From a virus, in IMG/VR virus record IMGVR_UViG_3300015263_000944, positions 171,395 through 235,394 of that record: a DNA stretch of 64,000 nucleotides, one strand, 5' to 3'. The notes beneath the pieces were generated by a model. That model ran no database searches and had not been told where the DNA came from. It worked only from the letters and a program-made list of their open reading frames with translations. This document shows positions 1-64,000 of this stretch, in pieces (the first letter of the stretch is position 1; the number at the start of each line of letters is the position of its first letter). A program made the position numbers and the translations under genes.

Positions 1-796
1 GATCTCCCTTCCCAGAGATCGTTGCTCCCCAACCAGTCGTAGAAGATCCATCGATGATGGCGTTGGTCGTGAACCCACTGGTTGAGTCATCGAAGATAAA
101 AACCTGTCGAGGGAAACCGGGCTCTGGGTTGGATGTCACCCAGAGACGGCCCGCATCTGTGTCTAAAGACACGCATCGACCGAACGAATGGTTGTCTCCG
201 GTTTCGACGACAACTCCTCGAATCTTCTGATAGAAGCTCCAAGTGGAACCACTGCGAGTGTAGATCCAGACTGCACCATTGTCTGTATCATAAGCCATTG
301 ACGAGATAGCAATCATGTCTTGGCCTAGATCAATTGAGTTGCCAAAGTTACCGCTCAAAATACGATCATCTGAGGTTCCATCCAAAGCCACAATTTTTTG
401 TTGGAACGACCAAGTGCCGCCCGACAAAGTATAGATGTAAACGGCTCCCGCTGCTGTGAGAGAGTTGGAGCCATCTGCATCCAAATTGTCCCCTGTTGCA
501 GAAATCGCCATCGTGTCGCCGTACACAGATACGTTGTATCCAAACAATGCGTACTGGTGCCTGTGAGGCGACACGATCTTTTGTCGCTGAACGTACTGCC
601 GTTGATTCCTCTGGTACACAAAAACCGCACCAGCCGAAGCCGTACCATCACCCCCGACCGCATTGAAATCATGAAACGGCCAGCCAGTCACAGCCCACAG
701 GCCATCGACGGCTGTGGAAATGACGAATCCGTCACCAGCCGCTCTGACATCTGGGACGAGCTTTTGGACTTGAGTGTAGGTTACAGTTTGACTCAT
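1..796 (-). CDS. FG-GAP (integrin-alpha-like beta-propeller) repeat protein; the 3' end of the gene runs off the window start
   Basis: Hand translation of minus strand from ATG at 796-794. About five ~55-aa repeats with FG..S..GD..IAIS..D.DG.N..GAVYIYT..GGTWSFQQKI pattern. Start sits 2 nt after the PhoH stop. Not in the ORF track because no stop lies in the window. Confidence 0.6.
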   Translation of the reverse strand, partial: MSQTVTYTQVQKLVPDVRAAGDGFVISTAVDGLWAVTGWPFHDFNAVGGDGTASAGAVFVYQRNQRQYVQRQKIVSPHRHQYALFGYNVSVYGDTMAISATGDNLDADGSNSLTAAGAVYIYTLSGGTWSFQQKIVALDGTSDDRILSGNFGNSIDLGQDMIAISSMAYDTDNGAVWIYTRSGSTWSFYQKIRGVVVETGDNHSFGRCVSLDTDAGRLWVTSNPEPGFPRQVFIFDDSTSGFTTNAIIDGSSTTGWGATISGKGD

Positions 797-798
797 TC

Positions 799-1491
799 TT
801 ATCCTTCGAGAGCTTCAATGATCCTTCCGACCAATGGGTGTCGGACGATCTGCTGCGGCTTAAATTGGACAAATCCAACTCCCGGCACGCCGTGCAATCT
901 GTGCATCACGTTGGTCAGAGCAACTTCGCCGCCGAGGTCGCTTTGTGATGGGTCGCCGGTGAGGATCACCTTTGAGTTTTCTCCGAATCGAGTGAGGAAC
1001 AACTTTAGCTGCATCATGGATGCGTTTTGAGCTTCGTCAAAAATGCAGACAGCATCGTCAAATGTTCGGCCTCGCATGTAAGCAATAGGGGCCACTTCGA
1101 GGGCACTATTGATCTTGTCTCTCCATGGAGAATTGTCGTCTGATCGACCGACAAGTTTATCTATGCAGTCATACATGGGCATCATGTAAGGATGCACTTT
1201 TTCTTCGAATTCTCCGGGGAGAAAACCGAGCTTTTCACCAGATTCCACGATGGGCCGGGTGATGACAATCTTTCGCTTCTCTTTGTTTAAGATCTGCTCG
1301 ATAGCAAACGCACAGGCAAGGTAGCTTTTGCCTGTACCGGCTGGGCCAGTCATAAACAGAACGTCGTGTTGTTTGAATGCGGCCCAAGCAAGTCCTTGAG
1401 CTTCATTCTTGAATTCGATGTGAAACGATCCGTTTCCAGAGGGTCGCCTAGCTCGTGTTTGCTGTGTTGGCTTAGGTGGTTTTCTTGGCAT
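799..1491 (-). CDS. phoH: PhoH-like ATPase
   Basis: Walker A GPAGTGKS; whole length matches the PhoH family (ITGDPSQSDL, RGRTFDDAVCIFDEAQN). Common phage auxiliary gene. Confidence 0.9.
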   Translation of the reverse strand: MPRKPPKPTQQTRARRPSGNGSFHIEFKNEAQGLAWAAFKQHDVLFMTGPAGTGKSYLACAFAIEQILNKEKRKIVITRPIVESGEKLGFLPGEFEEKVHPYMMPMYDCIDKLVGRSDDNSPWRDKINSALEVAPIAYMRGRTFDDAVCIFDEAQNASMMQLKLFLTRFGENSKVILTGDPSQSDLGGEVALTNVMHRLHGVPGVGFVQFKPQQIVRHPLVGRIIEALEG

Positions 1492-1552
1492 TTTGCTCCT
1501 TACCAGTTCGAATGAACCTTGTTGTGTTATTTATGAGAGGAAGAGCCAAAAG

Positions 1553-1590
1553 AAAAACCCTATCATGGTTGGGACATGATAGGGTTCTCA
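1553..1590 (-). terminator. Intrinsic-terminator-like hairpin (perfect 10-bp stem CCCTATCATG/CATGATAGGG) with a T-run on the minus strand
   Basis: Stem 1558-1567 / 1575-1584, 7-nt loop. On the minus strand the stem is followed by TTTTTCTTTT. Sits in the 300-bp PhoH upstream intergenic region. Confidence 0.35.
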
Positions 1591-1890
1591 ACTTCCCACA
1601 GAAAGCGTCTGGCGCATCATTCAACAACAGCGACCTCCCTCTGCCGTCACGTCTGCACTTAATAAACAAGCCAACCACGTCGATTTGAGGACTACACCAA
1701 TTGGAATTTTGGGCCTCTCATGCGGTTATTGAGAGCCCCCTCATCCTCACGACTTTCCCACCTCAGACTTGCTTAATCAACGGGAAGGATGAATGCCCGA
1801 GCGTTACCAGTGCTTACAGATGACTGGAGTTGGGTCAGGCTTTCATATTATACACTGAGAAATCTCTTTCTGCCAAGGCTAAATATCCAC

Positions 1891-2346
1891 ATGATGAGGT
1901 TTAAGGAATTCGTACAAAACATGTCCGCCGAAGACATGGATGAGGAAAAGAGGGACATACAACAAACCCTCGGAAAACTTCCTCCATCCCATGCCAATTT
2001 GGTCAAAGGATTCAAGTGGAAGTTCCAGAGCGGTAACACGCTTCATGGGGACGACGAGCATGTTGGCTACATGGACGATCAGTCCAAAGAAATCGCCGTG
2101 GCCGCACCATGGAATTACGGTCGAGAATTTACCGTTCTGCACGAAGTTGCCCATCGTGTCTGGGAACTGCTTCCCCGACCACTGAAGCAACAGTGGGCAA
2201 ATGTCGTAGCCCACACTGAGAAAAAGCAGAATCAGAGTCCAGAAGAGTTGTTCTGTATGGCATACGCTAACCATTATGCCAAGAACAAGATTGTGATCCA
2301 CGATCACCCACAATGGCACGAGTTTATCAAGAATCTACCGCAATGA
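1891..2346 (+). CDS. Hypothetical HExxH protein with CTS-like N-terminus (MMRFKEFVQN); start placed at internal Met
   Basis: ORF 1789-2346; internal start MMRFKEF matches the N-terminal motif family; HEVAHRVWE zinc-peptidase-like motif. ATGA overlap with next gene. Confidence 0.45.
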   Translation: MMRFKEFVQNMSAEDMDEEKRDIQQTLGKLPPSHANLVKGFKWKFQSGNTLHGDDEHVGYMDDQSKEIAVAAPWNYGREFTVLHEVAHRVWELLPRPLKQQWANVVAHTEKKQNQSPEELFCMAYANHYAKNKIVIHDHPQWHEFIKNLPQ

Positions 2347-3041
2347 CGTTTAGAGATTGGCTACAACTAGATGAAGCAAGAATGAAGGGGTTCAAGAGGC
2401 ACTTTCTTAAGATGCACCCCCATGTGCCAAAGTATGTCGCCCATCAGATGTACACAAATCGACTCGGGCCAGAGCTAGACCGATCCATCAGAACCTATGG
2501 AAGCGTTGCGCCAACAGTCCTTCAGATACCAGAGCCAGTTGACCTACAAGCAACCACTATCGATCATCGTCCCGCTGGCAGCCCTCGGCCTTCGCCAAGC
2601 GAACTTCTGAGAGACAGGGATTTCTTGAAAGACATTGTTTGGGAGAAACGCCCGAGAACAATAGAAGTCGGCCCGCTCGATTTCGATCAAGGCACCCTTG
2701 GCCTGTTCCTCCAATGGAGATTCGGATTTGCGCCCAAAAATCAACTGGTCAGAAACGACACGAACCGATTCGCTGTACAAAGAAAGAAACTGATCGACCA
2801 AATCGCCGGGGATAACGAGCCAATCATCATCGTCAAAGAAGGCAACAAATATCGCCTATTGGAAGGATATCACAGAACGATGATCTTCCTGCTCTGGCCC
2901 TATCAAGATGTGCCGGGCGCACCGCCAGATCAGATTGAAATCTTAGAAAAAGGTGGAGACCCCAACCTGCTCGACTTTGCCAAGTGGTTGAGAGTCCCCA
3001 TCAAAGCGTACATTGGAACTAAGTCTGGGCTTGCTGCATAA
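2343..3041 (+). CDS. ParB/Srx-like nuclease-domain protein with CTS-like N-terminus (MTFRDWLQLDE)
   Basis: Start ATG overlaps upstream stop (ATGA). KYRLLEGYHRT resembles the ParB N-terminal DGHHR motif. Confidence 0.45.
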   Translation: MTFRDWLQLDEARMKGFKRHFLKMHPHVPKYVAHQMYTNRLGPELDRSIRTYGSVAPTVLQIPEPVDLQATTIDHRPAGSPRPSPSELLRDRDFLKDIVWEKRPRTIEVGPLDFDQGTLGLFLQWRFGFAPKNQLVRNDTNRFAVQRKKLIDQIAGDNEPIIIVKEGNKYRLLEGYHRTMIFLLWPYQDVPGAPPDQIEILEKGGDPNLLDFAKWLRVPIKAYIGTKSGLAA

Positions 3042-3753
3042 GCTTCGGCACTTTGCCCATCGCCTCTTCACTGATCTGTTCGTATTCACTGGGATCGCCA
3101 CTGAAGATCTTGTAGTGATGCACAATGGAGTTTCCTGTTGCTTGCGGCTTGTGGCCTTTGAATTGGGCACGCAGCGTCATGATGAACGCTCCTCCCACCA
3201 GTGGGAGTTCTTCCGGCCATGGCCCAATATCATCCCAGCACTTACGGCTGATGAGCATACACCATTCCTGAATGAACTGTACCTTTTGTTTCTGGATGTA
3301 GTATTCATTCAGTTGTACGCCCACAATGCCAGCCCCTTTAGAGATCGAGATGTTGATCAAGATGTCCAGCCATGCTGGATTCAGGACGGCGGTGTCACAG
3401 TGGAGGAAGACGAAGTAGCTGGAACGGGGATCGGCCATTGCCACGCCTTGATTGCAGGCGGCTGACCAATACTTGTTCTCCTTGTTGCGGACAACCTTGA
3501 TTCCTTCAGATTCCAAGACACTCAAATAGTCCTTGGTCTCAGGATCATCAGATGCGTTGTCAACGACAATGACTTCGTAGTTGGCTAAATGACTACAGAC
3601 GTGAATCGACTGCAAGCAGATGTTGAGATATTCTGGCTTGTTGTGATGAACGACGATGATCGAGACTTGTTCGTCACGGCCATCCTCCAAATCGATTCGA
3701 AGATCAGGAACTCCTGATGGAGATTCAAGCGGGTTATGCGGTTGGTCTGTCAT
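3019..3753 (-). CDS. Glycosyltransferase family 2
   Basis: VSIIVVHHNKPEYL (GT-A N-terminal motif), VIVVDNASDD, HCD; about 240 aa, typical GT2. Confidence 0.7.
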   Translation of the reverse strand: MTDQPHNPLESPSGVPDLRIDLEDGRDEQVSIIVVHHNKPEYLNICLQSIHVCSHLANYEVIVVDNASDDPETKDYLSVLESEGIKVVRNKENKYWSAACNQGVAMADPRSSYFVFLHCDTAVLNPAWLDILINISISKGAGIVGVQLNEYYIQKQKVQFIQEWCMLISRKCWDDIGPWPEELPLVGGAFIMTLRAQFKGHKPQATGNSIVHHYKIFSGDPSEYEQISEEAMGKVPKLMQQAQT

Positions 3754-3814
3754 ACTATTCCCTCCTTGTGCATATTACAGTAAGGAGGATACATATTCTT
3801 AAAGAGGTAATCAC

Positions 3815-3979
3815 ATGGAAGACACACAACTCCAAGCACAGGGCCTATTCGATGCTTTCAGGCTCCTTGACAAAGAATTGGTAGACAAGGTTCTAGCAAT
3901 CGCCAAAACCCTGAAGATCGAAGAACTCGATGGTGGGATCACCAGAATTACGATTGAACTGGTGAATCAGAAGAAGTGA
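3815..3979 (+). CDS. Small hypothetical protein (54 aa)
   Basis: ATG preceded by AAGAGG RBS; below the ORF-track length cutoff; translated by hand as MEDTQLQAQGLFDAFRLLDKELVDK... Confidence 0.3.
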   Translation: MEDTQLQAQGLFDAFRLLDKELVDKVLAIAKTLKIEELDGGITRITIELVNQKK

Positions 3980-4229
3980 CACCTTCGACTTCAACATCTG
4001 TGACCACGCCATATTCAATCACACAATCCACATCCTGCACCTTCTCGGTTCGGGGAAGCTGGTTCGTGTAAAGGTATTGGCGGATCACATCTGGATCGAT
4101 GTGGGCCTTCTCGACACTCACGAAAACGAACTCGCCCTCAACCTGACGGGCGATCTTCATCAGCATTGCTACTTTCATGCGAGGCTCTCCTGCAAATCTG
4201 GGAACGGGCCTTCGAGCCAAACACGGCAC
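3948..4229 (-). CDS. Hypothetical protein (real start may be at MKVAMLMKIARQ)
   Basis: ORF track only; no recognisable motif. Confidence 0.3.
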   Translation of the reverse strand: MPCLARRPVPRFAGEPRMKVAMLMKIARQVEGEFVFVSVEKAHIDPDVIRQYLYTNQLPRTEKVQDVDCVIEYGVVTDVEVEGVTSSDSPVQS

Positions 4230-4528
4230 AAAGGAGTGTCACGTCTCAACGTGATGATTTCTTTTCCAGCGTTAACCAGATCCACATAGATCTCTCCGCT
4301 CTCAAATGATCCCGGCGCATTGGCGGCAACCAATCCCTTTTCCGTCAGTTCGGGAACAAGCTGGAAACACAGTCTGTAGCCGTTGGCTACCTCAACATGT
4401 ACTCCCGTGCTCACCCTCTTCGCATACCGGGAGGGAAACTGGCCCGTCATCACTTCGCTCGGCGGGAATGCTGCCGAGAGAACATTGTCCTGCGGGATTT
4501 GTCCCTTTGTTACTTTCACTAATGGCAT
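4175..4528 (-). CDS. dUTPase / dCTP-deaminase fold protein (short)
   Basis: FESGEIYVDLVNAGKEIITLRRDTPLCRV resembles the dUTPase GxIDxxYxGE..N and RIAQL motifs. Start chosen at MPLVKV. Overlaps ORF 4392-4829. Confidence 0.4.
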   Translation of the reverse strand: MPLVKVTKGQIPQDNVLSAAFPPSEVMTGQFPSRYAKRVSTGVHVEVANGYRLCFQLVPELTEKGLVAANAPGSFESGEIYVDLVNAGKEIITLRRDTPLCRVWLEGPFPDLQESLA

Positions 4529-4829
4529 TTCGATTCTCCTCTTGCTGTTGTTCTCTTCTGCGTTGCTCACGAACACGAGCAATCATCAAGTTGAAGTTTT
4601 TACGGAATGACTTCAATGCACTGGTCGGGTACTGTGCCGCCAGTTCGATCAAGCCATTCTCTGTGTATTCGTCAAACCCTTGAAGTCTGATCCAATCAGA
4701 GATGACCCCGAAGGTTAGTTGGCGGTTAGGGCCAACTCGGTGATCTTCACTCTTAAGTCTGTCTGGTACAAGAATCTTCGCTTGAATAGCGTTACCTTCA
4801 CGTCTTGCCATATTTTTCTCCTGTTTCAT
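4392..4829 (-). CDS. Hypothetical protein; 3' end overlaps the dUTPase-fold ORF
   Basis: ORF track; internal start MARREGNAIQAK plausible; basic Q/R-rich middle. Confidence 0.3.
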   Translation of the reverse strand: MKQEKNMARREGNAIQAKILVPDRLKSEDHRVGPNRQLTFGVISDWIRLQGFDEYTENGLIELAAQYPTSALKSFRKNFNLMIARVREQRRREQQQEENRNAISESNKGTNPAGQCSLGSIPAERSDDGPVSLPVCEEGEHGSTC

Positions 4830-5151
4830 ACAATTGGCTGTGTTCAGCCTTGGCTTCTTCTGCCTTCTGATAGATATCTTCAGACGCTTCGAAAAAGTTC
4901 TCAGGCAGATTATTGATGGCGTCGAGGTACTCGAAAATCTTGTCCGAGTAGGGAGTTTCTTTGTTATTCTGATACGCCTTCCGAGCGATGATGTCGATGC
5001 TCAGAATCTCCTCCTTCTGGACCCCATTGACCATCATGGACACCTTAGCGGGGGTCAAGAAGCGAACATCTTGGATTTCGATCTCGTGAGGCATAGAAGT
5101 GGCTACCAAAGGAGCTTGTGCCTCATACTTGAAGTGTTTTTGCTCTGACAT
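4798..5151 (-). CDS. Hypothetical protein
   Basis: ORF track; tidy tiling with neighbours. Confidence 0.4.
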   Translation of the reverse strand: MSEQKHFKYEAQAPLVATSMPHEIEIQDVRFLTPAKVSMMVNGVQKEEILSIDIIARKAYQNNKETPYSDKIFEYLDAINNLPENFFEASEDIYQKAEEAKAEHSQLYETGEKYGKT

Positions 5152-5172
5152 GACATAAATAGAGTAACGACT

Positions 5173-5600
5173 ATGGGCAAATTCAAAGAATTCCTACTCA
5201 CTGAAGAAATTGGCCTCGGCGATCTCGGCCAGCGAATTGACAGTCTCATGAACAGTCAAAAGTTCGGCAACCAGATCGGCGGTGCATTTGCATCGACTGA
5301 CGTAACTGGCTCCGAGATGGGACCGACCATGGGTTTTGCTGGTCACTCCCTGTGGCTGCCATCGACCGACTTGACCGTTCCATCTGTGGAACGAACAGGG
5401 CGCATCACCACTCTGCTGTTGAAGCGTAACCCGATCTATGTCAGGCTCTCCGATGGCACAGAAGCGAACTTTTCCTACGAGGAATATCGCCGCATCGAAG
5501 GCAGCCCTGCATTGGGAAAGACAATGACCCTCATCTTCCAGCGACATCCAGAGGATCAGACCTCTGGATACTCGAAGATCGACAAAGCCATTGTGCGTGA

Positions 5601-5604
<4 letters not shown>
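5173..5604 (+). CDS. Hypothetical protein with CTS-like N-terminus (MGKFKEFLLTEE)
   Basis: N-terminal motif family member; CATAAATA element 15 bp upstream. Confidence 0.5.
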
Positions 5605-7788
<2,184 letters not shown>

Positions 7789-7800
7789 CGATTTGTCTAT

Positions 7801-8385
7801 ATGCCGCCGCCAAAAACAGGCACAACCACCATTTCTTCAATCCTTTTTGAAGAATACGAGGTGGACTACTGGGACTTCAAAGATACTGTGCCTGTAAGGC
7901 TGGAGATTACTGACCCCAAAGGCTACGTCTGGCCCCGCCACATCATACACCTGCCAGAAGAACTTCAGGACTACTTTGTCTTTGCAACAATTCGCAACCC
8001 GTATCGACACACTCTGTCACAATACTGGAATCAATGCTTTGTCAAAAAGAAAAAAGTGTCGATGGCTGGTTTCCACAAATACCTATCTGCCCCGAGACTA
8101 CAGAGCTTTTACCACCTGTTACACAGGAACGAAGACTACAAACCACCAAAAGGTTGCGTTCATTTCGAAATCCACAAATACCTTGACACGGAGCGTCTTA
8201 CAGAGGGATTCAACGAACTACCATTTGTGCAAACGCCTGTGCGATTGCAGCACCTCAAGGCATCAATCAAAGACAATTTGTGTTACACGGAAGAGATGGC
8301 CCAACTCGTGTTAGAAAAGCGTCGATGCGACTTTGACTTCTTCGGATATGACACGAAGATACCGGAGGATCTATGTTCGTTGTGA
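7801..8385 (+). CDS. Sulfotransferase-family protein
   Basis: PKTGTTT (5'-PSB P-loop-like) and RNPYRHTLSQY (3'-PB) motifs. ORF track starts at 7768; Met at 7801 avoids overlap with divergent gene. Confidence 0.5.
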   Translation: MPPPKTGTTTISSILFEEYEVDYWDFKDTVPVRLEITDPKGYVWPRHIIHLPEELQDYFVFATIRNPYRHTLSQYWNQCFVKKKKVSMAGFHKYLSAPRLQSFYHLLHRNEDYKPPKGCVHFEIHKYLDTERLTEGFNELPFVQTPVRLQHLKASIKDNLCYTEEMAQLVLEKRRCDFDFFGYDTKIPEDLCSL

Positions 8386-9209
8386 CGCCCAGACTCAAGA
8401 TCGTAGCAACCATCCTCGCCAAGAACGAAGAGGACATCATCGCCCAAACGATTGAGCACCATCTCAAGCAGGGTGTCTGGAAGATCATCTTTACAGACAA
8501 CAATTCGACGGACGACACTCGCCGAATCGCCGAAAAATACCCCGAGGTGGTCGAGGTTATTGACGAGCCGGGGAACGACCATAATCAATCGCTGTGGGTC
8601 ACTAGAATGGCTCAGATCGCTTGTAAGCTAGATCCAGACTGGATCATCCACTTGGATGCTGATGAGCACTGGGGCGGCTTGATGGCCCTCTCAGAGATCT
8701 CTGCCGAAGTGGCAGGTTGCACCCGGATGTACCTACATCCGCCCATCGATTGGGAGTTCGACTTAGAACAGATGAGTCCCTATCTGGACTTCGACGACAT
8801 TCCCATTCCTCAAGAATGTAAAATTGCCCACCGACCCGATCCAAAAATTGTAATCAGCCATGGCAATCATGGTGTAGAAACTGGGCAATCCATAGAATTC
8901 ACCAAAAGGGTCTGGCGGCACCACTATCCCATCAGATCATACAAGCAGTGGGAACGCAAGTCTTTGGGCCACGAGGCACTTCTTAGAAGAAATGCCGTAT
9001 GTGAAAGATGGAAGATGTGGTATGATTCCCTCTCTTCAGGAGATCTTTCCGGCCAGTACGAGAGAATTATTAGAAGCTGGCGTGCTATGATAAAGAGCCC
9101 AAATTGCGAGGATTTCCTGCAATTGCTTGAGTTTTGGGCAACCCCTGATATGCAACAGTTCTTTAAGAAAAATGGCATGATGCCAAAGGTGAGGAAACAT
9201 GCGAAGTAA
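8373..9209 (+). CDS. Glycosyltransferase family 2-like
   Basis: IVATILAKNEEDII, DADEHW (DxD-like). Confidence 0.55.
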   Translation: MFVVTPRLKIVATILAKNEEDIIAQTIEHHLKQGVWKIIFTDNNSTDDTRRIAEKYPEVVEVIDEPGNDHNQSLWVTRMAQIACKLDPDWIIHLDADEHWGGLMALSEISAEVAGCTRMYLHPPIDWEFDLEQMSPYLDFDDIPIPQECKIAHRPDPKIVISHGNHGVETGQSIEFTKRVWRHHYPIRSYKQWERKSLGHEALLRRNAVCERWKMWYDSLSSGDLSGQYERIIRSWRAMIKSPNCEDFLQLLEFWATPDMQQFFKKNGMMPKVRKHAK

Positions 9210-9672
9210 GGTTGTGTTGGTTCGGGGCTGGGGTAGGGTTGCCGAACAGATCACACTAGGAGAATTCGAAAGAATCAACGCTGATTATGTCGTGTTGATC
9301 ACGGCACTGAGATACCCCTCAACCTTGCCAGAGGAATACTCTGGCTTCGAAGCCGATCCTACATCCATGTACACAGATGCCAAGAGCATTCTGCACTACT
9401 GGGCATTGCACGACCAACACTATATGGTCGCCGCCGAATATGCCAACATCGTTACCAGCCGATCAGGCAAAGAGATCAAGGCTGTTGAAGGCAACTCGCT
9501 GGAGATCGACTGGTGGTATGACACAGTGAGAAACTACCACCGCCACTTCGGCCAGACCGTCATCGATGCCCGTGTTTTGTATGATGAAGGCAAGTGCCTC
9601 ATTATTGATGGCATCAAGCACTCATTGGAACATGGGATCGAACTACTCCGACCCCAGCCATTTCTGGGATAA
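9199..9672 (+). CDS. Hypothetical protein
   Basis: ORF track; coupled to upstream GT. Confidence 0.4.
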   Translation: MRSKVVLVRGWGRVAEQITLGEFERINADYVVLITALRYPSTLPEEYSGFEADPTSMYTDAKSILHYWALHDQHYMVAAEYANIVTSRSGKEIKAVEGNSLEIDWWYDTVRNYHRHFGQTVIDARVLYDEGKCLIIDGIKHSLEHGIELLRPQPFLG

Positions 9673-10284
9673 CTGAATCAACCGCTGCGCCTGCTGGTGA
9701 TCGAAGACATCATTGCAGCACCCAGTCTTGCTTTCCAGATGAGCTTTGACTCGCTCAGTCTGCTCCCACTCCTCTTTGAGAATGCCGAGCATGATAGAGT
9801 CGTAGTATCTTCCAGACTTGAACACGGCACGGCGACGACGCCCTTCGACCTTCATGCCTAGATGGCCGATCTCAAGCTTCTGAGCGGCAGCGTGTGTCTC
9901 TAGCACTTCTGCTTGGACTCGCTGCATATTGAGCACCTCGAAACAGAAGTCGAGCCCGCAAGAGAAGGCAGGCTTAACGATCTCTTCCATCTTGCGGCTC
10001 TCTTTGAAGACGGAGCCACTGAGATTCAACGTCCGAGCAAACCAATCAATGTCGGTGAACAGAGCAATTCCAATGGCGTTGTTGTGCCCTGTGTTGCCCT
10101 CGCCTTCAGCCATCATCGCCAAGTTGTTGTGCCCGAGACTCTCGTACCACTTCAATTGATCTTCTGCGTTGATGATCGACGTTCCATGGGTGCCCCACCA
10201 GCTTTCGCTCTTCAAAGCCATCAAGGCGTGCAAGTCTCCCTTGTGCAACTTCCTTAGTGTAATTCCCTCTTTGTGCTTATACAT
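9643..10284 (-). CDS. GNAT-family N-acetyltransferase (RimL-like)
   Basis: QRVQAEVLETHAAAQKL and GMKVEGRRRRAVFKSGRYYDSIMLGILKEEW, typical GNAT motifs A/B. Confidence 0.65.
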   Translation of the reverse strand: MYKHKEGITLRKLHKGDLHALMALKSESWWGTHGTSIINAEDQLKWYESLGHNNLAMMAEGEGNTGHNNAIGIALFTDIDWFARTLNLSGSVFKESRKMEEIVKPAFSCGLDFCFEVLNMQRVQAEVLETHAAAQKLEIGHLGMKVEGRRRRAVFKSGRYYDSIMLGILKEEWEQTERVKAHLESKTGCCNDVFDHQQAQRLIQLSQKWLGSE

Positions 10285-10532
10285 CAGAATCCCTCCAATC
10301 TCCAGTTAGGTCGCAAATCGACAATCTCAAATTCTTGTGTGAAAGTAATGAGTCCTTTTTCGTACCAAGGCCAGAGAAGACTGCGTGCGTGTCTTGTCAG
10401 CCCTTTGACAATCTCCCCGGCCTCGAAAACTTGCTCAACATACAAGCCATTCGACAACTGCATCTCGAACGCCAAATCCTCATTGGAAATGTTGCGTGCA
10501 GTGAACGTGTTCAAAAGCCTTCGTTCTTCCAT
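10284..10532 (-). CDS. Small hypothetical protein, C-terminus ...NWRLEGF (paralog 1 of 3)
   Basis: Three tandem overlapping 73-82 aa ORFs all ending W-x-x-EGF. Confidence 0.45.
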   Translation of the reverse strand: MEERRLLNTFTARNISNEDLAFEMQLSNGLYVEQVFEAGEIVKGLTRHARSLLWPWYEKGLITFTQEFEIVDLRPNWRLEGF

Positions 10533-10747
10533 TTGACCGGCTCAGCCCTTTCTCCTTGCAAAAACGCATGTTCTAAGAACTCGGGAGTGAGCCAATAGTT
10601 CGTCCCATCTTGAAATGGCGACAGATCTCCGTGGTCAGAATAGAAAAGAACCGATTCTCCTGCATCCAACACAATCACTTCGCCATTCGGCCTGTGGATC
10701 GTAATTGGCTCAGACTCTCTGTTCTTTATAACATAAGTGTGGCTCAA
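10511..10747 (-). CDS. Small hypothetical protein, C-terminus ...KWKNEGF (paralog 2 of 3)
   Basis: See above; start overlaps upstream stop. Confidence 0.45.
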   Translation of the reverse strand: MSHTYVIKNRESEPITIHRPNGEVIVLDAGESVLFYSDHGDLSPFQDGTNYWLTPEFLEHAFLQGERAEPVKWKNEGF

Positions 10748-10965
10748 AATCCCTCGATGGCCCAGTTGTGGACTTCACTCTGGTAAACATCCTCGTCCTT
10801 AAACCAACCCCACTCAACGAAATCCCACGTCTCGTCTGTGGGATATTCATCAGAGTCTTCGTAGATCGCTTTTTGTCCGGGGCGAAGTAACTCTGTGCGA
10901 CCGGAAGTAAAGTCGGCAAGCAACGCAACGTCACACACATTTGTCAAACAACAGACCATCAACAT
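10744..10965 (-). CDS. Small hypothetical protein, C-terminus ...NWAIEGF (paralog 3 of 3)
   Basis: See above. Confidence 0.45.
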   Translation of the reverse strand: MLMVCCLTNVCDVALLADFTSGRTELLRPGQKAIYEDSDEYPTDETWDFVEWGWFKDEDVYQSEVHNWAIEGF

Positions 10966-11788
10966 ATTCCTTCAAGTTGTGCTTGGGCCTCCAGCCCAAC
11001 ATGGCCTTGGAATGGTGAATATCGGCCAACGTGTTGTCGGCCTCACCGGGTCGCTTTGGCAGATATTCGATTGGCCGTCCAAACATCTCTGCCACTTCGT
11101 TGATCGAATGATTCGTACCTGTCCCGAGATTAAAGATCTCGGCATCCCAGTCGCTCTCAGACATGGCGAGCAAACCATTCACGATGTCTTCGACATGGGT
11201 GAAGTCACGGCGTTGTTCTCCCGTCCCAGTGACGGTGAGTGATCGACCCTCTCTCGCTTGTCGCTCGAAGATTCCAACGACTGTAGCATAAGCCCCATCT
11301 TCAAGTTGGCGTGGGCCATAGACGTTGAAGAAACGAGCGATAGCAACTGGGACATTGTAGAGACGGTTGTAAAGTGTGCAATACTCTTCCGCCTTAAGCT
11401 TCGTGAAACTGTAAGGATTGGCGTACTGGTCATGGTAGACCGAACTTGAACCTGCGTAAATGACCCTTGACCCACAAAGCCGTGCCATCTCCAGAATCTT
11501 CATGGTGCCAGTGACGTTTGACTCATGTGTCACATCGGGCTTCTCGAAGCTGGGTTGAATTCTGGCCTCACCAGCCAGATGAAAGATGGCCTCATAGCCA
11601 TCCTCTGCATGATACTTTGGATGGATGGATTCTACAGATATCTCATGAAAGCGAGCCTGTTCATGAACTTGCTCCCGCTTGCCAGTCGTCAACGAATCCC
11701 AGACTACCACTTCATGGCCGTCCTTAATCAATCTGTCTGTCAGATGTGATCCAATGAAACCGGCTCCTCCTGTGACCAGATACCGCAT
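10931..11788 (-). CDS. NAD-dependent sugar epimerase/dehydratase (SDR; GalE/HldD-like)
   Basis: MRYLVTGGAGFIGSHL Rossmann motif, YSFTKLKAE (YxxxK), GEQRRDFTHVEDI. Start at MRYLV, not the upstream Met of the ORF track. Confidence 0.8.
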   Translation of the reverse strand: MRYLVTGGAGFIGSHLTDRLIKDGHEVVVWDSLTTGKREQVHEQARFHEISVESIHPKYHAEDGYEAIFHLAGEARIQPSFEKPDVTHESNVTGTMKILEMARLCGSRVIYAGSSSVYHDQYANPYSFTKLKAEEYCTLYNRLYNVPVAIARFFNVYGPRQLEDGAYATVVGIFERQAREGRSLTVTGTGEQRRDFTHVEDIVNGLLAMSESDWDAEIFNLGTGTNHSINEVAEMFGRPIEYLPKRPGEADNTLADIHHSKAMLGWRPKHNLKEYVDGLLFDKCV

Positions 11789-11790
11789 GA

Positions 11791-12105
11791 CTACCCCGGA
11801 TTGTTTTGATTGAAAGTCTGAAACGACCATGTGGCTCGATCAGACGGGTTGACGTTCTCCATTGGGGTGCCGCCGACTGTGATCGTGAATTGATCACTAG
11901 AGAATCGACCCATCATTGGATCGATGGCTGCGATCTCTGAAATTGATGGAGTTTTGTCCTCGGTGAGATAGGGTTGTATAAGACGCTCTGCTTCTTCGTC
12001 TTTCAGTTCCAAACAACCTCGCCACCCATTTTCATACGCTTGAACCAATAAACTTCTGAGATCGTCCAAATCAATTTGTATCATTCGTGTGGCTCCCAAT
12101 AACAT
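11791..12105 (-). CDS. Hypothetical protein
   Basis: ORF track; overlapping start/stop with neighbours. Confidence 0.35.
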   Translation of the reverse strand: MLLGATRMIQIDLDDLRSLLVQAYENGWRGCLELKDEEAERLIQPYLTEDKTPSISEIAAIDPMMGRFSSDQFTITVGGTPMENVNPSDRATWSFQTFNQNNPG

Positions 12106-13199
12106 ATAAAATAGTGGTCGCCGTCCTTTTCTCCCAGCAAGACGCCATCAGACTTGCGCCGCTGGCCGTCCGCAAAATCGGGCCGCAGAACACGATAATG
12201 ATCAAACAAAGGCTTCCCGCCAATCTCTGGGCAGTTGTCCAAATGATCAACAACCTTGTTCATTGCTTCGGATGGATTCAGTTGGTAGATGGGATATGTT
12301 TTCGGCTTGTACTCAACCCGATTAAACAAGTTCCCTTGTGAACTTTCTTCGACATAGGCCATCCCTTCCGACTCTTCGATATAGGCCATCGCCTTCGTCA
12401 TAGAATAAGGACGAACATCCACGGTGAACTTCACGCCGATCTGCTTGCCGAGAATGATCGATGCGGCTGTCAAAGAAATACGATTGAAACCGCAACACTG
12501 CTCCAACAAATGCTTCTGTTGGATCTCCTCGATGTATCGTTCCACTTCGCTTGCCATGTCTGGCAGATTGAATTTCTTCAGATGAATGAGTCGATTTCTG
12601 GCTTCGTCGATATCACGCTGGTAAATGTTTTGATGTCGATAGAAGGTTGAGAAGTCCGCTGGGTGAGCGATCCAAAACGACTCTCCCTTCTTGTGCAGAA
12701 CAGCGAGCCCCACTTCTTGTGAATCCTTGCGTTCTCGCATAAGCCGTCGCAAGCCACTGTCCTTAATGAAACGCACATTCATCAAGTGACTGTATGGCGA
12801 ACCAATCCCGCCTGCAATCGTCTTGAACATCTCATGTTTGGCAAGTCCACGCTGAACAGATGCCAAGACCTCAGAAGAGAGACTAACAGATTTTCCGTAT
12901 GAGACCAACTTGAGCACATCACAAGCATAACGGCTGAAGCTTCCTTCTTCACTCCCTACAAGCTGGCCGTCGAAAATCTCAAACAGATCAGGGTGTGGGT
13001 TCTCCAGATCGATGCACTCGACAAACAGAGCGAGATTTACACCGAGTTCCTGTCCCAAGGCATCTGTGAGATCCTTGTCATAGTACATCGGAACGTCTGT
13101 GAGAATACCCGAAAGGGGCGGCGTTTCTACAACGTCGCCCCTTTCAAATACTCGTTCCAAAATTTGGAGTTGTTGAGATTGAACATCCGTGTCAATCAT
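12081..13199 (-). CDS. Hypothetical protein (372 aa)
   Basis: ORF track; no motif recognised. Confidence 0.5.
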   Translation of the reverse strand: MIDTDVQSQQLQILERVFERGDVVETPPLSGILTDVPMYYDKDLTDALGQELGVNLALFVECIDLENPHPDLFEIFDGQLVGSEEGSFSRYACDVLKLVSYGKSVSLSSEVLASVQRGLAKHEMFKTIAGGIGSPYSHLMNVRFIKDSGLRRLMRERKDSQEVGLAVLHKKGESFWIAHPADFSTFYRHQNIYQRDIDEARNRLIHLKKFNLPDMASEVERYIEEIQQKHLLEQCCGFNRISLTAASIILGKQIGVKFTVDVRPYSMTKAMAYIEESEGMAYVEESSQGNLFNRVEYKPKTYPIYQLNPSEAMNKVVDHLDNCPEIGGKPLFDHYRVLRPDFADGQRRKSDGVLLGEKDGDHYFICYWEPHE

Positions 13200-13728
13200 C
13201 CTTCGTCCTTTTTACTTCCACACGGGCCGTCACATTATGGCCCTCGAAACCCGGTGGCTTCTCCACCGTTGCGATATCTGAAAGCATCGCAATGACCTTG
13301 TTCAAGGCTTCGAAGCCCATGTCCTTATGGGCCTTCTCTCTGGCCTTGAATTTGACGACGAACTTCACACGGTGTCCCTTCTCTATGAACTTCCGGGCTT
13401 GATTCGCCTTCGTCTCCAGATCGTGATCGCTGATCACATATCTGAAGGACAACTCTTTGTCCTTGTGGGACGCCGGTTGTTTCTTCTTCTTGCTCCTCTC
13501 GAACATGAACTTGCCGTAGTCCATGATCTGGCAGACTGGGGGCCGAGCTTGCGGAGCAACCTCGACGAGATCGAGACCAGCCTGTTTCGCTCGATAGAGA
13601 GCATCAGGCGTGGGCATGACCCCTAGATTCTGACCGTCCTGAATGACCCTGACTTCTTTGATGCGGATTCGCTCATTACAACGAACGAAATCCTTCTTCT
13701 TTTCTGCCTTCTCGAATTTCTTTGGCAT
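13192..13728 (-). CDS. infC: Translation initiation factor IF-3
   Basis: N-domain CNERIRIKEVRVIQDGQNLGV...LDLVEVAPQARPPVCQIMDYGKFMFE and C-domain FRYVISDHDLETKANQARKFIEKGHRVKFVVKFKAREKAH align along their length with bacterial IF-3. Confidence 0.85.
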   Translation of the reverse strand: MPKKFEKAEKKKDFVRCNERIRIKEVRVIQDGQNLGVMPTPDALYRAKQAGLDLVEVAPQARPPVCQIMDYGKFMFERSKKKKQPASHKDKELSFRYVISDHDLETKANQARKFIEKGHRVKFVVKFKAREKAHKDMGFEALNKVIAMLSDIATVEKPPGFEGHNVTARVEVKRTKDD

Positions 13729-13741
13729 GTTTTGAGTCTCT

Positions 13742-15379
13742 CTAAACCTTCTTGGCTAGAGCAGTTGTCATCCTTTTAAGGCCCTCGGAAACATCTTTCC
13801 GTCCGACCTCTACATTTATCACAAAAAGCTTCTTGGAGTCAAGGGCTTCTTTAAGAACCTCATGCAACTGGGTTTCTGTAGAAACCTCTCGGCCTTCCCC
13901 TCCACCAATCAGCTTTGTGACATCATGGTATTTCCAACGGGGAATATCGTTGAATTCACCGTCCAGCAAGAATCTCTCAGTCGTGTAACCGTCGTTGTTT
14001 AAGACAATCACGATGGGATTCAATTTGCGATTGACGATGGTGCCCAGTTCGGTCATGGACATCTGGAAAGCACCGTCTCCAACGATCACGATAGGTCGCA
14101 CGTCTGGCATAGCCGCCTGCACGCCCAAAGCTCCCGGAATGGCCGAACCCATGCTCGTATAGAAAGCGGGGCTCAGGAAGTGGTTCCGGTGGTGTACTGT
14201 AAGATTACCAGCACCAAACAGACTGTCGCCGATGTCGGAGACAATCGCCATGTTCTTGTCGAGAATTGAATCAATGGCCTCAAACAGACGTTCTGTAGTT
14301 ATCTTGGCTTCTGGTTTCGGCTCGAAAACCGGCTTCTTCTGTTTCACAGGCGGAAGTTCTGGAAGAGGCTTCTTGGTGAAGTCCATCTTAAACAAAGAAG
14401 CACAGAAATCCTTGAACTGGATACCGGAGTAGTTGTGGTTTCTGACCTGCAACCCTTCAACGGTCGAAGAAATCACCTGACGCTTCTTAAACTTCGCTGG
14501 TTTGAAGCACAAAGTCATGTCGGTAAGCATTACACCGAACATCAGAAGGCAGTCAGAATCTTCCACCAGCTTGCGTGTCATCTCATGGCTGCTATTGCCA
14601 GAGTAGATGCCAGCGAACAAACGATGTCGTTCATTGATGACCGACTTACTGAGCAATGTCGTTGCCACAGGAATGTCGGCACGTTCGGCGAAACGAATGA
14701 GTTGCTCGCCCAAATCGTAGCGGGCCAATTCCACACCGGCCAGAATGACAGGTTGCTTGGCTCCTTCGATCCACTCGGCCACTTCTTTGAGGGCTTCGCC
14801 GAGATTCTCTGTATCGGTAGCAGGAGCGACTGGCGTGCCCTGCTTGTACACATCATAGCTGATTGACTTCTTGGCGATGTCACGAGGCAACTCGATGTAA
14901 ATCGGTCGCTTGTAGTGGTGCATTGCCTCGAAGGCCCTGTCAATCTCGTATCCGGCTGTGGCTGGATTGTCGAGGACGACGCTGGCGCAAGTGATGTTGT
15001 CGAACATCTTCTTCTGTGAATTGAAGCTGCCCACCATGTGATGCAGCAAGTAGCCCTCGTTTCGCTCATTCAGACCGGGGGCACCGGAAATCACAACAAG
15101 AGGAGATCTTTCGGCATAAGCACATTGAACGGCGTTGATGACCTTGGCCGCTCCGACGTTGTATGTCACTACTACACAACCAACACCATTGACACGAGCA
15201 TATGCGTCGGCAGCAAAGCCGGAATGATTTTCATCTGTGTTGTTGATGACTTCGATGTTCTCATAGTCCCAGAGTTCCTTATAGAAATCCAGAACGTAGT
15301 CGCCGGGTACGCCCATTACATGTCGAACCCCAGCGTTTTCCAATCGTTCAATGAGAAAACGGGAAACTAACATAGCCAC
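13742..15379 (-). CDS. TPP-dependent 2-keto-acid decarboxylase (PDC/IPDC family)
   Basis: N-terminal GVPGDYVLDFYKEL, YLLHHMVGSFN (like LLHHTLGNGDF of PDC), TPP motif GDGAFQMSMTELGT...VIVLNNDGYT. Confidence 0.8.
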   Translation of the reverse strand: MAMLVSRFLIERLENAGVRHVMGVPGDYVLDFYKELWDYENIEVINNTDENHSGFAADAYARVNGVGCVVVTYNVGAAKVINAVQCAYAERSPLVVISGAPGLNERNEGYLLHHMVGSFNSQKKMFDNITCASVVLDNPATAGYEIDRAFEAMHHYKRPIYIELPRDIAKKSISYDVYKQGTPVAPATDTENLGEALKEVAEWIEGAKQPVILAGVELARYDLGEQLIRFAERADIPVATTLLSKSVINERHRLFAGIYSGNSSHEMTRKLVEDSDCLLMFGVMLTDMTLCFKPAKFKKRQVISSTVEGLQVRNHNYSGIQFKDFCASLFKMDFTKKPLPELPPVKQKKPVFEPKPEAKITTERLFEAIDSILDKNMAIVSDIGDSLFGAGNLTVHHRNHFLSPAFYTSMGSAIPGALGVQAAMPDVRPIVIVGDGAFQMSMTELGTIVNRKLNPIVIVLNNDGYTTERFLLDGEFNDIPRWKYHDVTKLIGGGEGREVSTETQLHEVLKEALDSKKLFVINVEVGRKDVSEGLKRMTTALAKKV

Positions 15380-15388
15380 ACCTCTTCC

Positions 15389-16450
15389 TTATATTTCGAC
15401 CGTTGGAGAATCCTCGATCTTAATGAGGAAACCCTCCCCACCAATCGGGAACCTTCGCACCCATTCCACTCCTTCTCCCAGAATACATCCAAAGTAATAT
15501 GGAGTCAATGATTCATCTGTGAAACTGGGGATGAGCGAAATGTCAACCAGACTGGCACTCCCCTGCTCATTATAAGAAACAGAAGATTCTGATGGAATAC
15601 CAGTTTGATTTAAGACAACAGAACCATCGTTGTGTACGAGGCCAGTAAAGGTGCTGCCAGAGTACAAATGGGTCTCACCTGCCCACGGTGTATCCGGGAG
15701 CAAGTATTTGTCTGCTATTTGATCATAGGAAAGACGCACAGAACTTTCTGTGTGAGTTGTGCCTGTGTAAAAGAAACCATCGGTATGCGTGTGGACTTCG
15801 CCAATCCAGTTCCCTCCGGGGAGGTAATATACCACATCGATCATCTTGATTAACTTGAACTCGAACCAATAGCAACCGGGAAGACAAGTATCTTCTGGTT
15901 GCCACTCATAAACCAAGTTCGCACTGACCAACACGTCTTTCGTAACGGTGCCGTCAACTTGTTGCTGATCTTCGAAGACTAATTCGGCTTCGGCGGGAGC
16001 ATTCAACATGCGGAAAATCCGCATCTTGGTCCCCTTCTTCCAAGAGGAAGCAGTTGTGCCATGGTAGCCTCGCTGGACTCGCACCAGACTATTTCCTTCA
16101 TCAAATCCCAGCACCAACATTCTTTCGGGCAAACGCACTCGGTCCATGACAATGATGTCACCGACCATAATCTGCTCGAACCCCACGTTGTCGGCCAATG
16201 GGAAATAGGTGTCGGTCTCTGTGATCTTGCACTTGAGTTTTGCCAAGGCCCACATGTTGGCCTCAACTACTAATCCCTGCACATCCAGCGGACCTTCACA
16301 GTCTTCCACTGAGACTTTGAATGGAGGCTTGGTGTCGTGTCGTCTGATGACGAAATCTGGGCACACGTTCGAAGGACATCCGAACTTGTCTGGGCACACG
16401 TTTTGTGAGCCGCACCCGCTACCTGATCGTAAACTGAATTGGACTGCCAT
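15389..16450 (-). CDS. Hypothetical protein (about 350 aa), Cys-rich N-terminus
   Basis: ORF track (15389-16477); start uncertain (MAVQFSLRSGSGCGSQNVCPD). Confidence 0.5.
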   Translation of the reverse strand: MAVQFSLRSGSGCGSQNVCPDKFGCPSNVCPDFVIRRHDTKPPFKVSVEDCEGPLDVQGLVVEANMWALAKLKCKITETDTYFPLADNVGFEQIMVGDIIVMDRVRLPERMLVLGFDEGNSLVRVQRGYHGTTASSWKKGTKMRIFRMLNAPAEAELVFEDQQQVDGTVTKDVLVSANLVYEWQPEDTCLPGCYWFEFKLIKMIDVVYYLPGGNWIGEVHTHTDGFFYTGTTHTESSVRLSYDQIADKYLLPDTPWAGETHLYSGSTFTGLVHNDGSVVLNQTGIPSESSVSYNEQGSASLVDISLIPSFTDESLTPYYFGCILGEGVEWVRRFPIGGEGFLIKIEDSPTVEI

Positions 16451-16473
16451 ACTCGTATATAGAGTTAGCAGGA

Positions 16474-17025
16474 TCAAATGTCGTAAACGCCCAGTTGTCT
16501 CAGACGCTCAGACCAATCTGCGATCCACGCCACGCTGCCTTGGAATTTTTCCAAACGAATACCGGCCATGCGTGCCATCTCGAAAGTCTTGTCTCTCCAA
16601 GACCCATTTTGCAGAGAGGAATTGCGGTCGCCTTGAAAATCGAAGTAGACGATTCGGCCAATTCCTTCATCGATGATTTCCAACATGCACTTCGGACAGG
16701 GCAATGCTGTGACATAGAGCGTGGCATCGGTGAGATCTTCGCCCTTCGAATGTTTGATCGCATTTGACTCGGCGTGCTTGACGAGATCATAACGATTGAT
16801 GCCTTCCTCATCTGGGGCGGGGCGATGCCAACTGAAAGAAGTGTCGTCAATCAGTCGAGGCGGTCCATTGTAACCTGAACCCAGCGGCTCGTTGTTCTGA
16901 CTGATGATCTGAGCCCCAACTTGAGTGTTGGGGTCTTTGCTGAAGCCAGCGTGAATCCAAGCAAGACCCATGTATTTCAGATCTCGCTCTGGAACTTCCC
17001 GAGGTGGAGTGCGGTGTTGGTTCAT
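16474..17025 (-). CDS. dCMP deaminase (CDA-fold zinc deaminase)
   Basis: HAESNAI ... LYVTALPCPKCMLEI zinc-binding HAE/PCxxC motifs. Confidence 0.75.
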   Translation of the reverse strand: MNQHRTPPREVPERDLKYMGLAWIHAGFSKDPNTQVGAQIISQNNEPLGSGYNGPPRLIDDTSFSWHRPAPDEEGINRYDLVKHAESNAIKHSKGEDLTDATLYVTALPCPKCMLEIIDEGIGRIVYFDFQGDRNSSLQNGSWRDKTFEMARMAGIRLEKFQGSVAWIADWSERLRQLGVYDI

Positions 17026-17043
17026 TGAGAATCCCTTCTCGTG

Positions 17044-17541
17044 TTAGAAAACTTGAAGACTCTGCAAGTATTCAATCTTGTAATCCTTGCGGTTCCACCG
17101 GGACTTCCAACAATTCAGCCGGTGCTTTTGTTCCTTTGTGAGATGCCGTTTGATTACAGATGTTGGCACAGGAATGTCCATCTGCCAACCATATGTCTCT
17201 TCCCCAAGTCGAATGGTGTAGTTGACTGGTATGGAGCCGACCTCTACCCAATCAACCCCTTCGACAACAAAGACATCCCGAACCGTGTCATAACATTCAC
17301 GGCTCAACGGCTCACCGAATACAGGCACAGCCAAAAGGCGATTCTCGTCCTCGTTCTTTCGGACGGCCACCGCACAGATGTATGTGCCCTGCATCGATTG
17401 TTCGACTTGAACTGCTCGTTTGATCTCACGGCTATCTTTAAGATGATTCTTACGACACGCCTCCACCAACTCCTCATTGGTGGCGTCATAAAAAATCGAC
17501 TCATCATAGCTGGAGAACCAGATGTCTTGTAAGCTAGGCAT
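17044..17541 (-). CDS. Hypothetical protein
   Basis: ORF track. Confidence 0.5.
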   Translation of the reverse strand: MPSLQDIWFSSYDESIFYDATNEELVEACRKNHLKDSREIKRAVQVEQSMQGTYICAVAVRKNEDENRLLAVPVFGEPLSRECYDTVRDVFVVEGVDWVEVGSIPVNYTIRLGEETYGWQMDIPVPTSVIKRHLTKEQKHRLNCWKSRWNRKDYKIEYLQSLQVF

Positions 17542-17560
17542 AGCTCACATTCTCACAGAT

Positions 17561-18208
17561 TCACTCAAAAATTGCAAGCAGAACTTGTGCCTCAAAGAGT
17601 TCCGCCTCGTCTTCAACAATTGAAGGCTTGGGTTCTCTAAGAACAGCACAGGCTACGGTCGCCCGGAAAAATTTGGTGAAATTCTGTCGGGAATGTCGGA
17701 ACTCATGGGCCAAGATGCTTGCAATGCGACCATTATTCTCGCAGTACAGGATCTTGTTGATTGTTAAGTCTTTGTCCATGTAGTTGTACTTGGCGTAGCA
17801 ACCACTGTACTCGACTTCCCAGATGAGGTGTCCGCTGGCATGGCGATCTCGGACCCAGTGTGCTGCCTCGGGGCAGACCTGATCCAAAATTTGCAACGGC
17901 TCTTGAAGGGCATCCCAAGCCTTGTCTTCATCCCACTTCAACACCAGATGTGTGTGAGGCGACTTGAATGCCAGTTGGCGTTCGGGGCTGAATCGCCCTA
18001 GCGTGCCAATCTGTGGTACATCATCACCAACGGTGATGTCATAAAGCGTCGTGATGCCGAGGGCAAAGATGATTGCGAGTCCCGTAATCAGCGAGTATTT
18101 CGCTGTGGCAACTACGACTTCTTTTCCGATTTCTCTGAGTCTTTTGAAGACTCCTTTTCTGTTTCTTTCTCCTGTCTCTCTTGAGCTATTTTCCTGAGAC
18201 GCTGCCAT
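17561..18208 (-). CDS. Membrane-anchored putative HExxH metallopeptidase
   Basis: TM helix YSLITGLAIIFALGITTLY; ILAHEFRHSRQ motif. Confidence 0.5.
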   Translation of the reverse strand: MAASQENSSRETGERNRKGVFKRLREIGKEVVVATAKYSLITGLAIIFALGITTLYDITVGDDVPQIGTLGRFSPERQLAFKSPHTHLVLKWDEDKAWDALQEPLQILDQVCPEAAHWVRDRHASGHLIWEVEYSGCYAKYNYMDKDLTINKILYCENNGRIASILAHEFRHSRQNFTKFFRATVACAVLREPKPSIVEDEAELFEAQVLLAIFE

Positions 18209-18474
18209 GCGTCCTCCGTTTCTTTATTCTTTGTTACGTCTGTCTCCTTTTCGTCGTCAGACGAGGGCTGGTCCTCAACCTTCTTCTGTTTGGCTTCTTC
18301 ATCGTCAAGATCCTTTTCTTTACGCTTGGCATCGCCAACCATTGAACCGATACTACCGCCGAGATCCTGAGCCATCTTGACCCAGCGATCCAAAGAATAA
18401 TCTGGGGCCTGATCCTCACTCAAGCGAGGACCAAATATCTCCCTCTGTTTCTTCCACTTCTGAAAAGACCCCAT
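18112..18474 (-). CDS. Highly charged K/E/D/S-rich low-complexity protein
   Basis: ORF track; composition only. Confidence 0.35.
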   Translation of the reverse strand: MGSFQKWKKQREIFGPRLSEDQAPDYSLDRWVKMAQDLGGSIGSMVGDAKRKEKDLDDEEAKQKKVEDQPSSDDEKETDVTKNKETEDAWQRLRKIAQERQEKETEKESSKDSEKSEKKS

Positions 18475-18724
18475 ATTCCGTCAACTCCTCGTAGATCTCG
18501 TTCAATCGACTACGGTATGTAGCAAGATCGTGGGTCATTCTTGTGACCGCTTCATCTACTTCGAGTTGCAAAGCGTCGGATGGGCCTTCATTCCAAGATG
18601 CCTTTTCAGCCCTCGCTTTTTGCTTAAAAAGAAGGCATCGCATCTTTACTTCGGCAATCATTCCCATGATTCCTGAAGCCTCGTCAAAAAGCTCCTGAAC
18701 CTTATCTGCACTGTCCTTAAACAT
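18416..18724 (-). CDS. Hypothetical protein
   Basis: ORF track. Confidence 0.35.
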   Translation of the reverse strand: MFKDSADKVQELFDEASGIMGMIAEVKMRCLLFKQKARAEKASWNEGPSDALQLEVDEAVTRMTHDLATYRSRLNEIYEELTEYGVFSEVEETEGDIWSSLE

Positions 18725-18767
18725 AGTTGCACCCTCCTTGGCGCAGCATCATCCCCACCGTCATTCT

Positions 18768-19088
18768 TTAAGAAAGCCGCTTTCCTGTCAAGCGATACTT
18801 CCCCGATTCCAACCGCTCAAGGAGATCCATGTTCTCCTCGGTCAGTTCGGATTTGGCCGCAGCGTGGGCCTCTGTCAATCGGCGGTATTTGCTCTGAAGT
18901 TTGTGAAGCATCCTCTCGCTGCAATAGTGGCCCGTATGGTCCACGAAGTTCCTGATCGTCCCGAAGACCAGATAGTAGCGAACAAATGCCACCTGAAGGT
19001 CTGTCTGGAAGTATTTCAGCAGATATTGCTTTTCCTTTGGGACTTCGATATCGAAGAACTCGCCCGAGATGAATTCAAGATCCTGCAT
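18768..19088 (-). CDS. Hypothetical protein
   Basis: ORF track; minus ORFs tile tidily here, whereas the long plus ORF 18738-19445 is antisense to three of them. Confidence 0.35.
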   Translation of the reverse strand: MQDLEFISGEFFDIEVPKEKQYLLKYFQTDLQVAFVRYYLVFGTIRNFVDHTGHYCSERMLHKLQSKYRRLTEAHAAAKSELTEENMDLLERLESGKYRLTGKRLS

Positions 19089-19094
19089 ACCCTA

Positions 19095-19574
19095 TCAAAG
19101 CAAGGGTGGGTCAATAATCTCGACGCCATAGCAGAATTTGAAGTACAAGAGGAGCAATCCGCCGAAGTAGTCCTTCGGCAAATGGAGAGCGGCCAATTCA
19201 CGCAACAGCCCCAGCAAGCTGTGGACTTGCCATGTGACAGTGTTGTCGGAGTAGTTGGGATCGGCAGGAATGAGCGGCAAGCAACGCTCATGGATGAAAT
19301 CGAGGCAGCGATCATCAAGCTGGGTTCGCAGCAGAGTTTTGACGCTGTGCTCGGAAAGCAGGTCGTGCTTGGGGATGGGTCCGCCACAGTAAAAACTTTT
19401 GGACTTAAAGAACGTCTCGATGCTCTCGACGGCCAGCCGTCTTAAATCAACGGCATGGTCTCCTTTCTCAAAGGGATTGTCTCGGCAATCCCGGCGTGGC
19501 TTCCGTGGCATATCGTCTCCTCCGTGAGAGCATGTGGACCACTTTATTATTAGCTGACCGGGCGAGGAAATCAA
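19095..19574 (-). CDS. Hypothetical protein
   Basis: ORF track. Confidence 0.35.
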   Translation of the reverse strand: MISSPGQLIIKWSTCSHGGDDMPRKPRRDCRDNPFEKGDHAVDLRRLAVESIETFFKSKSFYCGGPIPKHDLLSEHSVKTLLRTQLDDRCLDFIHERCLPLIPADPNYSDNTVTWQVHSLLGLLRELAALHLPKDYFGGLLLLYFKFCYGVEIIDPPLL

Positions 19575-19637
19575 CCCCGAATTCCATTGATAGCCAATAC
19601 ATACTTTAAGAAGGTTGAGAATTCAAGGAGGTAGCCC

Positions 19638-20129
19638 ATGAAGAGAATGCTTCTAGCAATCGTTGCTGCACTCGCACTTGTCGCAATGCCCGGTTGCGGC
19701 AATCTTTCGCCACGCCAGCAGCAAGAGATCGACAACCAAGATGGGAGAATCGGGAATCTCGAAAACCTTGCCAACAGCATGAAAATTGAGTTGGGCAAGG
19801 TGCAGTCGCAAAACGACATTCAAGACAGCCAGATCGGCCAAATGCAACAAGGTTTGGTCAACAATCAAAGCAACTATGAGAACAGCGGCGTACAGATCCT
19901 CTCTGGCCCCGGTGGACTCATTGTCTCGCTGATTGGCATCATGGCTGCCGTAGTGCTTGTGCTGCACTACAGACGTATCGCCAAGGTCCAAGAGAAGACA
20001 GCCGAGTTGATGGCACAGAGCATCGCTGAAATGCAAGACCCTGTGCTAGAGGATCACGTCTTCCGTGCCTGTATGCACACCGAGACTGAGGAGAACGTCC
20101 TTAATCTGATGAGGAAGCACAAGAAGTAG
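19638..20129 (+). CDS. Membrane protein with N-terminal signal/lipoprotein-like peptide, coiled-coil, and C-terminal TM helix (unimolecular-spanin-like architecture)
   Basis: AAGGAGG RBS; MKRMLLAIVAALALVAMPGC signal with Cys; Q/N-rich coiled segment; C-terminal TM GGLIVSLIGIMAAVVLVLHY. Confidence 0.4.
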   Translation: MKRMLLAIVAALALVAMPGCGNLSPRQQQEIDNQDGRIGNLENLANSMKIELGKVQSQNDIQDSQIGQMQQGLVNNQSNYENSGVQILSGPGGLIVSLIGIMAAVVLVLHYRRIAKVQEKTAELMAQSIAEMQDPVLEDHVFRACMHTETEENVLNLMRKHKK

Positions 20130-20364
20130 GCACGCTCGAAACCGAAAGGCCCGTCACACCATCATTGCAAACCGTCAGGTGCAACATGCCTGATGCACTG
20201 CCAGAAGCGATGTGACGGGTCATTTCCATGATGCCTTCATAGAAGTCCGCTCTATCCGCTTCTTTTGTAAGGTCGAATGGCCGACCTTGGAACTTTGCTC
20301 TCCACTGATCGATAAGATCAGCCAAGTTTGGATCTTTCTGTCTTAAAATTTCGACATCGCTCAT
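20101..20364 (-). CDS. Hypothetical protein
   Basis: ORF track. Confidence 0.3.
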   Translation of the reverse strand: MSDVEILRQKDPNLADLIDQWRAKFQGRPFDLTKEADRADFYEGIMEMTRHIASGSASGMLHLTVCNDGVTGLSVSSVPTSCASSSD

Positions 20365-20373
20365 TTTGATCTC

Positions 20374-20667
20374 CTATGGCTTCTTGCCATCTACGTCGTA
20401 ACCCTGTTGTTTCGTCGTCAGCTTAAGATACCCACTGCATCCATCGCCGAGCGGCACACCTTGTTTGCGTGGATCTTGCCCCTTCTTCTTCACATCTTTC
20501 AACCAGTCGGCCAACTCGATATCAATGATCTTGGCGTCTGGGGACTTCTTCTTACAAACATACACGATGTTGCCTTTGTCGTCCATGTCTTCATCGAGGT
20601 AACGGCACTGTTGGTCGCCGCCCCAGATGTAACAGACATCTTTCAGATGTTTTTGAGTTAGGGCCAT
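20374..20667 (-). CDS. Hypothetical protein (start at MALTQK)
   Basis: ORF track. Confidence 0.4.
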   Translation of the reverse strand: MALTQKHLKDVCYIWGGDQQCRYLDEDMDDKGNIVYVCKKKSPDAKIIDIELADWLKDVKKKGQDPRKQGVPLGDGCSGYLKLTTKQQGYDVDGKKP

Positions 20668-20671
20668 AGTT

Positions 20672-21187
20672 TCACCACACAAATACTTCTTTCCCAAAGT
20701 CAGAAATCAGGATTGATTTCTGGTGGTCGATTTCGTGTTGAAAGACGACGCCCTGTTGAATAAGTGACAGGGCGTCGTCGATCTCAACTATTTTCAAACC
20801 ATTTTTCTCTTCAAGCATATAACCAAACAAATGAACTTTGCAAAAGCGTTTCACTTCGAAGAGTCGCAATTGACCCTCTGGGGACCGAATTGACAGACAC
20901 CCCTCGACAGAGACGACCTGTTCTTCGTTTTCTGTAAGTGGACTGTAATCGCAGTTGATAAAGTAACCGTACTTGTCTTTAGGAACAAGAGGACATTTGC
21001 CGTCACCTCTCACAAGGAACAGTTTCCACGGTATCCCGACTTGGACGGCACTGATACCAATACCACGCTCCTTGTCGCAGACCTCTTGCATTTCTTGACA
21101 GACCTTGTAGACCTTGATCAAGTCGTCCAAAGGGACATCTACGATGTCGTCAAGTTTGGGGATTTGCCCCGTTTCCACAATCATCAT
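20672..21187 (-). CDS. def: Peptide deformylase
   Basis: Three PDF motifs: GIGISAVQVG, EGCLS, QHEIDH. Confidence 0.85.
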   Translation of the reverse strand: MMIVETGQIPKLDDIVDVPLDDLIKVYKVCQEMQEVCDKERGIGISAVQVGIPWKLFLVRGDGKCPLVPKDKYGYFINCDYSPLTENEEQVVSVEGCLSIRSPEGQLRLFEVKRFCKVHLFGYMLEEKNGLKIVEIDDALSLIQQGVVFQHEIDHQKSILISDFGKEVFVW

Positions 21188-21519
21188 ACGTCATTTGCCT
21201 TTGATTCATCACTTGCCGCTGGAGGAGTCGCCGTCAGCTTCTTATACAGGTTAGTTACCTGAACCGACAGCCATTTCTTCAGTTGCTCTGGGTCCGATCT
21301 CAGATGCACAGGGATCTTTAAGACCACAGCCTTGACTTCTTCATCAACTGGCGTGCCGATGACGATTGGATCATCATCAGGGTCCAGCTTGACAGCCTGT
21401 TCAATCAGATTGCCAACATACGAAGAAGCAGACAGCCCCTTTCGCTTGGAGAATTTCTTAAGCTCCTCATGTAGCTCTGGCCGGATGGCGATGCTCATGA
21501 CTTTCTTGTTTTTGCTCAT
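21184..21519 (-). CDS. Ribbon-helix-helix (CopG/Arc-like) DNA-binding protein
   Basis: MSIAIRPELHEELKKFSKRKGLSASSYVGNLIEQAV typical RHH beta-strand plus helices; start chosen at MSKNKK to avoid overlap with S21. Confidence 0.5.
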   Translation of the reverse strand: MSKNKKVMSIAIRPELHEELKKFSKRKGLSASSYVGNLIEQAVKLDPDDDPIVIGTPVDEEVKAVVLKIPVHLRSDPEQLKKWLSVQVTNLYKKLTATPPAASDESKANDV

Positions 21520-21526
21520 AACTACC

Positions 21527-21850
21527 TCACCTGTTTTTGTCTCTCCGCTTTTTCTTGCCCTTGCCTTGATTTGCCATGGCTTTCTTGATGAGTCCGGTCG
21601 GAGCCTTGACACGTTCGCCACGTTGAAGCTTTTCTTCCAGCAATTCCATCTGGAGCTTCTTCACTGCGGCCTTCCGCTTCTTACGCTGCTTCTCAGACTT
21701 GCTTTCGTAGAACTGGTGTTCCTTGAAATCGTGCATGATGCCAGCGTTGCTCACTCTCCGCTTGAACTCAGTGAACATTTCCTTGAAGTTCTTGTGGGGA
21801 TCGTTGTACTTCTTCTTGAGTTCAACTCTTACTCGTGTGGCATTAGCCAT
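21527..21850 (-). CDS. rpsU: Ribosomal protein S21 homolog with K/R-rich C-terminal extension
   Basis: MANATRVRVELKK...NFKEMFTEFKRRVSNAGIMHDFKEHQFYESKSEKQRKKRKAAVKK matches the S21 pattern; GGAG RBS before ATG at 21850. Confidence 0.75.
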   Translation of the reverse strand: MANATRVRVELKKKYNDPHKNFKEMFTEFKRRVSNAGIMHDFKEHQFYESKSEKQRKKRKAAVKKLQMELLEEKLQRGERVKAPTGLIKKAMANQGKGKKKRRDKNR

Positions 21851-21911
21851 GGTCAGTCTCCTTACTTGTGATGCCTCATCATAGCGATTGGGCGAAGCCC
21901 ATAGTAGATCG

Positions 21912-23042
21912 CTATTTGCTCTTAGACGAGTTGATGAAAGTGACGCCCAAGCGTCGAGCCTTCCGTTGCCGAACCGTATCATATGATACCGTCTCATATG
22001 ACTCGTTCGTCGATCCCCATTCCTGACCTGCAAGCGTTGGAGCGAACTCTTTCAACCTGACGATGATCCCGTCAATGATGCTGTTCTTCCAATCGCTCGG
22101 CTCGCCAGCCATGAGCATCGTCGAGAACGACCACAGGTATTGCTTCGGGCTTAGGCAACACAAGTCGTCAATCTCATACCCTTTGTGCTCCATGTATCTC
22201 TGTCGCTCGTCAACGACCAAGAATGGAGTCCTAGCCGCAATGGCTAAGTTGGATATCCCGGAATGCACATCCAGTACCAGCCCGACATACCGCATCGCCG
22301 CCAAAACGTCTGTGACGTTGCGTGGCACCAAGTAGATGCAACGCTGGGCGAATTCTGTGGACATGTCATATGTGAACCAGTTCTGATATACCACCGGAAC
22401 AAAGTCTGCCGCCAACAACTCCTCAATCAACGTCTCCCAAAACAGCTTGGGAACCGTAAGGTTCGTTGCCTTGCCTTTCTGCCACGACCACATCCTTGTG
22501 GTAGGGTAGATGAAGACTTTGCGTCCACTCTTCCTCGACATCTCAGTCAAGAAGTTCTGTGAAAGCTTGTTGGCAGACGGTATCTCGGGCAAGTATCTTC
22601 TAATGTCCGGGAATGTTTCAAAGTATTTCGCAGTAAGCCCAAAGTCGTACAGTTCTTTAAGGTCACGCATCGTGACAATTCTTACAGACTCCATGAGCCT
22701 GTGAGTCAGTTCTGTAGCCAAAGCACTCGTATTGTAAAAGTTATTAGCTTCTGATGCAAGTGTTTTTGCCACAGATTCGTCGTCTAAACACCAATACTCG
22801 TCCACATATGGGAAGAGCCCCTGAAGGCCCGGCCAAGAGCAAAGTATCAGATACTTGCCTGTAAGCTCCTTATATGGCCTCAGAAGTAGGGAGGAGAGGA
22901 CGAAAGCCGATCTGAGATCTCCATAGAAGGGCATTGCGACGACGTTCGACGGGACCGAAGGCATGTTCTTTTCCTTATAGAACTCCCTTCGATAGCCGGT
23001 GCGTTCCGCTACCCTCTGAATGAAATCACTTGTTTGGCTCAT
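21912..23042 (-). CDS. GT-B glycosyltransferase, GT9 (heptosyltransferase)-like paralog 1
   Basis: C-terminal VGLVLDVHSGISNLAIAARTPFLVV resembles the heptosyltransferase GNDSGPMHLAAALGTP motif. Confidence 0.5.
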   Translation of the reverse strand: MSQTSDFIQRVAERTGYRREFYKEKNMPSVPSNVVAMPFYGDLRSAFVLSSLLLRPYKELTGKYLILCSWPGLQGLFPYVDEYWCLDDESVAKTLASEANNFYNTSALATELTHRLMESVRIVTMRDLKELYDFGLTAKYFETFPDIRRYLPEIPSANKLSQNFLTEMSRKSGRKVFIYPTTRMWSWQKGKATNLTVPKLFWETLIEELLAADFVPVVYQNWFTYDMSTEFAQRCIYLVPRNVTDVLAAMRYVGLVLDVHSGISNLAIAARTPFLVVDERQRYMEHKGYEIDDLCCLSPKQYLWSFSTMLMAGEPSDWKNSIIDGIIVRLKEFAPTLAGQEWGSTNESYETVSYDTVRQRKARRLGVTFINSSKSK

Positions 23043-23181
23043 TTACACCTCTTGGTCGGACTTGGGATCGTGCCTCGATTGAGCCCTTGTGGAGCGAACC
23101 AAACCAGACCCTTATCCGCAATCTCCTTCAAGATCTTCTTTCTCTGCTCTTTCGTTCTTCGTTTTTCTAACCAATGATTCT

Positions 23182-24369
23182 TCATGTCAACATCTCATAA
23201 TGTTCAGATTGCAATTGCTTCGTGAACTCCTCATCTTTGACCATACCGACAATCTCGCCATAGTTGCCAGCCTGCATTTCTTCTACAGCCTGCCGAACGA
23301 GATTGAGAGCGGTGTCATTGTCGTTTAAGACGCTACGGTAATGGGCGAGGACGACCTTCTTAGGACCGAAGGTAGCGAGTTCCAACCGTTTGCCCTCTTG
23401 GGCTCCCATGATTCCAGAGTAGGAAACATAAATTTGCTCGGGGCTCTCAAACAACAGGAAGGGAACCCCCATCATGCCTGCTAACCTAGTAGAAGCGGTC
23501 CAGAATTGGACGGTGAATTCAAGGTTGCAGATGATCGCCAAGGTTTTCTCAAGGTCTCTCGACTCTGGCATCTGAGAAAAGTCCAATACATCCTCCACAG
23601 GACATGGCAGGACGTTCTGTTTTTCTCCCAACCAGACAATGTTGTACCCCATTTCTTTAAGAATACCGATGAGTCTTACATAGAACTCTGGCTGAAGATT
23701 TCTGCCGTAGGTTTTGCGGCCTCGGGCAAAGATGCCCACGCTTTTCGGCCTCATCAACCCCTTCGCCCATTCCAATTTTTGGACTGACGGCCTTGGAATC
23801 GCCCTTGCCATCTTACGATTGTGTTCGATATCAGTGAAGATTGACCTGACCAGCATCGTGCTGTGACAATGAGGACAATCTTCATACGCTCTTCGCCATT
23901 CATGCCAGAACTTGCCACAGGTTCGGCAGAAATTGCAGACGGCGTATTTGCCCAGTGCCGCTGAGGGAATTACGTCCCCGTACTTCGTGGCCGCTCGCTC
24001 CAGTCGTTCCAAATTGTTCGAGATGTGGTGGAAAGCCCGAGCATGATCTCGGAGCCACATATACTCCTCCTTCATTTCCCAGAACTCATCAACCAGATGG
24101 CGGTAGATGTACTCTCGGCCATGCCAGCCCATTACGATAACGTAAGCTCCCGGAAACCGTCTCAACAGACGGGGGATACAATACATCGCCCCTAGCGTCT
24201 CACAACCGAATTCTGAGAAGCACGCAATGATCTTGATGCGATCCTTCTTCTTCGGTCTGGGACGATGGTTAAGCTTGTGGACAGTGAAAGAAATCTCATC
24301 GAGCGTCTGCTCTGAGATCTTGGATACAAAGGCATCCTTGTCCTTCGTCTTGAAGTAGGCCAACGCCAT
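23182..24369 (-). CDS. GT9 (heptosyltransferase)-like paralog 2 with inserted CxxC...CxxC zinc ribbon
   Basis: FWTASTRLAGMMGVPFLLFES motif; CNFCRTCG...CPHCHS insertion. Confidence 0.5.
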   Translation of the reverse strand: MALAYFKTKDKDAFVSKISEQTLDEISFTVHKLNHRPRPKKKDRIKIIACFSEFGCETLGAMYCIPRLLRRFPGAYVIVMGWHGREYIYRHLVDEFWEMKEEYMWLRDHARAFHHISNNLERLERAATKYGDVIPSAALGKYAVCNFCRTCGKFWHEWRRAYEDCPHCHSTMLVRSIFTDIEHNRKMARAIPRPSVQKLEWAKGLMRPKSVGIFARGRKTYGRNLQPEFYVRLIGILKEMGYNIVWLGEKQNVLPCPVEDVLDFSQMPESRDLEKTLAIICNLEFTVQFWTASTRLAGMMGVPFLLFESPEQIYVSYSGIMGAQEGKRLELATFGPKKVVLAHYRSVLNDNDTALNLVRQAVEEMQAGNYGEIVGMVKDEEFTKQLQSEHYEMLT

Positions 24370-24617
24370 TTACTTGTTCCCCTTGAGTCGTTTCATCTGC
24401 GAAGGCATACCACACTTCGGACACTTAAATCTTCGCCACTTGCCACAATTTGTACATCCGGGATCAATCTCATTGAGATCGGCGATGTCAGCACTCAGCC
24501 CAGACGAAATCCGAGCCCAACGGCAACGAGGGCAGCGAATGAAGAAGTTCTTGGGTGCCCCGGTGTTGTCCGCTTCCGGCTCATATTCATCTTTGGGGTC
24601 TGCGATGTTTTCTGTCA
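24370..24617 (-). CDS. Small zinc-ribbon protein
   Basis: CPRC...CTNC...CPKC; start at MTENIADP. Confidence 0.45.
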
Positions 24618-24661
24618 TATTGCCTCCGAAATAATATAGTGTGCCGTTAATAAGAAATTCC

Positions 24662-24699
24662 AAAAGAAAAAGCCCGGTAGTGGAATTCCACTACCGGGC
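24662..24699 (-). terminator. Rho-independent terminator (12-bp perfect palindromic stem GCCCGGTAGTGG/CCACTACCGGGC, AATT loop)
   Basis: A-run on plus (T-run on minus) next to stem; lies just downstream of the 691-aa gene ending at 24734. Confidence 0.5.
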
Positions 24700-24733
24700 C
24701 ATTCAATCAGGAGTAATGTCAGATCGTGAGACG

Positions 24734-26809
24734 CTACTCTGAAATCACCTCCTTCGGCGTCTTCTTCTGATCTGACCATGAGACGGCGAGCGTCGAGAGA
24801 GTCTCTTGGAGAGACTTCAGCAACGCATCCCGCTCTTTCGTCAGGTTCGGAATGGTCTCCTTCTGGAGCTTCCGAGCCTCTGCCTTGGCGGCGTCAATCT
24901 CGGCGACCCAGCTTGTGAGCTTGTCACCCGACGCCACACTCTCAGCGGCCCGCAGGTCTTCTCGAACGCCTTCACGCTCTTGATTGACTTCGGCAACCCG
25001 CTGTTGTGCTTCCTGAATCTGGCGATTCTTGTCGTCAATCTGCGACTGGATTTCAACACATTGCTTGACAGTCTTGTCGTTGGCAATTGACTTGCCAGAC
25101 TCGATGACATTCTGTTGAACCCATCGGAAGTGATTGACGATGTTCACCTCTCGGCGATCCAGACGAGTCTCTGTCACTTTCAGAGTGGCAGACTGGTTGG
25201 CACCCACGGTGAAATAGGCACGCCATCCGTTCGACTGGGAGAGCTTCTCTTGTTCTTGAAGCTCGACGCCTTCGAAGTCCACCATGACATTCTCTCCACC
25301 GAGAATGCTCAGGTGTTCCAGAGCCAACTTGAACGGCTCGTTCTTCTTGTTGGTCAGGGTGTATTCGGTCACGCCTGTAGAGACGATCTCAGTCAACCCA
25401 ACACCATCAGAAATCCGAACCGCAGTGAGGCGTGATTCGGTGGGAAGAGTCTTCTTCGACACCTTCATGCCATTTTCCAAGCAGTGCGGCAACATCCGAT
25501 TGTCGCCCGGCTTGGTTGACTCCAGCACGCATTCGCCACTGAAGATACCTTCGTTGTAGATGACCGTCTTTCCCTTGCCCAAACTGTAATCGGTCTCGTT
25601 CTTGAACTTGACGGCACGGTACGGTCTCGTAGCATGGTTCTCTTCTTTGTAGAGAAGAACCACGCCTGCGTGCTGCAATGGCACAGAGAACATCGGCACC
25701 ACCGCACTCTTGCGAGCGAGAATGGTGATTCGTTCCTTGCTGGTGAAGATGCAGAAGTCGCCGACTTCCTTGGAATCCACACCGGGCGATTGGGCCGCTG
25801 TCCCTGCATAACCGAGATCCTCGGCATCACAAGTCTCCAGCCCGAAGCTGGCATAATTAGAGACACTGGCCTTCACACCCAGACCACGAGCGGCAGCCAT
25901 CCGCATCTTGGCTTCGGGTGGAGCCGCCATCGCTTCGAAGCCACAGGCTACGGCTCCACCGCCATAAGCCTCCTCGACATCCACATTGCCCAGCGTGGTC
26001 TGTTCAACCAGATGGACGAAACGTCGCTTCGGAACAACCACGTTTGCAATGTCGGTGCTGAAGCTGATGGGATTTCCGGTAACAACGCTCACACGGAAGT
26101 TGTCCCAATCCTCATCAGTGTTATTGTCGATGATTGCGGCCCCTTCGAGAGTGAAGTTGCCTTTGTCTTCTCGGATCGCATACCGCATTTTCCATGCGGC
26201 CACGGGAATCGTGTACTGCACCGAGAACTCTTCTGCCCCTTCCAACGACTCCAGCGTCAAATCCAACAGCGTGCTGTCGGGTTTGATCTTCTGGAAATTG
26301 GTCTTGAGGGCCTTTTCGATTTCCGTGCGAACAGCTTCGTCCTTGAACTCGATGTTCTGCACGTTGTTGAGTGGATACCGATAGACGGAGCCGTCCTTCA
26401 TGACGACGACGTAATCGGTATAGACTTCGTTCCCGTCGCACACCTTCGTCTCGGAGTCAAGACCGAGCAACTGATACTCATTCGAGCCGCTGCCCAGAGT
26501 GAGTTGCACTGTTGACCCCGACAGTTGACGGAGGAGGGACTTCATCGCCTCGTCTTGCTCAATCGCAAGAGATGTGGCATTCGAGTTGGCGGGAGTGAAT
26601 GACGGCGGGGCCGTGAGCTTCACCTTGCCGAAGACTTGGAGAGATGCGGCGACATCGCCGATGCTGTCAGTCTTGAATGGAATTGAGATGGCTGCTTCGC
26701 CATCCTTCGGCGCATTGTAGACACGCCGGAAATGACCTATGCCGTTCGAAAAGAGTGTAACGTCATTGGTCTTAGAAGTTGGTGCTTGCATTTCGTCCTT
26801 CCTTGACAA
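24734..26809 (-). CDS. Large hypothetical protein (691 aa) with C-terminal coiled coil
   Basis: ORF track; long uninterrupted ORF; heptad-like C-terminal 150 aa. Confidence 0.6.
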   Translation of the reverse strand: MSRKDEMQAPTSKTNDVTLFSNGIGHFRRVYNAPKDGEAAISIPFKTDSIGDVAASLQVFGKVKLTAPPSFTPANSNATSLAIEQDEAMKSLLRQLSGSTVQLTLGSGSNEYQLLGLDSETKVCDGNEVYTDYVVVMKDGSVYRYPLNNVQNIEFKDEAVRTEIEKALKTNFQKIKPDSTLLDLTLESLEGAEEFSVQYTIPVAAWKMRYAIREDKGNFTLEGAAIIDNNTDEDWDNFRVSVVTGNPISFSTDIANVVVPKRRFVHLVEQTTLGNVDVEEAYGGGAVACGFEAMAAPPEAKMRMAAARGLGVKASVSNYASFGLETCDAEDLGYAGTAAQSPGVDSKEVGDFCIFTSKERITILARKSAVVPMFSVPLQHAGVVLLYKEENHATRPYRAVKFKNETDYSLGKGKTVIYNEGIFSGECVLESTKPGDNRMLPHCLENGMKVSKKTLPTESRLTAVRISDGVGLTEIVSTGVTEYTLTNKKNEPFKLALEHLSILGGENVMVDFEGVELQEQEKLSQSNGWRAYFTVGANQSATLKVTETRLDRREVNIVNHFRWVQQNVIESGKSIANDKTVKQCVEIQSQIDDKNRQIQEAQQRVAEVNQEREGVREDLRAAESVASGDKLTSWVAEIDAAKAEARKLQKETIPNLTKERDALLKSLQETLSTLAVSWSDQKKTPKEVISE

Positions 26810-26821
26810 GTTGCGGAGCAG

Positions 26822-27967
26822 TTATTTGTTGATGATTCGGTTGATCCTTTTGGCCTCACGTTTCTTGATTGACTCCCAAGCTTCTTGGGCGTCCTTCTCG
26901 TCCTCTTCATCATCAATGCTGAATCCGGCCAGCGACAACTGGTAAGCTCCCTTACCTTGTTTCCCGCCGCCAGACCCATGTTTGCCACCAAGTTTCTTAC
27001 AGAAATCGGAGACTGATAGAGAGGCGTTGAGGCTTCTTACGGAACCTTCGATTCGATCACCGCCAACCACTCCAAAGGCTACAGCGGTTTCTACAGAAGC
27101 CCAAGAGACCATCTCCTCGGCCATATCTGCGATCAGATCCCTTTCTTTCTCAGGGATGAGGCCCAATCCTACCACAGCATACCCCTCTGAGTCAATCTCA
27201 GCTTCAGAGATAGCTTCTGCCTTTCTGTCTACCCAGAACTTGCGTCTCTTAAAGAAGACAATCTGGTTAAGATAGTTGGAGTTGCGGAACTCGAAGAGTT
27301 CGTTGAACGCTTGCCGTTCAAGCTCGGTGCAATCGTCGGCCAGCATGAAGTGCGTGTCCGTCATGATCCCGGCGATGAGGGCGGTGGCGAGCTTTGCGTC
27401 TGCATCTACGCCATCGTCAAACCATTTATCGGACGGAACCAACTCCTTCATCATCTCGAAGATGATGGCGGCACAACTGCCCGCTTTTCGATGGATCAGA
27501 ATGCCATCGTAGTGTGTGGGTAGATCACGGTGATGATCGATCACGACATCAAAACGACCCCGGAGATCGCCTCGTTCGCCCACGCCCGCATAAGACGGAA
27601 CCGTATCGACAAGAATGTGGAGACAGTGTTTGTCTGGCTCATAGTCCTCGATCTTAGTCAGATCGGGGCTGAGCAAATTCACCATCGACCCATTCTGGGG
27701 ATGTGAGACCTCCCCGTCATAAAACATGTGAGATTCGACCCCAAAGGCTTTGTCGAGCAGCCATGCCATTCCCATCATAGAAGAGATGGCATCGGGATCA
27801 GGACATCTGTGCGTGAAGATTGCCGCAGGACATCCTTGCTCTCGGCGTTGCTCTACCAGTTTCTTAAAGTCATCGAAGCATCTCTTCGACTTTCCTCTGG
27901 ACGGTTTAGACTGGTCCTCTTCGTCCAAAGGCTCCTCGGTTTGAGGAGTGGTAGGTTCTTCGGCCAT
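26822..27967 (-). CDS. DHH-family phosphoesterase (NrnA-like)
   Basis: DVVIDHHRD (DHH motif), LGGKHGSGGGKQG (GGGH-like DHHA1 motif). Confidence 0.7.
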   Translation of the reverse strand: MAEEPTTPQTEEPLDEEDQSKPSRGKSKRCFDDFKKLVEQRREQGCPAAIFTHRCPDPDAISSMMGMAWLLDKAFGVESHMFYDGEVSHPQNGSMVNLLSPDLTKIEDYEPDKHCLHILVDTVPSYAGVGERGDLRGRFDVVIDHHRDLPTHYDGILIHRKAGSCAAIIFEMMKELVPSDKWFDDGVDADAKLATALIAGIMTDTHFMLADDCTELERQAFNELFEFRNSNYLNQIVFFKRRKFWVDRKAEAISEAEIDSEGYAVVGLGLIPEKERDLIADMAEEMVSWASVETAVAFGVVGGDRIEGSVRSLNASLSVSDFCKKLGGKHGSGGGKQGKGAYQLSLAGFSIDDEEDEKDAQEAWESIKKREAKRINRIINK

Positions 27968-27970
27968 GAT

Positions 27971-28417
27971 TTACCTATCCAACAGGAGTTCCTTTGATCT
28001 AAGTAAGCTCGTCATGCTCACACGTTTTCCTTCGTGGGTCAATTCAAGCTCGACGATCCAGTAGTCTCCTACCTTTCTGAGTAATGTGACAGTTGGCGGG
28101 GGCGGGGTTGCCGCATTGAGCCATTCGATAACCAAAGGAATTGCTTCTTCCTTCGTGGCTACTGGGAGATGAGCCGCAATCCACTTGTCACCTTCAAGAT
28201 ACAAACCAAATTTGTAACCATCAACAACTTTGCAGGCCAAAACATCCAGCGTAACTCCCGGTTCCAATTCAATGTTCTTGGGGCGACGTTGGAATTCGAC
28301 TGTGGCAATCGTTGACGGTCCTTCGGACTGTTGATTCTCGTGTAAATAATACACGACATAGAAAATCGGTGCAATGGCTACCGCCGCTAACACCAGTGCG
28401 ACTATCCAGCTTCTCAA
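27971..28417 (-). CDS. Membrane-anchored hypothetical protein
   Basis: N-terminal TM WIVALVLAAVAIAPIFYVVYYL. Confidence 0.4.
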   Translation of the reverse strand: MRSWIVALVLAAVAIAPIFYVVYYLHENQQSEGPSTIATVEFQRRPKNIELEPGVTLDVLACKVVDGYKFGLYLEGDKWIAAHLPVATKEEAIPLVIEWLNAATPPPPTVTLLRKVGDYWIVELELTHEGKRVSMTSLLRSKELLLDR

Positions 28418-28432
28418 TCCTACCTCCAGCGA

Positions 28433-28927
28433 TCAGTTTTCCTTGACCACCCAAGGCGACGGTTCGTGCTCGACGCCGAGACTACTGCTCACCTTCTCGA
28501 TCCTTTTTCTTATGGATTCAATTTCGGACATCAGCTTGCCTTCTTCGCCCTTGCGAGCCTTTTGTTCAAGCTTGTCCCCTGCTCCCATTTTTGCCATTTT
28601 GTTTTCGACCTTAAAGAGTTGATTCTTGAGTGATTCAATTTCTTTAAGCAGGTCTTCACTGACCCACACAGGAGGCGTAGTCTTGTGATCTGGACCGGCA
28701 CTGTCTGGATAGACAGGGTTTGGAGTCTTGTGCTCCTCTTGAAGAAGCTGATCCTCGGAGTCCATGAAATCCCAATACGCATCCTGAGCGTCGTCGCCTA
28801 AAACGGAAGCGGCGAACTCAGAAGGTTGAGGCGGTTCGGGTGCTGGGTGGACATTATCTTGTTGGGCTTGATCCCACATGTCCGCCCACATCTCGATCTC
28901 TGATCTATAATCATTGTACTCAGACAT
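28433..28927 (-). CDS. Acidic hypothetical protein
   Basis: ORF track. Confidence 0.4.
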   Translation of the reverse strand: MSEYNDYRSEIEMWADMWDQAQQDNVHPAPEPPQPSEFAASVLGDDAQDAYWDFMDSEDQLLQEEHKTPNPVYPDSAGPDHKTTPPVWVSEDLLKEIESLKNQLFKVENKMAKMGAGDKLEQKARKGEEGKLMSEIESIRKRIEKVSSSLGVEHEPSPWVVKEN

Positions 28928-28959
28928 AGTAATGTATGTAGCGTCTGAGAACTGAAATT

Positions 28960-29391
28960 TCAGATTTCAATGGTGGACTTGAAGGTGTTTGTTTCGGGAT
29001 CAAATTTGAGAGTTGTGATCAATTCCCAGTGCGGGTCGGCCTTCGGGACGTACTCTTTTTGTGTGTAGAACATGGCTTCTATGACGAATTCGTACTCTTT
29101 TGCCGCCACTTCGTCATCTGACATGCCCGCCAGAAGATCCTCGCACATCTCCCGACAAATCCGGTAGCAATCCGGCATCCGGGCGCAATGGATCTTGTTC
29201 ATAACCATCGAAGCCTGAAACGCCTTGTCAATCTTCAGCAGATTGATGATGTCTCGCTTCTCAGGGCCATCGCCGAAAATAGCGACGGCAGAGAACTTCG
29301 CCATCACCTGCCCAGCTTTCGGGCCGTGCTTGCGGGTGTCGAAGAAATAGTCGTGAAAATTGCTGTCGTCGATGATGACTTCTTCTGTCAC
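28960..29391 (-). CDS. Hypothetical protein
   Basis: ORF track. Confidence 0.4.
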   Translation of the reverse strand: MTEEVIIDDSNFHDYFFDTRKHGPKAGQVMAKFSAVAIFGDGPEKRDIINLLKIDKAFQASMVMNKIHCARMPDCYRICREMCEDLLAGMSDDEVAAKEYEFVIEAMFYTQKEYVPKADPHWELITTLKFDPETNTFKSTIEI

Positions 29392-32270
29392 AGATCCTCC
29401 AGAATGTCGAAGCCTTCTTCGAAGGTCAGGTCCGTCAGGATCGACTCATCGGGCTTCTCAGGCTTGGGTATCGTCTTCATTACTCTGATGCGATAATCCT
29501 CATCTTTCGGCGGCAGTGTGTTCCGCTTATGCTTCGGAACGCTGTCGAAGGTGAAAGTGTTATATCCACCAGATGGGGGCCTCATGCGAACTTTCAGCAG
29601 AGCACCCTTCTTCAATTCGTCCTGCCATCTGGTGTAGTCGTCTGACCAGATATTCATCTTGGCCTGCCGACTATTCGCATCCTCAAATTCAACAGAGTAA
29701 AAAACGACACCATTCTTGCTGGTTCTTTTCCGAACCGACAAGATCTTCACTTCGATGGGCGCAGGGGCGTCACCATCTTTGTCGCATTCTTCAAGGAAGT
29801 AGTCGATGGTGCGACCAGTGAAATCTGGACTCGATTCCAATTCATGATTCCATTGGAAACCATAGTATTGAGACTCGGCCATCGGATATGTCCGCTGGTC
29901 AAAGACCATCATGTAGTCATTCAGCACGGCTACTTCTTCTTCGTCCAACTTCACCGACGCCGCATTGAACCCATCCATCGTGATCGGATTCTCATCATCG
30001 TCCTTCTCATTCTCCTCGAATCGACGCACGCTGGTTGCTCGTTTGTTCGACAAATCGCTGAGCATCTTCGCCACAGAAACCTGTCGCACTCGATCCTCAC
30101 CCTTGTACTTGTAGGGCACGTCACGGACGATATGTTCAAAGCGTTCTTCCCAGAGCTTCTCAGCCTCTTCAGTGAAGCGAGCCATCTTATCGAAGTCGGG
30201 ATCGCTCTCAGTGATCTCAGTGAGAAGCAACTCACGCAATTCTTCATCCTTCTTGACCATCGAGCCTTCGAAGCGTTGTTGACGCTGCCGACGCTTGGTG
30301 ATTTTGTCTTTGAAGAACTCATGGAACTTCCGCAAATGTTCTCTGTCATAGTGCGGCTCCAGTTCGTCGAACACGCCCAGAGCGATGAGGGCTTTGAGCG
30401 GCGCACCATCCGTTCCAAATTTTGTAAGGAAGTCCGGGAAGTCCTTGTACGGCTGATTCTCCACGATGCGATCAGCCACCGCTTCCCCGATGCCCTTGAT
30501 GTTCTTGAATCCGAAGTAGACCTTCCCATCAGCGATGTTGAAGTTCATCTTCGACTTGTTGATGTTCACCGGACAAACCTCAATGCTATGTTTCTTGGCA
30601 TCCAGTTTGTACTCACGGAACTTCTCGTGATCCTTCTCACACATCAGCGTGGCTGCATAGAACTCCAGAGGATAATGCGCCTTCAAATACAGCAGTCGTG
30701 ACGAGATGTAGGTGTAAGCACAAGCATGGGACCGGTTGAACCCGTATTCGGCGAATGACTCAATTTGATCCCAGAGATCACTGACGAACTCCAGATTCGC
30801 CCCGAGGTTCTTCTGGCCGTTCGTCAAGAACATCTCTTTGTACTTGGCGAACTGAGACACCTTCTTCTTTGAGATGGCTTTACGCACTTTCTCAGTGTGC
30901 ATGTCAGGAATGTTCCCGACGATACGCAAGATGTCCATGACTTGTTCTTGGTACACAAGAACGCCGTAGGTCTTGCCGAGACTTTGTTCCATGATCGGAT
31001 GGATGTTATATGGCTCGCCGCCCTCACGGTCGCCATCACGCCACTTCTTGCGTTTGCAGTAGCGGGCGTCCATCCCCATGTTCAACGGGCCGGGACGATA
31101 GAGAGCCGAATAGGCCACCAGATCTTCGAAGCTGGTCACACCACCACGCTTCACCAGCTTGCGAATACCTTCGCCGTCAAACTGGAAGATACATCGCAGG
31201 TCGGCTTTGTTAGCCATCTCAATCGCAGCAGGATCATTGAGATAAGAGATGTCAGACCAATCGGTGTCCCCCTCTCTGGCACAGATGGATGTAAGACCAT
31301 ATCGCTTCTTCACGAGTTCTGCCGCCAGAGCGATCTGCATGAGGTTGTTGATGACCAGAAGGTCGAACTTGATCAAGCCCACCGGCCCAAGGTCTTGATG
31401 GGCGAGGCCCTCAGACCATGCCGAGCAGATTACACCGTTGGGATGCTGCTTGTTGACCTTCCGCACTTCGAGCGGCACGAAACCATCGATTCGCTTACTG
31501 GAGATAATCAGACCTCCAGCATGGACGCCAGAGTGAGTGTTGCGGCCCTGAAAGAGTTTTGCCGCTTCGGCGATCTCTGGGTTCTCTTCGCAGTAGAGGG
31601 CAAACTTCACATATGCGGTGTCGGCAGGGACGCTGCCTTTGGCTTTCCGAAGTTCAGAGAACTTCTGAACCCAATCCACATCGCCGGTCTCCAACTCCTT
31701 CTTAATCTCATCCTGCTCTTCTTTGGTGGCGATCTGGAAGGTGGCGATTTCAAAGATCTTGTCCCACTCCAGCGGCTTGCCGTCGTCATCCTTATCTTCA
31801 AGCATCGACGTGATGCCTTGAATCTCATGAATGTCAGCCCCATGCACACGGGCCATATCCAAGATGGATGACTTGATGCCCGCCGTTCCGTAGGTGCCGA
31901 TCTCACAAACCTTCTCTTGGCCGTAGGCTTGAGCCGCCCACTGCTCTTTGAGGTAGTCTCGCACCGGCTTCAAGAAGTCGATGTCGATATCGGGGAACTC
32001 GCCCTGAATCCAAGTGTTGGGCCGCTCGATGTCGAACTGTCCTGTGAGATCCAACAGGTAGTCGATGAGGTTGTTGTGTTCGTTCTCTGGGAAGATTAAG
32101 TTTTCCGCCCGAAACTTATCGTGAAGGCCAAGAAGGTACTCATGCTCAGCCTGAGCATCGATTTCCTTAAGCTCTGACTTCAGCCGTTCCTTGTACCTGA
32201 CATCCTGCATCAAGCCTCGCTTCTCCATAGATGCAAGGCACAAGCGGATTAGCTTGTCTCGTTCCTTCAT
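29388..32270 (-). CDS. dnaE: DNA polymerase III alpha (DnaE-type) polymerase core, C-terminal fragment of a split gene
   Basis: EFPDIDIDF catalytic motif about 100 aa from start; GLIKFDLLVINNLMQIALAAELV (GLLKMDFLGL-like); length 960 aa matches the palm/thumb/fingers/OB region. Confidence 0.85.
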   Translation of the reverse strand: MKERDKLIRLCLASMEKRGLMQDVRYKERLKSELKEIDAQAEHEYLLGLHDKFRAENLIFPENEHNNLIDYLLDLTGQFDIERPNTWIQGEFPDIDIDFLKPVRDYLKEQWAAQAYGQEKVCEIGTYGTAGIKSSILDMARVHGADIHEIQGITSMLEDKDDDGKPLEWDKIFEIATFQIATKEEQDEIKKELETGDVDWVQKFSELRKAKGSVPADTAYVKFALYCEENPEIAEAAKLFQGRNTHSGVHAGGLIISSKRIDGFVPLEVRKVNKQHPNGVICSAWSEGLAHQDLGPVGLIKFDLLVINNLMQIALAAELVKKRYGLTSICAREGDTDWSDISYLNDPAAIEMANKADLRCIFQFDGEGIRKLVKRGGVTSFEDLVAYSALYRPGPLNMGMDARYCKRKKWRDGDREGGEPYNIHPIMEQSLGKTYGVLVYQEQVMDILRIVGNIPDMHTEKVRKAISKKKVSQFAKYKEMFLTNGQKNLGANLEFVSDLWDQIESFAEYGFNRSHACAYTYISSRLLYLKAHYPLEFYAATLMCEKDHEKFREYKLDAKKHSIEVCPVNINKSKMNFNIADGKVYFGFKNIKGIGEAVADRIVENQPYKDFPDFLTKFGTDGAPLKALIALGVFDELEPHYDREHLRKFHEFFKDKITKRRQRQQRFEGSMVKKDEELRELLLTEITESDPDFDKMARFTEEAEKLWEERFEHIVRDVPYKYKGEDRVRQVSVAKMLSDLSNKRATSVRRFEENEKDDDENPITMDGFNAASVKLDEEEVAVLNDYMMVFDQRTYPMAESQYYGFQWNHELESSPDFTGRTIDYFLEECDKDGDAPAPIEVKILSVRKRTSKNGVVFYSVEFEDANSRQAKMNIWSDDYTRWQDELKKGALLKVRMRPPSGGYNTFTFDSVPKHKRNTLPPKDEDYRIRVMKTIPKPEKPDESILTDLTFEEGFDILEDL

Positions 32271-32283
32271 GGTTCGACCTTCC

Positions 32284-33312
32284 CTAGTCGTAATAGTCTG
32301 GCGGTACTTCTGGTTTACCGAAGCCTATGTTCCCTTCAAAGTCTTTGTCTTGGACGGGTTCCTTCATTTTCTGAAGGGTCTTGATGGCTTCATCGTATTC
32401 GTCGCCAATGATCACCACTGCCACAAAGAGTTCTTTAAGGTGGGCCAGCGACATCTCGTCAGTATCCTTTACCCACTGATTTAAGTCAATGTCGAGTTTG
32501 GAGATGTTCTCTTCGCCAATGAGGTGCTTAAAGTAAATCTCTCGTGATTCCGCAGTTGGGAAGCCGATGCGGAATCGTTTGTCGAATCGACTGGGCCGAT
32601 TCATGATGCGAGGTTGAAGAGCGTGCGGATAGTTGGTGGTCGCCAAGAATATCGTTTTGTCAACTTCGTTGGCTCCATCAAGGAGATTTAAGATCTCCGA
32701 TTCATTGTGCATTTCAAGAAGAGCGTCCAAGTCTTCCATCACAACAACGACTGGCGTGTCTGACTGGATTTGCTTCAGTTTGCGATAGCCCTCAACAAAG
32801 AGATATGGCTCTTGGAATTCAAGGACCACGCCGCCACGCTTCACCACATCTTGCATGATGAACTGAACGGTGCTGCTCTTGCCGCTCCCCGGAGGCCCAT
32901 GAAGAATGATGCCTCTCTTGTAGGTGATGCCATATTCCCTGAAGACATTTTCTCTGTCCCAGAACTTCTGTACTTCGCTGATCACACGATCCGACTTTGT
33001 GTCAGGAAACCTTAAGAGACCCTCTGTTTTTACAGGAATCTTTTCGAAGAAGATGCCCACGTTGGGGGCACTCTTAATCTCATAGACTCCCGGCACCAGC
33101 CTGTCCACAGTGCGACTGGATGGGACAAAGATGCGATTGTCCGAAGTGGACCATTGACAGTATGTTTGTTCGATATCTTTTTCTTCTTCATCAACAGAGC
33201 AGTTTCCGTAAGCTGGCATAGCATTCCTCCTTGATTTGGCACGGGGAGCCTTCCCCATCTTGTCTAGGGTTCTCAGAGCCTTCCTGAATCTCTCATCCAA
33301 ACTTTTAGACAC
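32284..33312 (-). CDS. AAA-family ATPase
   Basis: Walker A GPPGSGKS; Walker B VVVMEDLD; SRH-like NRPSRFDKRFRIG. Confidence 0.75.
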   Translation of the reverse strand: MSKSLDERFRKALRTLDKMGKAPRAKSRRNAMPAYGNCSVDEEEKDIEQTYCQWSTSDNRIFVPSSRTVDRLVPGVYEIKSAPNVGIFFEKIPVKTEGLLRFPDTKSDRVISEVQKFWDRENVFREYGITYKRGIILHGPPGSGKSSTVQFIMQDVVKRGGVVLEFQEPYLFVEGYRKLKQIQSDTPVVVVMEDLDALLEMHNESEILNLLDGANEVDKTIFLATTNYPHALQPRIMNRPSRFDKRFRIGFPTAESREIYFKHLIGEENISKLDIDLNQWVKDTDEMSLAHLKELFVAVVIIGDEYDEAIKTLQKMKEPVQDKDFEGNIGFGKPEVPPDYYD

Positions 33313-33375
33313 ACCTGCCTCCGTGCATAGATACCGTAGTATAAGAAACTACGGATTATCCGGCAAGGAGAATAT

Positions 33376-33753
33376 ATGGCCCTAGAATACAAGCTGGAAT
33401 TCAACACACCAAGCGGTGCTGCTGATGATTCCGTGTACATCCATCTGAGAGTTGACCCTGTTTATCGCACCAGAATTGGCAAAGAAGCCTATTCGCTGCT
33501 CGACGCCGCAGACAAACAACCCCTGATTACAGAGCTTTTTGACATCGCTGGCGTCGTGGAAATCTCCACCAAGGCTCACCGAGTCTGGCTGATGAAGTCG
33601 CCTATCTTTTCTTGGCAAGAAGTGTTGCAGCCGGTACTCTTCTTGTTAAGAGACCGATTTGGAGAAACATCGATCTCGCCACTGCCGGGATCTGCTGAAA
33701 TCGATGGCTCTGGATTGCGACTAGACTCGGACACGAATCGGAGAACAATATGA
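33376..33753 (+). CDS. Hypothetical protein, possible Nfu/NifU N-terminal-like domain
   Basis: PLITELFDIAGVVEIS...HRVWLMKSPIFSWQEVLQPVLFLL loosely resembles the Nfu_N pattern (LFxIxGVxxVF...FITVTK..W..L.P.I...I..F). Confidence 0.3.
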   Translation: MALEYKLEFNTPSGAADDSVYIHLRVDPVYRTRIGKEAYSLLDAADKQPLITELFDIAGVVEISTKAHRVWLMKSPIFSWQEVLQPVLFLLRDRFGETSISPLPGSAEIDGSGLRLDSDTNRRTI

Positions 33754-34310
33754 CAGAACTGCTCCCCGGACCTTGGGTTGGACACGAACAGGATTTCGAC
33801 AGAATACGACCCCAGATCCCAGAACAGGGAGATATCATCGAGTTTGGTGTCTTCCAAGGCGGCACCACTCGACAACTGGCAACTTGGGGTCGCCGTGTCT
33901 GGGCACTGGATACCTATGGCGGAATGCCAAGTGAAGACTTCAGTGCCGAACATGGCGATCACGATTTGCCGGGCAAGTTCAACCCGTCAGAAGGCCCATG
34001 GGGCGAAATGAGCGTTTGGAGAATGTTCAAGGATTTCCCAAACATCTGTCCGCTCAAGGGTCGATTTGTAGAGACCCTACCTATCATTCCACCAAGTATC
34101 CAGATTGCCTTTGCTTATATGGATTGTGATCTGTACGAATCATACCATCAGGCTTTCTCGTGGCTGGAGAAGCATCTAATGCCGAAAGCCCACGTTTTGA
34201 TCGATGATTACGGGGCCTGTGCTGGCTGCCGCAAAGCTGTTGACGAATGGTCGGCAGATAAGCCTATCGAATGGATCATCGCCTGCAAGCACTTCATTTG
34301 GAAACAATAA
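33750..34310 (+). CDS. Class I SAM-dependent O-methyltransferase (TylF/MycF-like)
   Basis: IIEFGVFQGGTT (motif I), LDTYGGMP, AYMDCDLYESY, DDYGACAGCRKAVDEW. Confidence 0.7.
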   Translation: MTELLPGPWVGHEQDFDRIRPQIPEQGDIIEFGVFQGGTTRQLATWGRRVWALDTYGGMPSEDFSAEHGDHDLPGKFNPSEGPWGEMSVWRMFKDFPNICPLKGRFVETLPIIPPSIQIAFAYMDCDLYESYHQAFSWLEKHLMPKAHVLIDDYGACAGCRKAVDEWSADKPIEWIIACKHFIWKQ

Positions 34311-35082
34311 CTTGACGAGGCACCTTTCCCTCATCCCACAACGACTGAATGGGAGAGATGATTGATGGCAAAGATGGATCTCCATAGACCCTGAATACTG
34401 TTGGGAAATGCTGAAGATACAACGCCGAGTATTCATCCAGATAGTCCTCGATGGTACAATCTGTCATCAAAAACCCCTCTGAGAACATCCGTTGTCCATT
34501 ATCTTGATGGTGAAGCAGTTCGCCAAAGCGTTTCTTGACTTTCTCTAGCGACCTATAATGGCATATGCCATTGGAAACAGCCGCCCCTTTCGTTTGGACA
34601 ACAATAGTCTGCCTTTTCTTTCCACGCATAATTTTTTTGGAGAAATACATCGGCCCACAAACACTACACAAGTAATCACACCTTTTGTTCTCCAACATCC
34701 TAATCAATTCTGCATCAAATCCATTCAGAGTCGGGATGTAGTCGTCCTCCATCAAGATGTAGTAGTCAAACTGAGAGCCGTACTGATCAAAGATGCGGGA
34801 GTATTGGCCGTATGAGTAGCCCTTGTTTGGAGTGCGGACAACATGAATAGGGACACCTGACTTCAGTTGAGACAGGCTATTCATGAATGAAGTGTATCTC
34901 CCGCTCTCCTTTGGATTCTCGGGCCAACCCACTGTGATTTGATCCAGATTGTGTTGAATCGAATCTAAGCGGGCCAGATGTTCTTCGATGTAGCAACGCC
35001 TTTCATCGAAACCGCATCTGACTCGCTTGCCGCTCCATGTGGCAATCATGTAGTTTGTACGCATATCGTATGTACGATACAA
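34294..35082 (-). CDS. Hypothetical protein (possible glycosyltransferase-like)
   Basis: ORF track; MEDDY acidic motif only. Confidence 0.4.
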   Translation of the reverse strand: MYRTYDMRTNYMIATWSGKRVRCGFDERRCYIEEHLARLDSIQHNLDQITVGWPENPKESGRYTSFMNSLSQLKSGVPIHVVRTPNKGYSYGQYSRIFDQYGSQFDYYILMEDDYIPTLNGFDAELIRMLENKRCDYLCSVCGPMYFSKKIMRGKKRQTIVVQTKGAAVSNGICHYRSLEKVKKRFGELLHHQDNGQRMFSEGFLMTDCTIEDYLDEYSALYLQHFPTVFRVYGDPSLPSIISPIQSLWDEGKVPRQVIVSK

Positions 35083-35100
35083 ATTTTGGACTGGCGCACG

Positions 35101-35139
35101 AAAAAACCCGCTTCCCCTTTGCTGTTGGGGAAGCGGGTT
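35101..35139 (-). terminator. Rho-independent terminator downstream of tmRNA (13-bp stem AACCCGCTTCCCC/GGGGAAGCGGGTT)
   Basis: On the minus strand the stem is followed by UUUUUU (plus 35101-35106 AAAAAA). Confidence 0.6.
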
Positions 35140-35152
35140 CTTCTAACTTGAG

Positions 35153-35532
35153 TGGACCGGACGGGATTCGAACCCGTGTCTTGCTCTGCCGTCAAAGCGG
35201 CGTCTACGATCATGTCTCTCGATTTGAGTTGTCGGCCAGCCGGTCGCTCATGAGAGCACAGCTACCATGCCAGCTTAGTCGATTTGAGTTTCGCCCATCT
35301 CTCCTACGACTCGGAGATTCAGGACTATCCTGATGGCGGTACGTCGCAGACCTATCAGGCATCGGTCATTGACGCTTCGGACGGGCCTAGCCCGTCACTG
35401 CTTACGCAGCCATGCGAAGAGGAGTCGAAGTTTCGACAATTATGGTTTTGAATGACTTTTAACGTGGCCCGTCATTCAACCACGGATCGCAGCCATCTTC
35501 TCAGAACAGCCAATCGATTCCAATTCCAGCCC
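35153..35532 (-). ncRNA. ssrA: tmRNA (ssrA), one-piece, about 380 nt
   Basis: Minus strand: 5' GGGCUGGAAUUGGAAUCGAUUGG (cf. E. coli GGGGCUGAUUCUGGAUUCGACGGG). 3' ...ACGGGUUCGAAUCCCGUCCGGUCCA with T-loop GGUUCGAAUCC. Acceptor stem GGGCUGG/CCGGUCC includes G3-U70 and discriminator A. Putative tag ORF GUC|GAA ACU UCG ACU CCU CUU CGC AUG GCU GCG UAA (ETSTPLRMAA) at 35402-35434, preceded by CAAAACCAUAAUUGUC like E. coli CAAAAAAUAGUC. Confidence 0.7.
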
Positions 35533-35854
35533 AAGTTTTCAAAGATCAAGCCACCAGCCTGCCTTACCTGCACGTTGCCATCGTGTGCTATAGTCAGGGA
35601 GCCCCTGCCGTCATCGCAGTTCTCCCTCCAAGCCGAGGCGACCGGCTTTTCAGGTATGCAGACACCTTCACAGCCTTGCGGCTCCAGCGGGTGACTAAAT
35701 CCAGTTTTGCCTCGGAGAGCACTGCCGAAGGACGGAAACTGGAAACATCCCTTCGATCACGGCTCTTTCCCCGAGGGGCCTGTACGCTAGGCTCTCCCCT
35801 TTCGGGGTCGCTTCGGTCAGGTACTCTACATAGTATGGCACGGCCCGATTTCAG

Positions 35855-36082
35855 TCAAGCCGCTTCCCACATTTTCCTGCACTTGTCGAGCAGTGCGGGG
35901 TCTTTCGGAATTGCCTTGCGGATCTTCCCTTCTGTCTTGGCCTTCTCCATCGGGCAAGGATCGGTGTCCTTGTGGCGTCGGGGATTCCGGCACTCGCAAT
36001 GGCATCGAAACTTGCACCGAGGCGGCTCCTCAAAGAGTTGCCAATCGACCACGAAGACAGGTAGCATTTTGCATGTCAACAT
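35855..36082 (-). CDS. Small Cys-rich hypothetical protein (75 aa)
   Basis: Strong RBS GGAGGTG 6 nt before ATG; CKFRCHCECRNPRRHKDTDPC. Confidence 0.4.
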   Translation of the reverse strand: MLTCKMLPVFVVDWQLFEEPPRCKFRCHCECRNPRRHKDTDPCPMEKAKTEGKIRKAIPKDPALLDKCRKMWEAA

Positions 36083-36145
36083 GATGCACCTCCGTTTGTG
36101 CGAGTTTCTTAATCATCTGTAATATAGCACAAACGAAAGAAAAAG

Positions 36146-36460
36146 TCAGTCCCACTTGGCAACCATCTCTTCTAAGGTTTCCGGCTTCAAAAAGCGGTCG
36201 CCCATACGGTCACGAAGACGAGGAGATGCAGAAGAGTCCTCTGCACTGATCATGAAGTTGAGCGGCACCAGCGAGAAATCGTCTGGCGTGAGTTTGCGGC
36301 CCAAACGATTCTCCAGACAGCCAATGCACAAGAAGTGTGCGAAACCGGCGTGCATGGCGGAAACCCATACATGGTGTTCGACCATGTACCATTCGCCAAT
36401 GCCACCATCACGAGAACATGTTTCTACCCGACAATCGTGACATCGTGAATCAGGATACAT
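36146..36460 (-). CDS. Hypothetical protein
   Basis: ORF track. Confidence 0.35.
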   Translation of the reverse strand: MYPDSRCHDCRVETCSRDGGIGEWYMVEHHVWVSAMHAGFAHFLCIGCLENRLGRKLTPDDFSLVPLNFMISAEDSSASPRLRDRMGDRFLKPETLEEMVAKWD

Positions 36461-36683
36461 GACGCATCCTTACTACGAGCAGGAAACAAAGCCAAGCGAT
36501 CCCTGCCAGCGAATGCGGGTATCCAACATTAGCCAAAACGATTCCGGGAGTCACGAGAGCCATGGCGATAAAAAATCTCATCGGCTCCTGAGTCCTGTCG
36601 TAACTTCTGTTCAGCTTCGAGAACACGGGGATCATCCTCATCAACGAGCAGGTGCCATCCCACCCACAATGCAAAACATACAA
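36450..36683 (-). CDS. Small membrane protein (two predicted TM helices)
   Basis: Hydrophobic segments FIAMALVTPGIVLANV and LAGIAWLCFLLVV; overlapping alternative ORF 36529-36777 is also hydrophobic. Confidence 0.3.
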   Translation of the reverse strand: MYVLHCGWDGTCSLMRMIPVFSKLNRSYDRTQEPMRFFIAMALVTPGIVLANVGYPHSLAGIAWLCFLLVVRMRHVS

Positions 36684-36710
36684 CTCCGCTAATGATCAAC
36701 CAAGCAATCG

Positions 36711-37382
36711 TCAGGGGTAGAAACGAAGCGTTTCCCAACATGACCAAGCACACCATGACGGCCTCCGAGCCCACCAAGCGGCGGATCTTTCACACCAGCT
36801 TTTCTTCTCCGAATCTCTAAGAACCACATGGTATTGTTTGCCTAGCTGGTGATGGCAAACCCTGAGCAAACCATGCAGGTCTCCCGGCGAGATGGTACGG
36901 TTTGGGGCCGAAAAATCTCTTCGCCCTGTCGCTTCAATAGCAGCGGCGCACATCTCAGAGCAATGTGTACCATTTGTCTGCACATTCCGCAAGTAGCCCC
37001 GGACGGAGTACCGGCGTCCCACTTGAGTCTCCAGAAACTCTTTCATTTTGGAGACTTCTGCATCCGAATATGGCCTGTTCGGCGTGACCACTGTGACCAA
37101 AGCTGGGCTCTGTGGATGTGACGTGTTGTAGTCACCCATGGCCGTCAGCCATTCCTCAATGGTGTATCTCTTCACAACAGGCGGCTCGGCTTCATAGACC
37201 CATGTTTTGTCACCATATTTGACGACGACAGCAACATGGCTGAATGACGACTTCGTGTAACACTCGACGAGGTTGTGGCTGTTCTGGACGAACAGCATGT
37301 CGCCGCTGTGCAGGTTGTCTGAAAAGGCATGAACAGGTGCAGCGAAAAGAAGAATCGCTGCGATGACTTGTAGGAATCGCAT
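36711..37382 (-). CDS. Secreted permuted papain-fold (NlpC/P60 superfamily, YiiX/C92-like) putative amidase
   Basis: Signal peptide MRFLQVIAAILLFAAPVHA; SHVAVVVKYGDKTWVYEAEP and HCSEMCAAAIEATG resemble the YiiX-family His...Cys permuted catalytic motifs. Confidence 0.5.
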   Translation of the reverse strand: MRFLQVIAAILLFAAPVHAFSDNLHSGDMLFVQNSHNLVECYTKSSFSHVAVVVKYGDKTWVYEAEPPVVKRYTIEEWLTAMGDYNTSHPQSPALVTVVTPNRPYSDAEVSKMKEFLETQVGRRYSVRGYLRNVQTNGTHCSEMCAAAIEATGRRDFSAPNRTISPGDLHGLLRVCHHQLGKQYHVVLRDSEKKSWCERSAAWWARRPSWCAWSCWETLRFYP

Positions 37383-37446
37383 CGCTACCTCCGTGAATAA
37401 GTATGCACGAAACGATTATTGCAAAATTTGGAACAGAAACCAAGAG

Positions 37447-38106
37447 TCATTTCTGAATGACTGCCTCGATACTGTACTCCCCGACAGGATGTTGATCGGG
37501 GGCCACGAGATGATTGTAGCCCTCATCAATCACTCGAAAGTCCACGATGTTCGCATTGGGGATCGCTTCCAAAATAACTCTTTTGAGACTCTTGGTGCAT
37601 GGCGGCTCATCTGTCTCGGGCAGCCAGAAATACTTGTGATCTGGGTTCCATTGGCTCGGGAGCATCTTTCGCTTCTCATATAGGTCTCTATGGGGGATCG
37701 AAATAATCAGGTGCCCACCCGGCTTGACCAACTCAAACCAACGTGCCAACGCCTTCTCTGGGAACTTCATGTGTTCCAAAACGTGACTGGCATAAACTGT
37801 CCAGTATGTGTCGTTTGGAAAATCATACATGAATTGTGCGTCACCGTCACCAAATGCCATATCGAAACGACGAAATGTCTTGTTCACCGGATCTTGCGAG
37901 CAACCAATGTCCAACCCGAGCTTGTCTTCGGGACAATACTTCTCATACCAACCTTCTCTCAAACGTCTCTCCCGAGCACGACTGGTTTCTCCGTTAAAAA
38001 AATTTGCCATATAATCTCCTATCGCTGGCGAAAACTTGTGTTCCCATTCTTCCAAATTCTCGTCATCTGGGATGTGCCCTCCCATGTGAACGGCTTTGAA
38101 TGTCAT
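37447..38106 (-). CDS. Class I SAM-dependent methyltransferase
   Basis: LDIGCSQDP (motif I), LVKPGGHLIISIP; start at MTFKAV after GGAGG. Confidence 0.65.
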   Translation of the reverse strand: MTFKAVHMGGHIPDDENLEEWEHKFSPAIGDYMANFFNGETSRARERRLREGWYEKYCPEDKLGLDIGCSQDPVNKTFRRFDMAFGDGDAQFMYDFPNDTYWTVYASHVLEHMKFPEKALARWFELVKPGGHLIISIPHRDLYEKRKMLPSQWNPDHKYFWLPETDEPPCTKSLKRVILEAIPNANIVDFRVIDEGYNHLVAPDQHPVGEYSIEAVIQK

Positions 38107-38182
38107 GACGCCTCCTTTCTTTAATAACAGAGTCTCGCCGCCAAATTTCCCTTCCAAAGTCTAAATATGGTGGAGGTGTGAT

Positions 38183-38356
38183 ATGCCACTACAACGAGAT
38201 CACGAAAACAAAATGATTCTTGGCGTCTGTGCAGGACTTGCCAAAGAAATGAACATCGATCCCACAGTCATGCGGTTGATTTTCGCCGTTGCAACTTTGA
38301 TGGGTTTTGGATTGCCGATTTTGATCTACATCATTCTGGCAATCGTCATGAAATAA
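38183..38356 (+). CDS. PspC-domain small membrane protein (57 aa)
   Basis: Hand-translated: MPLQRDHENKMILGVCAGLAKEMNIDPTVMRLIFAVATLMGFGLPILIYIILAIVMK matches the PspC domain (R.I.GVC.GLA.y..iDp.lvRl.f). GGAGG RBS. Below the ORF-track cutoff. Confidence 0.55.
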   Translation: MPLQRDHENKMILGVCAGLAKEMNIDPTVMRLIFAVATLMGFGLPILIYIILAIVMK

Positions 38357-38365
38357 GGAGAAACC

Positions 38366-39112
38366 ATGGGACTATTCCAAGAATACATGGATGCCAAAGG
38401 ACAGGTGAAGAAGCCTGTCGTTGACATTCATGGAGGCAAACCGACGCCAGCAACACCGCCGACCAAACCGCCCAAAGAACACGGAAACGCTCCGTACATC
38501 GCCAAAGGCGAAAAAGGCGGAAAGAAAGGGTTCGGCGATCTCGGCGACACAAAGTGTAAGTGTGATGGCAAGGAACCCGCTCCAGCCAAGATTCCAACAG
38601 CCGAACATGCCGAAATTGCAGCGTTGGTTACAGACGTGATGCTGAAAGATGGTGCTCTGGTCGAACAACTGGTCTACCAGTTGAAGAACAAGGGCCTACT
38701 GGGCGTTGTGGTCGCAGAGATGTTGACCTACAAGGAGACGTACCAGCATCTCACAGAAATCATGGCTCACGAATCATATGGTCCCAAGGTTTGCGGCAAG
38801 CTCATTCGTGCCATGAACGAAGAAGTTGCCCCACCACTCAGTGCCAGCCTTGAAGGCGAAGACATTGAGGATGACGCAGACGAAGCCGAGGAAGGCGATG
38901 AATTCGACAATGAATTCTCGGGCGACATGGAAGGCATCGATGATGAAGACATTGACATGCAAGACGCCGACTTCGAGATGGACCCAGCCCAAGCGGCTGA
39001 TCCCTTGATGATGGACCCGACCATGCAACAACAAGCTCCGGGCCAAGCTCCAATGGCCCCGCCACACGGTCAAGCAATGATGCACCTTCAACGTGCAATG
39101 ATGAGACGCTAA
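38366..39112 (+). CDS. Acidic hypothetical protein with CTS-like N-terminus variant (MGLFQEYMDAK) and D/E-rich C-terminal half
   Basis: GGAG RBS; N-terminus resembles T4 MKTYQEFIAE; Lys/Pro-rich then D/E-rich low complexity. Confidence 0.5.
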   Translation: MGLFQEYMDAKGQVKKPVVDIHGGKPTPATPPTKPPKEHGNAPYIAKGEKGGKKGFGDLGDTKCKCDGKEPAPAKIPTAEHAEIAALVTDVMLKDGALVEQLVYQLKNKGLLGVVVAEMLTYKETYQHLTEIMAHESYGPKVCGKLIRAMNEEVAPPLSASLEGEDIEDDADEAEEGDEFDNEFSGDMEGIDDEDIDMQDADFEMDPAQAADPLMMDPTMQQQAPGQAPMAPPHGQAMMHLQRAMMRR

Positions 39113-39333
39113 TGAATTTCAAACAATGGTTCGAAGAGACTGAAGCAGAAGAACATGCAAAGCGTAAGATGCTTGGCGCAAAGCGTTATGCTGCCAATAG
39201 TCGTTCGGATCATCTGGGACGCCCCAAAGGTGCGACTGTGGGAGGGAACCCACGGTACAGGGGAGGCAAAGGTTGGTGGACCAACGTAGGCCCAACCAGA
39301 ACACAGGACAAACGAGATGAACGAGAAGAGTGA
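39112..39333 (+). CDS. Small basic protein with CTS-like N-terminus (MNFKQWFEETE)
   Basis: TAATG start/stop overlap with upstream gene; family motif. Confidence 0.5.
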   Translation: MNFKQWFEETEAEEHAKRKMLGAKRYAANSRSDHLGRPKGATVGGNPRYRGGKGWWTNVGPTRTQDKRDEREE

Positions 39334-39544
39334 CGCACGCCCAGCCACAAAAGATCTTCTCGACAGTATTCGTGGCGTCTTCAAACACTATAGCAAATCA
39401 GCGAGAAGAAAATCGTGGGACGCCCTGATGTCACCGGGTGGCAAGTCCGTCGTCAACAAGTTGATCACCGACCCGAGGGCACCAGTTGTTGGCATCCCAC
39501 GATTGCTCCGTTTCAAAGAATGGATCGAATCACTCGATCAGTGA
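39317..39544 (+). CDS. Hypothetical protein; C-terminus contains the family motif (LLRFKEWIESLDQ)
   Basis: ORF track. Confidence 0.4.
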   Translation: MNEKSDARPATKDLLDSIRGVFKHYSKSARRKSWDALMSPGGKSVVNKLITDPRAPVVGIPRLLRFKEWIESLDQ

Positions 39545-39946
39545 ATCAATCTTCTTCAGATCCTCTTCTGTGAAGTACATCTTGGCACCTAACTTCTTGG
39601 TTGGTCCCGGCAGAAATCCTTCGATGACGTACTTCCTCAAATCGTCATATCTGACATTCAACCAGCGAGCGGCTTCGGCCAGACTGTAAAGCTTGTCTCG
39701 CAAAATGATTCGTCGAGGGACTGGCTTCAATCTCTTTCGGATGGCACACTCTTTACATCTGAAACCACGACTGAAAGCATTCCAACAAGTCATGTTGGTT
39801 TTTCCGCAACCTTTGCAACGATACTTCAACCGTTGCTTGCAACCTCGATACTCTTCTGACAGAAGTTCGCAGTTGGCCTTACGGAAACCCTCTCGGATAT
39901 CGTCAATCGTAAGCTTCGGTCTTCTAACTCTCTTCTCCTTGGGCAT
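39530..39946 (-). CDS. Zinc-ribbon plus MerR/Xis-like HTH DNA-binding protein
   Basis: CKGCGKT...CKEC Cys pairs; C-terminal LYSLAEAARWLNVRYDDLRKYVIEG HTH-like. Confidence 0.45.
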   Translation of the reverse strand: MPKEKRVRRPKLTIDDIREGFRKANCELLSEEYRGCKQRLKYRCKGCGKTNMTCWNAFSRGFRCKECAIRKRLKPVPRRIILRDKLYSLAEAARWLNVRYDDLRKYVIEGFLPGPTKKLGAKMYFTEEDLKKIDSLIE

Positions 39947-40271
39947 GTGATCTGTCCTTGTCAAACACGCCATCTGGATACCGGGCACTCAGCTTCTCGA
40001 CATTTGCATCGATCACCTCTTGAAGTGAACTGCCAATGGTTCGGGCAGCAAATGCCAGATACCACATGCAATCACCCAGTTCCTTGACAGCGACTTCCTT
40101 TTTCAGTTCTTGACCGTGAAACACGACCTTCTTCATATGGTCGGCAAATTCCCCGGCCTCTCCAGCCAAGCCCAGCCCTCCGAGACACAATTGCATTTTC
40201 GGTGTCTCTGTCGATTGAGGTGAGGCCAGTTTCAGCACGAATTCTTCGTATTCGGGTAGTGTCTTCGACAT
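39924..40271 (-). CDS. mazG: MazG-like nucleotide pyrophosphohydrolase
   Basis: LGGLGLAGEAGEFADHMKK and EVAVKELGDCMWYLAFAA match the MazG EExxE/ELGDxLWY motifs. Confidence 0.7.
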   Translation of the reverse strand: MSKTLPEYEEFVLKLASPQSTETPKMQLCLGGLGLAGEAGEFADHMKKVVFHGQELKKEVAVKELGDCMWYLAFAARTIGSSLQEVIDANVEKLSARYPDGVFDKDRSHAQGEES

Positions 40272-40282
40272 CCTTGTCTCCT

Positions 40283-40549
40283 TCAGTACAAAAGTTGTAA
40301 CGCATCAATGAAAACACGCAGAGCGAGGCACAGTATTCCTGTAGCAGCCACCACGACCATCCAGTCAATGATGGTCCACTGATGCCACCTCAAAGATGCT
40401 CGCAGCCCGGTGGCTTCGGCATCGGAGGCGGCGGCAACCGTTTCTCGATCTCTTCCAGTTTTTGAAGTATCTTGATTTGGTTCTTCAAAATCTGGCTGAT
40501 TTGATCGGCGATCAATGTGGGGAAATTCATGGTTGGAACCATTTTCCAT
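40283..40549 (-). CDS. Membrane hypothetical protein
   Basis: C-terminal TM WTIIDWMVVVAATGILCLALRVFI. Confidence 0.35.
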   Translation of the reverse strand: MENGSNHEFPHIDRRSNQPDFEEPNQDTSKTGRDRETVAAASDAEATGLRASLRWHQWTIIDWMVVVAATGILCLALRVFIDALQLLY

Positions 40550-41006
40550 TGAACAAAATCTTGGGGCCTCCCAAGTCTCCTTCGAGCCAGACAGTTTCTA
40601 CTCCTGACTCAGCAAGCATCGTGAATGCGTGTTCGATGGATTCCTTCCAGTGATCCGGCGTTCCATCGAGCATCTTCTTGTGTCCAACCACCTGCCGGAT
40701 GCCAACACTGATGATGGCCCGAGCACAATCCGAACAAGCGAACCACGGAACATACATGGTCGAACCCGGAAGTGGCAGTTGAAGCTTGGCAGCCTTGAAG
40801 ATGGCGTTGCGTTCGGCGTGCTCAATGAAGTTGTACTTCAATGGCCGCTGCAAACGATCATCTGTGACTTTCACTCGATCTGGGAAGCGATTACAGTCTT
40901 CTGCTGTTCCCGCCGAAGTGACAACCACGGCTCCGTTCTGGGTTGATGGGTCAGGGCTTTTCGTAGCAGCCTTGTACGCCATCAACATGTATTGCTGAGG
41001 TGTCAT
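40527..41006 (-). CDS. CDA-fold zinc deaminase (dCMP deaminase-like), second paralog
   Basis: HAERNAI ... PWFACSDCARAI. Confidence 0.7.
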   Translation of the reverse strand: MTPQQYMLMAYKAATKSPDPSTQNGAVVVTSAGTAEDCNRFPDRVKVTDDRLQRPLKYNFIEHAERNAIFKAAKLQLPLPGSTMYVPWFACSDCARAIISVGIRQVVGHKKMLDGTPDHWKESIEHAFTMLAESGVETVWLEGDLGGPKILFNGKWFQP

Positions 41007-41023
41007 CCTTGACTCCTGATGGG

Positions 41024-42433
41024 TTAAGCTGCATCCGCATGTGGGATCGGCTGCAAGCTGTGTCGAATCTTCATCTGCTTACCGCCACGAGCCGGGCTCA
41101 AGAAACGACTGAATCTCAAGTCGTTGATGATTGGCTCCACATCATGCAATCGCAGGCAGTAAGCCACCAGTGAACCGCAAGCCGAACCACGGCCCGGACC
41201 CACGGCTTCTGAGCCATCGCCGAACCCAACAATGCTGGGGCCGACATGGCGAGCTTCATCTGTCATCTGTTTCTGAATCAGGAAGTAGCTGGAGAAGCCC
41301 TTCTCACAGATCAGGTCGTACTCTTCCCGGATGCGGGATGAGTATTCCTTGGTGGCTGGACAACCTCGGGCCTTGAAGCCTCGCAGGGTCTCTTGCCATA
41401 GAAGGTCATCGGCATCTGGAATCTTCGGGAGCTTGATGTCCCTGTCGATCTCAACGCCCTTTGCTTTCTCACAGATGGCGATGGTGTTTGCTTTGGCTTG
41501 TTTGAAGATCTCGTAGTCGATGATGTCTTTGTACTTCAACTCCCACATGGCGTTGAGTTCGTCTTCTGACTTCAGCCACAGATTGGTGTCCTGAAGCTCA
41601 AAGAGATCATCGGCTTGACCGGAATCGATCATGGCCTGCACTTCTTGAATCGTGCGTTTGTTTTGCTGCATCAGCATGAGTCGCTGATTGTGACTGTGCT
41701 CTTTCTTGATCATCGGGAGACCGTACTTCTCGTGTGCCCGAATGAGGAAGGCGTTGTACGGCCCCTGCATCTTCCAGTCGAGCATCATCATTTCAAGGTA
41801 GAAGTTGTCTCGACCGAGCATGTCGATGTAGTATTCCAACATTTGGAATCCCGCCTCATCGCCGCCCTCAAAGAAGGCTGTGGCTATTTCGCTGATGCCA
41901 CAACCACTGGTGAAAATGATGCCTTCCTTGTGTTCTCGGAGAGCATCATGGTTGATTCGAGGGCGATAGTAGTATCCGTGAATCCACGCCCACGACGACA
42001 ACCGAACGAGGTTTTGGTAGCCGATGTTGTTATAGGCAATAGCGAGCAGATGACATGATTTGCGGAAGATCTTCTGCTCTGGTGTTTGGGCTTTCGTCTC
42101 GGCATTGGGATCGCCAAGACTCTTGTAGAACTCAGCCGTATCAGAACGAGTGTTGGATTTGGGCTGCATCCGATTGACATACAACTCGCAACCGAACAGC
42201 GGGTACAAGTTGTGCTTCTCTGCTTGTTCGATCTGCTGGGGAACTGCGCCCATAACCCCGTGATCGGTAATGCAGAGATACTTCTGGTTGATCTCCTTCA
42301 TCCGCTGGGCATACTCCCACACCATGGCAAAGCCATCGAGAAGAGAGAAATCCGAGTGTCGGTGAAGATGCTCAAAGCCCATAATCGGATGGTGCATTAC
42401 TCGTCGCCTTCCTTGGTTCCGTTTTGTTGCCAC
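41024..42433 (-). CDS. dnaE: DNA polymerase III alpha (DnaE-type) N-terminal fragment: PHP domain through start of palm
   Basis: HLHRHSDFSLLDG PHP motif; ends GPGRGSACGSLVAYCLRLHDVEPIINDLRFSRFLSPAR (E. coli [36 protein letters not shown]), then about 20 extra aa and a stop. Confidence 0.85.
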   Translation of the reverse strand: MATKRNQGRRRVMHHPIMGFEHLHRHSDFSLLDGFAMVWEYAQRMKEINQKYLCITDHGVMGAVPQQIEQAEKHNLYPLFGCELYVNRMQPKSNTRSDTAEFYKSLGDPNAETKAQTPEQKIFRKSCHLLAIAYNNIGYQNLVRLSSWAWIHGYYYRPRINHDALREHKEGIIFTSGCGISEIATAFFEGGDEAGFQMLEYYIDMLGRDNFYLEMMMLDWKMQGPYNAFLIRAHEKYGLPMIKKEHSHNQRLMLMQQNKRTIQEVQAMIDSGQADDLFELQDTNLWLKSEDELNAMWELKYKDIIDYEIFKQAKANTIAICEKAKGVEIDRDIKLPKIPDADDLLWQETLRGFKARGCPATKEYSSRIREEYDLICEKGFSSYFLIQKQMTDEARHVGPSIVGFGDGSEAVGPGRGSACGSLVAYCLRLHDVEPIINDLRFSRFLSPARGGKQMKIRHSLQPIPHADAA

Positions 42434-42612
42434 TGTTCAAAGTCGGCCAGCAACGCTGCTGCCTCTTGATCGATCTCTTTGACGGCGGCTTTGTGTTGTT
42501 CATAGAGCTTGCGGAATTCTGCTTGCATCTCTTTCTTCCGCTCATGGAGAGCGGTGATCTTCCCAGAGAAGTTGGCGAATTCGTCACTCAGCAGGTGTGC
42601 CGTTTGCATCAT
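42397..42612 (-). CDS. Small coiled-coil hypothetical protein
   Basis: ORF track. Confidence 0.35.
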   Translation of the reverse strand: MMQTAHLLSDEFANFSGKITALHERKKEMQAEFRKLYEQHKAAVKEIDQEAAALLADFEQWQQNGTKEGDE

Positions 42613-43123
42613 TCATCCTTTCCCAGATGTCGCCCTTCTTCAGCCAGATCCCTTCCGTGGGATCGACGGCGAAGTAGTAGCCTCCCTGTGGCTCATACTT
42701 GGTTATCTTCCATTTCGGGCCACCGGCATCTTCGATGGCCTGATTCATCACTGCCCGTTCAACCATGAACGCATAAGTTTCATCATCGCTGATGACGAGG
42801 TGAACGTGGGCGTCACATTTGGCTTTTCGATAAGGAATGTCCACTGTGTCCCAGCGGAACGGATAACCATTCTTCTCGATCCAATGATCGGCATAGTAGC
42901 CCTTTTCATTGACCTTGATCTCTGGCTCGACTTTCCACTCTTCCCCGCTGGGAAGAATGAAGAGTTGGTCCCAAACCCCAAGTTCGTATCCTTTGCCCTC
43001 TGTCGTGTTCTCTGTAACCAGTTCGGCCTCAAAGACATCACGCATGATTTCGATGGCAACTCTCTTTCCGTGCGGATCGAATTTGTCACATAGTGTTTTG
43101 CTGAATTGTTTGTTGATACCCAT
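42584..43123 (-). CDS. Hypothetical protein
   Basis: ORF track. Confidence 0.45.
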   Translation of the reverse strand: MGINKQFSKTLCDKFDPHGKRVAIEIMRDVFEAELVTENTTEGKGYELGVWDQLFILPSGEEWKVEPEIKVNEKGYYADHWIEKNGYPFRWDTVDIPYRKAKCDAHVHLVISDDETYAFMVERAVMNQAIEDAGGPKWKITKYEPQGGYYFAVDPTEGIWLKKGDIWERMNDANGTPAE

Positions 43124-43159
43124 TTACGAAAGAACTTCCTTGTTCATAGACGCTGGATT

Positions 43160-43843
43160 CTACTCGGTGCTCCTTAAAGAATCAAGGTCAGGATAATCGC
43201 TGCTTCCCAGAATCCCATCTGCCAAACCATAAAAAACGGCTTCTTCGGCTGACATGTACCAATCGACCTCATCTTTAAGTTTGCGGTCAAAAAATTTGTA
43301 TGCCGTATCGTAAGTGGCCGTCTTCTTCCTCTTAAAGAATTCTGCTGTTTCTGAGGAAATGGCTTTTTCGGCAAAGATCTGCAACATACGCTTGCAGGCC
43401 CGCTCTTGGAACTCGGCTTCGTTTTTCAGAGCGTAGGGATGCACCATTGAGCCTCCCGAGTATCCGTGGTGCATCAAGAAGTGGCAGTCTGGCATCATGA
43501 TTCTGAGGTCTGCCGCTTGGAAGATGATGCCGCTCATAGAAGATGTCTGGGAGTATCCCAACATTGTGATCTGGCTGACTGCATACTCGATAGAATTGAA
43601 AACCGCCATGCCATTGTCCCAGCACCCACCGGCAGAGTGGAGATGGACCAAAATGGGTTTGTTGGGCGACTGATCGAGCAAATGCAAATTCTTAATAAAA
43701 GTCGTGGCTTGCCGGTAATCGACTCCCGGTTCTGACTCGTCGTCCTTGACATAGTAGCTGTGAAGGTAGATTTCCCTTCGATTGAGATTCACCTGATGAT
43801 TGTGGATGTCATAAAGAACTTGATCCTTGGACTGACGGGCCAT
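43160..43843 (-). CDS. ClpP-like serine protease (S14 family)
   Basis: ILVHLHSAGGCWDNGMAVFNSIEY (INSPGG-like), catalytic Ser in SSMSG, His in FLMHHG. Confidence 0.8.
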   Translation of the reverse strand: MARQSKDQVLYDIHNHQVNLNRREIYLHSYYVKDDESEPGVDYRQATTFIKNLHLLDQSPNKPILVHLHSAGGCWDNGMAVFNSIEYAVSQITMLGYSQTSSMSGIIFQAADLRIMMPDCHFLMHHGYSGGSMVHPYALKNEAEFQERACKRMLQIFAEKAISSETAEFFKRKKTATYDTAYKFFDRKLKDEVDWYMSAEEAVFYGLADGILGSSDYPDLDSLRSTE

Positions 43844-43922
43844 TTTTCAGCCTCCTCTTGAGTATTCACTAGGCGGACGACGTATTATAAGAAATTCGTC
43901 GCCAAACCTACATACTTATGAT

Positions 43923-44396
43923 ATGAACTTCAAGACTTGGATTGAGAACGAAGCCAGTTTAGGCTCTGGAACCCCAGAAATGGGTGCGATGCCCATGGTT
44001 AATAGGGGGAGCGAAACCCCTGCGTCCGATGCGGTTAAGCAAACTGGCCTCCAACCGCAAGTTGATGCCAAAGAGCTTAAGACAAAATCTCATAAAGAAC
44101 AAGATGCAATGCTCGCCATTGACTCAGAAATCGAGCACATGGACATGCAAATCCCTGCCGGGGACGATTCTGAGACTCCCAAACTGAACCAGTTCAAACA
44201 GCTTTGGGACGCTCTGAAAACAGCTTGGGAAGACATCAAGATGAGCGACAATACGCCCGGCGCAGAAGAGGGTGGTCTCGGCACCAACATGGGCGACCCG
44301 AAGTATCTGGCGATGATGCAGCAGCACCCGAATATGGTCCCCGCAAGCGGCCAAGGTCAGGGACCACATGGTCCGGGCACTTTCGGTCAGCAGTGA
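43923..44396 (+). CDS. Hypothetical protein with CTS-like N-terminus (MNFKTWIENE)
   Basis: Family motif; rest is low-complexity, Gly/Pro/Gln-rich. Confidence 0.5.
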   Translation: MNFKTWIENEASLGSGTPEMGAMPMVNRGSETPASDAVKQTGLQPQVDAKELKTKSHKEQDAMLAIDSEIEHMDMQIPAGDDSETPKLNQFKQLWDALKTAWEDIKMSDNTPGAEEGGLGTNMGDPKYLAMMQQHPNMVPASGQGQGPHGPGTFGQQ

Positions 44397-44722
44397 ACTT
44401 CTGGGAGAATCTGATCCAGATCCCACTTGCCGTTGACTTTCAATTTACGGAAGTCGAAAGTCACAGAAACAACATGGTCAGTGATGATCATGTGATGTTG
44501 TTCCTGTTGCCAGATAATCGAGCCGTTTCTGTCAAGAATCATGCCGCCGCAAACTCTGGCGTTTAGGCCCTCCACATCCCATGTGACGGTTGGGGCCAGA
44601 GGCTTCTCGGTGTTTGGGATCAATACCCAAAGACCTTCGGAGTCTTGATCGAACAAAGCCACCTTGCATCCCTGCAACAGCTTCTTCGCCGCTTTGAAAT
44701 CCTTCAGCCAAGGATTGATCAT
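44387..44722 (-). CDS. Hypothetical protein
   Basis: ORF track. Confidence 0.4.
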   Translation of the reverse strand: MINPWLKDFKAAKKLLQGCKVALFDQDSEGLWVLIPNTEKPLAPTVTWDVEGLNARVCGGMILDRNGSIIWQQEQHHMIITDHVVSVTFDFRKLKVNGKWDLDQILPEVHC

Positions 44723-44724
44723 CC

Positions 44725-45045
44725 TTAGTCTCCCATGATCAGCGATCCGAGATCATCGTCGATGCCAGCAGGCTTGACGTATCCGGTCGCTTCGAGTTTC
44801 TTTTGTGTTCGATAGGCATTCCGAAGACTCATACAACAATCTTCGGCACGATCCCATCCTGCCGTCTTCCAGACATCTTTGAGTGGGCCGACGTTCTGCC
44901 AGCCCTTCTCTGTGAGGTATTCAGCCATCACTTTCTCTTCGGCCTGACGAGCCTCTCGCTTCTTTTCCTTTTGCTTCTCTCGACGGCGGGTCTTAGAAGC
45001 AGGTTCGTTGGCTCGCTTGGCACGTTGCTTTTTGGTTAGTGTCAT
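44725..45045 (-). CDS. Basic hypothetical protein
   Basis: ORF track; K/R-rich N-terminus. Confidence 0.4.
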   Translation of the reverse strand: MTLTKKQRAKRANEPASKTRRREKQKEKKREARQAEEKVMAEYLTEKGWQNVGPLKDVWKTAGWDRAEDCCMSLRNAYRTQKKLEATGYVKPAGIDDDLGSLIMGD

Positions 45046-46643
45046 TTCAGGAAATCCTTCTCATATTGTTCTCTGGACATGATGTGGACATCACTATCCA
45101 TGTTCGGACCATCGCAGACCAAGACGTATTCTTCCCCGTCAAGGTTCTGAGATCCCAGAACAACCACATTCTGCCAGATCATGTGAATTGAAGTGAGAAC
45201 CTCTGTGGCGTACTTGTGGTACAGCGGTCGTCCATCAGCGTAGTGCTGCATGAAGAACCAGCCTTTGCCCAAGTGGTTCGGGTCGGTCAACCTGATGTCA
45301 GGCAAACCGCCATTACAGTAGCGTTGGAGCATCTGTTTCTTGACTTCCTTGAAATCACGAGACGTGATCTTCCACTCGCCCGTTGACATGCGGCGGTAGG
45401 TGTAATACTGCATCTTCTCGGCGAACTCTGGAGTGAAGAATTCGTTGATCAAGGTGTAGTCGTTGTAATACTTCCTGACTTCGAAGACCTTCTCCATGCC
45501 GAGCCCAAGTTTCTTATCCCACTTGGCCTTCTCCCGCATGTTGGTGCATTCTTCCCATTCCTTGCCGAACTTGCCCTTGTTCCATCGATCTTCGATGTCC
45601 AAGAGAAGCTCGAAGCCCAGCTTGTATGGGTTCTGACTCCACTGACCTCCCAAGACTCGCATCTTGTGTTCGGCATAGTGCCAGATACCAGCCGCTTCAT
45701 CGTCCTGTCCGAGTGAGGCAAGGCCCTCCCGACAGAGTAGGTGGTAATCGACGAAACTGGCCCAACCTTCATTGATCATCTTCGTTTGTCGCTGAGGTTG
45801 GAAGTACATGGACTCATCATAGAGCATCGAGATGATGTCTTGCTGCCACGGCTTGAGTGGAGCATTATTCTTCAAGAATCCCATGATGTCTCGATCAGCA
45901 CGACCGAACAGGCCAAGGAATTCCGAAGCTTCTTTCTTCTCAATTCTCTCGTGTTCCTTCTCGATGTACGAGTCGGGGTTGACCCATTCGTCCATGTAGT
46001 CATGAGTGGATTTCAAACGTCTGGGAAAATGGTATTTTCTTTCATCCCTGACATTCTTGTTTTCAATCTTCTTTCGCTTCCATGCCTTCTGAGGATCAAT
46101 GAGCGTTTCGATTCGCATCACATGGTCGATGAACTCTGTGACACGCTCGCCGCCCCAACGCTTCATGTACTGACGAATTCGAGTGCTGTGATTCGCCAGC
46201 TTGTTCATCATGTTTTCGTCAGTCGGCCCAAAGAAAATGTTGTTCTTGAAGAAGTCGTTGTGGCCGATGGCGTGACAGATAACGTCCACGTTGTCTACCA
46301 ACGTGTTCGAGTCCATGCAGTAGATGTAACATGGATTGGTGTTGATCACCATTTCCGAGATACGGTACTGGTTGTATTCGTAACCACGACTCATTTCCTC
46401 ATATTCCATTCCCCACTTCCAGTGTGGGTATCGGACAGGGAAACCGCCGTAGCTGGCAAGCTCAGCCATTTCGTCGTAGCGGACAAATTCAACGATGATG
46501 GGATAGTAGTCCAACCCCATATCCCTGCAAGCCTTCTCCATCTGAGGAAGCAGTTCCTCCACTTCCTTGTGGATCTTCAGACCGGGAATGTTGTTGTCAC
46601 CAACCAGAATTGGTGTCCCGCTCATCATGTTAGATTTTGACAT
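45042..46643 (-). CDS. SpoVR-family protein
   Basis: Full-length similarity pattern to SpoVR/YcgB (about 530 aa; HWKWGMEYEEMSRGYEYNQYRI, CHAIGHNDFFKNN). Confidence 0.85.
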   Translation of the reverse strand: MSKSNMMSGTPILVGDNNIPGLKIHKEVEELLPQMEKACRDMGLDYYPIIVEFVRYDEMAELASYGGFPVRYPHWKWGMEYEEMSRGYEYNQYRISEMVINTNPCYIYCMDSNTLVDNVDVICHAIGHNDFFKNNIFFGPTDENMMNKLANHSTRIRQYMKRWGGERVTEFIDHVMRIETLIDPQKAWKRKKIENKNVRDERKYHFPRRLKSTHDYMDEWVNPDSYIEKEHERIEKKEASEFLGLFGRADRDIMGFLKNNAPLKPWQQDIISMLYDESMYFQPQRQTKMINEGWASFVDYHLLCREGLASLGQDDEAAGIWHYAEHKMRVLGGQWSQNPYKLGFELLLDIEDRWNKGKFGKEWEECTNMREKAKWDKKLGLGMEKVFEVRKYYNDYTLINEFFTPEFAEKMQYYTYRRMSTGEWKITSRDFKEVKKQMLQRYCNGGLPDIRLTDPNHLGKGWFFMQHYADGRPLYHKYATEVLTSIHMIWQNVVVLGSQNLDGEEYVLVCDGPNMDSDVHIMSREQYEKDFLK

Positions 46644-47638
46644 TACTCGGTTCTCCTCCAGATATCATCCACATCATACGAGATATCTGTAATTAACTCA
46701 AGCTCTTCCCGCACTCTTCTTATAGGTTCCGACCAATCTCCTTCGGTCGATTGCCAGAAGAGTTTAACCGTGTCGTACCACATGGTTGTTTTAGAACGAT
46801 CCCACAAAGGATTATCGTCGGATTTCATCAATCCAAAAGTTGGTTTGTTCATGGTGCCTGCCAAATGAAGGACAGATGAGTCTGTCGCAATGACCGCATC
46901 CATGGCGTCGATCAAAATTGCCACGTCGTTGAAATCGTATGTTGATGGCATCAACATTGATTCGGTGTTGGGCAAGGTGTAAATGTTCCATCCCGATTCT
47001 TTAAGGACGGCCATTTGTTCCTCGGGGATTTGTTTGACGTGCAAACCACAAGCGGGCCGATTGGGCTGTATTGCCGCCTCGCCGTGAGGCAGAATCTCTG
47101 GCTGCCAAGGAACTTTGGTCTTCAGAATGACCGATCTGTCGGCGGGATAGTAGTGATCCAACTTGAGGCCACTCAACAGAGCCGGGATGCACATGATGTT
47201 GGTGTGGTAATCGCAAAGGACATGCTGATTGGTGAACTCATCCACGAACCAAACATCTTCCATCAATTTCTTTAAGGCTTCGTAGGCCGAGTAGCAATTC
47301 AGCACGATGCGACATTCCCATTCCCGCTTCAAAGCGGCGAGATATCTAAAGAAATTGATGGTGTTGCCGATGTTGAAGTCCGTGAACACTTCAATGGACG
47401 ATCCACGCAGGGACTCCCCCCGCCAGTTGCGGCCAAAGTGTTTGGAAAGGTCTGGACGTGATGCGCCCAGTGTGTCTGAAACAATCAGGCTGTAGAGTTC
47501 GCCGATGAGTTCGTGACTGGGATCTAATTTGCGGATAACTTCCAACAACTTGACGGCTTTATCGGGCAAGCCGATCCAGTAGTAGTTGTTGACAGTCGCC
47601 AGACCTTGATCAAGATACTGTTTGGAGTCCCGTGCCAT
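46643..47638 (-). CDS. GT9 (heptosyltransferase)-like paralog 3
   Basis: VIATDSSVLHLAGTMNKPTFGLMKSDDNP resembles the heptosyltransferase C-terminal motif. Confidence 0.5.
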   Translation of the reverse strand: MARDSKQYLDQGLATVNNYYWIGLPDKAVKLLEVIRKLDPSHELIGELYSLIVSDTLGASRPDLSKHFGRNWRGESLRGSSIEVFTDFNIGNTINFFRYLAALKREWECRIVLNCYSAYEALKKLMEDVWFVDEFTNQHVLCDYHTNIMCIPALLSGLKLDHYYPADRSVILKTKVPWQPEILPHGEAAIQPNRPACGLHVKQIPEEQMAVLKESGWNIYTLPNTESMLMPSTYDFNDVAILIDAMDAVIATDSSVLHLAGTMNKPTFGLMKSDDNPLWDRSKTTMWYDTVKLFWQSTEGDWSEPIRRVREELELITDISYDVDDIWRRTE

Positions 47639-48473
47639 GAATGCTGTCCCTCAACTCTCGAATTTCCTGATGCGTCGGATCGTCGCTTTCATCGAGATTG
47701 ACAAGGAACTCGTCGGACACTTCTGGCCTTCCGCCCTTGGGATAGCAGAAAATGTTCAACGAATTGCCTGCATTCAAGACATCCACCTTGTGATACTTGA
47801 AGTTGTCTGGATTGTAGACAGGAGTTTCATGCAACTCCCAGTCATAACCCACATGCTCCACGAATCTCAAAATGTCTTCCCTGTTGTCGGCAAAGTTCAC
47901 ATACAACAGAGGGGTGGACCTATCGATGGTGCGACGGCAACCATTCAGTACAGAAAGCTCCATGCCCTGCACTGACACCTTAATCAACTTGGGCTTCGCC
48001 AAGTTGACATCATCGATGGCAATTGATGCTACCGGATTATCACATTTACGTCCATCTCGGTCCTTGGCATTCAACAATGTCGCCAAGCTGATTTGTGATA
48101 GATCGACTTCACCATTGATGTCAACCGATGGGAAGTAACAGACGCCTTTGCTGGAATCTGTCACCGAACGGTTGAATGCTTGGATGTTGGTGATCTGGTT
48201 GAGAGCGATGTTGCCGCACAACATGAAGTACAGGAACGTGTGAGCCTCAATTGCCAAGACGTAACCCTCTGAGGTAACGTGCTTCGCCAAAGGAATCGTG
48301 ATCGATCCAATGTTGGCCCCAACATCAACGACCACATCACCCTTGTCAGTCAGCTTCTTCAAGAATTCTACCTTGAAAGAATTGACTTCTCCGTAGGTGT
48401 CCAGAGAACGACCTACCAATTGATCGTTCTCTAAGAACATCATGTCTCCATACTTCGTGCTGCTGACTTTCAT
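47610..48473 (-). CDS. FkbM-family methyltransferase
   Basis: VVVDVGANIGSITIPLAK motif typical of FkbM MTases. Confidence 0.65.
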   Translation of the reverse strand: MKVSSTKYGDMMFLENDQLVGRSLDTYGEVNSFKVEFLKKLTDKGDVVVDVGANIGSITIPLAKHVTSEGYVLAIEAHTFLYFMLCGNIALNQITNIQAFNRSVTDSSKGVCYFPSVDINGEVDLSQISLATLLNAKDRDGRKCDNPVASIAIDDVNLAKPKLIKVSVQGMELSVLNGCRRTIDRSTPLLYVNFADNREDILRFVEHVGYDWELHETPVYNPDNFKYHKVDVLNAGNSLNIFCYPKGGRPEVSDEFLVNLDESDDPTHQEIRELRDSIHGTGLQTVS

Positions 48474-49714
48474 GCTGCTGCCTCTCTCTTATCGTTTTCT
48501 TTGCCCAAGATCTTACGGATGGCTTCGATGATCTGCTCGTTGCGATCTTCTTCGCTGAGATTGGGGGCATAACCCCAGTTCCCGAATCCGAAGTTCCCAT
48601 CATCGTTATCCGATTCATCGGGGCCGACATTGGCCGTCTCGATATAAGAAGAGTCCAACTTTCCGCCTTTTAGGGCGTTGTCGAGGTGTTGTTTCACACT
48701 ATCTTCGTATCTCCAAGAACAAACCTGCGTCATGCCCAACAGATTAACCTTGCTGGGACCGAGTTCTTCTTTGATGATCTTGATCATCCGGCTGTTGTCG
48801 TCGCCCCAGTTGTCACCATCTGAGAAGTAGAAGATGTAGACGTTGTACTTCTCTGGCGGATATCTGTTTTCCAACTGATCCGCAATGGCCCGGAACGCCG
48901 ACGAACACATTGTTCCACCACCATAACGATAGGTGTAGAACGCCTCTTCGTTGACTTCCTGTGCTCTGGTGTCGTGGACAAAGTAGCAACGATCCACCTT
49001 GTCATAGAATTTTCTGATCCAGCAGTCGATCCACCAACTCATGTCGCTGACAATATCGCAGCGATAGTCGTCCATCGACGCCGAGCAGTCTCGGGCGAAG
49101 AAGATGACAGCATTCGAGGAAGGAATCTTGATCTGTTTGTACTGTCGATATCTGAAGTCGTTGTTGATGGGCGTCAGCAATCGAACTGGCACCTTGCAGC
49201 CCGGCACCCACTGGAGGTTCTCCAGTTCGCCGGTCATCGACAATCGCTTCAGTGCTTCCTTCATCGTTCGACGAGGATGGCGCAACGCTTGCAAACCGAC
49301 CCGAGAGATATCGTTGTACTTGATCTTGATCTCTTCGTAGGTTTCATTGGGCTTGGGCCTCATGCGAGGCAACTTCAGTTCGTCCTGCATGAACCGCAGA
49401 ACGTCATCCATATCGATAGTGATCTGGATGCCTTCACCGGGATCTTCCCCAGCTTTGTTGCCACCCTTGCCCGGTTGTGGGTCTCGCCCAACAACGTCGC
49501 CTTCTTTTCCCGGCCCACGACCGACACCTTCCCCGTTGCTTCCAAACACGAAGCGAGGAATCTCGATCTGCGGGATAGAGATCGTCATCTTGCCGCCCTT
49601 GGGCCGCTGACGAACGATGGACCCCGACTTGATCAGTCTTTTCAATTCACGTCGGGTGCGTCCAGAGATCACATCTCTGAACTTCTTATGATCTTCTTGG
49701 ATTCTCTTTGGCAT
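48470..49714 (-). CDS. YeaH/YhbH-like DUF444 (vWA-fold) protein
   Basis: Gly-rich N-region GPGKEGDVVGRDPQPGKGGNK, then vWA-like FFARDCSASMDD; length and order match DUF444. Confidence 0.8.
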   Translation of the reverse strand: MPKRIQEDHKKFRDVISGRTRRELKRLIKSGSIVRQRPKGGKMTISIPQIEIPRFVFGSNGEGVGRGPGKEGDVVGRDPQPGKGGNKAGEDPGEGIQITIDMDDVLRFMQDELKLPRMRPKPNETYEEIKIKYNDISRVGLQALRHPRRTMKEALKRLSMTGELENLQWVPGCKVPVRLLTPINNDFRYRQYKQIKIPSSNAVIFFARDCSASMDDYRCDIVSDMSWWIDCWIRKFYDKVDRCYFVHDTRAQEVNEEAFYTYRYGGGTMCSSAFRAIADQLENRYPPEKYNVYIFYFSDGDNWGDDNSRMIKIIKEELGPSKVNLLGMTQVCSWRYEDSVKQHLDNALKGGKLDSSYIETANVGPDESDNDDGNFGFGNWGYAPNLSEEDRNEQIIEAIRKILGKENDKREAAA

Positions 49715-49794
49715 GATGCTCCCCTTGTGTAAGAAAAGAGGGCGATAGCGGTAGAGTAACGATCAACCACCACTACCGCCCCCAACGTCCGTCA

Positions 49795-51879
49795 TTACTC
49801 GGAGACATCGCCTCTGGCAAAGATGCTGCTCACATAATCGAGCACATCAGTAGCCGACTGCTGGTTGTATCCGCACTGCTTAATCAATCGAGTCTTGATG
49901 GCATCGATCTTTTCTTGCAGATCGGGGTCCAACTCGGCAGCTTCTTTTGTCAAAGCCGACAACTTGATCGTGTCTTTGACATCTTCAAAGACCTTGGCTT
50001 CAAGAGCCCGCTTCAACTCAGGATTGCTGTCCCAGCGGAACTTTTTGTCCCGAGAAGCCAGCGTGCCGATAAAGGCGGCGAGCGAACGTCGGAAGTCGTC
50101 ACAACCCTGTTCGGGGATGCCGTTCTTCTCTTCAATGCTACGCATCAGTCGCTCGTCGGGGTCCATGAGGTTGCCCGTAATCGGGTTCTCCATCTTCTCG
50201 TCATTGACGTAGGCGATCACGTTGTCAACGTATTTGTTGCACAGTCGTTCAATGGCCTTCTCATCGGCGACGAGAGCACGTTGGACCTCGTTTTTCAGGA
50301 TTTCGTCGAGTTCCTTGATTGCCAATTCGACACAGAACTCATACTTCTTCCTGTCCTCCACCTTGGTAATCAGCGACGAGTGACCCAAACCTTCCTTGAT
50401 TTCGCTGAGCACATGGAACACGTTCACATAATGCTTGCGGCGAGCCAATTGGTTCGAGATCTTGTCCTGCACATATCGTGCAGACACGCCACCGATCATA
50501 CCTTCATCTGGGAACTTGTCCCGAAGCTCCTTCACGGTATCTTCGGTCCAGCCCGGAAGCTGACGGCCATCATAAAGTTTGGCCTTGTCCCGCAGATCGA
50601 GTTTCCCCTCACCGTCATCGTGTAAACGAGTCAGAATGGCGAAGAAAGCAGCGATCTCCAAAGTATGTGGCATGATGTGTTGCTTGACTTTTCCGGGACC
50701 ATACAGGTGTTCCAGAATCTTCTGCTCATCCGACCAGCGAAGCAGGTACGGCACATCCACCTTGACGGTTCGGTCACGAAGAGCTTCCATGAACTGGTTG
50801 TTCTTGAGCTTTTCGTACTCGGGGTTGTTCGTGTGAGCAATGATCAACTCATCGATCACAATCTGAGGGAACTTCTTCGGCTTGATCTGGTGCTCTTGAG
50901 ACGCTCCCAGAAGATCGTAGAGAAATGCGTTGTCGAGCTTCAACATTTCGATGAATTCACAGATGCCTCGGTTGGCAACTTGGAATTCGCCGTCGAAGTC
51001 GAAAGCACGAGGATCTGAGTCGGCCCCGAAGTGGCCGATCTTGCGATAGTTCATATCGCCGGTGAGTTCCGTGCTGTCCTGATTCTTCTCGTCCTTGGGC
51101 TGGAATGTTCCGATGCCCACACGATCCGTTTCAGAGTGACATCTGCGGACCACCACGATGTGGTTGTCGATGACCTTCTGCCAATCCCCATCATAGGTCT
51201 TGAGCAGGTGGTTCAAGAACAGCTTGCAGCGGGGATTGATCTCTCCCTCACAGATCAGCTTGTAGAGACTGTCCTTGTCGTCATCACTCGCCATGTCTGT
51301 GAACGTGGCGTTGAGATCCTTCAAGAACTCCTGCCGCATGGGAATCGGCATCAGCTTCAAAGGATTTTCGTTGAGAGCCGCATCGCAGGTGTCATTCAGG
51401 TAGATCGCATTCTGCCCTTCGAAGGGAAGATTGACCCACTTGTAAGTGTACCATGCACCAGCATTGGTGCGGCTGTAGCGTTCCAGACCTCTCTTCAAGA
51501 GGCGGCAGATGGTGGATTTCGACGAACCCACCGGACCATGCAGCAAGAGCACACGCTTCTCGGTTCCATAAGAACCGGCTGCACCGTGAATGAAATCGAC
51601 AAGACCCTGAAGAGTCTTCTCTTCCAATCCGAAGATCGGAAGGGTGTCGTCGTCGAAGAAGTGGTATCTGGTGTGTGTCTTTCGATAACGCTCGAAAGTG
51701 CTGGTGCCCTTTTCCATGATCATGTCATAGACATATTGGAAAGCGTTACGGGCCAGCGTTGGCCGCTTCATGACCAAGTTCAGGTAGTCGCCATACGACA
51801 TTTCTTCGTTCAAGGCGAGAAACTGTTCTCGATCATAAAGTTCAGCGTACTTGCTTAAGAAAGTAGTTGTGTTCTCCAT
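49795..51879 (-). CDS. prkA: PrkA-family serine protein kinase (AAA-like N-domain)
   Basis: 694 aa; N-terminal MENTTTFLSKY...; P-loop LLLHGPVGSSKST; overall PrkA/YeaG architecture. Confidence 0.9.
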   Translation of the reverse strand: MENTTTFLSKYAELYDREQFLALNEEMSYGDYLNLVMKRPTLARNAFQYVYDMIMEKGTSTFERYRKTHTRYHFFDDDTLPIFGLEEKTLQGLVDFIHGAAGSYGTEKRVLLLHGPVGSSKSTICRLLKRGLERYSRTNAGAWYTYKWVNLPFEGQNAIYLNDTCDAALNENPLKLMPIPMRQEFLKDLNATFTDMASDDDKDSLYKLICEGEINPRCKLFLNHLLKTYDGDWQKVIDNHIVVVRRCHSETDRVGIGTFQPKDEKNQDSTELTGDMNYRKIGHFGADSDPRAFDFDGEFQVANRGICEFIEMLKLDNAFLYDLLGASQEHQIKPKKFPQIVIDELIIAHTNNPEYEKLKNNQFMEALRDRTVKVDVPYLLRWSDEQKILEHLYGPGKVKQHIMPHTLEIAAFFAILTRLHDDGEGKLDLRDKAKLYDGRQLPGWTEDTVKELRDKFPDEGMIGGVSARYVQDKISNQLARRKHYVNVFHVLSEIKEGLGHSSLITKVEDRKKYEFCVELAIKELDEILKNEVQRALVADEKAIERLCNKYVDNVIAYVNDEKMENPITGNLMDPDERLMRSIEEKNGIPEQGCDDFRRSLAAFIGTLASRDKKFRWDSNPELKRALEAKVFEDVKDTIKLSALTKEAAELDPDLQEKIDAIKTRLIKQCGYNQQSATDVLDYVSSIFARGDVSE

Positions 51880-51986
51880 GAAAAACCCCTTATATCATGT
51901 GACCGATGCAAGGAGTCTATCAGATGGTTGCAGTTGTTACAAGAGGTCTTCTGCGAAAATCTTTAAGATGGAGAGAAAATCGATAT

Positions 51987-52244
51987 TTAAGAAATCGACT
52001 TCAAAACAGAAGGCACAGTCATTGGTCTGTTGGGTCCGAGGCCCGGACCAGCAGGACGTGCGGGCTTCGTTGCTTTTGGCCCAGCTTTCATCATGTTTCT
52101 GATGGCATCGCCTCGACCCATACCAAATGGTGGTTTCACATCTTTGATCATCAGCTTGAAGATGTTCTTTTCGCCACCAGCTTTTCCGACTGGGCCGTAG
52201 AGACCATGAAGTTCTTCGTTCTGTAAGAATTCCTTAAACCTCAT
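51987..52244 (-). CDS. Small protein with CTS-like N-terminus (MRFKEFLQNEE)
   Basis: Family motif; ATGA overlap with upstream gene. Confidence 0.5.
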   Translation of the reverse strand: MRFKEFLQNEELHGLYGPVGKAGGEKNIFKLMIKDVKPPFGMGRGDAIRNMMKAGPKATKPARPAGPGLGPNRPMTVPSVLKSIS

Positions 52245-52612
52245 GACTTTTTCATCCTCTTCAACATCATCTTCTTCATGCCGAACATCTTCGGTTTCGG
52301 AATCTTCAAACCTTGAATGGGGGAATCGAGAGACATCTTGAAAGCGACGTTGCCAGCATTGGTCGCACCACCAATCTTCGGCGGAACAATCTTATCCATG
52401 CCCCAGCCCACATCCTTCAAGAATGTTTTGTTCAATGAAGATGGGTTCCCAGAAAGATCCATCCAGTTTGTTTGACGGTCGGAGAACTTGGGTGACTGTT
52501 GAAGAAATTGCGAAGACTTCTCCGTCGCCTGACTCGTTTGAGTGGCTTGATTATCACGGGTTCCGTCAGAACCCACTTCGATCTCATTGTACAGCCATGC
52601 CTTAAATCTCAT
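52241..52612 (-). CDS. Hypothetical protein with CTS-like N-terminus (MRFKAWLYNE); start placed at internal Met
   Basis: ORF 52241-52675; motif-bearing Met at 52612. Confidence 0.45.
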   Translation of the reverse strand: MRFKAWLYNEIEVGSDGTRDNQATQTSQATEKSSQFLQQSPKFSDRQTNWMDLSGNPSSLNKTFLKDVGWGMDKIVPPKIGGATNAGNVAFKMSLDSPIQGLKIPKPKMFGMKKMMLKRMKKS

Positions 52613-52629
52613 GCAATTATCTATGAGAC

Positions 52630-52908
52630 CTACTCCCACTTCTCCACACCGTCTTCCCAATAGTGCAAAATCCACTTTCCGCTAGTGGAGAAGTATTTCC
52701 GGTCGATCACGATCTGCCCATCATGAACTCTTCGATGGCAATTAGAACATGTGACTACAGTGTTGTAGTCTGTATATTCGCCGCCCTCTTCGCCCGGAAC
52801 AATGCGGTGGCAATCCAACAAGGCGTAGTCGTCAATATCGCAGAAGTAGCACTTTCCTTCGAGACGCTTCTTAGACTTCTTATCAATAAGTTTTTTCGGC
52901 CTTGCCAT
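52630..52908 (-). CDS. Small HNH endonuclease
   Basis: CYFCD...LDCHRIVP...NCHRRVH HNH Cys/His spacing. Confidence 0.55.
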   Translation of the reverse strand: MARPKKLIDKKSKKRLEGKCYFCDIDDYALLDCHRIVPGEEGGEYTDYNTVVTCSNCHRRVHDGQIVIDRKYFSTSGKWILHYWEDGVEKWE

Positions 52909-52952
52909 ATAACCTCCTCTTGCATAGATATGGTAACGAAAAGGAGGTTTCT

Positions 52953-53129
52953 ATGCGAGCACTATCTGCTTTGCTCCTCGGCCTCGCCCTGTGTTTCTCA
53001 GTGGGCTGCTCTTCTTCTGACAAGTGTTGCGACGATGGTTGCCACTGCCAAAAGGACGGTAAGTGTTGCTGTGAGAACGGCGAATGCAAAGAGGGCTGCG
53101 ATTGCGTCAACTGCGATTGCAAGAAATAA
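52953..53129 (+). CDS. Secreted/lipoprotein-like Cys-rich metallothionein-like peptide (58 aa)
   Basis: GGAGG RBS; MRALSALLLGLALCFSVGC signal ending in Cys; then CCDDGCHCQKDGKCCCENGECKEGCDCVNCDCKK (18 Cys in 35 aa). Confidence 0.5.
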   Translation: MRALSALLLGLALCFSVGCSSSDKCCDDGCHCQKDGKCCCENGECKEGCDCVNCDCKK

Positions 53130-53134
53130 CCACG

Positions 53135-53166
53135 AAGAAAAGCCGCCAGAAATGGCGGCTTTTTTC
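53135..53166. terminator. Bidirectional rho-independent terminator (GCCGCCA gaaa TGGCGGC + TTTTTT)
   Basis: Between convergent genes 52953-53129(+) and 53168-54535(-); A-run upstream and T-run downstream. Confidence 0.6.
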
Positions 53167-53167
53167 A

Positions 53168-54535
53168 TTACTTAAGGAACCCAGTTGTGCTCAACCCATC
53201 CATCAAAGGAGCACACAAAACCTCCGGGACAATATCCGCCCCGACGATATCCGACTTCTTGTAGTCCGCTCCCTTTACCAGCACGTCTGGCCGGATCTCC
53301 TTAATAATCTCCAAAGGTGTGTCCTCGTCGAAAGATACGACGAAATCGACCATCTCCAGAGCCGCCATGACCTTCATTCGTTGGTCCAATGGCTTCAGAG
53401 GCCGCTCAGGGCCTTTCAGACGCTTCACAGAATCGTCCGAGTTCAATGCCACGACCAGCTTGTCTCCTTGGCTCTTAGCGAACCTGAGCGTCTCCAGATG
53501 GCCTTCGTGGAGGATGTCGAAGCAACCGTTGGTAAAGACCAGCTTGAAATCTCGGCTGGCGAGATCAAGCCCGTTTTCGACCAAGCCCCGGTGGGCCATC
53601 TCGGCTGGGACAATGGGCCGGTTCATCTTGTTCTGGACGTAGACGGCTCCAGCCGTCCATGCGATCTCTGCCGCCTCTGGGACCGAGAATCCGTGCCCAA
53701 TCGCCATCGCAAAAGTTGCACAGAAACAATCGCCAGCCCCAATCACACTCTCTACCTCCACGGTTCGAGTGGGGTTAAAGCAGAAGAACTCGTCGTGCCA
53801 GACTCCCGCCACCTTCTCGCCGCCGAACGTAATCACAACGCCTTCACACTCGGTTTCGTTCTGCAAATGTTTGGCCTGTTCTCGCCATGTGCTGCGACCA
53901 GTCAGATCTGCGGCCTCTTTGGCGTTTGGCTTCAAAATCGTGCAACCTCGCCATTTGCTCAATGGCCCATTCTTTGGATCAACGATGGTTGTGACATCAT
54001 GATAGAAATCGAGGATGCTGTGTTCCTCGCTGGCGAAGAAACCTTTGTTATAGTCTGACAGAATGGCGACATCTGGCTTGGACGACTTAGCGATCACGCT
54101 CTCAAGATGTTCTGTGACAAAATCAAGCAGATATTCGTCGAGGCCACAGTTGGGTGATTCGATATCGTGTCGCACGACTTGGACGCCGCCATCGAGGAAA
54201 CGTCGTTTGATTGGGAGGCTTGCTTCGATACCACTGAAAGGGGCACAGGTCCATGACAAGCCATGTTCATCAAAAACCCTTGCTGCTTTGTCATCATAGA
54301 AACAAAACAGCAAGGGATCGACATTGAAGTGTTTGAATTGGTAAGCGACATTCGCTGCGCCGCCCGGCTTCCGCACACGCTGGGAATGCGGGGACCACAT
54401 GATCGGCATGGGAAACTCGGGACTGATGCGATTGACCTTCACTTCATAGTATTCGTCGATCATTGCATCGCCGAGCACATGAATCTTAAGATTCTGGCTC
54501 CTGTTCTTTTGTAGAAAGGTCTGGATGTGACTCAT
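53168..54535 (-). CDS. hldE: Bifunctional D-beta-D-heptose 7-phosphate kinase / heptose 1-phosphate adenylyltransferase (HldE/RfaE)
   Basis: N-terminal ribokinase-like domain with GAGDCFCATFAMAI; C-terminal cytidylyltransferase domain LVFTNGCFDILHEGHLETLRFAK (HxGH). Confidence 0.85.
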   Translation of the reverse strand: MSHIQTFLQKNRSQNLKIHVLGDAMIDEYYEVKVNRISPEFPMPIMWSPHSQRVRKPGGAANVAYQFKHFNVDPLLFCFYDDKAARVFDEHGLSWTCAPFSGIEASLPIKRRFLDGGVQVVRHDIESPNCGLDEYLLDFVTEHLESVIAKSSKPDVAILSDYNKGFFASEEHSILDFYHDVTTIVDPKNGPLSKWRGCTILKPNAKEAADLTGRSTWREQAKHLQNETECEGVVITFGGEKVAGVWHDEFFCFNPTRTVEVESVIGAGDCFCATFAMAIGHGFSVPEAAEIAWTAGAVYVQNKMNRPIVPAEMAHRGLVENGLDLASRDFKLVFTNGCFDILHEGHLETLRFAKSQGDKLVVALNSDDSVKRLKGPERPLKPLDQRMKVMAALEMVDFVVSFDEDTPLEIIKEIRPDVLVKGADYKKSDIVGADIVPEVLCAPLMDGLSTTGFLK

Positions 54536-54752
54536 TCTCCTCCTTCGAGCCCTTCCACCAATTCCATACCGGGATGAATAGCTGAACGGCTACCCAGCCG
54601 ATAACACCTTGTAGAGCAGCTTTGAATGCGAACCATCCGAATGCACCAACGGCGGCGGTGGTCACAGGATCAAGGAGATCCTTCTGCTCATGGTTTTGGG
54701 CAGAGACTTGTACGTTTTGGTCTGCTGCGGGTTTGTTAAGCTTTCTTGCCAT
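54486..54752 (-). CDS. Membrane hypothetical protein
   Basis: TM GAFGWFAFKAALQGVIGWVAVQLFIPVW. Confidence 0.35.
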   Translation of the reverse strand: MARKLNKPAADQNVQVSAQNHEQKDLLDPVTTAAVGAFGWFAFKAALQGVIGWVAVQLFIPVWNWWKGSKEENESHPDLSTKEQEPES

Positions 54753-54811
54753 AGAACACCTCCGCAGTATTTATGGCTGATAACCCGCAGTATCCTATGA
54801 GAGTGCCAAAA

Positions 54812-54842
54812 CGAAAAAACCGCCGTGCAAAACTGCACGGCG
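54812..54842 (-). terminator. Rho-independent terminator (CCGCCGTGCA aaac TGCACGGCGG)
   Basis: A6 on plus upstream, hence T-run on minus after stem; follows gene 54952-55686(-). Confidence 0.5.
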
Positions 54843-54951
54843 GCGACTAGGAGATCACATGTTCGCCTTTTCAGAAAATGACGTTCATGGAATTATGACT
54901 GGCAGATTTCCTTGTTCCTGCTGATTTCTGCAATCACAAATTAAGAGAGTG

Positions 54952-55686
54952 TCACTTGATGTATTTTTCGGCGACCCAATTCCAAGAAATTTCATACATC
55001 TTGCGGAGGGCAGCCTGCCCTCTTGAGGAGATCTGAACCGTCTCCAATGATTCAAAGAGATGGGGAGGGAGATAGAAGTTGTACTTGGTGTAGTTTTGCT
55101 CTGACTTCTGGTGTCTTACTTGAGCACCATCTCCACGAGACCACGCCTCGAACAAAGGAACTGGTTTTCTGGCCCAGTCCTGATCCAACTTTTGGACTTC
55201 GTTCCAAAAGTCAGACGACTTGATTCGATGGATCTTTGTGAAGCCCCCGTGCTCCCAGATCGCTGCGTAGTTGTACTCAGTCGTATGTGCCTGCAAACCG
55301 AGATAGTCTCTGCCGTCTGATGTCTGGCTGGAATTGAAGCCATGAAACGGCTGAAGTCGAACACAGGGAAAGTCTGGATAACTCTTGTTCCTGATCTTGT
55401 ATTGAATGGGAACATTCCCATTCACAAAAGCGTCCTGCCTCAACTCTCTGTCTTCTTCTGCCGTCGCCAACCTGTCGATTTGAATTCTTGACAGGGCTTG
55501 CTCTTCATAGATCAGCAGGCAGAGTGTCCAGATAGAGGAAATCAAGGTTCGGATTCCAAATGGTTCTCCCTTGACGGCTTCACCGTATGTGAAGAACCTG
55601 TTTCCGATTCGTATCCTCGTGAAGTCGGCGTTATAGCGAGCCAAACTCCACTCGTACAACTCCTTGAATCTCTCAATTGGCTTCAT
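54952..55686 (-). CDS. Hypothetical protein
   Basis: ORF track. Confidence 0.5.
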   Translation of the reverse strand: MKPIERFKELYEWSLARYNADFTRIRIGNRFFTYGEAVKGEPFGIRTLISSIWTLCLLIYEEQALSRIQIDRLATAEEDRELRQDAFVNGNVPIQYKIRNKSYPDFPCVRLQPFHGFNSSQTSDGRDYLGLQAHTTEYNYAAIWEHGGFTKIHRIKSSDFWNEVQKLDQDWARKPVPLFEAWSRGDGAQVRHQKSEQNYTKYNFYLPPHLFESLETVQISSRGQAALRKMYEISWNWVAEKYIK

Positions 55687-56191
55687 CAGAATCCCTTCGA
55701 TATCTCACAACGTCAAAACCATTGTACGATTTGACGGTTTCTCCAGTCCAGCCCACAAGCTCGGGGAAGAAGGTGTCTCCTTCAAAATCCCCACTGACTT
55801 CCGATGCCCAAATTTCCGTAATGAGATTGGCGTCGAGAGCCTGCTGGTAGATTTCGCCGCCGCCAATGATCCAGACGGTAGCACCCGGAACCGTCAAATC
55901 AATGAGTTCCAGTGCTCTGTTTATCGACGAAACATACTGCGGAGCTTTAGGGTCGAAGAAAAGTTCGTTGGTTTTCTGGGTACGAGACACCACCAGATTC
56001 ATACGATTCGGCAGCGGGCGGAACTTCTCTGGAATCGAATCATAGGTCTTCCGGCCCATGATGACAGGATCGAATCCCGTGGTCTCCTTGAAGTGCTTCA
56101 TGTCCTCTGGCAAATGCCAAGGCAGTTTGCCACCTTTGCCGATGACACGATTGTTCTTCGCATACGCCACAATGATTCTGGCATCAATCAT
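55673..56191 (-). CDS. folA: Dihydrofolate reductase
   Basis: IIVAYAKNNRVIGKGGKLPWHLPEDMKHFKETT ... VIMGRKTYDSIP ... VWIIGGGEIY. Confidence 0.85.
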   Translation of the reverse strand: MIDARIIVAYAKNNRVIGKGGKLPWHLPEDMKHFKETTGFDPVIMGRKTYDSIPEKFRPLPNRMNLVVSRTQKTNELFFDPKAPQYVSSINRALELIDLTVPGATVWIIGGGEIYQQALDANLITEIWASEVSGDFEGDTFFPELVGWTGETVKSYNGFDVVRYRRDSDEAN

Positions 56192-56409
56192 CAGTCAGTT
56201 CCTCTTCTGAAGATCAAGCTTGCCACCCATCCCAGAATCATGCCAACCAGCAATGACAGAGGCGCAGCAAGATACAACCACACAACAACATATGCCCCGC
56301 CAATTGACGGGTCTTGTTCTGCGGCAGCCCCGCCAGCATTTTGCAGCCATATCCAAGAGCCAAGCAGGCCCAACAGACCACCGCAAACAACAAACAGAAA
56401 CTCTCTCAT
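56191..56409 (-). CDS. Small membrane protein
   Basis: Two hydrophobic segments. Confidence 0.35.
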   Translation of the reverse strand: MREFLFVVCGGLLGLLGSWIWLQNAGGAAAEQDPSIGGAYVVVWLYLAAPLSLLVGMILGWVASLIFRRGTD

Positions 56410-57272
56410 ACAGCCACCGGAATTTCCAGCTTCGGCCCACTCTCGAATTCTGAGATCACGAACGAGTCAGGCGTGTAGCTGTAGATGTCTGCCGCCTTCT
56501 CGATCTCCAACTTAGGAGACGGAATCTCTGGCAGAGTGAGATACTCGGCGACAGCATCCATCTGATCTTCATAGATGTGGCTGTCGTGGGTTTCGTGGAC
56601 GAACTCATAAGGAATACAGTCCGTCTGCTGGGCCAACATCACAGTCAATGCACTGTAGAATTGGATGTTGGCCGGGACGCCGATTGGGAAGTCACAGGAT
56701 CGCTGCGTCATGATCCCGGTCAGGCGTCGGTCATCGTCGATGAGAACCTGATAGCCGTAGTGACACGGCGGGAGCCGCATCTCTGCGACATCGTTCGGGT
56801 TCCACAGTGACCATAAAGTTCGGCGGCAGCTTGGATCTTCCTTGATCCTATTCACGACCCAATCAAGTTGGTCGAATCCACCTCGACCGTAGGCCGCATT
56901 TTCAATTCCTTTGTTGTAGCTGCCGCCGAAATGTCTCAACTGAAAACCATAGACTGGACCGAACGAGTTCTTCTCAAACCCGTGCTTCTTCTCGAAGTTT
57001 TCATCCACCCACGGAGTCCAAAAATTGCAACCGAGAGCCTTGAGTGTTTCGTTGTTGGTACTGCCGCTGATGAACCAGAGAAGTTCTGAGAAGACAGACT
57101 TCGGCCACACCTTTCGCTTGGTGAGGATGGGAAAGCGATCTGTGTCCAGACGGTATCGCTTCAGCATCCCAAAGACTGACTTGGTGCGAATGCCCGTTCG
57201 CTTGTTTGTTCTCCAAACACCTTGCTCCATGATTTCTTTAAGAGCGTCATCGTAGGGCTGCATCAAGTACAT
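56406..57272 (-). CDS. thyA: Thymidylate synthase (ThyA)
   Basis: LPPCH active-site motif, FGPVYGFQLRHFGG, ELLWFISGST. Confidence 0.9.
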   Translation of the reverse strand: MYLMQPYDDALKEIMEQGVWRTNKRTGIRTKSVFGMLKRYRLDTDRFPILTKRKVWPKSVFSELLWFISGSTNNETLKALGCNFWTPWVDENFEKKHGFEKNSFGPVYGFQLRHFGGSYNKGIENAAYGRGGFDQLDWVVNRIKEDPSCRRTLWSLWNPNDVAEMRLPPCHYGYQVLIDDDRRLTGIMTQRSCDFPIGVPANIQFYSALTVMLAQQTDCIPYEFVHETHDSHIYEDQMDAVAEYLTLPEIPSPKLEIEKAADIYSYTPDSFVISEFESGPKLEIPVAV

Positions 57273-57432
57273 GGAAGTCTCCTAAAATGAAAATATGGGG
57301 CTCATCGACACCGCTGACCCTCATACTCAACGCTGAAAAACAATCTTGAACCTTGGTCAACAATGCACGGTCGGTGCCCCATGAACCGCCAGCGGGGTGC
57401 CACTGAGTTTATGGAAACAATTTACGTCACCA

Positions 57433-57445
57433 ACGCAAGTTGCGT
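57433..57445. promoter_or_regulatory. 6-1-6 perfect palindrome ACGCAAgTTGCGT in divergent intergenic region
   Basis: Lies in the 230-bp non-coding gap between thyA(-) and gene 57501(+); candidate operator. Confidence 0.25.
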
Positions 57446-57500
57446 GACTTCCAAATGCTATTGGATCTTAAGGAATGTGTCAACCTCACTCTCTTAAGGA

Positions 57501-58163
57501 ATGATCACAAAATTTGGAAAAGACCTTTCGGTGCTGATTGTTACAGAGCCCGGTCGAGATTGGGAAGCCTATGCCACATGGTACTCGGTCTTCAAGAATC
57601 TCCCGGATGCTCGGACAGCCATCGTTTCTATAAGAAACGGCGAGACCCCGTTTCATCTGTTCCAATGGACCAAACGACTGAAAGTGCCGCTGGTGCATAT
57701 CCAGCCCATCTGCGAGAAGCCAGAAGCCGCTCGCTGGCTAGATGCTGCCCGGCACGCCATCCAACGAAAGCTGGTGGGAGAAAACGTCCTCGTCATCCCT
57801 CATCTGGTCATGGCCTTAGAAGTTTTGGACGCAAAGCTTCTTAATGAATTCGCCAACTCAGATGTCGCTTTCGGGCACAACGCAATTTTCTTGAAGAATC
57901 CAAACGTAGACCAACTACTGAATGACATCCTGTTGGACGATAAAAAACCGGAGTTGCGGAATATCTGCCCTGAAGCAAAAGAAACCCAGACACTCTCTTC
58001 TATGGTGAGTTACCGGAAAGGGTGTGGGAAATGGATACATAGATTGAAAGGATGTCCGTTTTCGAATGCGGCTGGTCTTGTCACGAGTGACATGACCGTA
58101 AACGAGATTCGAATCATAGATCTATGGAAAAGGATGTGCCAACTTTATAGCGCAGTCTTGTGA
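57501..58163 (+). CDS. Hypothetical protein
   Basis: ORF track. Confidence 0.5.
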   Translation: MITKFGKDLSVLIVTEPGRDWEAYATWYSVFKNLPDARTAIVSIRNGETPFHLFQWTKRLKVPLVHIQPICEKPEAARWLDAARHAIQRKLVGENVLVIPHLVMALEVLDAKLLNEFANSDVAFGHNAIFLKNPNVDQLLNDILLDDKKPELRNICPEAKETQTLSSMVSYRKGCGKWIHRLKGCPFSNAAGLVTSDMTVNEIRIIDLWKRMCQLYSAVL

Positions 58164-58173
58164 GGTAAAACAA

Positions 58174-58485
58174 ATGGAACGCTTTTTTGATAACGACCCA
58201 GAACGAGAGCACAAATTCTTCGAATCGCTTCATGATGAAGATGATTTGGAGATGGAGCTAGACGAAGATGCAATCGCCTACCTTGACCCAGAAGGCGTCA
58301 TGCAAGTCATGAACATCGATCTGGCCCACAGCGAACTGAAGCATCACCTAATCAGCAAGGCTGTAGAGATCTGTGAGAAGAGCTTCTTGTGGAAGTTCAA
58401 AGGCATCAAAACAAAGATGCGAGAAATCCACGTCGTCTATGAATGGCTGAAGCTGATGACCGAAGACGACCCAAATGAGGAATAG
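58174..58485 (+). CDS. Acidic hypothetical protein
   Basis: ORF track. Confidence 0.45.
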   Translation: MERFFDNDPEREHKFFESLHDEDDLEMELDEDAIAYLDPEGVMQVMNIDLAHSELKHHLISKAVEICEKSFLWKFKGIKTKMREIHVVYEWLKLMTEDDPNEE

Positions 58486-58487
58486 AA

Positions 58488-58850
58488 ATGCCAATCTACG
58501 AATTCGAATGTAATGAATGTCATGAAAAGTTTGACGACTTGGTAACTATGAGCAAAGCTGAAACGTGCCCAGACACCAAGTGTCCAAAATGCGAATCCAA
58601 AAATTGGACTAAGCTTGTAAGCTGCCCCAATTTCATGTTCACCAACCCGGTAGGCACTGACCGGTGGAACAGCAGTTCCTCCGGTCATGACTATCGCTTC
58701 AAACACAACATCCCAAAGGTGAAGGCCGAGCGTGAGATGGCCGAGCAACTGTCGCACATGGGTTCGAATCCCTATGGTGATACCTCGGACAAAGACATCC
58801 AGATGGACACCGGAATTCACGACGCCGACTCAAGGCCGGGCCTAAGCTGA
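58488..58850 (+). CDS. FmdB-family zinc-ribbon protein
   Basis: MPIYEFECNECHEKFD...CPKCES (CxxC...CxxC, FmdB N-terminal signature). Confidence 0.55.
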   Translation: MPIYEFECNECHEKFDDLVTMSKAETCPDTKCPKCESKNWTKLVSCPNFMFTNPVGTDRWNSSSSGHDYRFKHNIPKVKAEREMAEQLSHMGSNPYGDTSDKDIQMDTGIHDADSRPGLS

Positions 58851-59261
58851 TGTGAGAGCCTGAAGCAAATCGTATTCCCGTCTGAACTGTGGGAATCGTG
58901 CGATATATGGCAAGATGTTTTCCCTGACCGTGGCTTCCATGTTCAGGACATAAGGATCGTCAGTTGAATTGTCGTTGCTCAGCACGTCGATCAACTGACC
59001 CAGCCATTGTCGAACCATTGGCTCTTGAGCATTCCCGCTGACAATTTTCTGAGCGATTGAATCGATGTTCGCCAAGACGTTTTCCTGCACCTGCGGCTGC
59101 TTCTTGGGCTGCTTCTCTTTCTTGGGAGGATCTTCCTCAAACATCGTAGAAACCATGGGAGGCCACATGCGTCTCCACATGGGGATGGAAATCCGCCTGA
59201 ACCCAGCGATGTCGCCGGTCGAGGTTCCAACTTCCTTCAACAACCATTCTTTGAATCCCAT
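58842..59261 (-). CDS. Hypothetical protein with CTS-like N-terminus (MGFKEWLLKE)
   Basis: GGGAGGAA RBS; family motif. Confidence 0.5.
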   Translation of the reverse strand: MGFKEWLLKEVGTSTGDIAGFRRISIPMWRRMWPPMVSTMFEEDPPKKEKQPKKQPQVQENVLANIDSIAQKIVSGNAQEPMVRQWLGQLIDVLSNDNSTDDPYVLNMEATVRENILPYIARFPQFRREYDLLQALTSA

Positions 59262-59827
59262 TACATTCCTCCCATCGGTGGCCCGCCCATCGGTGGTGCG
59301 CCTCCCATTGGAGGACCACCCATCGGTGGCCCGCCCATACCCATACCGCCGCCGCCACCAGCAAGTGGCTCAACCCATGCGTCCATCAACTGTTCCAAGT
59401 TCATTTGCTCTGTTTGATCTTCGACAGGGCCATCCCAGTAAAGCGGGTTCTGGTCACTGCTGTATCTGTGAATGAACAGTTTAGGGTTATCTTGGTACAT
59501 CATTGCCAACGGAAACGTCACTTCGTAGGTCTCATCCCCTCGATCTTTGATCGAAACATTGATGTTTCCAGCAACTCTGAAAGGCCAACCAAAATCAGGA
59601 ATCTTCGGGCCATAGAGCATCACGCTGTCAGATTCCAATGCAGCAGAAAAATCTTCGTCTCGAATCCCAAACTCACGACCAAGCACTTCAGGATGGTGCT
59701 TATTAGTCGTTTTGTTTTGAGGATCAGACGGTGGTGCGGCATCAGCACCCATTGGTGGTGCTGCTTCATCTTCTCTCAACTTGCAGGAGAAGGAATGCTC
59801 TCTGATGAATTCACGAAATCTGGTCAT
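59261..59827 (-). CDS. Hypothetical protein with CTS-like N-terminus (MTRFREFIRE) and C-terminal (PPMGG)n Gly/Pro/Met repeat
   Basis: ORF 59261-59854, motif at internal Met; C-terminus GGGGGMGMGGPPMGGPPMGGAPPMGGPPMGGM. Confidence 0.5.
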   Translation of the reverse strand: MTRFREFIREHSFSCKLREDEAAPPMGADAAPPSDPQNKTTNKHHPEVLGREFGIRDEDFSAALESDSVMLYGPKIPDFGWPFRVAGNINVSIKDRGDETYEVTFPLAMMYQDNPKLFIHRYSSDQNPLYWDGPVEDQTEQMNLEQLMDAWVEPLAGGGGGMGMGGPPMGGPPMGGAPPMGGPPMGGM

Positions 59828-59872
59828 GTCAAAGGTATATATTAAGGCAGACACAGTTTGGCGAGGTGATAA

Positions 59873-60325
59873 GTGGCAACTTTTAAGACATGGCTATTTG
59901 AGGAAGAAGAGTTAGATGGGAAGATCAACTCCCTTCTCGACTCGGAAGGCTTCATCTTGTTCTTCAAGAAAGACGATGATTTCTTTGGTGTATCAGAGGA
60001 CGGGCGAATTGTTTTCGCCAAGATGAAAAACCCCGAGGATGAAGATCTGCCGTCTGGATGGGAAGATGAAGCCAGCTTTTCTGCCCAGAATCTCACCAAG
60101 AAAATGAAGGGGGAACCCGCCACTCACCTCTTCAAGAAGGAAGACCTGAACTCGATCAAAGTCATGGATCGGGAGAAAATGTTCGCAGAACTGAAGAAGA
60201 TCGCCGAAGGTCTCGGGGACGAAGCGTTCAAGAAAGACCCCGGATTCAGGGTCATCGACATCGCCAGCTTGTTCCAACGTGAGCCTGATGAGGCTCCCAA
60301 TTTTGTCAGGGCAGACGAGGAGTAA
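59873..60325 (+). CDS. Acidic hypothetical protein with CTS-like N-terminus (MATFKTWLFEEEE)
   Basis: Family motif. Confidence 0.5.
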   Translation: MATFKTWLFEEEELDGKINSLLDSEGFILFFKKDDDFFGVSEDGRIVFAKMKNPEDEDLPSGWEDEASFSAQNLTKKMKGEPATHLFKKEDLNSIKVMDREKMFAELKKIAEGLGDEAFKKDPGFRVIDIASLFQREPDEAPNFVRADEE

Positions 60326-60328
60326 CAA

Positions 60329-60721
60329 ATGCCATCACTACTAGAACTTCAAGATCTGTACTACGAAGCATTGGTTCGTGAACTGATCGAAAAAACCAAA
60401 TCCTGCGGCCTGACATGGATTCATCTGGGCGGCACGCAGTTTCAAGCAACAGAAGTCAATACAGCCGTTGACCCCAACGTCACATGGGACTTCTTCCTGA
60501 CCCAGACCACTATCGGCAACGCTACAGAGAAATTCACACTCGATGTGAAGAAAGATAGCGTGACCTACGTTTCCATGGAAGCTGGCCCTCTGCCAAACAC
60601 GGGCCGCAGCAGTGTCGTCAAAGAGCTTTACGAGATCGTTGAGATCATCGTGCTCGAACTGGACGCCAAACTGAAGGAGACTGTCAACTTCGTACAGAGT
60701 CTCCAAGATTGTAGGAGCTAA
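60329..60721 (+). CDS. Hypothetical protein
   Basis: ORF track. Confidence 0.45.
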   Translation: MPSLLELQDLYYEALVRELIEKTKSCGLTWIHLGGTQFQATEVNTAVDPNVTWDFFLTQTTIGNATEKFTLDVKKDSVTYVSMEAGPLPNTGRSSVVKELYEIVEIIVLELDAKLKETVNFVQSLQDCRS

Positions 60722-60723
60722 GA

Positions 60724-61419
60724 ATGAGTCGCAACTTCGAAGATGCAAGCGACCAAGGCAAAAGTATGCGAAAGTGGCAGTGCTTTGTCTGCGGTCAAAA
60801 CTTCGACGAATATCCAGAATACAAAGAACACATTCTTGAGAACCACGAGGAAGGTCGTGAATACCTCAAGTGTCCTGCTTGTGATGCGCCGGTACGAGAC
60901 ATGAAGGCACACTTCAAGTGCAAGCACCCACAACGTATCATGCCAAAAGGAATTCAACATCGAGTCTCCATCTGGCATGACTTCAAGCCCGGCAAGAACG
61001 GGAAGAAAAAGAACTCGGTGCGAAAACCAAAGTTCCGCACAGGAGAGTTTGAATCAAGAAAAAGCGGAACCCTGATCAAGTATCGATCAGGGATGGAAGA
61101 AGAGTTCTACAATCTGTTGGAACAAGACAATGACGTGATGTCATTTCATGCTGAGCCTTACAAGGTTCCCTATTATTGGCAAGGGGAGTGGCACGACTAC
61201 ATTCCAGATATCCGGGTCAACTTCATGGATGGCAGCGTAGAGATCTGGGAAGTAAAGCCTGCCAATCAGACCAGCTATGATCAGAACAAAGCCAAGTGGG
61301 CCTCAGCCCATACATGGGCACAGAATCACGGATGGGGATTCGTGGTTCAAACAGAAGTTGGTCTGGGCAAATTGAAGACCAAAGTGAGACGCCAGCGAGG
61401 CGATCTGCTTAACGAGTAG
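60724..61419 (+). CDS. C2H2 zinc-finger protein fused to TnsA-like PD-(D/E)xK endonuclease domain
   Basis: CFVCGQNFDEYPEYKEHILENH and CPACDAPVRDMKAHFKCKH (C2H2); C-terminal YIPDIRVNFMDGSVEIWEVKP (PD...ExK). Confidence 0.55.
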   Translation: MSRNFEDASDQGKSMRKWQCFVCGQNFDEYPEYKEHILENHEEGREYLKCPACDAPVRDMKAHFKCKHPQRIMPKGIQHRVSIWHDFKPGKNGKKKNSVRKPKFRTGEFESRKSGTLIKYRSGMEEEFYNLLEQDNDVMSFHAEPYKVPYYWQGEWHDYIPDIRVNFMDGSVEIWEVKPANQTSYDQNKAKWASAHTWAQNHGWGFVVQTEVGLGKLKTKVRRQRGDLLNE

Positions 61420-61704
61420 TCACTTCTTCAGCCGTCTTAACGTCAGAAGCAAGAAGATTCCGGTCCAAGACCCCATCATCATCGGAATCAAATACAAGAA
61501 ATTGTTGACATAACAAAGCACGCCGAGTGCGATAAAGAAGTGCATCGTGCATCCGGCACACGCTGCATGGAAGGCCGACATCTCCACTACCTTGATCGTA
61601 AAATACGAATTGATGGCATCCAGAATGCAATAAATGCAAAAAAGGGCGGCAGCAATGCCGAAGTTAAATGTTGCGATGTCCATCGGTCCCCCTGCTTTTC
61701 TCAA
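61420..61704 (-). CDS. Membrane protein (3 TM)
   Basis: Hydrophobic throughout. Confidence 0.4.
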   Translation of the reverse strand: MRKAGGPMDIATFNFGIAAALFCIYCILDAINSYFTIKVVEMSAFHAACAGCTMHFFIALGVLCYVNNFLYLIPMMMGSWTGIFLLLTLRRLKK

Positions 61705-61921
61705 GAAGTTGTTTAAGGTGTTCTCTTATTTGATCTCTGGTTTTCTCCTCTAAGATCTCTGCGGCTCTTTTTTGATGCTCCTTGTACTCCTCAGCAGTAA
61801 TGAGACCCTTCTCGTGCAGAACTGTCTTCAATGCCAAGTTCTCGACCAGCAAGAACTTGATCATATCTGCCTTCATAAAGAATGCTTCGGTCGCAACTCG
61901 TTCGATTTCTTGTCGATCCAT
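61664..61921 (-). CDS. Hypothetical protein
   Basis: ORF track. Confidence 0.35.
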   Translation of the reverse strand: MDRQEIERVATEAFFMKADMIKFLLVENLALKTVLHEKGLITAEEYKEHQKRAAEILEEKTRDQIREHLKQLLEKSRGTDGHRNI

Positions 61922-61948
61922 TATCTATCCTCCTGACAACAGCTTAGA

Positions 61949-63028
61949 TTATCCTGACACGTTAATTGAATCACAGAATTGTTGAATAACGTCTTCCAAC
62001 AAAAGACCCAATACTCCGTTAATTACAGTACCCGCTGTTGCATCTGTAATATCCGTGGCTTGATTCTTGGGTTGTTCTGGATCAGTATCACTGCCACCAT
62101 CCAAGCCAAGACCAGCACTTCCGGGATTGAGGGCAATCACCTGAATGTTCGCAGCAGTCAATGCTGTAATGACCTCTCCCACTGTCGGATAATCATGGCC
62201 TTTCGCTCCAGCAGCCCAGCCCCAGATATCGCCTACCCATGCAATTGCTCGATTGGCAGTGGGGCGTCCCCCAAGAGTTGTTTCCCACTCCAAGGCGGCT
62301 TTCTGTAATGTAGCCAATTGCTGCTCCGGGCCATCTCCTCCACCACCGGCACTTAAATTACCCACAGCGAAAACCACTCCCTCAAAGTCATCGGTGAATC
62401 CTGTGTTGACTTTCCATCCGTTCGCATAATCGCCAACGTCTTCAAAGTCCCTGTATGTCACCAATCCAATACGACAGGTTGGGCTGTCCATAGCCACAAT
62501 AACTTCAGACAACAAATCTCTGAAAGCCGCAATGGTGCTTCCCATAGAACCTGTCGTATCGACAACCAAAAGAATATCGGTGTTCGAACACACGCAGCCA
62601 GACAGATAATCTGGAATTAGCGATCCTCCCACAACAACACCTCCCGAGGTGGTAATGTTGTGGGTTCTAAGACAACGACAACTATCTTGAAGAGCCTCAA
62701 GAAGCTCTTGCTCGTCATCAGGAAGAAACGAGAACTGTTCTTCTACAGTCTCAAAAATTGAGATGATCTCAGGGTGGACAGACGAGGAGAGCGTGACAAA
62801 AAGCTTGCCCTCCTTCAAGAATTCCAGATAGTAACCCGTGCTGGAGTTGTTGACAGACACACGGCCCACACGCACCACCCAATACGTCCCATTGATGACG
62901 GGGGTGACTTCATAGAGCGTAGGGCCGATTTTATTCCAGACATAGGCGCAATTTTTGGTGCTCTCCTGAATGATGTCAATCAGGATCAACTCTTCAATGC
63001 CAAAAAGTTCTTCAAGGTTCTCTGCCAT
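61949..63028 (-). CDS. von Willebrand factor A (vWA) domain protein
   Basis: MIDAS motif DILLVVDTTGSMGS; Gly-rich C-terminal region. Confidence 0.7.
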   Translation of the reverse strand: MAENLEELFGIEELILIDIIQESTKNCAYVWNKIGPTLYEVTPVINGTYWVVRVGRVSVNNSSTGYYLEFLKEGKLFVTLSSSVHPEIISIFETVEEQFSFLPDDEQELLEALQDSCRCLRTHNITTSGGVVVGGSLIPDYLSGCVCSNTDILLVVDTTGSMGSTIAAFRDLLSEVIVAMDSPTCRIGLVTYRDFEDVGDYANGWKVNTGFTDDFEGVVFAVGNLSAGGGGDGPEQQLATLQKAALEWETTLGGRPTANRAIAWVGDIWGWAAGAKGHDYPTVGEVITALTAANIQVIALNPGSAGLGLDGGSDTDPEQPKNQATDITDATAGTVINGVLGLLLEDVIQQFCDSINVSG

Positions 63029-63057
63029 ACTTGTATGTACGGCTCATGAGAACCTTT

Positions 63058-64000
63058 CTAGTTTCCGTGTTTCGTCGTTAACCAGCGAACAGTTCGACTT
63101 TCGGATCGCATTGCCACAGAGTTAGTAACAGGACCGTGTGAGGTGAATCGGACACCTTCCAAAAGCTGGCCGTTGGTGATTCCAGTGGCAGCGAACATGA
63201 CCTCGCCCGCTGCCAAATCTTCAATTCCGAGCAACCGGTCGTTGGCGGGATTCCATGTTTCGGCAGTGCCATAGCTCATGTTATGATCAACCTTCTCTTC
63301 GCCTTTCTCAAACTCCTGACATTGCATAAATCCACCCATGCACTTCATTGCCGCTGCGGCAATGACGGCCTCTGGTGCGCCACCAATACTCCAATACATG
63401 TCAATCCCCGAGTCGGGCACACATGTCGCAATACAAGCAGTCACATCACAATCTGTGATGAATTTGATTCGACAACCTATTTGCCGCAAATCCGCAATGA
63501 GATCTTTGTGCCGTGGACGATCCATCACACAGACAGTGACATGTTGAGGGGACTTACCGAGAGCGGCGGCGACCATTCCAACATTTGCACTGGCCGGGTT
63601 CCTCAGATCGATCTGAGACTTGGACGCCACTTCTGGCCCTACGGCGATCTTGTCCATGTAGAACCAGTCGGTTTTGTAGAGCGAATCTTTCTTGCCCATA
63701 GCGATCACAGACATCGCTTCATAGCCGCCCTTGGCTGTGGGGGTTGTGCCTTCGATGGGATCGACGGCGATAGCGTAGTCTGGGATGTGCGTCTTTTGAC
63801 CCCATTCCTCAACCGCTGTTGGATCTTTGCCAATTGACTCCAGCCCAACCCACTCGCCTTCATACAAACCGAAGGACTCGTCCTTTTTGCCTTCGCCGAT
63901 GGCGATCTCTGCGAAAAAGTCGATGTCATTCAACCGACTCCGCATGGCATCTGTGGCTTCTTTGTCAGCAGCCTCTTTGTTGCCCCTTCCAACCCACTTG
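63058..64000 (-). CDS. glpX: Class II fructose-1,6-bisphosphatase (GlpX/FBP-SBPase type); N-terminus lies beyond the window end
   Basis: AIAVDPIEGTT, LAAGEVMFAATGITNG. The frame stays open upstream of Met 63945 to the window end: KWVGRGNKEAADKEATDAMR matches GlpX RWMGRGDKNAADGAAVDAMR. Confidence 0.8.
   Translation of the reverse strand, partial: KWVGRGNKEAADKEATDAMRSRLNDIDFFAEIAIGEGKKDESFGLYEGEWVGLESIGKDPTAVEEWGQKTHIPDYAIAVDPIEGTTPTAKGGYEAMSVIAMGKKDSLYKTDWFYMDKIAVGPEVASKSQIDLRNPASANVGMVAAALGKSPQHVTVCVMDRPRHKDLIADLRQIGCRIKFITDCDVTACIATCVPDSGIDMYWSIGGAPEAVIAAAAMKCMGGFMQCQEFEKGEEKVDHNMSYGTAETWNPANDRLLGIEDLAAGEVMFAATGITNGQLLEGVRFTSHGPVTNSVAMRSESRTVRWLTTKHGN

Follow-up and report, generated by a model that had tools for sequence, protein, structure and literature searches.

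Why would a virus carry the stress and starvation module that bacteria encode as prkA, yeaH (yhbH) and spoVR (ycgB), and what place do two glycan-type genes have inside it? The question is raised by a 64-kb stretch of IMG/VR virus record IMGVR_UViG_3300015263_000944, which is analysed here as a whole and called the window.

A complete PrkA-DUF444-SpoVR module on one strand

A sequence-only reading of this DNA had described five genes on a single strand, the three module genes with two glycan-type genes between yeaH and spoVR. The ORF list bore out this string to the nucleotide, with all five ORFs on the minus strand. The features of the region are:

53168-54535, minus strand: HldE-like bifunctional sugar kinase/adenylyltransferase (ADP-heptose synthesis), PF00294 and PF01467
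51914-51942, minus strand: sigma-70-like promoter footprint upstream of prkA, from the alignment of upstream spacers
49795-51879, minus strand: prkA/yeaG homologue, 694 aa, AAA+ ATPase and PrkA C-terminal (kinase-like) domain
49731-49783, minus strand: directly after the prkA stop, a 17-bp GC-rich stem-loop (49783-49738) and then UUUUCUU (49737-49731)
48470-49714, minus strand: yeaH/yhbH homologue (DUF444), 414 aa, C-terminal vWA domain with a complete MIDAS metal site
47610-48473, minus strand: FkbM-family SAM-dependent methyltransferase, 287 aa, a lineage-specific insertion
46643-47638, minus strand: GT9-fold (ADP-heptose-type) glycosyltransferase, 331 aa, a subclade-specific insertion
45042-46643, minus strand: spoVR/ycgB homologue, 533 aa, PF04293 at 6.3e-103
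44725-45045, minus strand: orf106, a small co-directional ORF with a 4-nt overlap with spoVR
44387-44722, minus strand: orf111, a small co-directional ORF after a 2-nt gap from orf106

The tight start/stop overlaps that had been claimed are present at the DUF444/FkbM (4 nt), FkbM/GT9 (29 nt) and GT9/SpoVR (1 nt) junctions, and PrkA and DUF444 lie 80 nt apart. Gene calling on a JGI contig of 120,310 bp, independent of the window, gave the same string of genes with the same protein lengths, and a 238,888-bp contig encodes the exact proteins of the window as well. Since the string recurs on independent contigs and G+C is flat across the region (0.48-0.52), an assembly chimera is very unlikely.

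Profile searches against Pfam and NCBIfam confirmed the assignments to PrkA/YeaG, DUF444/YeaH and SpoVR/YcgB, in the canonical bacterial order and with scores far beyond chance. PrkA matched PF08298 (8.9e-74) and PF06798 (6.5e-71), and along its full length the 'Serine protein kinase' of PDB 9xip (E = 1e-199). It belongs to the 'long' (~690 aa) type and is 28% identical to YeaG; its closest solved relative is the 692-aa protein of PDB 9xip/9xiq/9xir, a distinct protein whose name covers no partner proteins. The Walker A motif GPVGSSKS (K121), E308/E311, H349-T-N351 and D369-R370 are invariant in 20 phage loci and E. coli YeaG, and the Walker A lysine, sensor and arginine of the AAA+ domain are all kept. 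DUF444 matched PF04285 (3.3e-63) and NF003711 (3.6e-90), and its residues D209-x-S211-x-S213, T268 and D299 are the same in every phage copy, in E. coli YeaH and in the Thermus and Ralstonia phages described below. SpoVR models as a predicted zincin-like (gluzincin-like) fold with the motifs H124-A-x-G-H128 and N291-E292-G-[WF]-A, and the His/Glu-rich motif set is kept. Because the catalytic Glu of HExxH is missing, with an invariant Ala in that position, and E. coli YcgB has one residue more between the two histidines, peptidase activity may not follow from this zincin-like reading.

The triad is a core block of one huge-phage clade

The claim that the replicon is a phage was upheld by synteny: the block ThyA-DHFR-HldE...PrkA-DUF444-SpoVR...ClpP-DnaE is shared with LR756511 and about 33 IMG/VR contigs, the longest of 572 kb. 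LR756511 (SR-VP_PHAGE_COMPLETE_CIR-CU-CL_42_23) is a curated complete circular genome of 595 kb (Al-Shayeb et al., 2020), whose PrkA, DUF444 and SpoVR are 62%, 52% and 59% identical to those of the window. It differs from the window in that DUF444 and SpoVR abut directly, without GT9 or FkbM, and in that DnaE is a single 1179-aa ORF instead of two ORFs. Around the triad lie replication, nucleotide-metabolism and proteostasis genes, with ClpP and DnaJ close by, and the window holds the cargo of huge phages (tmRNA, IF-3, peptide deformylase, DnaE, ThyA/DHFR); virion genes were not detected in its 64 kb.

The triad is complete in every clade locus long enough to tell. A neighbour-joining tree of PrkA recovered the phage clade as monophyletic, and in 185k species genomes the closest cellular PrkA proteins reach only 50-55% identity, the top matches being spread over many phyla. 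The contiguous gene order is the same in these cellular relatives. All three genes are under strong purifying selection (dN/dS 0.01-0.04), with values of 0.017 for prkA, 0.038 for the DUF444 gene and 0.010 for spoVR, compared with 0.086 for hldE. In some relatives PrkA and SpoVR carry inteins, at the AAA+ sensor-1 motif of PrkA (P0082 and P0100) and in the invariant ExVxN|TxP motif of SpoVR (L006 and P0228). These results indicate a single old capture inherited vertically as a block within one huge-phage clade; the triad, first noted as an oddity, is a lineage-wide core element.

The expectation that a viral copy would be unusual did not stand either, as such copies have precedents. Genes 56-59 of the Thermus phages phiYS40/TMA (152-kb myovirus, thermophilic host) include DUF444, SpoVR and PrkA on one strand and have carried the annotations 'SpoVR' and 'serine kinase' since 2006. 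Their order differs (DUF444-SpoVR-616-aa ORF-PrkA), their proteins are 24-31% identical to those of the window, and their PrkA lies on a separate branch of the tree, which points to an independent capture. The cultured Ralstonia jumbo phage RsoM2USA (344 kb) has a contiguous PrkA-DUF444-SpoVR triad (ORF30-29-28) of YeaG type and proteobacterial origin, which groups with E. coli YeaG in the tree and is 25-26% identical to the window proteins; its authors assigned SpoVR to replication and PrkA to signalling, and the module went unrecognised. Each of the three proteins has families in PHROGs, and hits to PrkA and SpoVR in several huge phages stand in the supplementary tables of Al-Shayeb et al. 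(2020). The module is discussed in none of these sources, the text of the 2020 paper included, and the LR756511 record is unannotated, so that the triad has been present without comment in several published phage genomes. It was found in 17 of 50,697 records; most phages, most jumbo phages among them, are without it.

Transcription of the unit

The footprint upstream of prkA consists of a -35 element TTGTAA (51942-51937), a 17-nt spacer and a -10 element TAGACT (51919-51914), and an AGGGG ribosome-binding site lies just 5' of the ATG at 51879. The pattern TTGTnn-17 nt-TAnAcT is kept in the window and in L001, L004, L005, L006, L007 and L009, whereas the other upstream-spacer sequence fails to align among prkA loci. 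A generic consensus scan gave nothing above chance and left this footprint below threshold (8/12 matches); the promoter call rests on conservation in ~7 loci and the hairpin/terminator call on ~5.

The stem-loop after prkA has a folding energy of -31.5 kcal/mol (z = -5.3 against shuffles). Hairpins of different sequence occur at the same position in L004, L009, L013 and L016, and two of these have a clear T-run. We read it as an intra-operon attenuator, a partial terminator or an RNA-stabilising hairpin. There is no room for a separate DUF444 promoter because only ~15 nt lie between the T-run and the DUF444 ribosome-binding site, and the genes 3' of the hairpin are packed tightly enough for translational coupling. 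Host sigma-70 RNA polymerase would transcribe the unit, and the hairpin could hold PrkA in excess over its partners.

A putative role in the host and its alternatives

The role of the module was said to be poorly defined even in bacteria, and its biochemistry is indeed unsettled: PrkA has been described as a kinase in E. coli, as a Lon-like protease in B. subtilis and as neither in B. anthracis. Its ATPase activity is essential for function. The three bacterial genes show cofitness across six bacteria. The E. coli module acts as a 'metabolic brake', which makes metabolism quiescent and keeps starved cells viable, and in survival under nitrogen starvation, and gene loss in Bacillus disturbs spore-envelope assembly. 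The triad of the window shares its Pfam families with yeaG-yeaH/ycgB (E. coli) and prkA-yhbH/spoVR (Bacillus), along with the order and strand of most cellular operons and the invariant Walker A, MIDAS and SpoVR motifs. Unlike them it is phage-borne, has a sigma-70-like promoter in place of RpoS/NtrC/sigma-E control, and belongs to an operon split by two glycan genes, with two small ORFs after it.

Our preferred reading, to which we give a probability of roughly 0.55, is that the locus is a phage-adapted copy of prkA-yeaH(yhbH)-spoVR(ycgB) that tunes a starvation-type state of the host, with GT9 and FkbM as passengers. The three proteins would work together as an ATP-driven remodelling and regulatory machine in which an AAA+ motor is joined by a vWA adaptor and a zincin-like partner; the triad is likely a protein-remodelling module imposing a starvation-type state on the host. 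A copy of the phage's own would bypass the NtrC/RpoS/sigma-E control of the host and could impose or tune a quiescent state in a slow-growing, nutrient-limited cell, which, once braked, would be kept alive while its resources are channelled through an infection cycle of long duration. This physiological role is an extrapolation from E. coli and Bacillus, and one could expect a phage to stimulate the metabolism of its host instead of braking it.

A possible, though distinctly less probable, alternative is that the triad is a chaperone-protease for the morphogenesis or assembly of virion or replication-factory components. Its make-up parallels the MoxR AAA+/vWA chaperone pairs found in group 2.2 jumbo phages and in the archaeal virus ATV, which likewise bring together a viral AAA+ ATPase, a partner with a vWA-MIDAS site and a domain of metallopeptidase fold, and which in ATV have a role in tail assembly. 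ClpP and DnaJ encoded close to the triad, the very tight conservation and inteins typical of essential phage machinery, and the spore-envelope defects (cortex, coat) of Bacillus would fit the same idea. However, PrkA is not of the MoxR family and has a kinase-like C-terminal domain, and the peptidase-like part is a separate protein, SpoVR, with a degenerate HExxH. The triad is also placed among nucleotide-metabolism and replication genes in a window without virion genes, its promoter is host sigma-70-like, a type usually early or middle, and most phages do without the module. Moreover, unrelated phages whose virions differ in type have each captured the complete module on their own, which suits a host-directed function better than a virion-specific one.

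The glycan-type genes as probable passengers

The two glycan-type genes between DUF444 and SpoVR are there as claimed; their implied membership in the module, on the other hand, gave way to a lineage-specific insertion. The FkbM protein is well supported by TIGR01444 (3e-20, 73 bits, cut-off 37.7) and PF05050 (1.4e-8), and occurs at this junction only in the window, L006 and L009 (45-47% identity). The GT9 assignment is weak by sequence (PF01075 at 2.2e-6, 27.6 bits, cut-off 22, residues 231-275 only) and supported by the predicted fold. In the AF2 model (pLDDT 89.3), all Foldseek hits with E <= 1e-3 are ADP-heptose heptosyltransferases or family-9 glycosyltransferases, led by TibC, Veillonella GT9, WaaF and WaaC. 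The protein shares with TibC, a protein O-heptosyltransferase, and with the LPS-core enzymes WaaC/WaaF the GT-B fold, the GT9-type C-terminal nucleotide-sugar domain and, through hldE, the proximity to an ADP-heptose gene. It differs from them in sequence (11-14% identity, TM-score 0.4-0.5), in an extra N-terminal segment of three helices (TPR-like), and in being essentially confined to this phage subclade, with 22 homologues among 5.8 billion proteins.

The GT9 gene, with or without FkbM, is inserted in one subclade only. It is present in 11 of ~35 clade contigs, where identities track the tree of the flanking genes, and at least 22 contigs lack the insert. Under purifying selection (dN/dS 0.075), its protein nonetheless diverges several-fold faster than those of the triad: it is 33-54% identical where the triad is 67-88%, and 93% against 98-99% in the closest pair (L018/L019). 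The hldE gene (dN/dS 0.086) lies 1.3 kb upstream of prkA on the same strand, is conserved there in most clade loci, and is the probable source of donor sugar for the GT9-like enzyme. In L115, a TPR-bearing homologue of the window GT9 is overlapped by hldE by 4 nt; it lies on the strand opposite to the triad, 4 kb away. Because of its absence from at least 22 contigs, its faster divergence and this coupling to hldE, the GT9 gene is probably a co-transcribed passenger. The heptosyltransferase-like and FkbM proteins would then stand outside the machine as later arrivals and be tied in function to the ADP-heptose pathway of HldE.

Retention across the whole subclade at the same junction, purifying selection and overlapping start/stop codons may still allow a functional link to the triad. 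In its strong form, in which a TPR-bearing protein O-heptosyltransferase and a sugar-capping methyltransferase are integral parts of a glycan-regulated module, this is unlikely. TibC, a protein heptosyltransferase, is the top structural match, and TPR repeats such as those at the N-terminus of the L115 homologue are typical of protein-modifying glycosyltransferases; TibC is, however, at best marginally ahead of WaaC/WaaF (E of 9e-6 against 6e-5 to 1e-4), and the L115 gene sits with hldE. Most GT9 loci lack FkbM, triad junctions also take unrelated mobile genes (a Dam-like methylase in L005, an HNH endonuclease in L006, inteins), and such glycan genes occur in no cellular triad locus examined.

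Conflict, artefact and the 3' end of the unit

AAA+/vWA pairs recur in biological-conflict systems, Ter and vWA systems among them, and huge phages carry many conflict genes; a function in anti-defence, superinfection exclusion or abortive-type effects on an NTPase-vWA core is nonetheless improbable, given that neither the triad proteins nor the flanking small ORFs matched PADLOC, that slow clock-like evolution and stable synteny are the opposite of conflict-gene turnover, and that in bacteria the homologues are stress genes of the housekeeping kind, located on the chromosome. That the locus derives from host DNA, from a wrongly binned piece of bacterial DNA or from a chimeric assembly, the outcome that was to overturn the initial reading, can practically be dismissed: the genes are of bacterial type, the window yielded no virion gene, and a second set of IMG/VR contigs, whose triads are 47-52% identical, does not share the phage synteny and may be of cellular origin, but the same junctions on independent contigs, two-sided synteny with the circular phage and >30 viral contigs, the lack of any PrkA >55% identical in the species genomes, uniform composition and huge-phage cargo all contradict it.

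Finally, orf106 and orf111 (44387-45045), for which the JGI contig has the same gene calls, probably close the transcription unit at its 3' end, with a convergent gene beyond them. They matched no Pfam, PADLOC or PHROG family, and orf106 is weakly conserved, in L004.

Family assignments and layout of the array

The ORF list recovered the five co-directional minus-strand ORFs of the sequence-only reading with identical coordinates, followed by two small ORFs.

49795-51879, minus strand: prkA (PF08298 and PF06798)
48470-49714, minus strand: DUF444 gene (PF04285)
47610-48473, minus strand: FkbM methyltransferase gene (TIGR01444 / PF05050)
46643-47638, minus strand: GT9-like gene (PF01075, short match)
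45042-46643, minus strand: spoVR (PF04293)
44725-45045, minus strand: small ORF after spoVR, with a 4-nt overlap with it
44387-44722, minus strand: second small ORF (orf111), 2 nt after the 44725-45045 ORF; the next gene is convergent

The sequence-only reading had also identified the triad proteins as PrkA, DUF444 and SpoVR, and Pfam and NCBIfam profile searches confirmed all of these assignments. The window PrkA matched both its AAA domain (PF08298, 8.9e-74, profile positions 2-354 of 358) and its C-terminal domain (PF06798, 6.5e-71, profile positions 2-255 of 255). Because it scored 197 bits against the NCBIfam equivalog PRK15455, whose cut-off is 576, it is not the enterobacterial YeaG equivalog. 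The DUF444 protein (PF04285, 3.3e-63) carries a C-terminal vWA domain with a MIDAS motif, and SpoVR matched its family at full length (PF04293, 6.3e-103, profile positions 5-405 of 407), with the SpoVR_C domain at 24.3 bits, slightly under the cut-off of 27.6. FkbM scored above threshold in TIGR01444 (3e-20, 73.1 bits vs. 37.7) and PF05050 (35.5 bits vs. 22.7). The GT9-like protein reached 27.6 bits in PF01075 (cut-off 22), a match that covers residues 231-275 alone (45 residues).

The order and strand of the triad are those of the bacterial module, interrupted here by 1.86 kb that hold two genes. That two glycan genes are inserted between yeaH and spoVR with tight overlaps, as first read, was confirmed by the ORF list (DUF444/FkbM 4 nt, FkbM/GT9 29 nt, GT9/SpoVR 1 nt); an 80-nt spacer lies 3' of prkA.

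The array belongs to a huge-phage lineage

The sequence-only reading placed the array in a phage and named contamination or chimeric assembly as the danger to that claim. Independent contigs, synteny with a complete phage genome and the distance of cellular PrkAs effectively exclude this explanation. The same gene calls were found on an independent 120-kb JGI contig and the exact proteins also on a 239-kb contig, and base composition is flat over the triad region. Megablast with the 9-kb region gave no match among 50,697 phage records, so relatives are visible at the protein level only. The best protein match was LR756511 (PrkA 62%, DUF444 52% and SpoVR 59% identity), which is SR-VP_PHAGE_COMPLETE_CIR-CU-CL_42_23, a manually curated circular complete phage genome of 595,163 bp from vernal-pool mud (Al-Shayeb et al., 2020, supplementary table). 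Synteny with it extends to both sides of the triad and comprises ThyA, DHFR, HldE, PrkA, DUF444, SpoVR, an AAA protein and DnaE; being homologous to, and syntenic with, this curated complete genome of more than 200 kb, the window belongs among the huge phages. Two scans of IMG/VR yielded ~33 more contigs of the clade (PrkA identity 54-80%; lengths up to 572, 527, 511 and 459 kb) in which this block is kept and, in most cases, followed by ClpP and DnaE, and more than 100 protein-database clusters at 66% identity or above lie on contigs of up to 691 kb.

Since no virion gene (capsid, portal, terminase) was detected within the 64-kb window, the viral assignment rests on these relatives; PHROGs and Pfam searches of the unknown ORFs at 24734-26809, 21912-23042, 23182-24369, 12081-13199 and 15389-16477 gave no match either. 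When one genome from each of 185,579 species was searched, the best cellular PrkAs were 50-55% identical and the top matches were scattered over Chloroflexota, Myxococcota, Calditrichota, Planctomycetota, Bdellovibrionota and other phyla. We rejected a recent transfer from the host, as no cellular PrkA exceeded 55% identity.

A second large set of contigs labelled viral in IMG/VR (L126-L169, 8-222 kb) carries contiguous triads 47-52% identical to that of the window, without the HldE/ClpP/DnaE synteny. They could belong to a different phage lineage, to host DNA beside a prophage or to cellular sequence that was misclassified.

Descent and conservation of the triad

The comparison with cellular homologues proposed by the sequence-only reading was made with a neighbour-joining tree of PrkA. 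The PrkAs of the huge phages are monophyletic, with the cellular "long-type" (~690 aa) PrkAs as their sister group; the PrkA of Thermus phage phiYS40 forms a separate branch, and that of Ralstonia phage RsoM2USA groups with E. coli YeaG. These three separate placements indicate that phages took the whole operon at least three times. Of 80 cellular loci that carry a long-type PrkA, ~45 have PrkA, DUF444 and SpoVR side by side in this order, which argues that the phage ancestor captured a complete operon. Within the clade, DUF444 and SpoVR follow in the same order at every locus that reaches far enough downstream of prkA, and the divergence levels of the three proteins are correlated across loci; both features would fit, indirectly, a functional interdependence of the three.

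To judge from their sequences, the triad proteins should all be functional. An alignment of 22 PrkA sequences, including 20 phage loci and E. coli YeaG, showed the Walker A motif GPVGSSKS (with K121), E308/E311, H349-T-N351 and D369-R370 to be invariant. The MIDAS set of DUF444 (D209, S211, S213, T268, D299) is complete and invariant in its alignment, and 28 residues of SpoVR, among them H74, E97, N101, H124, H128, E292 and N338-P-Y340, are shared without exception by the phage, E. coli, Thermus-phage and Ralstonia-phage sequences. In the pair of loci with the lowest saturation (L018/L019), dN/dS was 0.017 for PrkA, 0.038 for DUF444 and 0.010 for SpoVR, all below the 0.086 of the neighbouring hldE (an HldE-like sugar kinase/adenylyltransferase gene of ADP-heptose synthesis).

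In some relatives, inteins interrupt the most conserved motifs. The SpoVR of L006 (16841-19768, IMGVR_UViG_3300020195_001430) holds a 441-aa LAGLIDADG intein (Cys1 ... HN|T) between N101 and T102, in the invariant SEMVIN|TNP motif; two more SpoVR homologues are 870-882 aa long (P0228 and P0234), the former with an intein Pfam domain. The PrkA homologues P0082 (1084 aa) and P0100 (1085 aa) carry a ~390-aa intein in the AAA+ sensor-1 motif (IISH|S...CHN|TNN).

In another huge phage, the 642-kb LR756502, PrkA and DUF444 are adjacent (273879-277088) and the best SpoVR match (520010-521434) lies ~245 kb off, so that the triad may be dispersed there. The cellular Chloroflexales loci L038 and L040 at first seemed to have an insertion between DUF444 and SpoVR like that of the window. 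In L038 (Oscillochloris sp. ZM17-4), however, a single 732-aa ORF (9261-11459) that contains SpoVR fills the gap, which makes an inserted gene improbable; the conserved part of this ORF is preceded by ~2.3 kb of additional sequence, which could be an intein or an N-terminal extension.

Transcription signals

A generic promoter/terminator consensus scan gave no excess over shuffled sequences. Two signals emerged from the comparison with relatives alone.

-35 at 51942-51937 and -10 at 51919-51914, minus strand: sigma-70-like promoter footprint
49783-49731, minus strand: 17-bp GC-rich stem-loop followed by UUUUCUU, directly 3' of the prkA stop (-31.5 kcal/mol, z = -5.3)

The first corresponds to a TTGTnn-17 nt-TAnAcT pair upstream of prkA, conserved in the window and in L001, L004-L007 and L009, whose spacers are otherwise unalignable. 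Hairpins of unrelated sequence occupy the same place as the second in L004, L009, L013 and L016, and ~15 nt separate the T-run from the ribosome-binding site of the DUF444 gene. We infer one sigma-70-type transcription unit running from prkA to orf111, in which the hairpin, as a leaky terminator or a stabiliser, would keep PrkA (presumably a hexamer) above its partners. Control of the bacterial stress type, which relies on RpoS/NtrC in E. coli and sigma-E in Bacillus, was not recognised: in the comparison of the spacers upstream of prkA, the sigma-70-like pair was the sole conserved element. This is a regulatory difference and not one of protein family.

Origin of the inserted glycan genes

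The junction between DUF444 and SpoVR is empty in at least 22 of ~35 clade contigs, including LR756511, and holds GT9 alone in 8; FkbM and GT9 occur together in the window, L006 and L009. All GT9 carriers fall in one subclade of the PrkA tree and the pairwise GT9 identities track those of the flanking genes (L018-L019 93%, L006-L009 65%), which indicates a single GT9 insertion followed by vertical inheritance. The GT9 protein has diverged at several times the rate of the triad and is 33-54% identical where the triad proteins are 67-88% identical; its dN/dS of 0.075 still denotes purifying selection. The family is nearly confined to these phages, a search of 5.8 billion proteins having given 22 homologues, and neither BLASTP nor an HMM of the GT9 family found GT9 or FkbM paralogues elsewhere in the window.

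The GT9 model (pLDDT 89) has a predicted GT-B fold near solved GT9 enzymes, in agreement with the PF01075 score above the gathering threshold. Every Foldseek match with E <= 1e-3 was TibC, WaaC, WaaF or a Veillonella family-9 glycosyltransferase, although at modest TM-scores; TibC is a protein O-heptosyltransferase. The putative donor of the window GT9 is ADP-heptose, as suggested by hldE, which lies 1.3 kb upstream of prkA and is kept in the clade block, and by the hldE coupling at another locus, L115; candidate acceptors are LPS, capsule, and virion or other protein. At L115 (776-3447, minus strand; IMGVR_UViG_3300037467_003067) hldE overlaps by 4 nt a 417-aa TPR and GT9-like gene, whose product is 30% identical to the window GT9 and which lies 4 kb from the triad on the other strand. 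This arrangement suggests a phage HldE/heptosyltransferase pair whose position has shifted in the course of the clade's evolution.

On the simplest reading, GT9 and FkbM are members of the phage's heptose-glycan toolkit; they would have landed in a permissive junction and would now be co-transcribed with the triad. The two genes are probably passengers; a functional tie to the triad seems improbable to us.

The PrkA/DUF444 junction also carries extra genes at other loci: a Dam-like (DPPY) methyltransferase with two paralogous 227-aa ORFs in L005 (12137-14392), and a double-HNH endonuclease in L006 (12166-13038).

SpoVR fold and the chemistry of the module

Structure prediction gave SpoVR a zincin-like (gluzincin) fold, in which the N-E292-G-[WF]-A motif is similar to the third ligand in M1 enzymes. 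The HExxH signature with a downstream Glu ligand is absent, the corresponding motif being H124-A-I-G-H128. Every SpoVR of the phage clade has Ala125 in place of the general-base Glu; the E. coli YcgB motif, HACYGH, is one residue longer. Without the HExxH glutamate, SpoVR should not be filed as an active zincin metallopeptidase, and we rejected that assignment.

PrkA of B. subtilis depends on its Walker A lysine (K108), which is essential there, and the literature disputes whether PrkA is a kinase, a Lon-like protease or neither. A literature search found no publication for PDB 9xip, the closest solved relative of the window PrkA. These conflicting reports agree with the view, held in the sequence-only reading, that the bacterial role of the triad is poorly defined.

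Probable role of the triad

In bacteria the three genes are mutually cofit in six species. In nitrogen-starved E. coli, YeaG and YeaH together work as a "metabolic brake": they quieten metabolism and keep the cells viable. In Bacillus the module genes are needed for sporulation. We favour the reading that the phage triad, as an AAA+ motor with a vWA-MIDAS adaptor and a zincin-like partner, would impose or tune a host starvation/quiescence programme during a long infection (probability about 0.55). The triad sits among genes for replication, nucleotide metabolism and proteostasis, its promoter is of a sigma-70-like type, and unrelated phages have acquired it repeatedly, all of which argues for such a host-directed role. 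The main rival is that the triad serves as a chaperone for virion or factory assembly. The MoxR-vWA(-metallopeptidase) chaperone systems of other jumbo phages and of the archaeal virus ATV follow the same component logic; given the gene neighbourhood, promoter and captures that point to the host, we consider an assembly function doubtful.

Much less probable still is a joint reading in which the triad would be a self-contained AAA+/vWA/zincin-like protein-remodelling (possibly proteolytic) machine, core and near-essential in the huge-phage lineage and rebuilt as a glycan-coupled system in the subclade of the window, where an HldE-fed TPR-type protein O-heptosyltransferase and the FkbM methyltransferase may mark the machine or its substrates. 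Were this long shot correct, the true hydrolytic activity of the bacterial module may reside in SpoVR and not in PrkA, and the contradictory accounts of a kinase and a protease would be reconciled. A role in conflict systems is unlikely, since the triad evolves slowly and PADLOC gave no match for PrkA, DUF444, GT9, SpoVR or the flanking small ORFs; on FkbM it returned a generic methyltransferase-domain match alone.

Previous records and novelty

The identity of the genes, their phage origin and the insertion thus stood as first read; the view that a viral copy would be unusual was overstated, because phiYS40/TMA, RsoM2USA, PHROGs and the supplementary tables of Al-Shayeb et al. already contain copies. 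The phiYS40/TMA copies bear the annotations "SpoVR", "serine kinase" and, for DUF444, "conserved bacterial protein", and the paper on RsoM2USA assigns PrkA and SpoVR to functional categories unrelated to each other. All three proteins are represented by PHROGs families, each labelled "unknown function", and Pfam matches to PrkA and to SpoVR are given for several huge phages in the supplementary tables of Al-Shayeb et al. (2020). Bastille-like phages of Bacillus have a lone YhbH-like vWA "sporulation protein". PrkA is rare, occurring in 17 of 50,697 deposited/cultured phage records. The text of the huge-phage paper and a comparative jumbo-phage review do not mention the module, and full-text searches found no paper that treats the triad as a phage module.

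The novelty is therefore comparative, not categorical. It lies in the core status and monophyly of the triad in the huge-phage clade, the three or more independent phage captures, the inteins in conserved motifs, the conserved promoter and attenuator signals and the predicted zincin-like SpoVR fold; the window adds one more member with a lineage-specific insertion and no new kind of system. Few bacterial stress modules of unexplained mechanism are as widespread as yeaG-yeaH-ycgB (prkA-yhbH-spoVR). The captures, tight selection and inteins argue for an autonomous, portable three-protein unit whose cellular target is widely conserved, and for the value of host starvation-state control to long-cycle phages. 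Experimental handles are offered by the cultured carriers phiYS40/TMA and RsoM2USA and by the residues named in the SpoVR fold prediction.

Other cargo of the window

Further translation and proteostasis genes lie in the window.

5957-7114, minus strand: DnaJ
13192-13728, minus strand: IF-3
20672-21187, minus strand: peptide deformylase
43160-43843, minus strand: ClpP

These fit the huge-phage repertoire described in the huge-phage paper. A tmRNA at 35150-35532 (minus strand) was recognised by ARAGORN (tag peptide VETSTPLRMAA*) and by Rfam RF00023 (88.5 bits over the full-length model). The window also carries PhoH, two dCMP deaminases, ThyA, DHFR and several glycosyltransferases and methyltransferases. 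With DnaE, the tmRNA and the four genes listed above, these make up cargo typical of huge phages.

DnaE (Pol III alpha) is split into two minus-strand ORFs ~8.7 kb apart, a PHP/N-terminal part (41024-42433) and a finger/HhH part (29388-32270), with ~10 unrelated genes between them, including the tmRNA and an AAA gene. The LR756511 homologue is one 1179-aa ORF; in L004 the N-terminal part is followed by other genes. A small HNH endonuclease gene (52630-52908, minus strand; Pfam 1.8e-5) lies between hldE and prkA. Near the end of the window are a TnsA-like endonuclease gene (60724-61419, plus strand) and, at 61949-63028 and 63058-63945 (minus strand), genes for a GlpX-type fructose-1,6-bisphosphatase and an adjoining vWA-domain protein.
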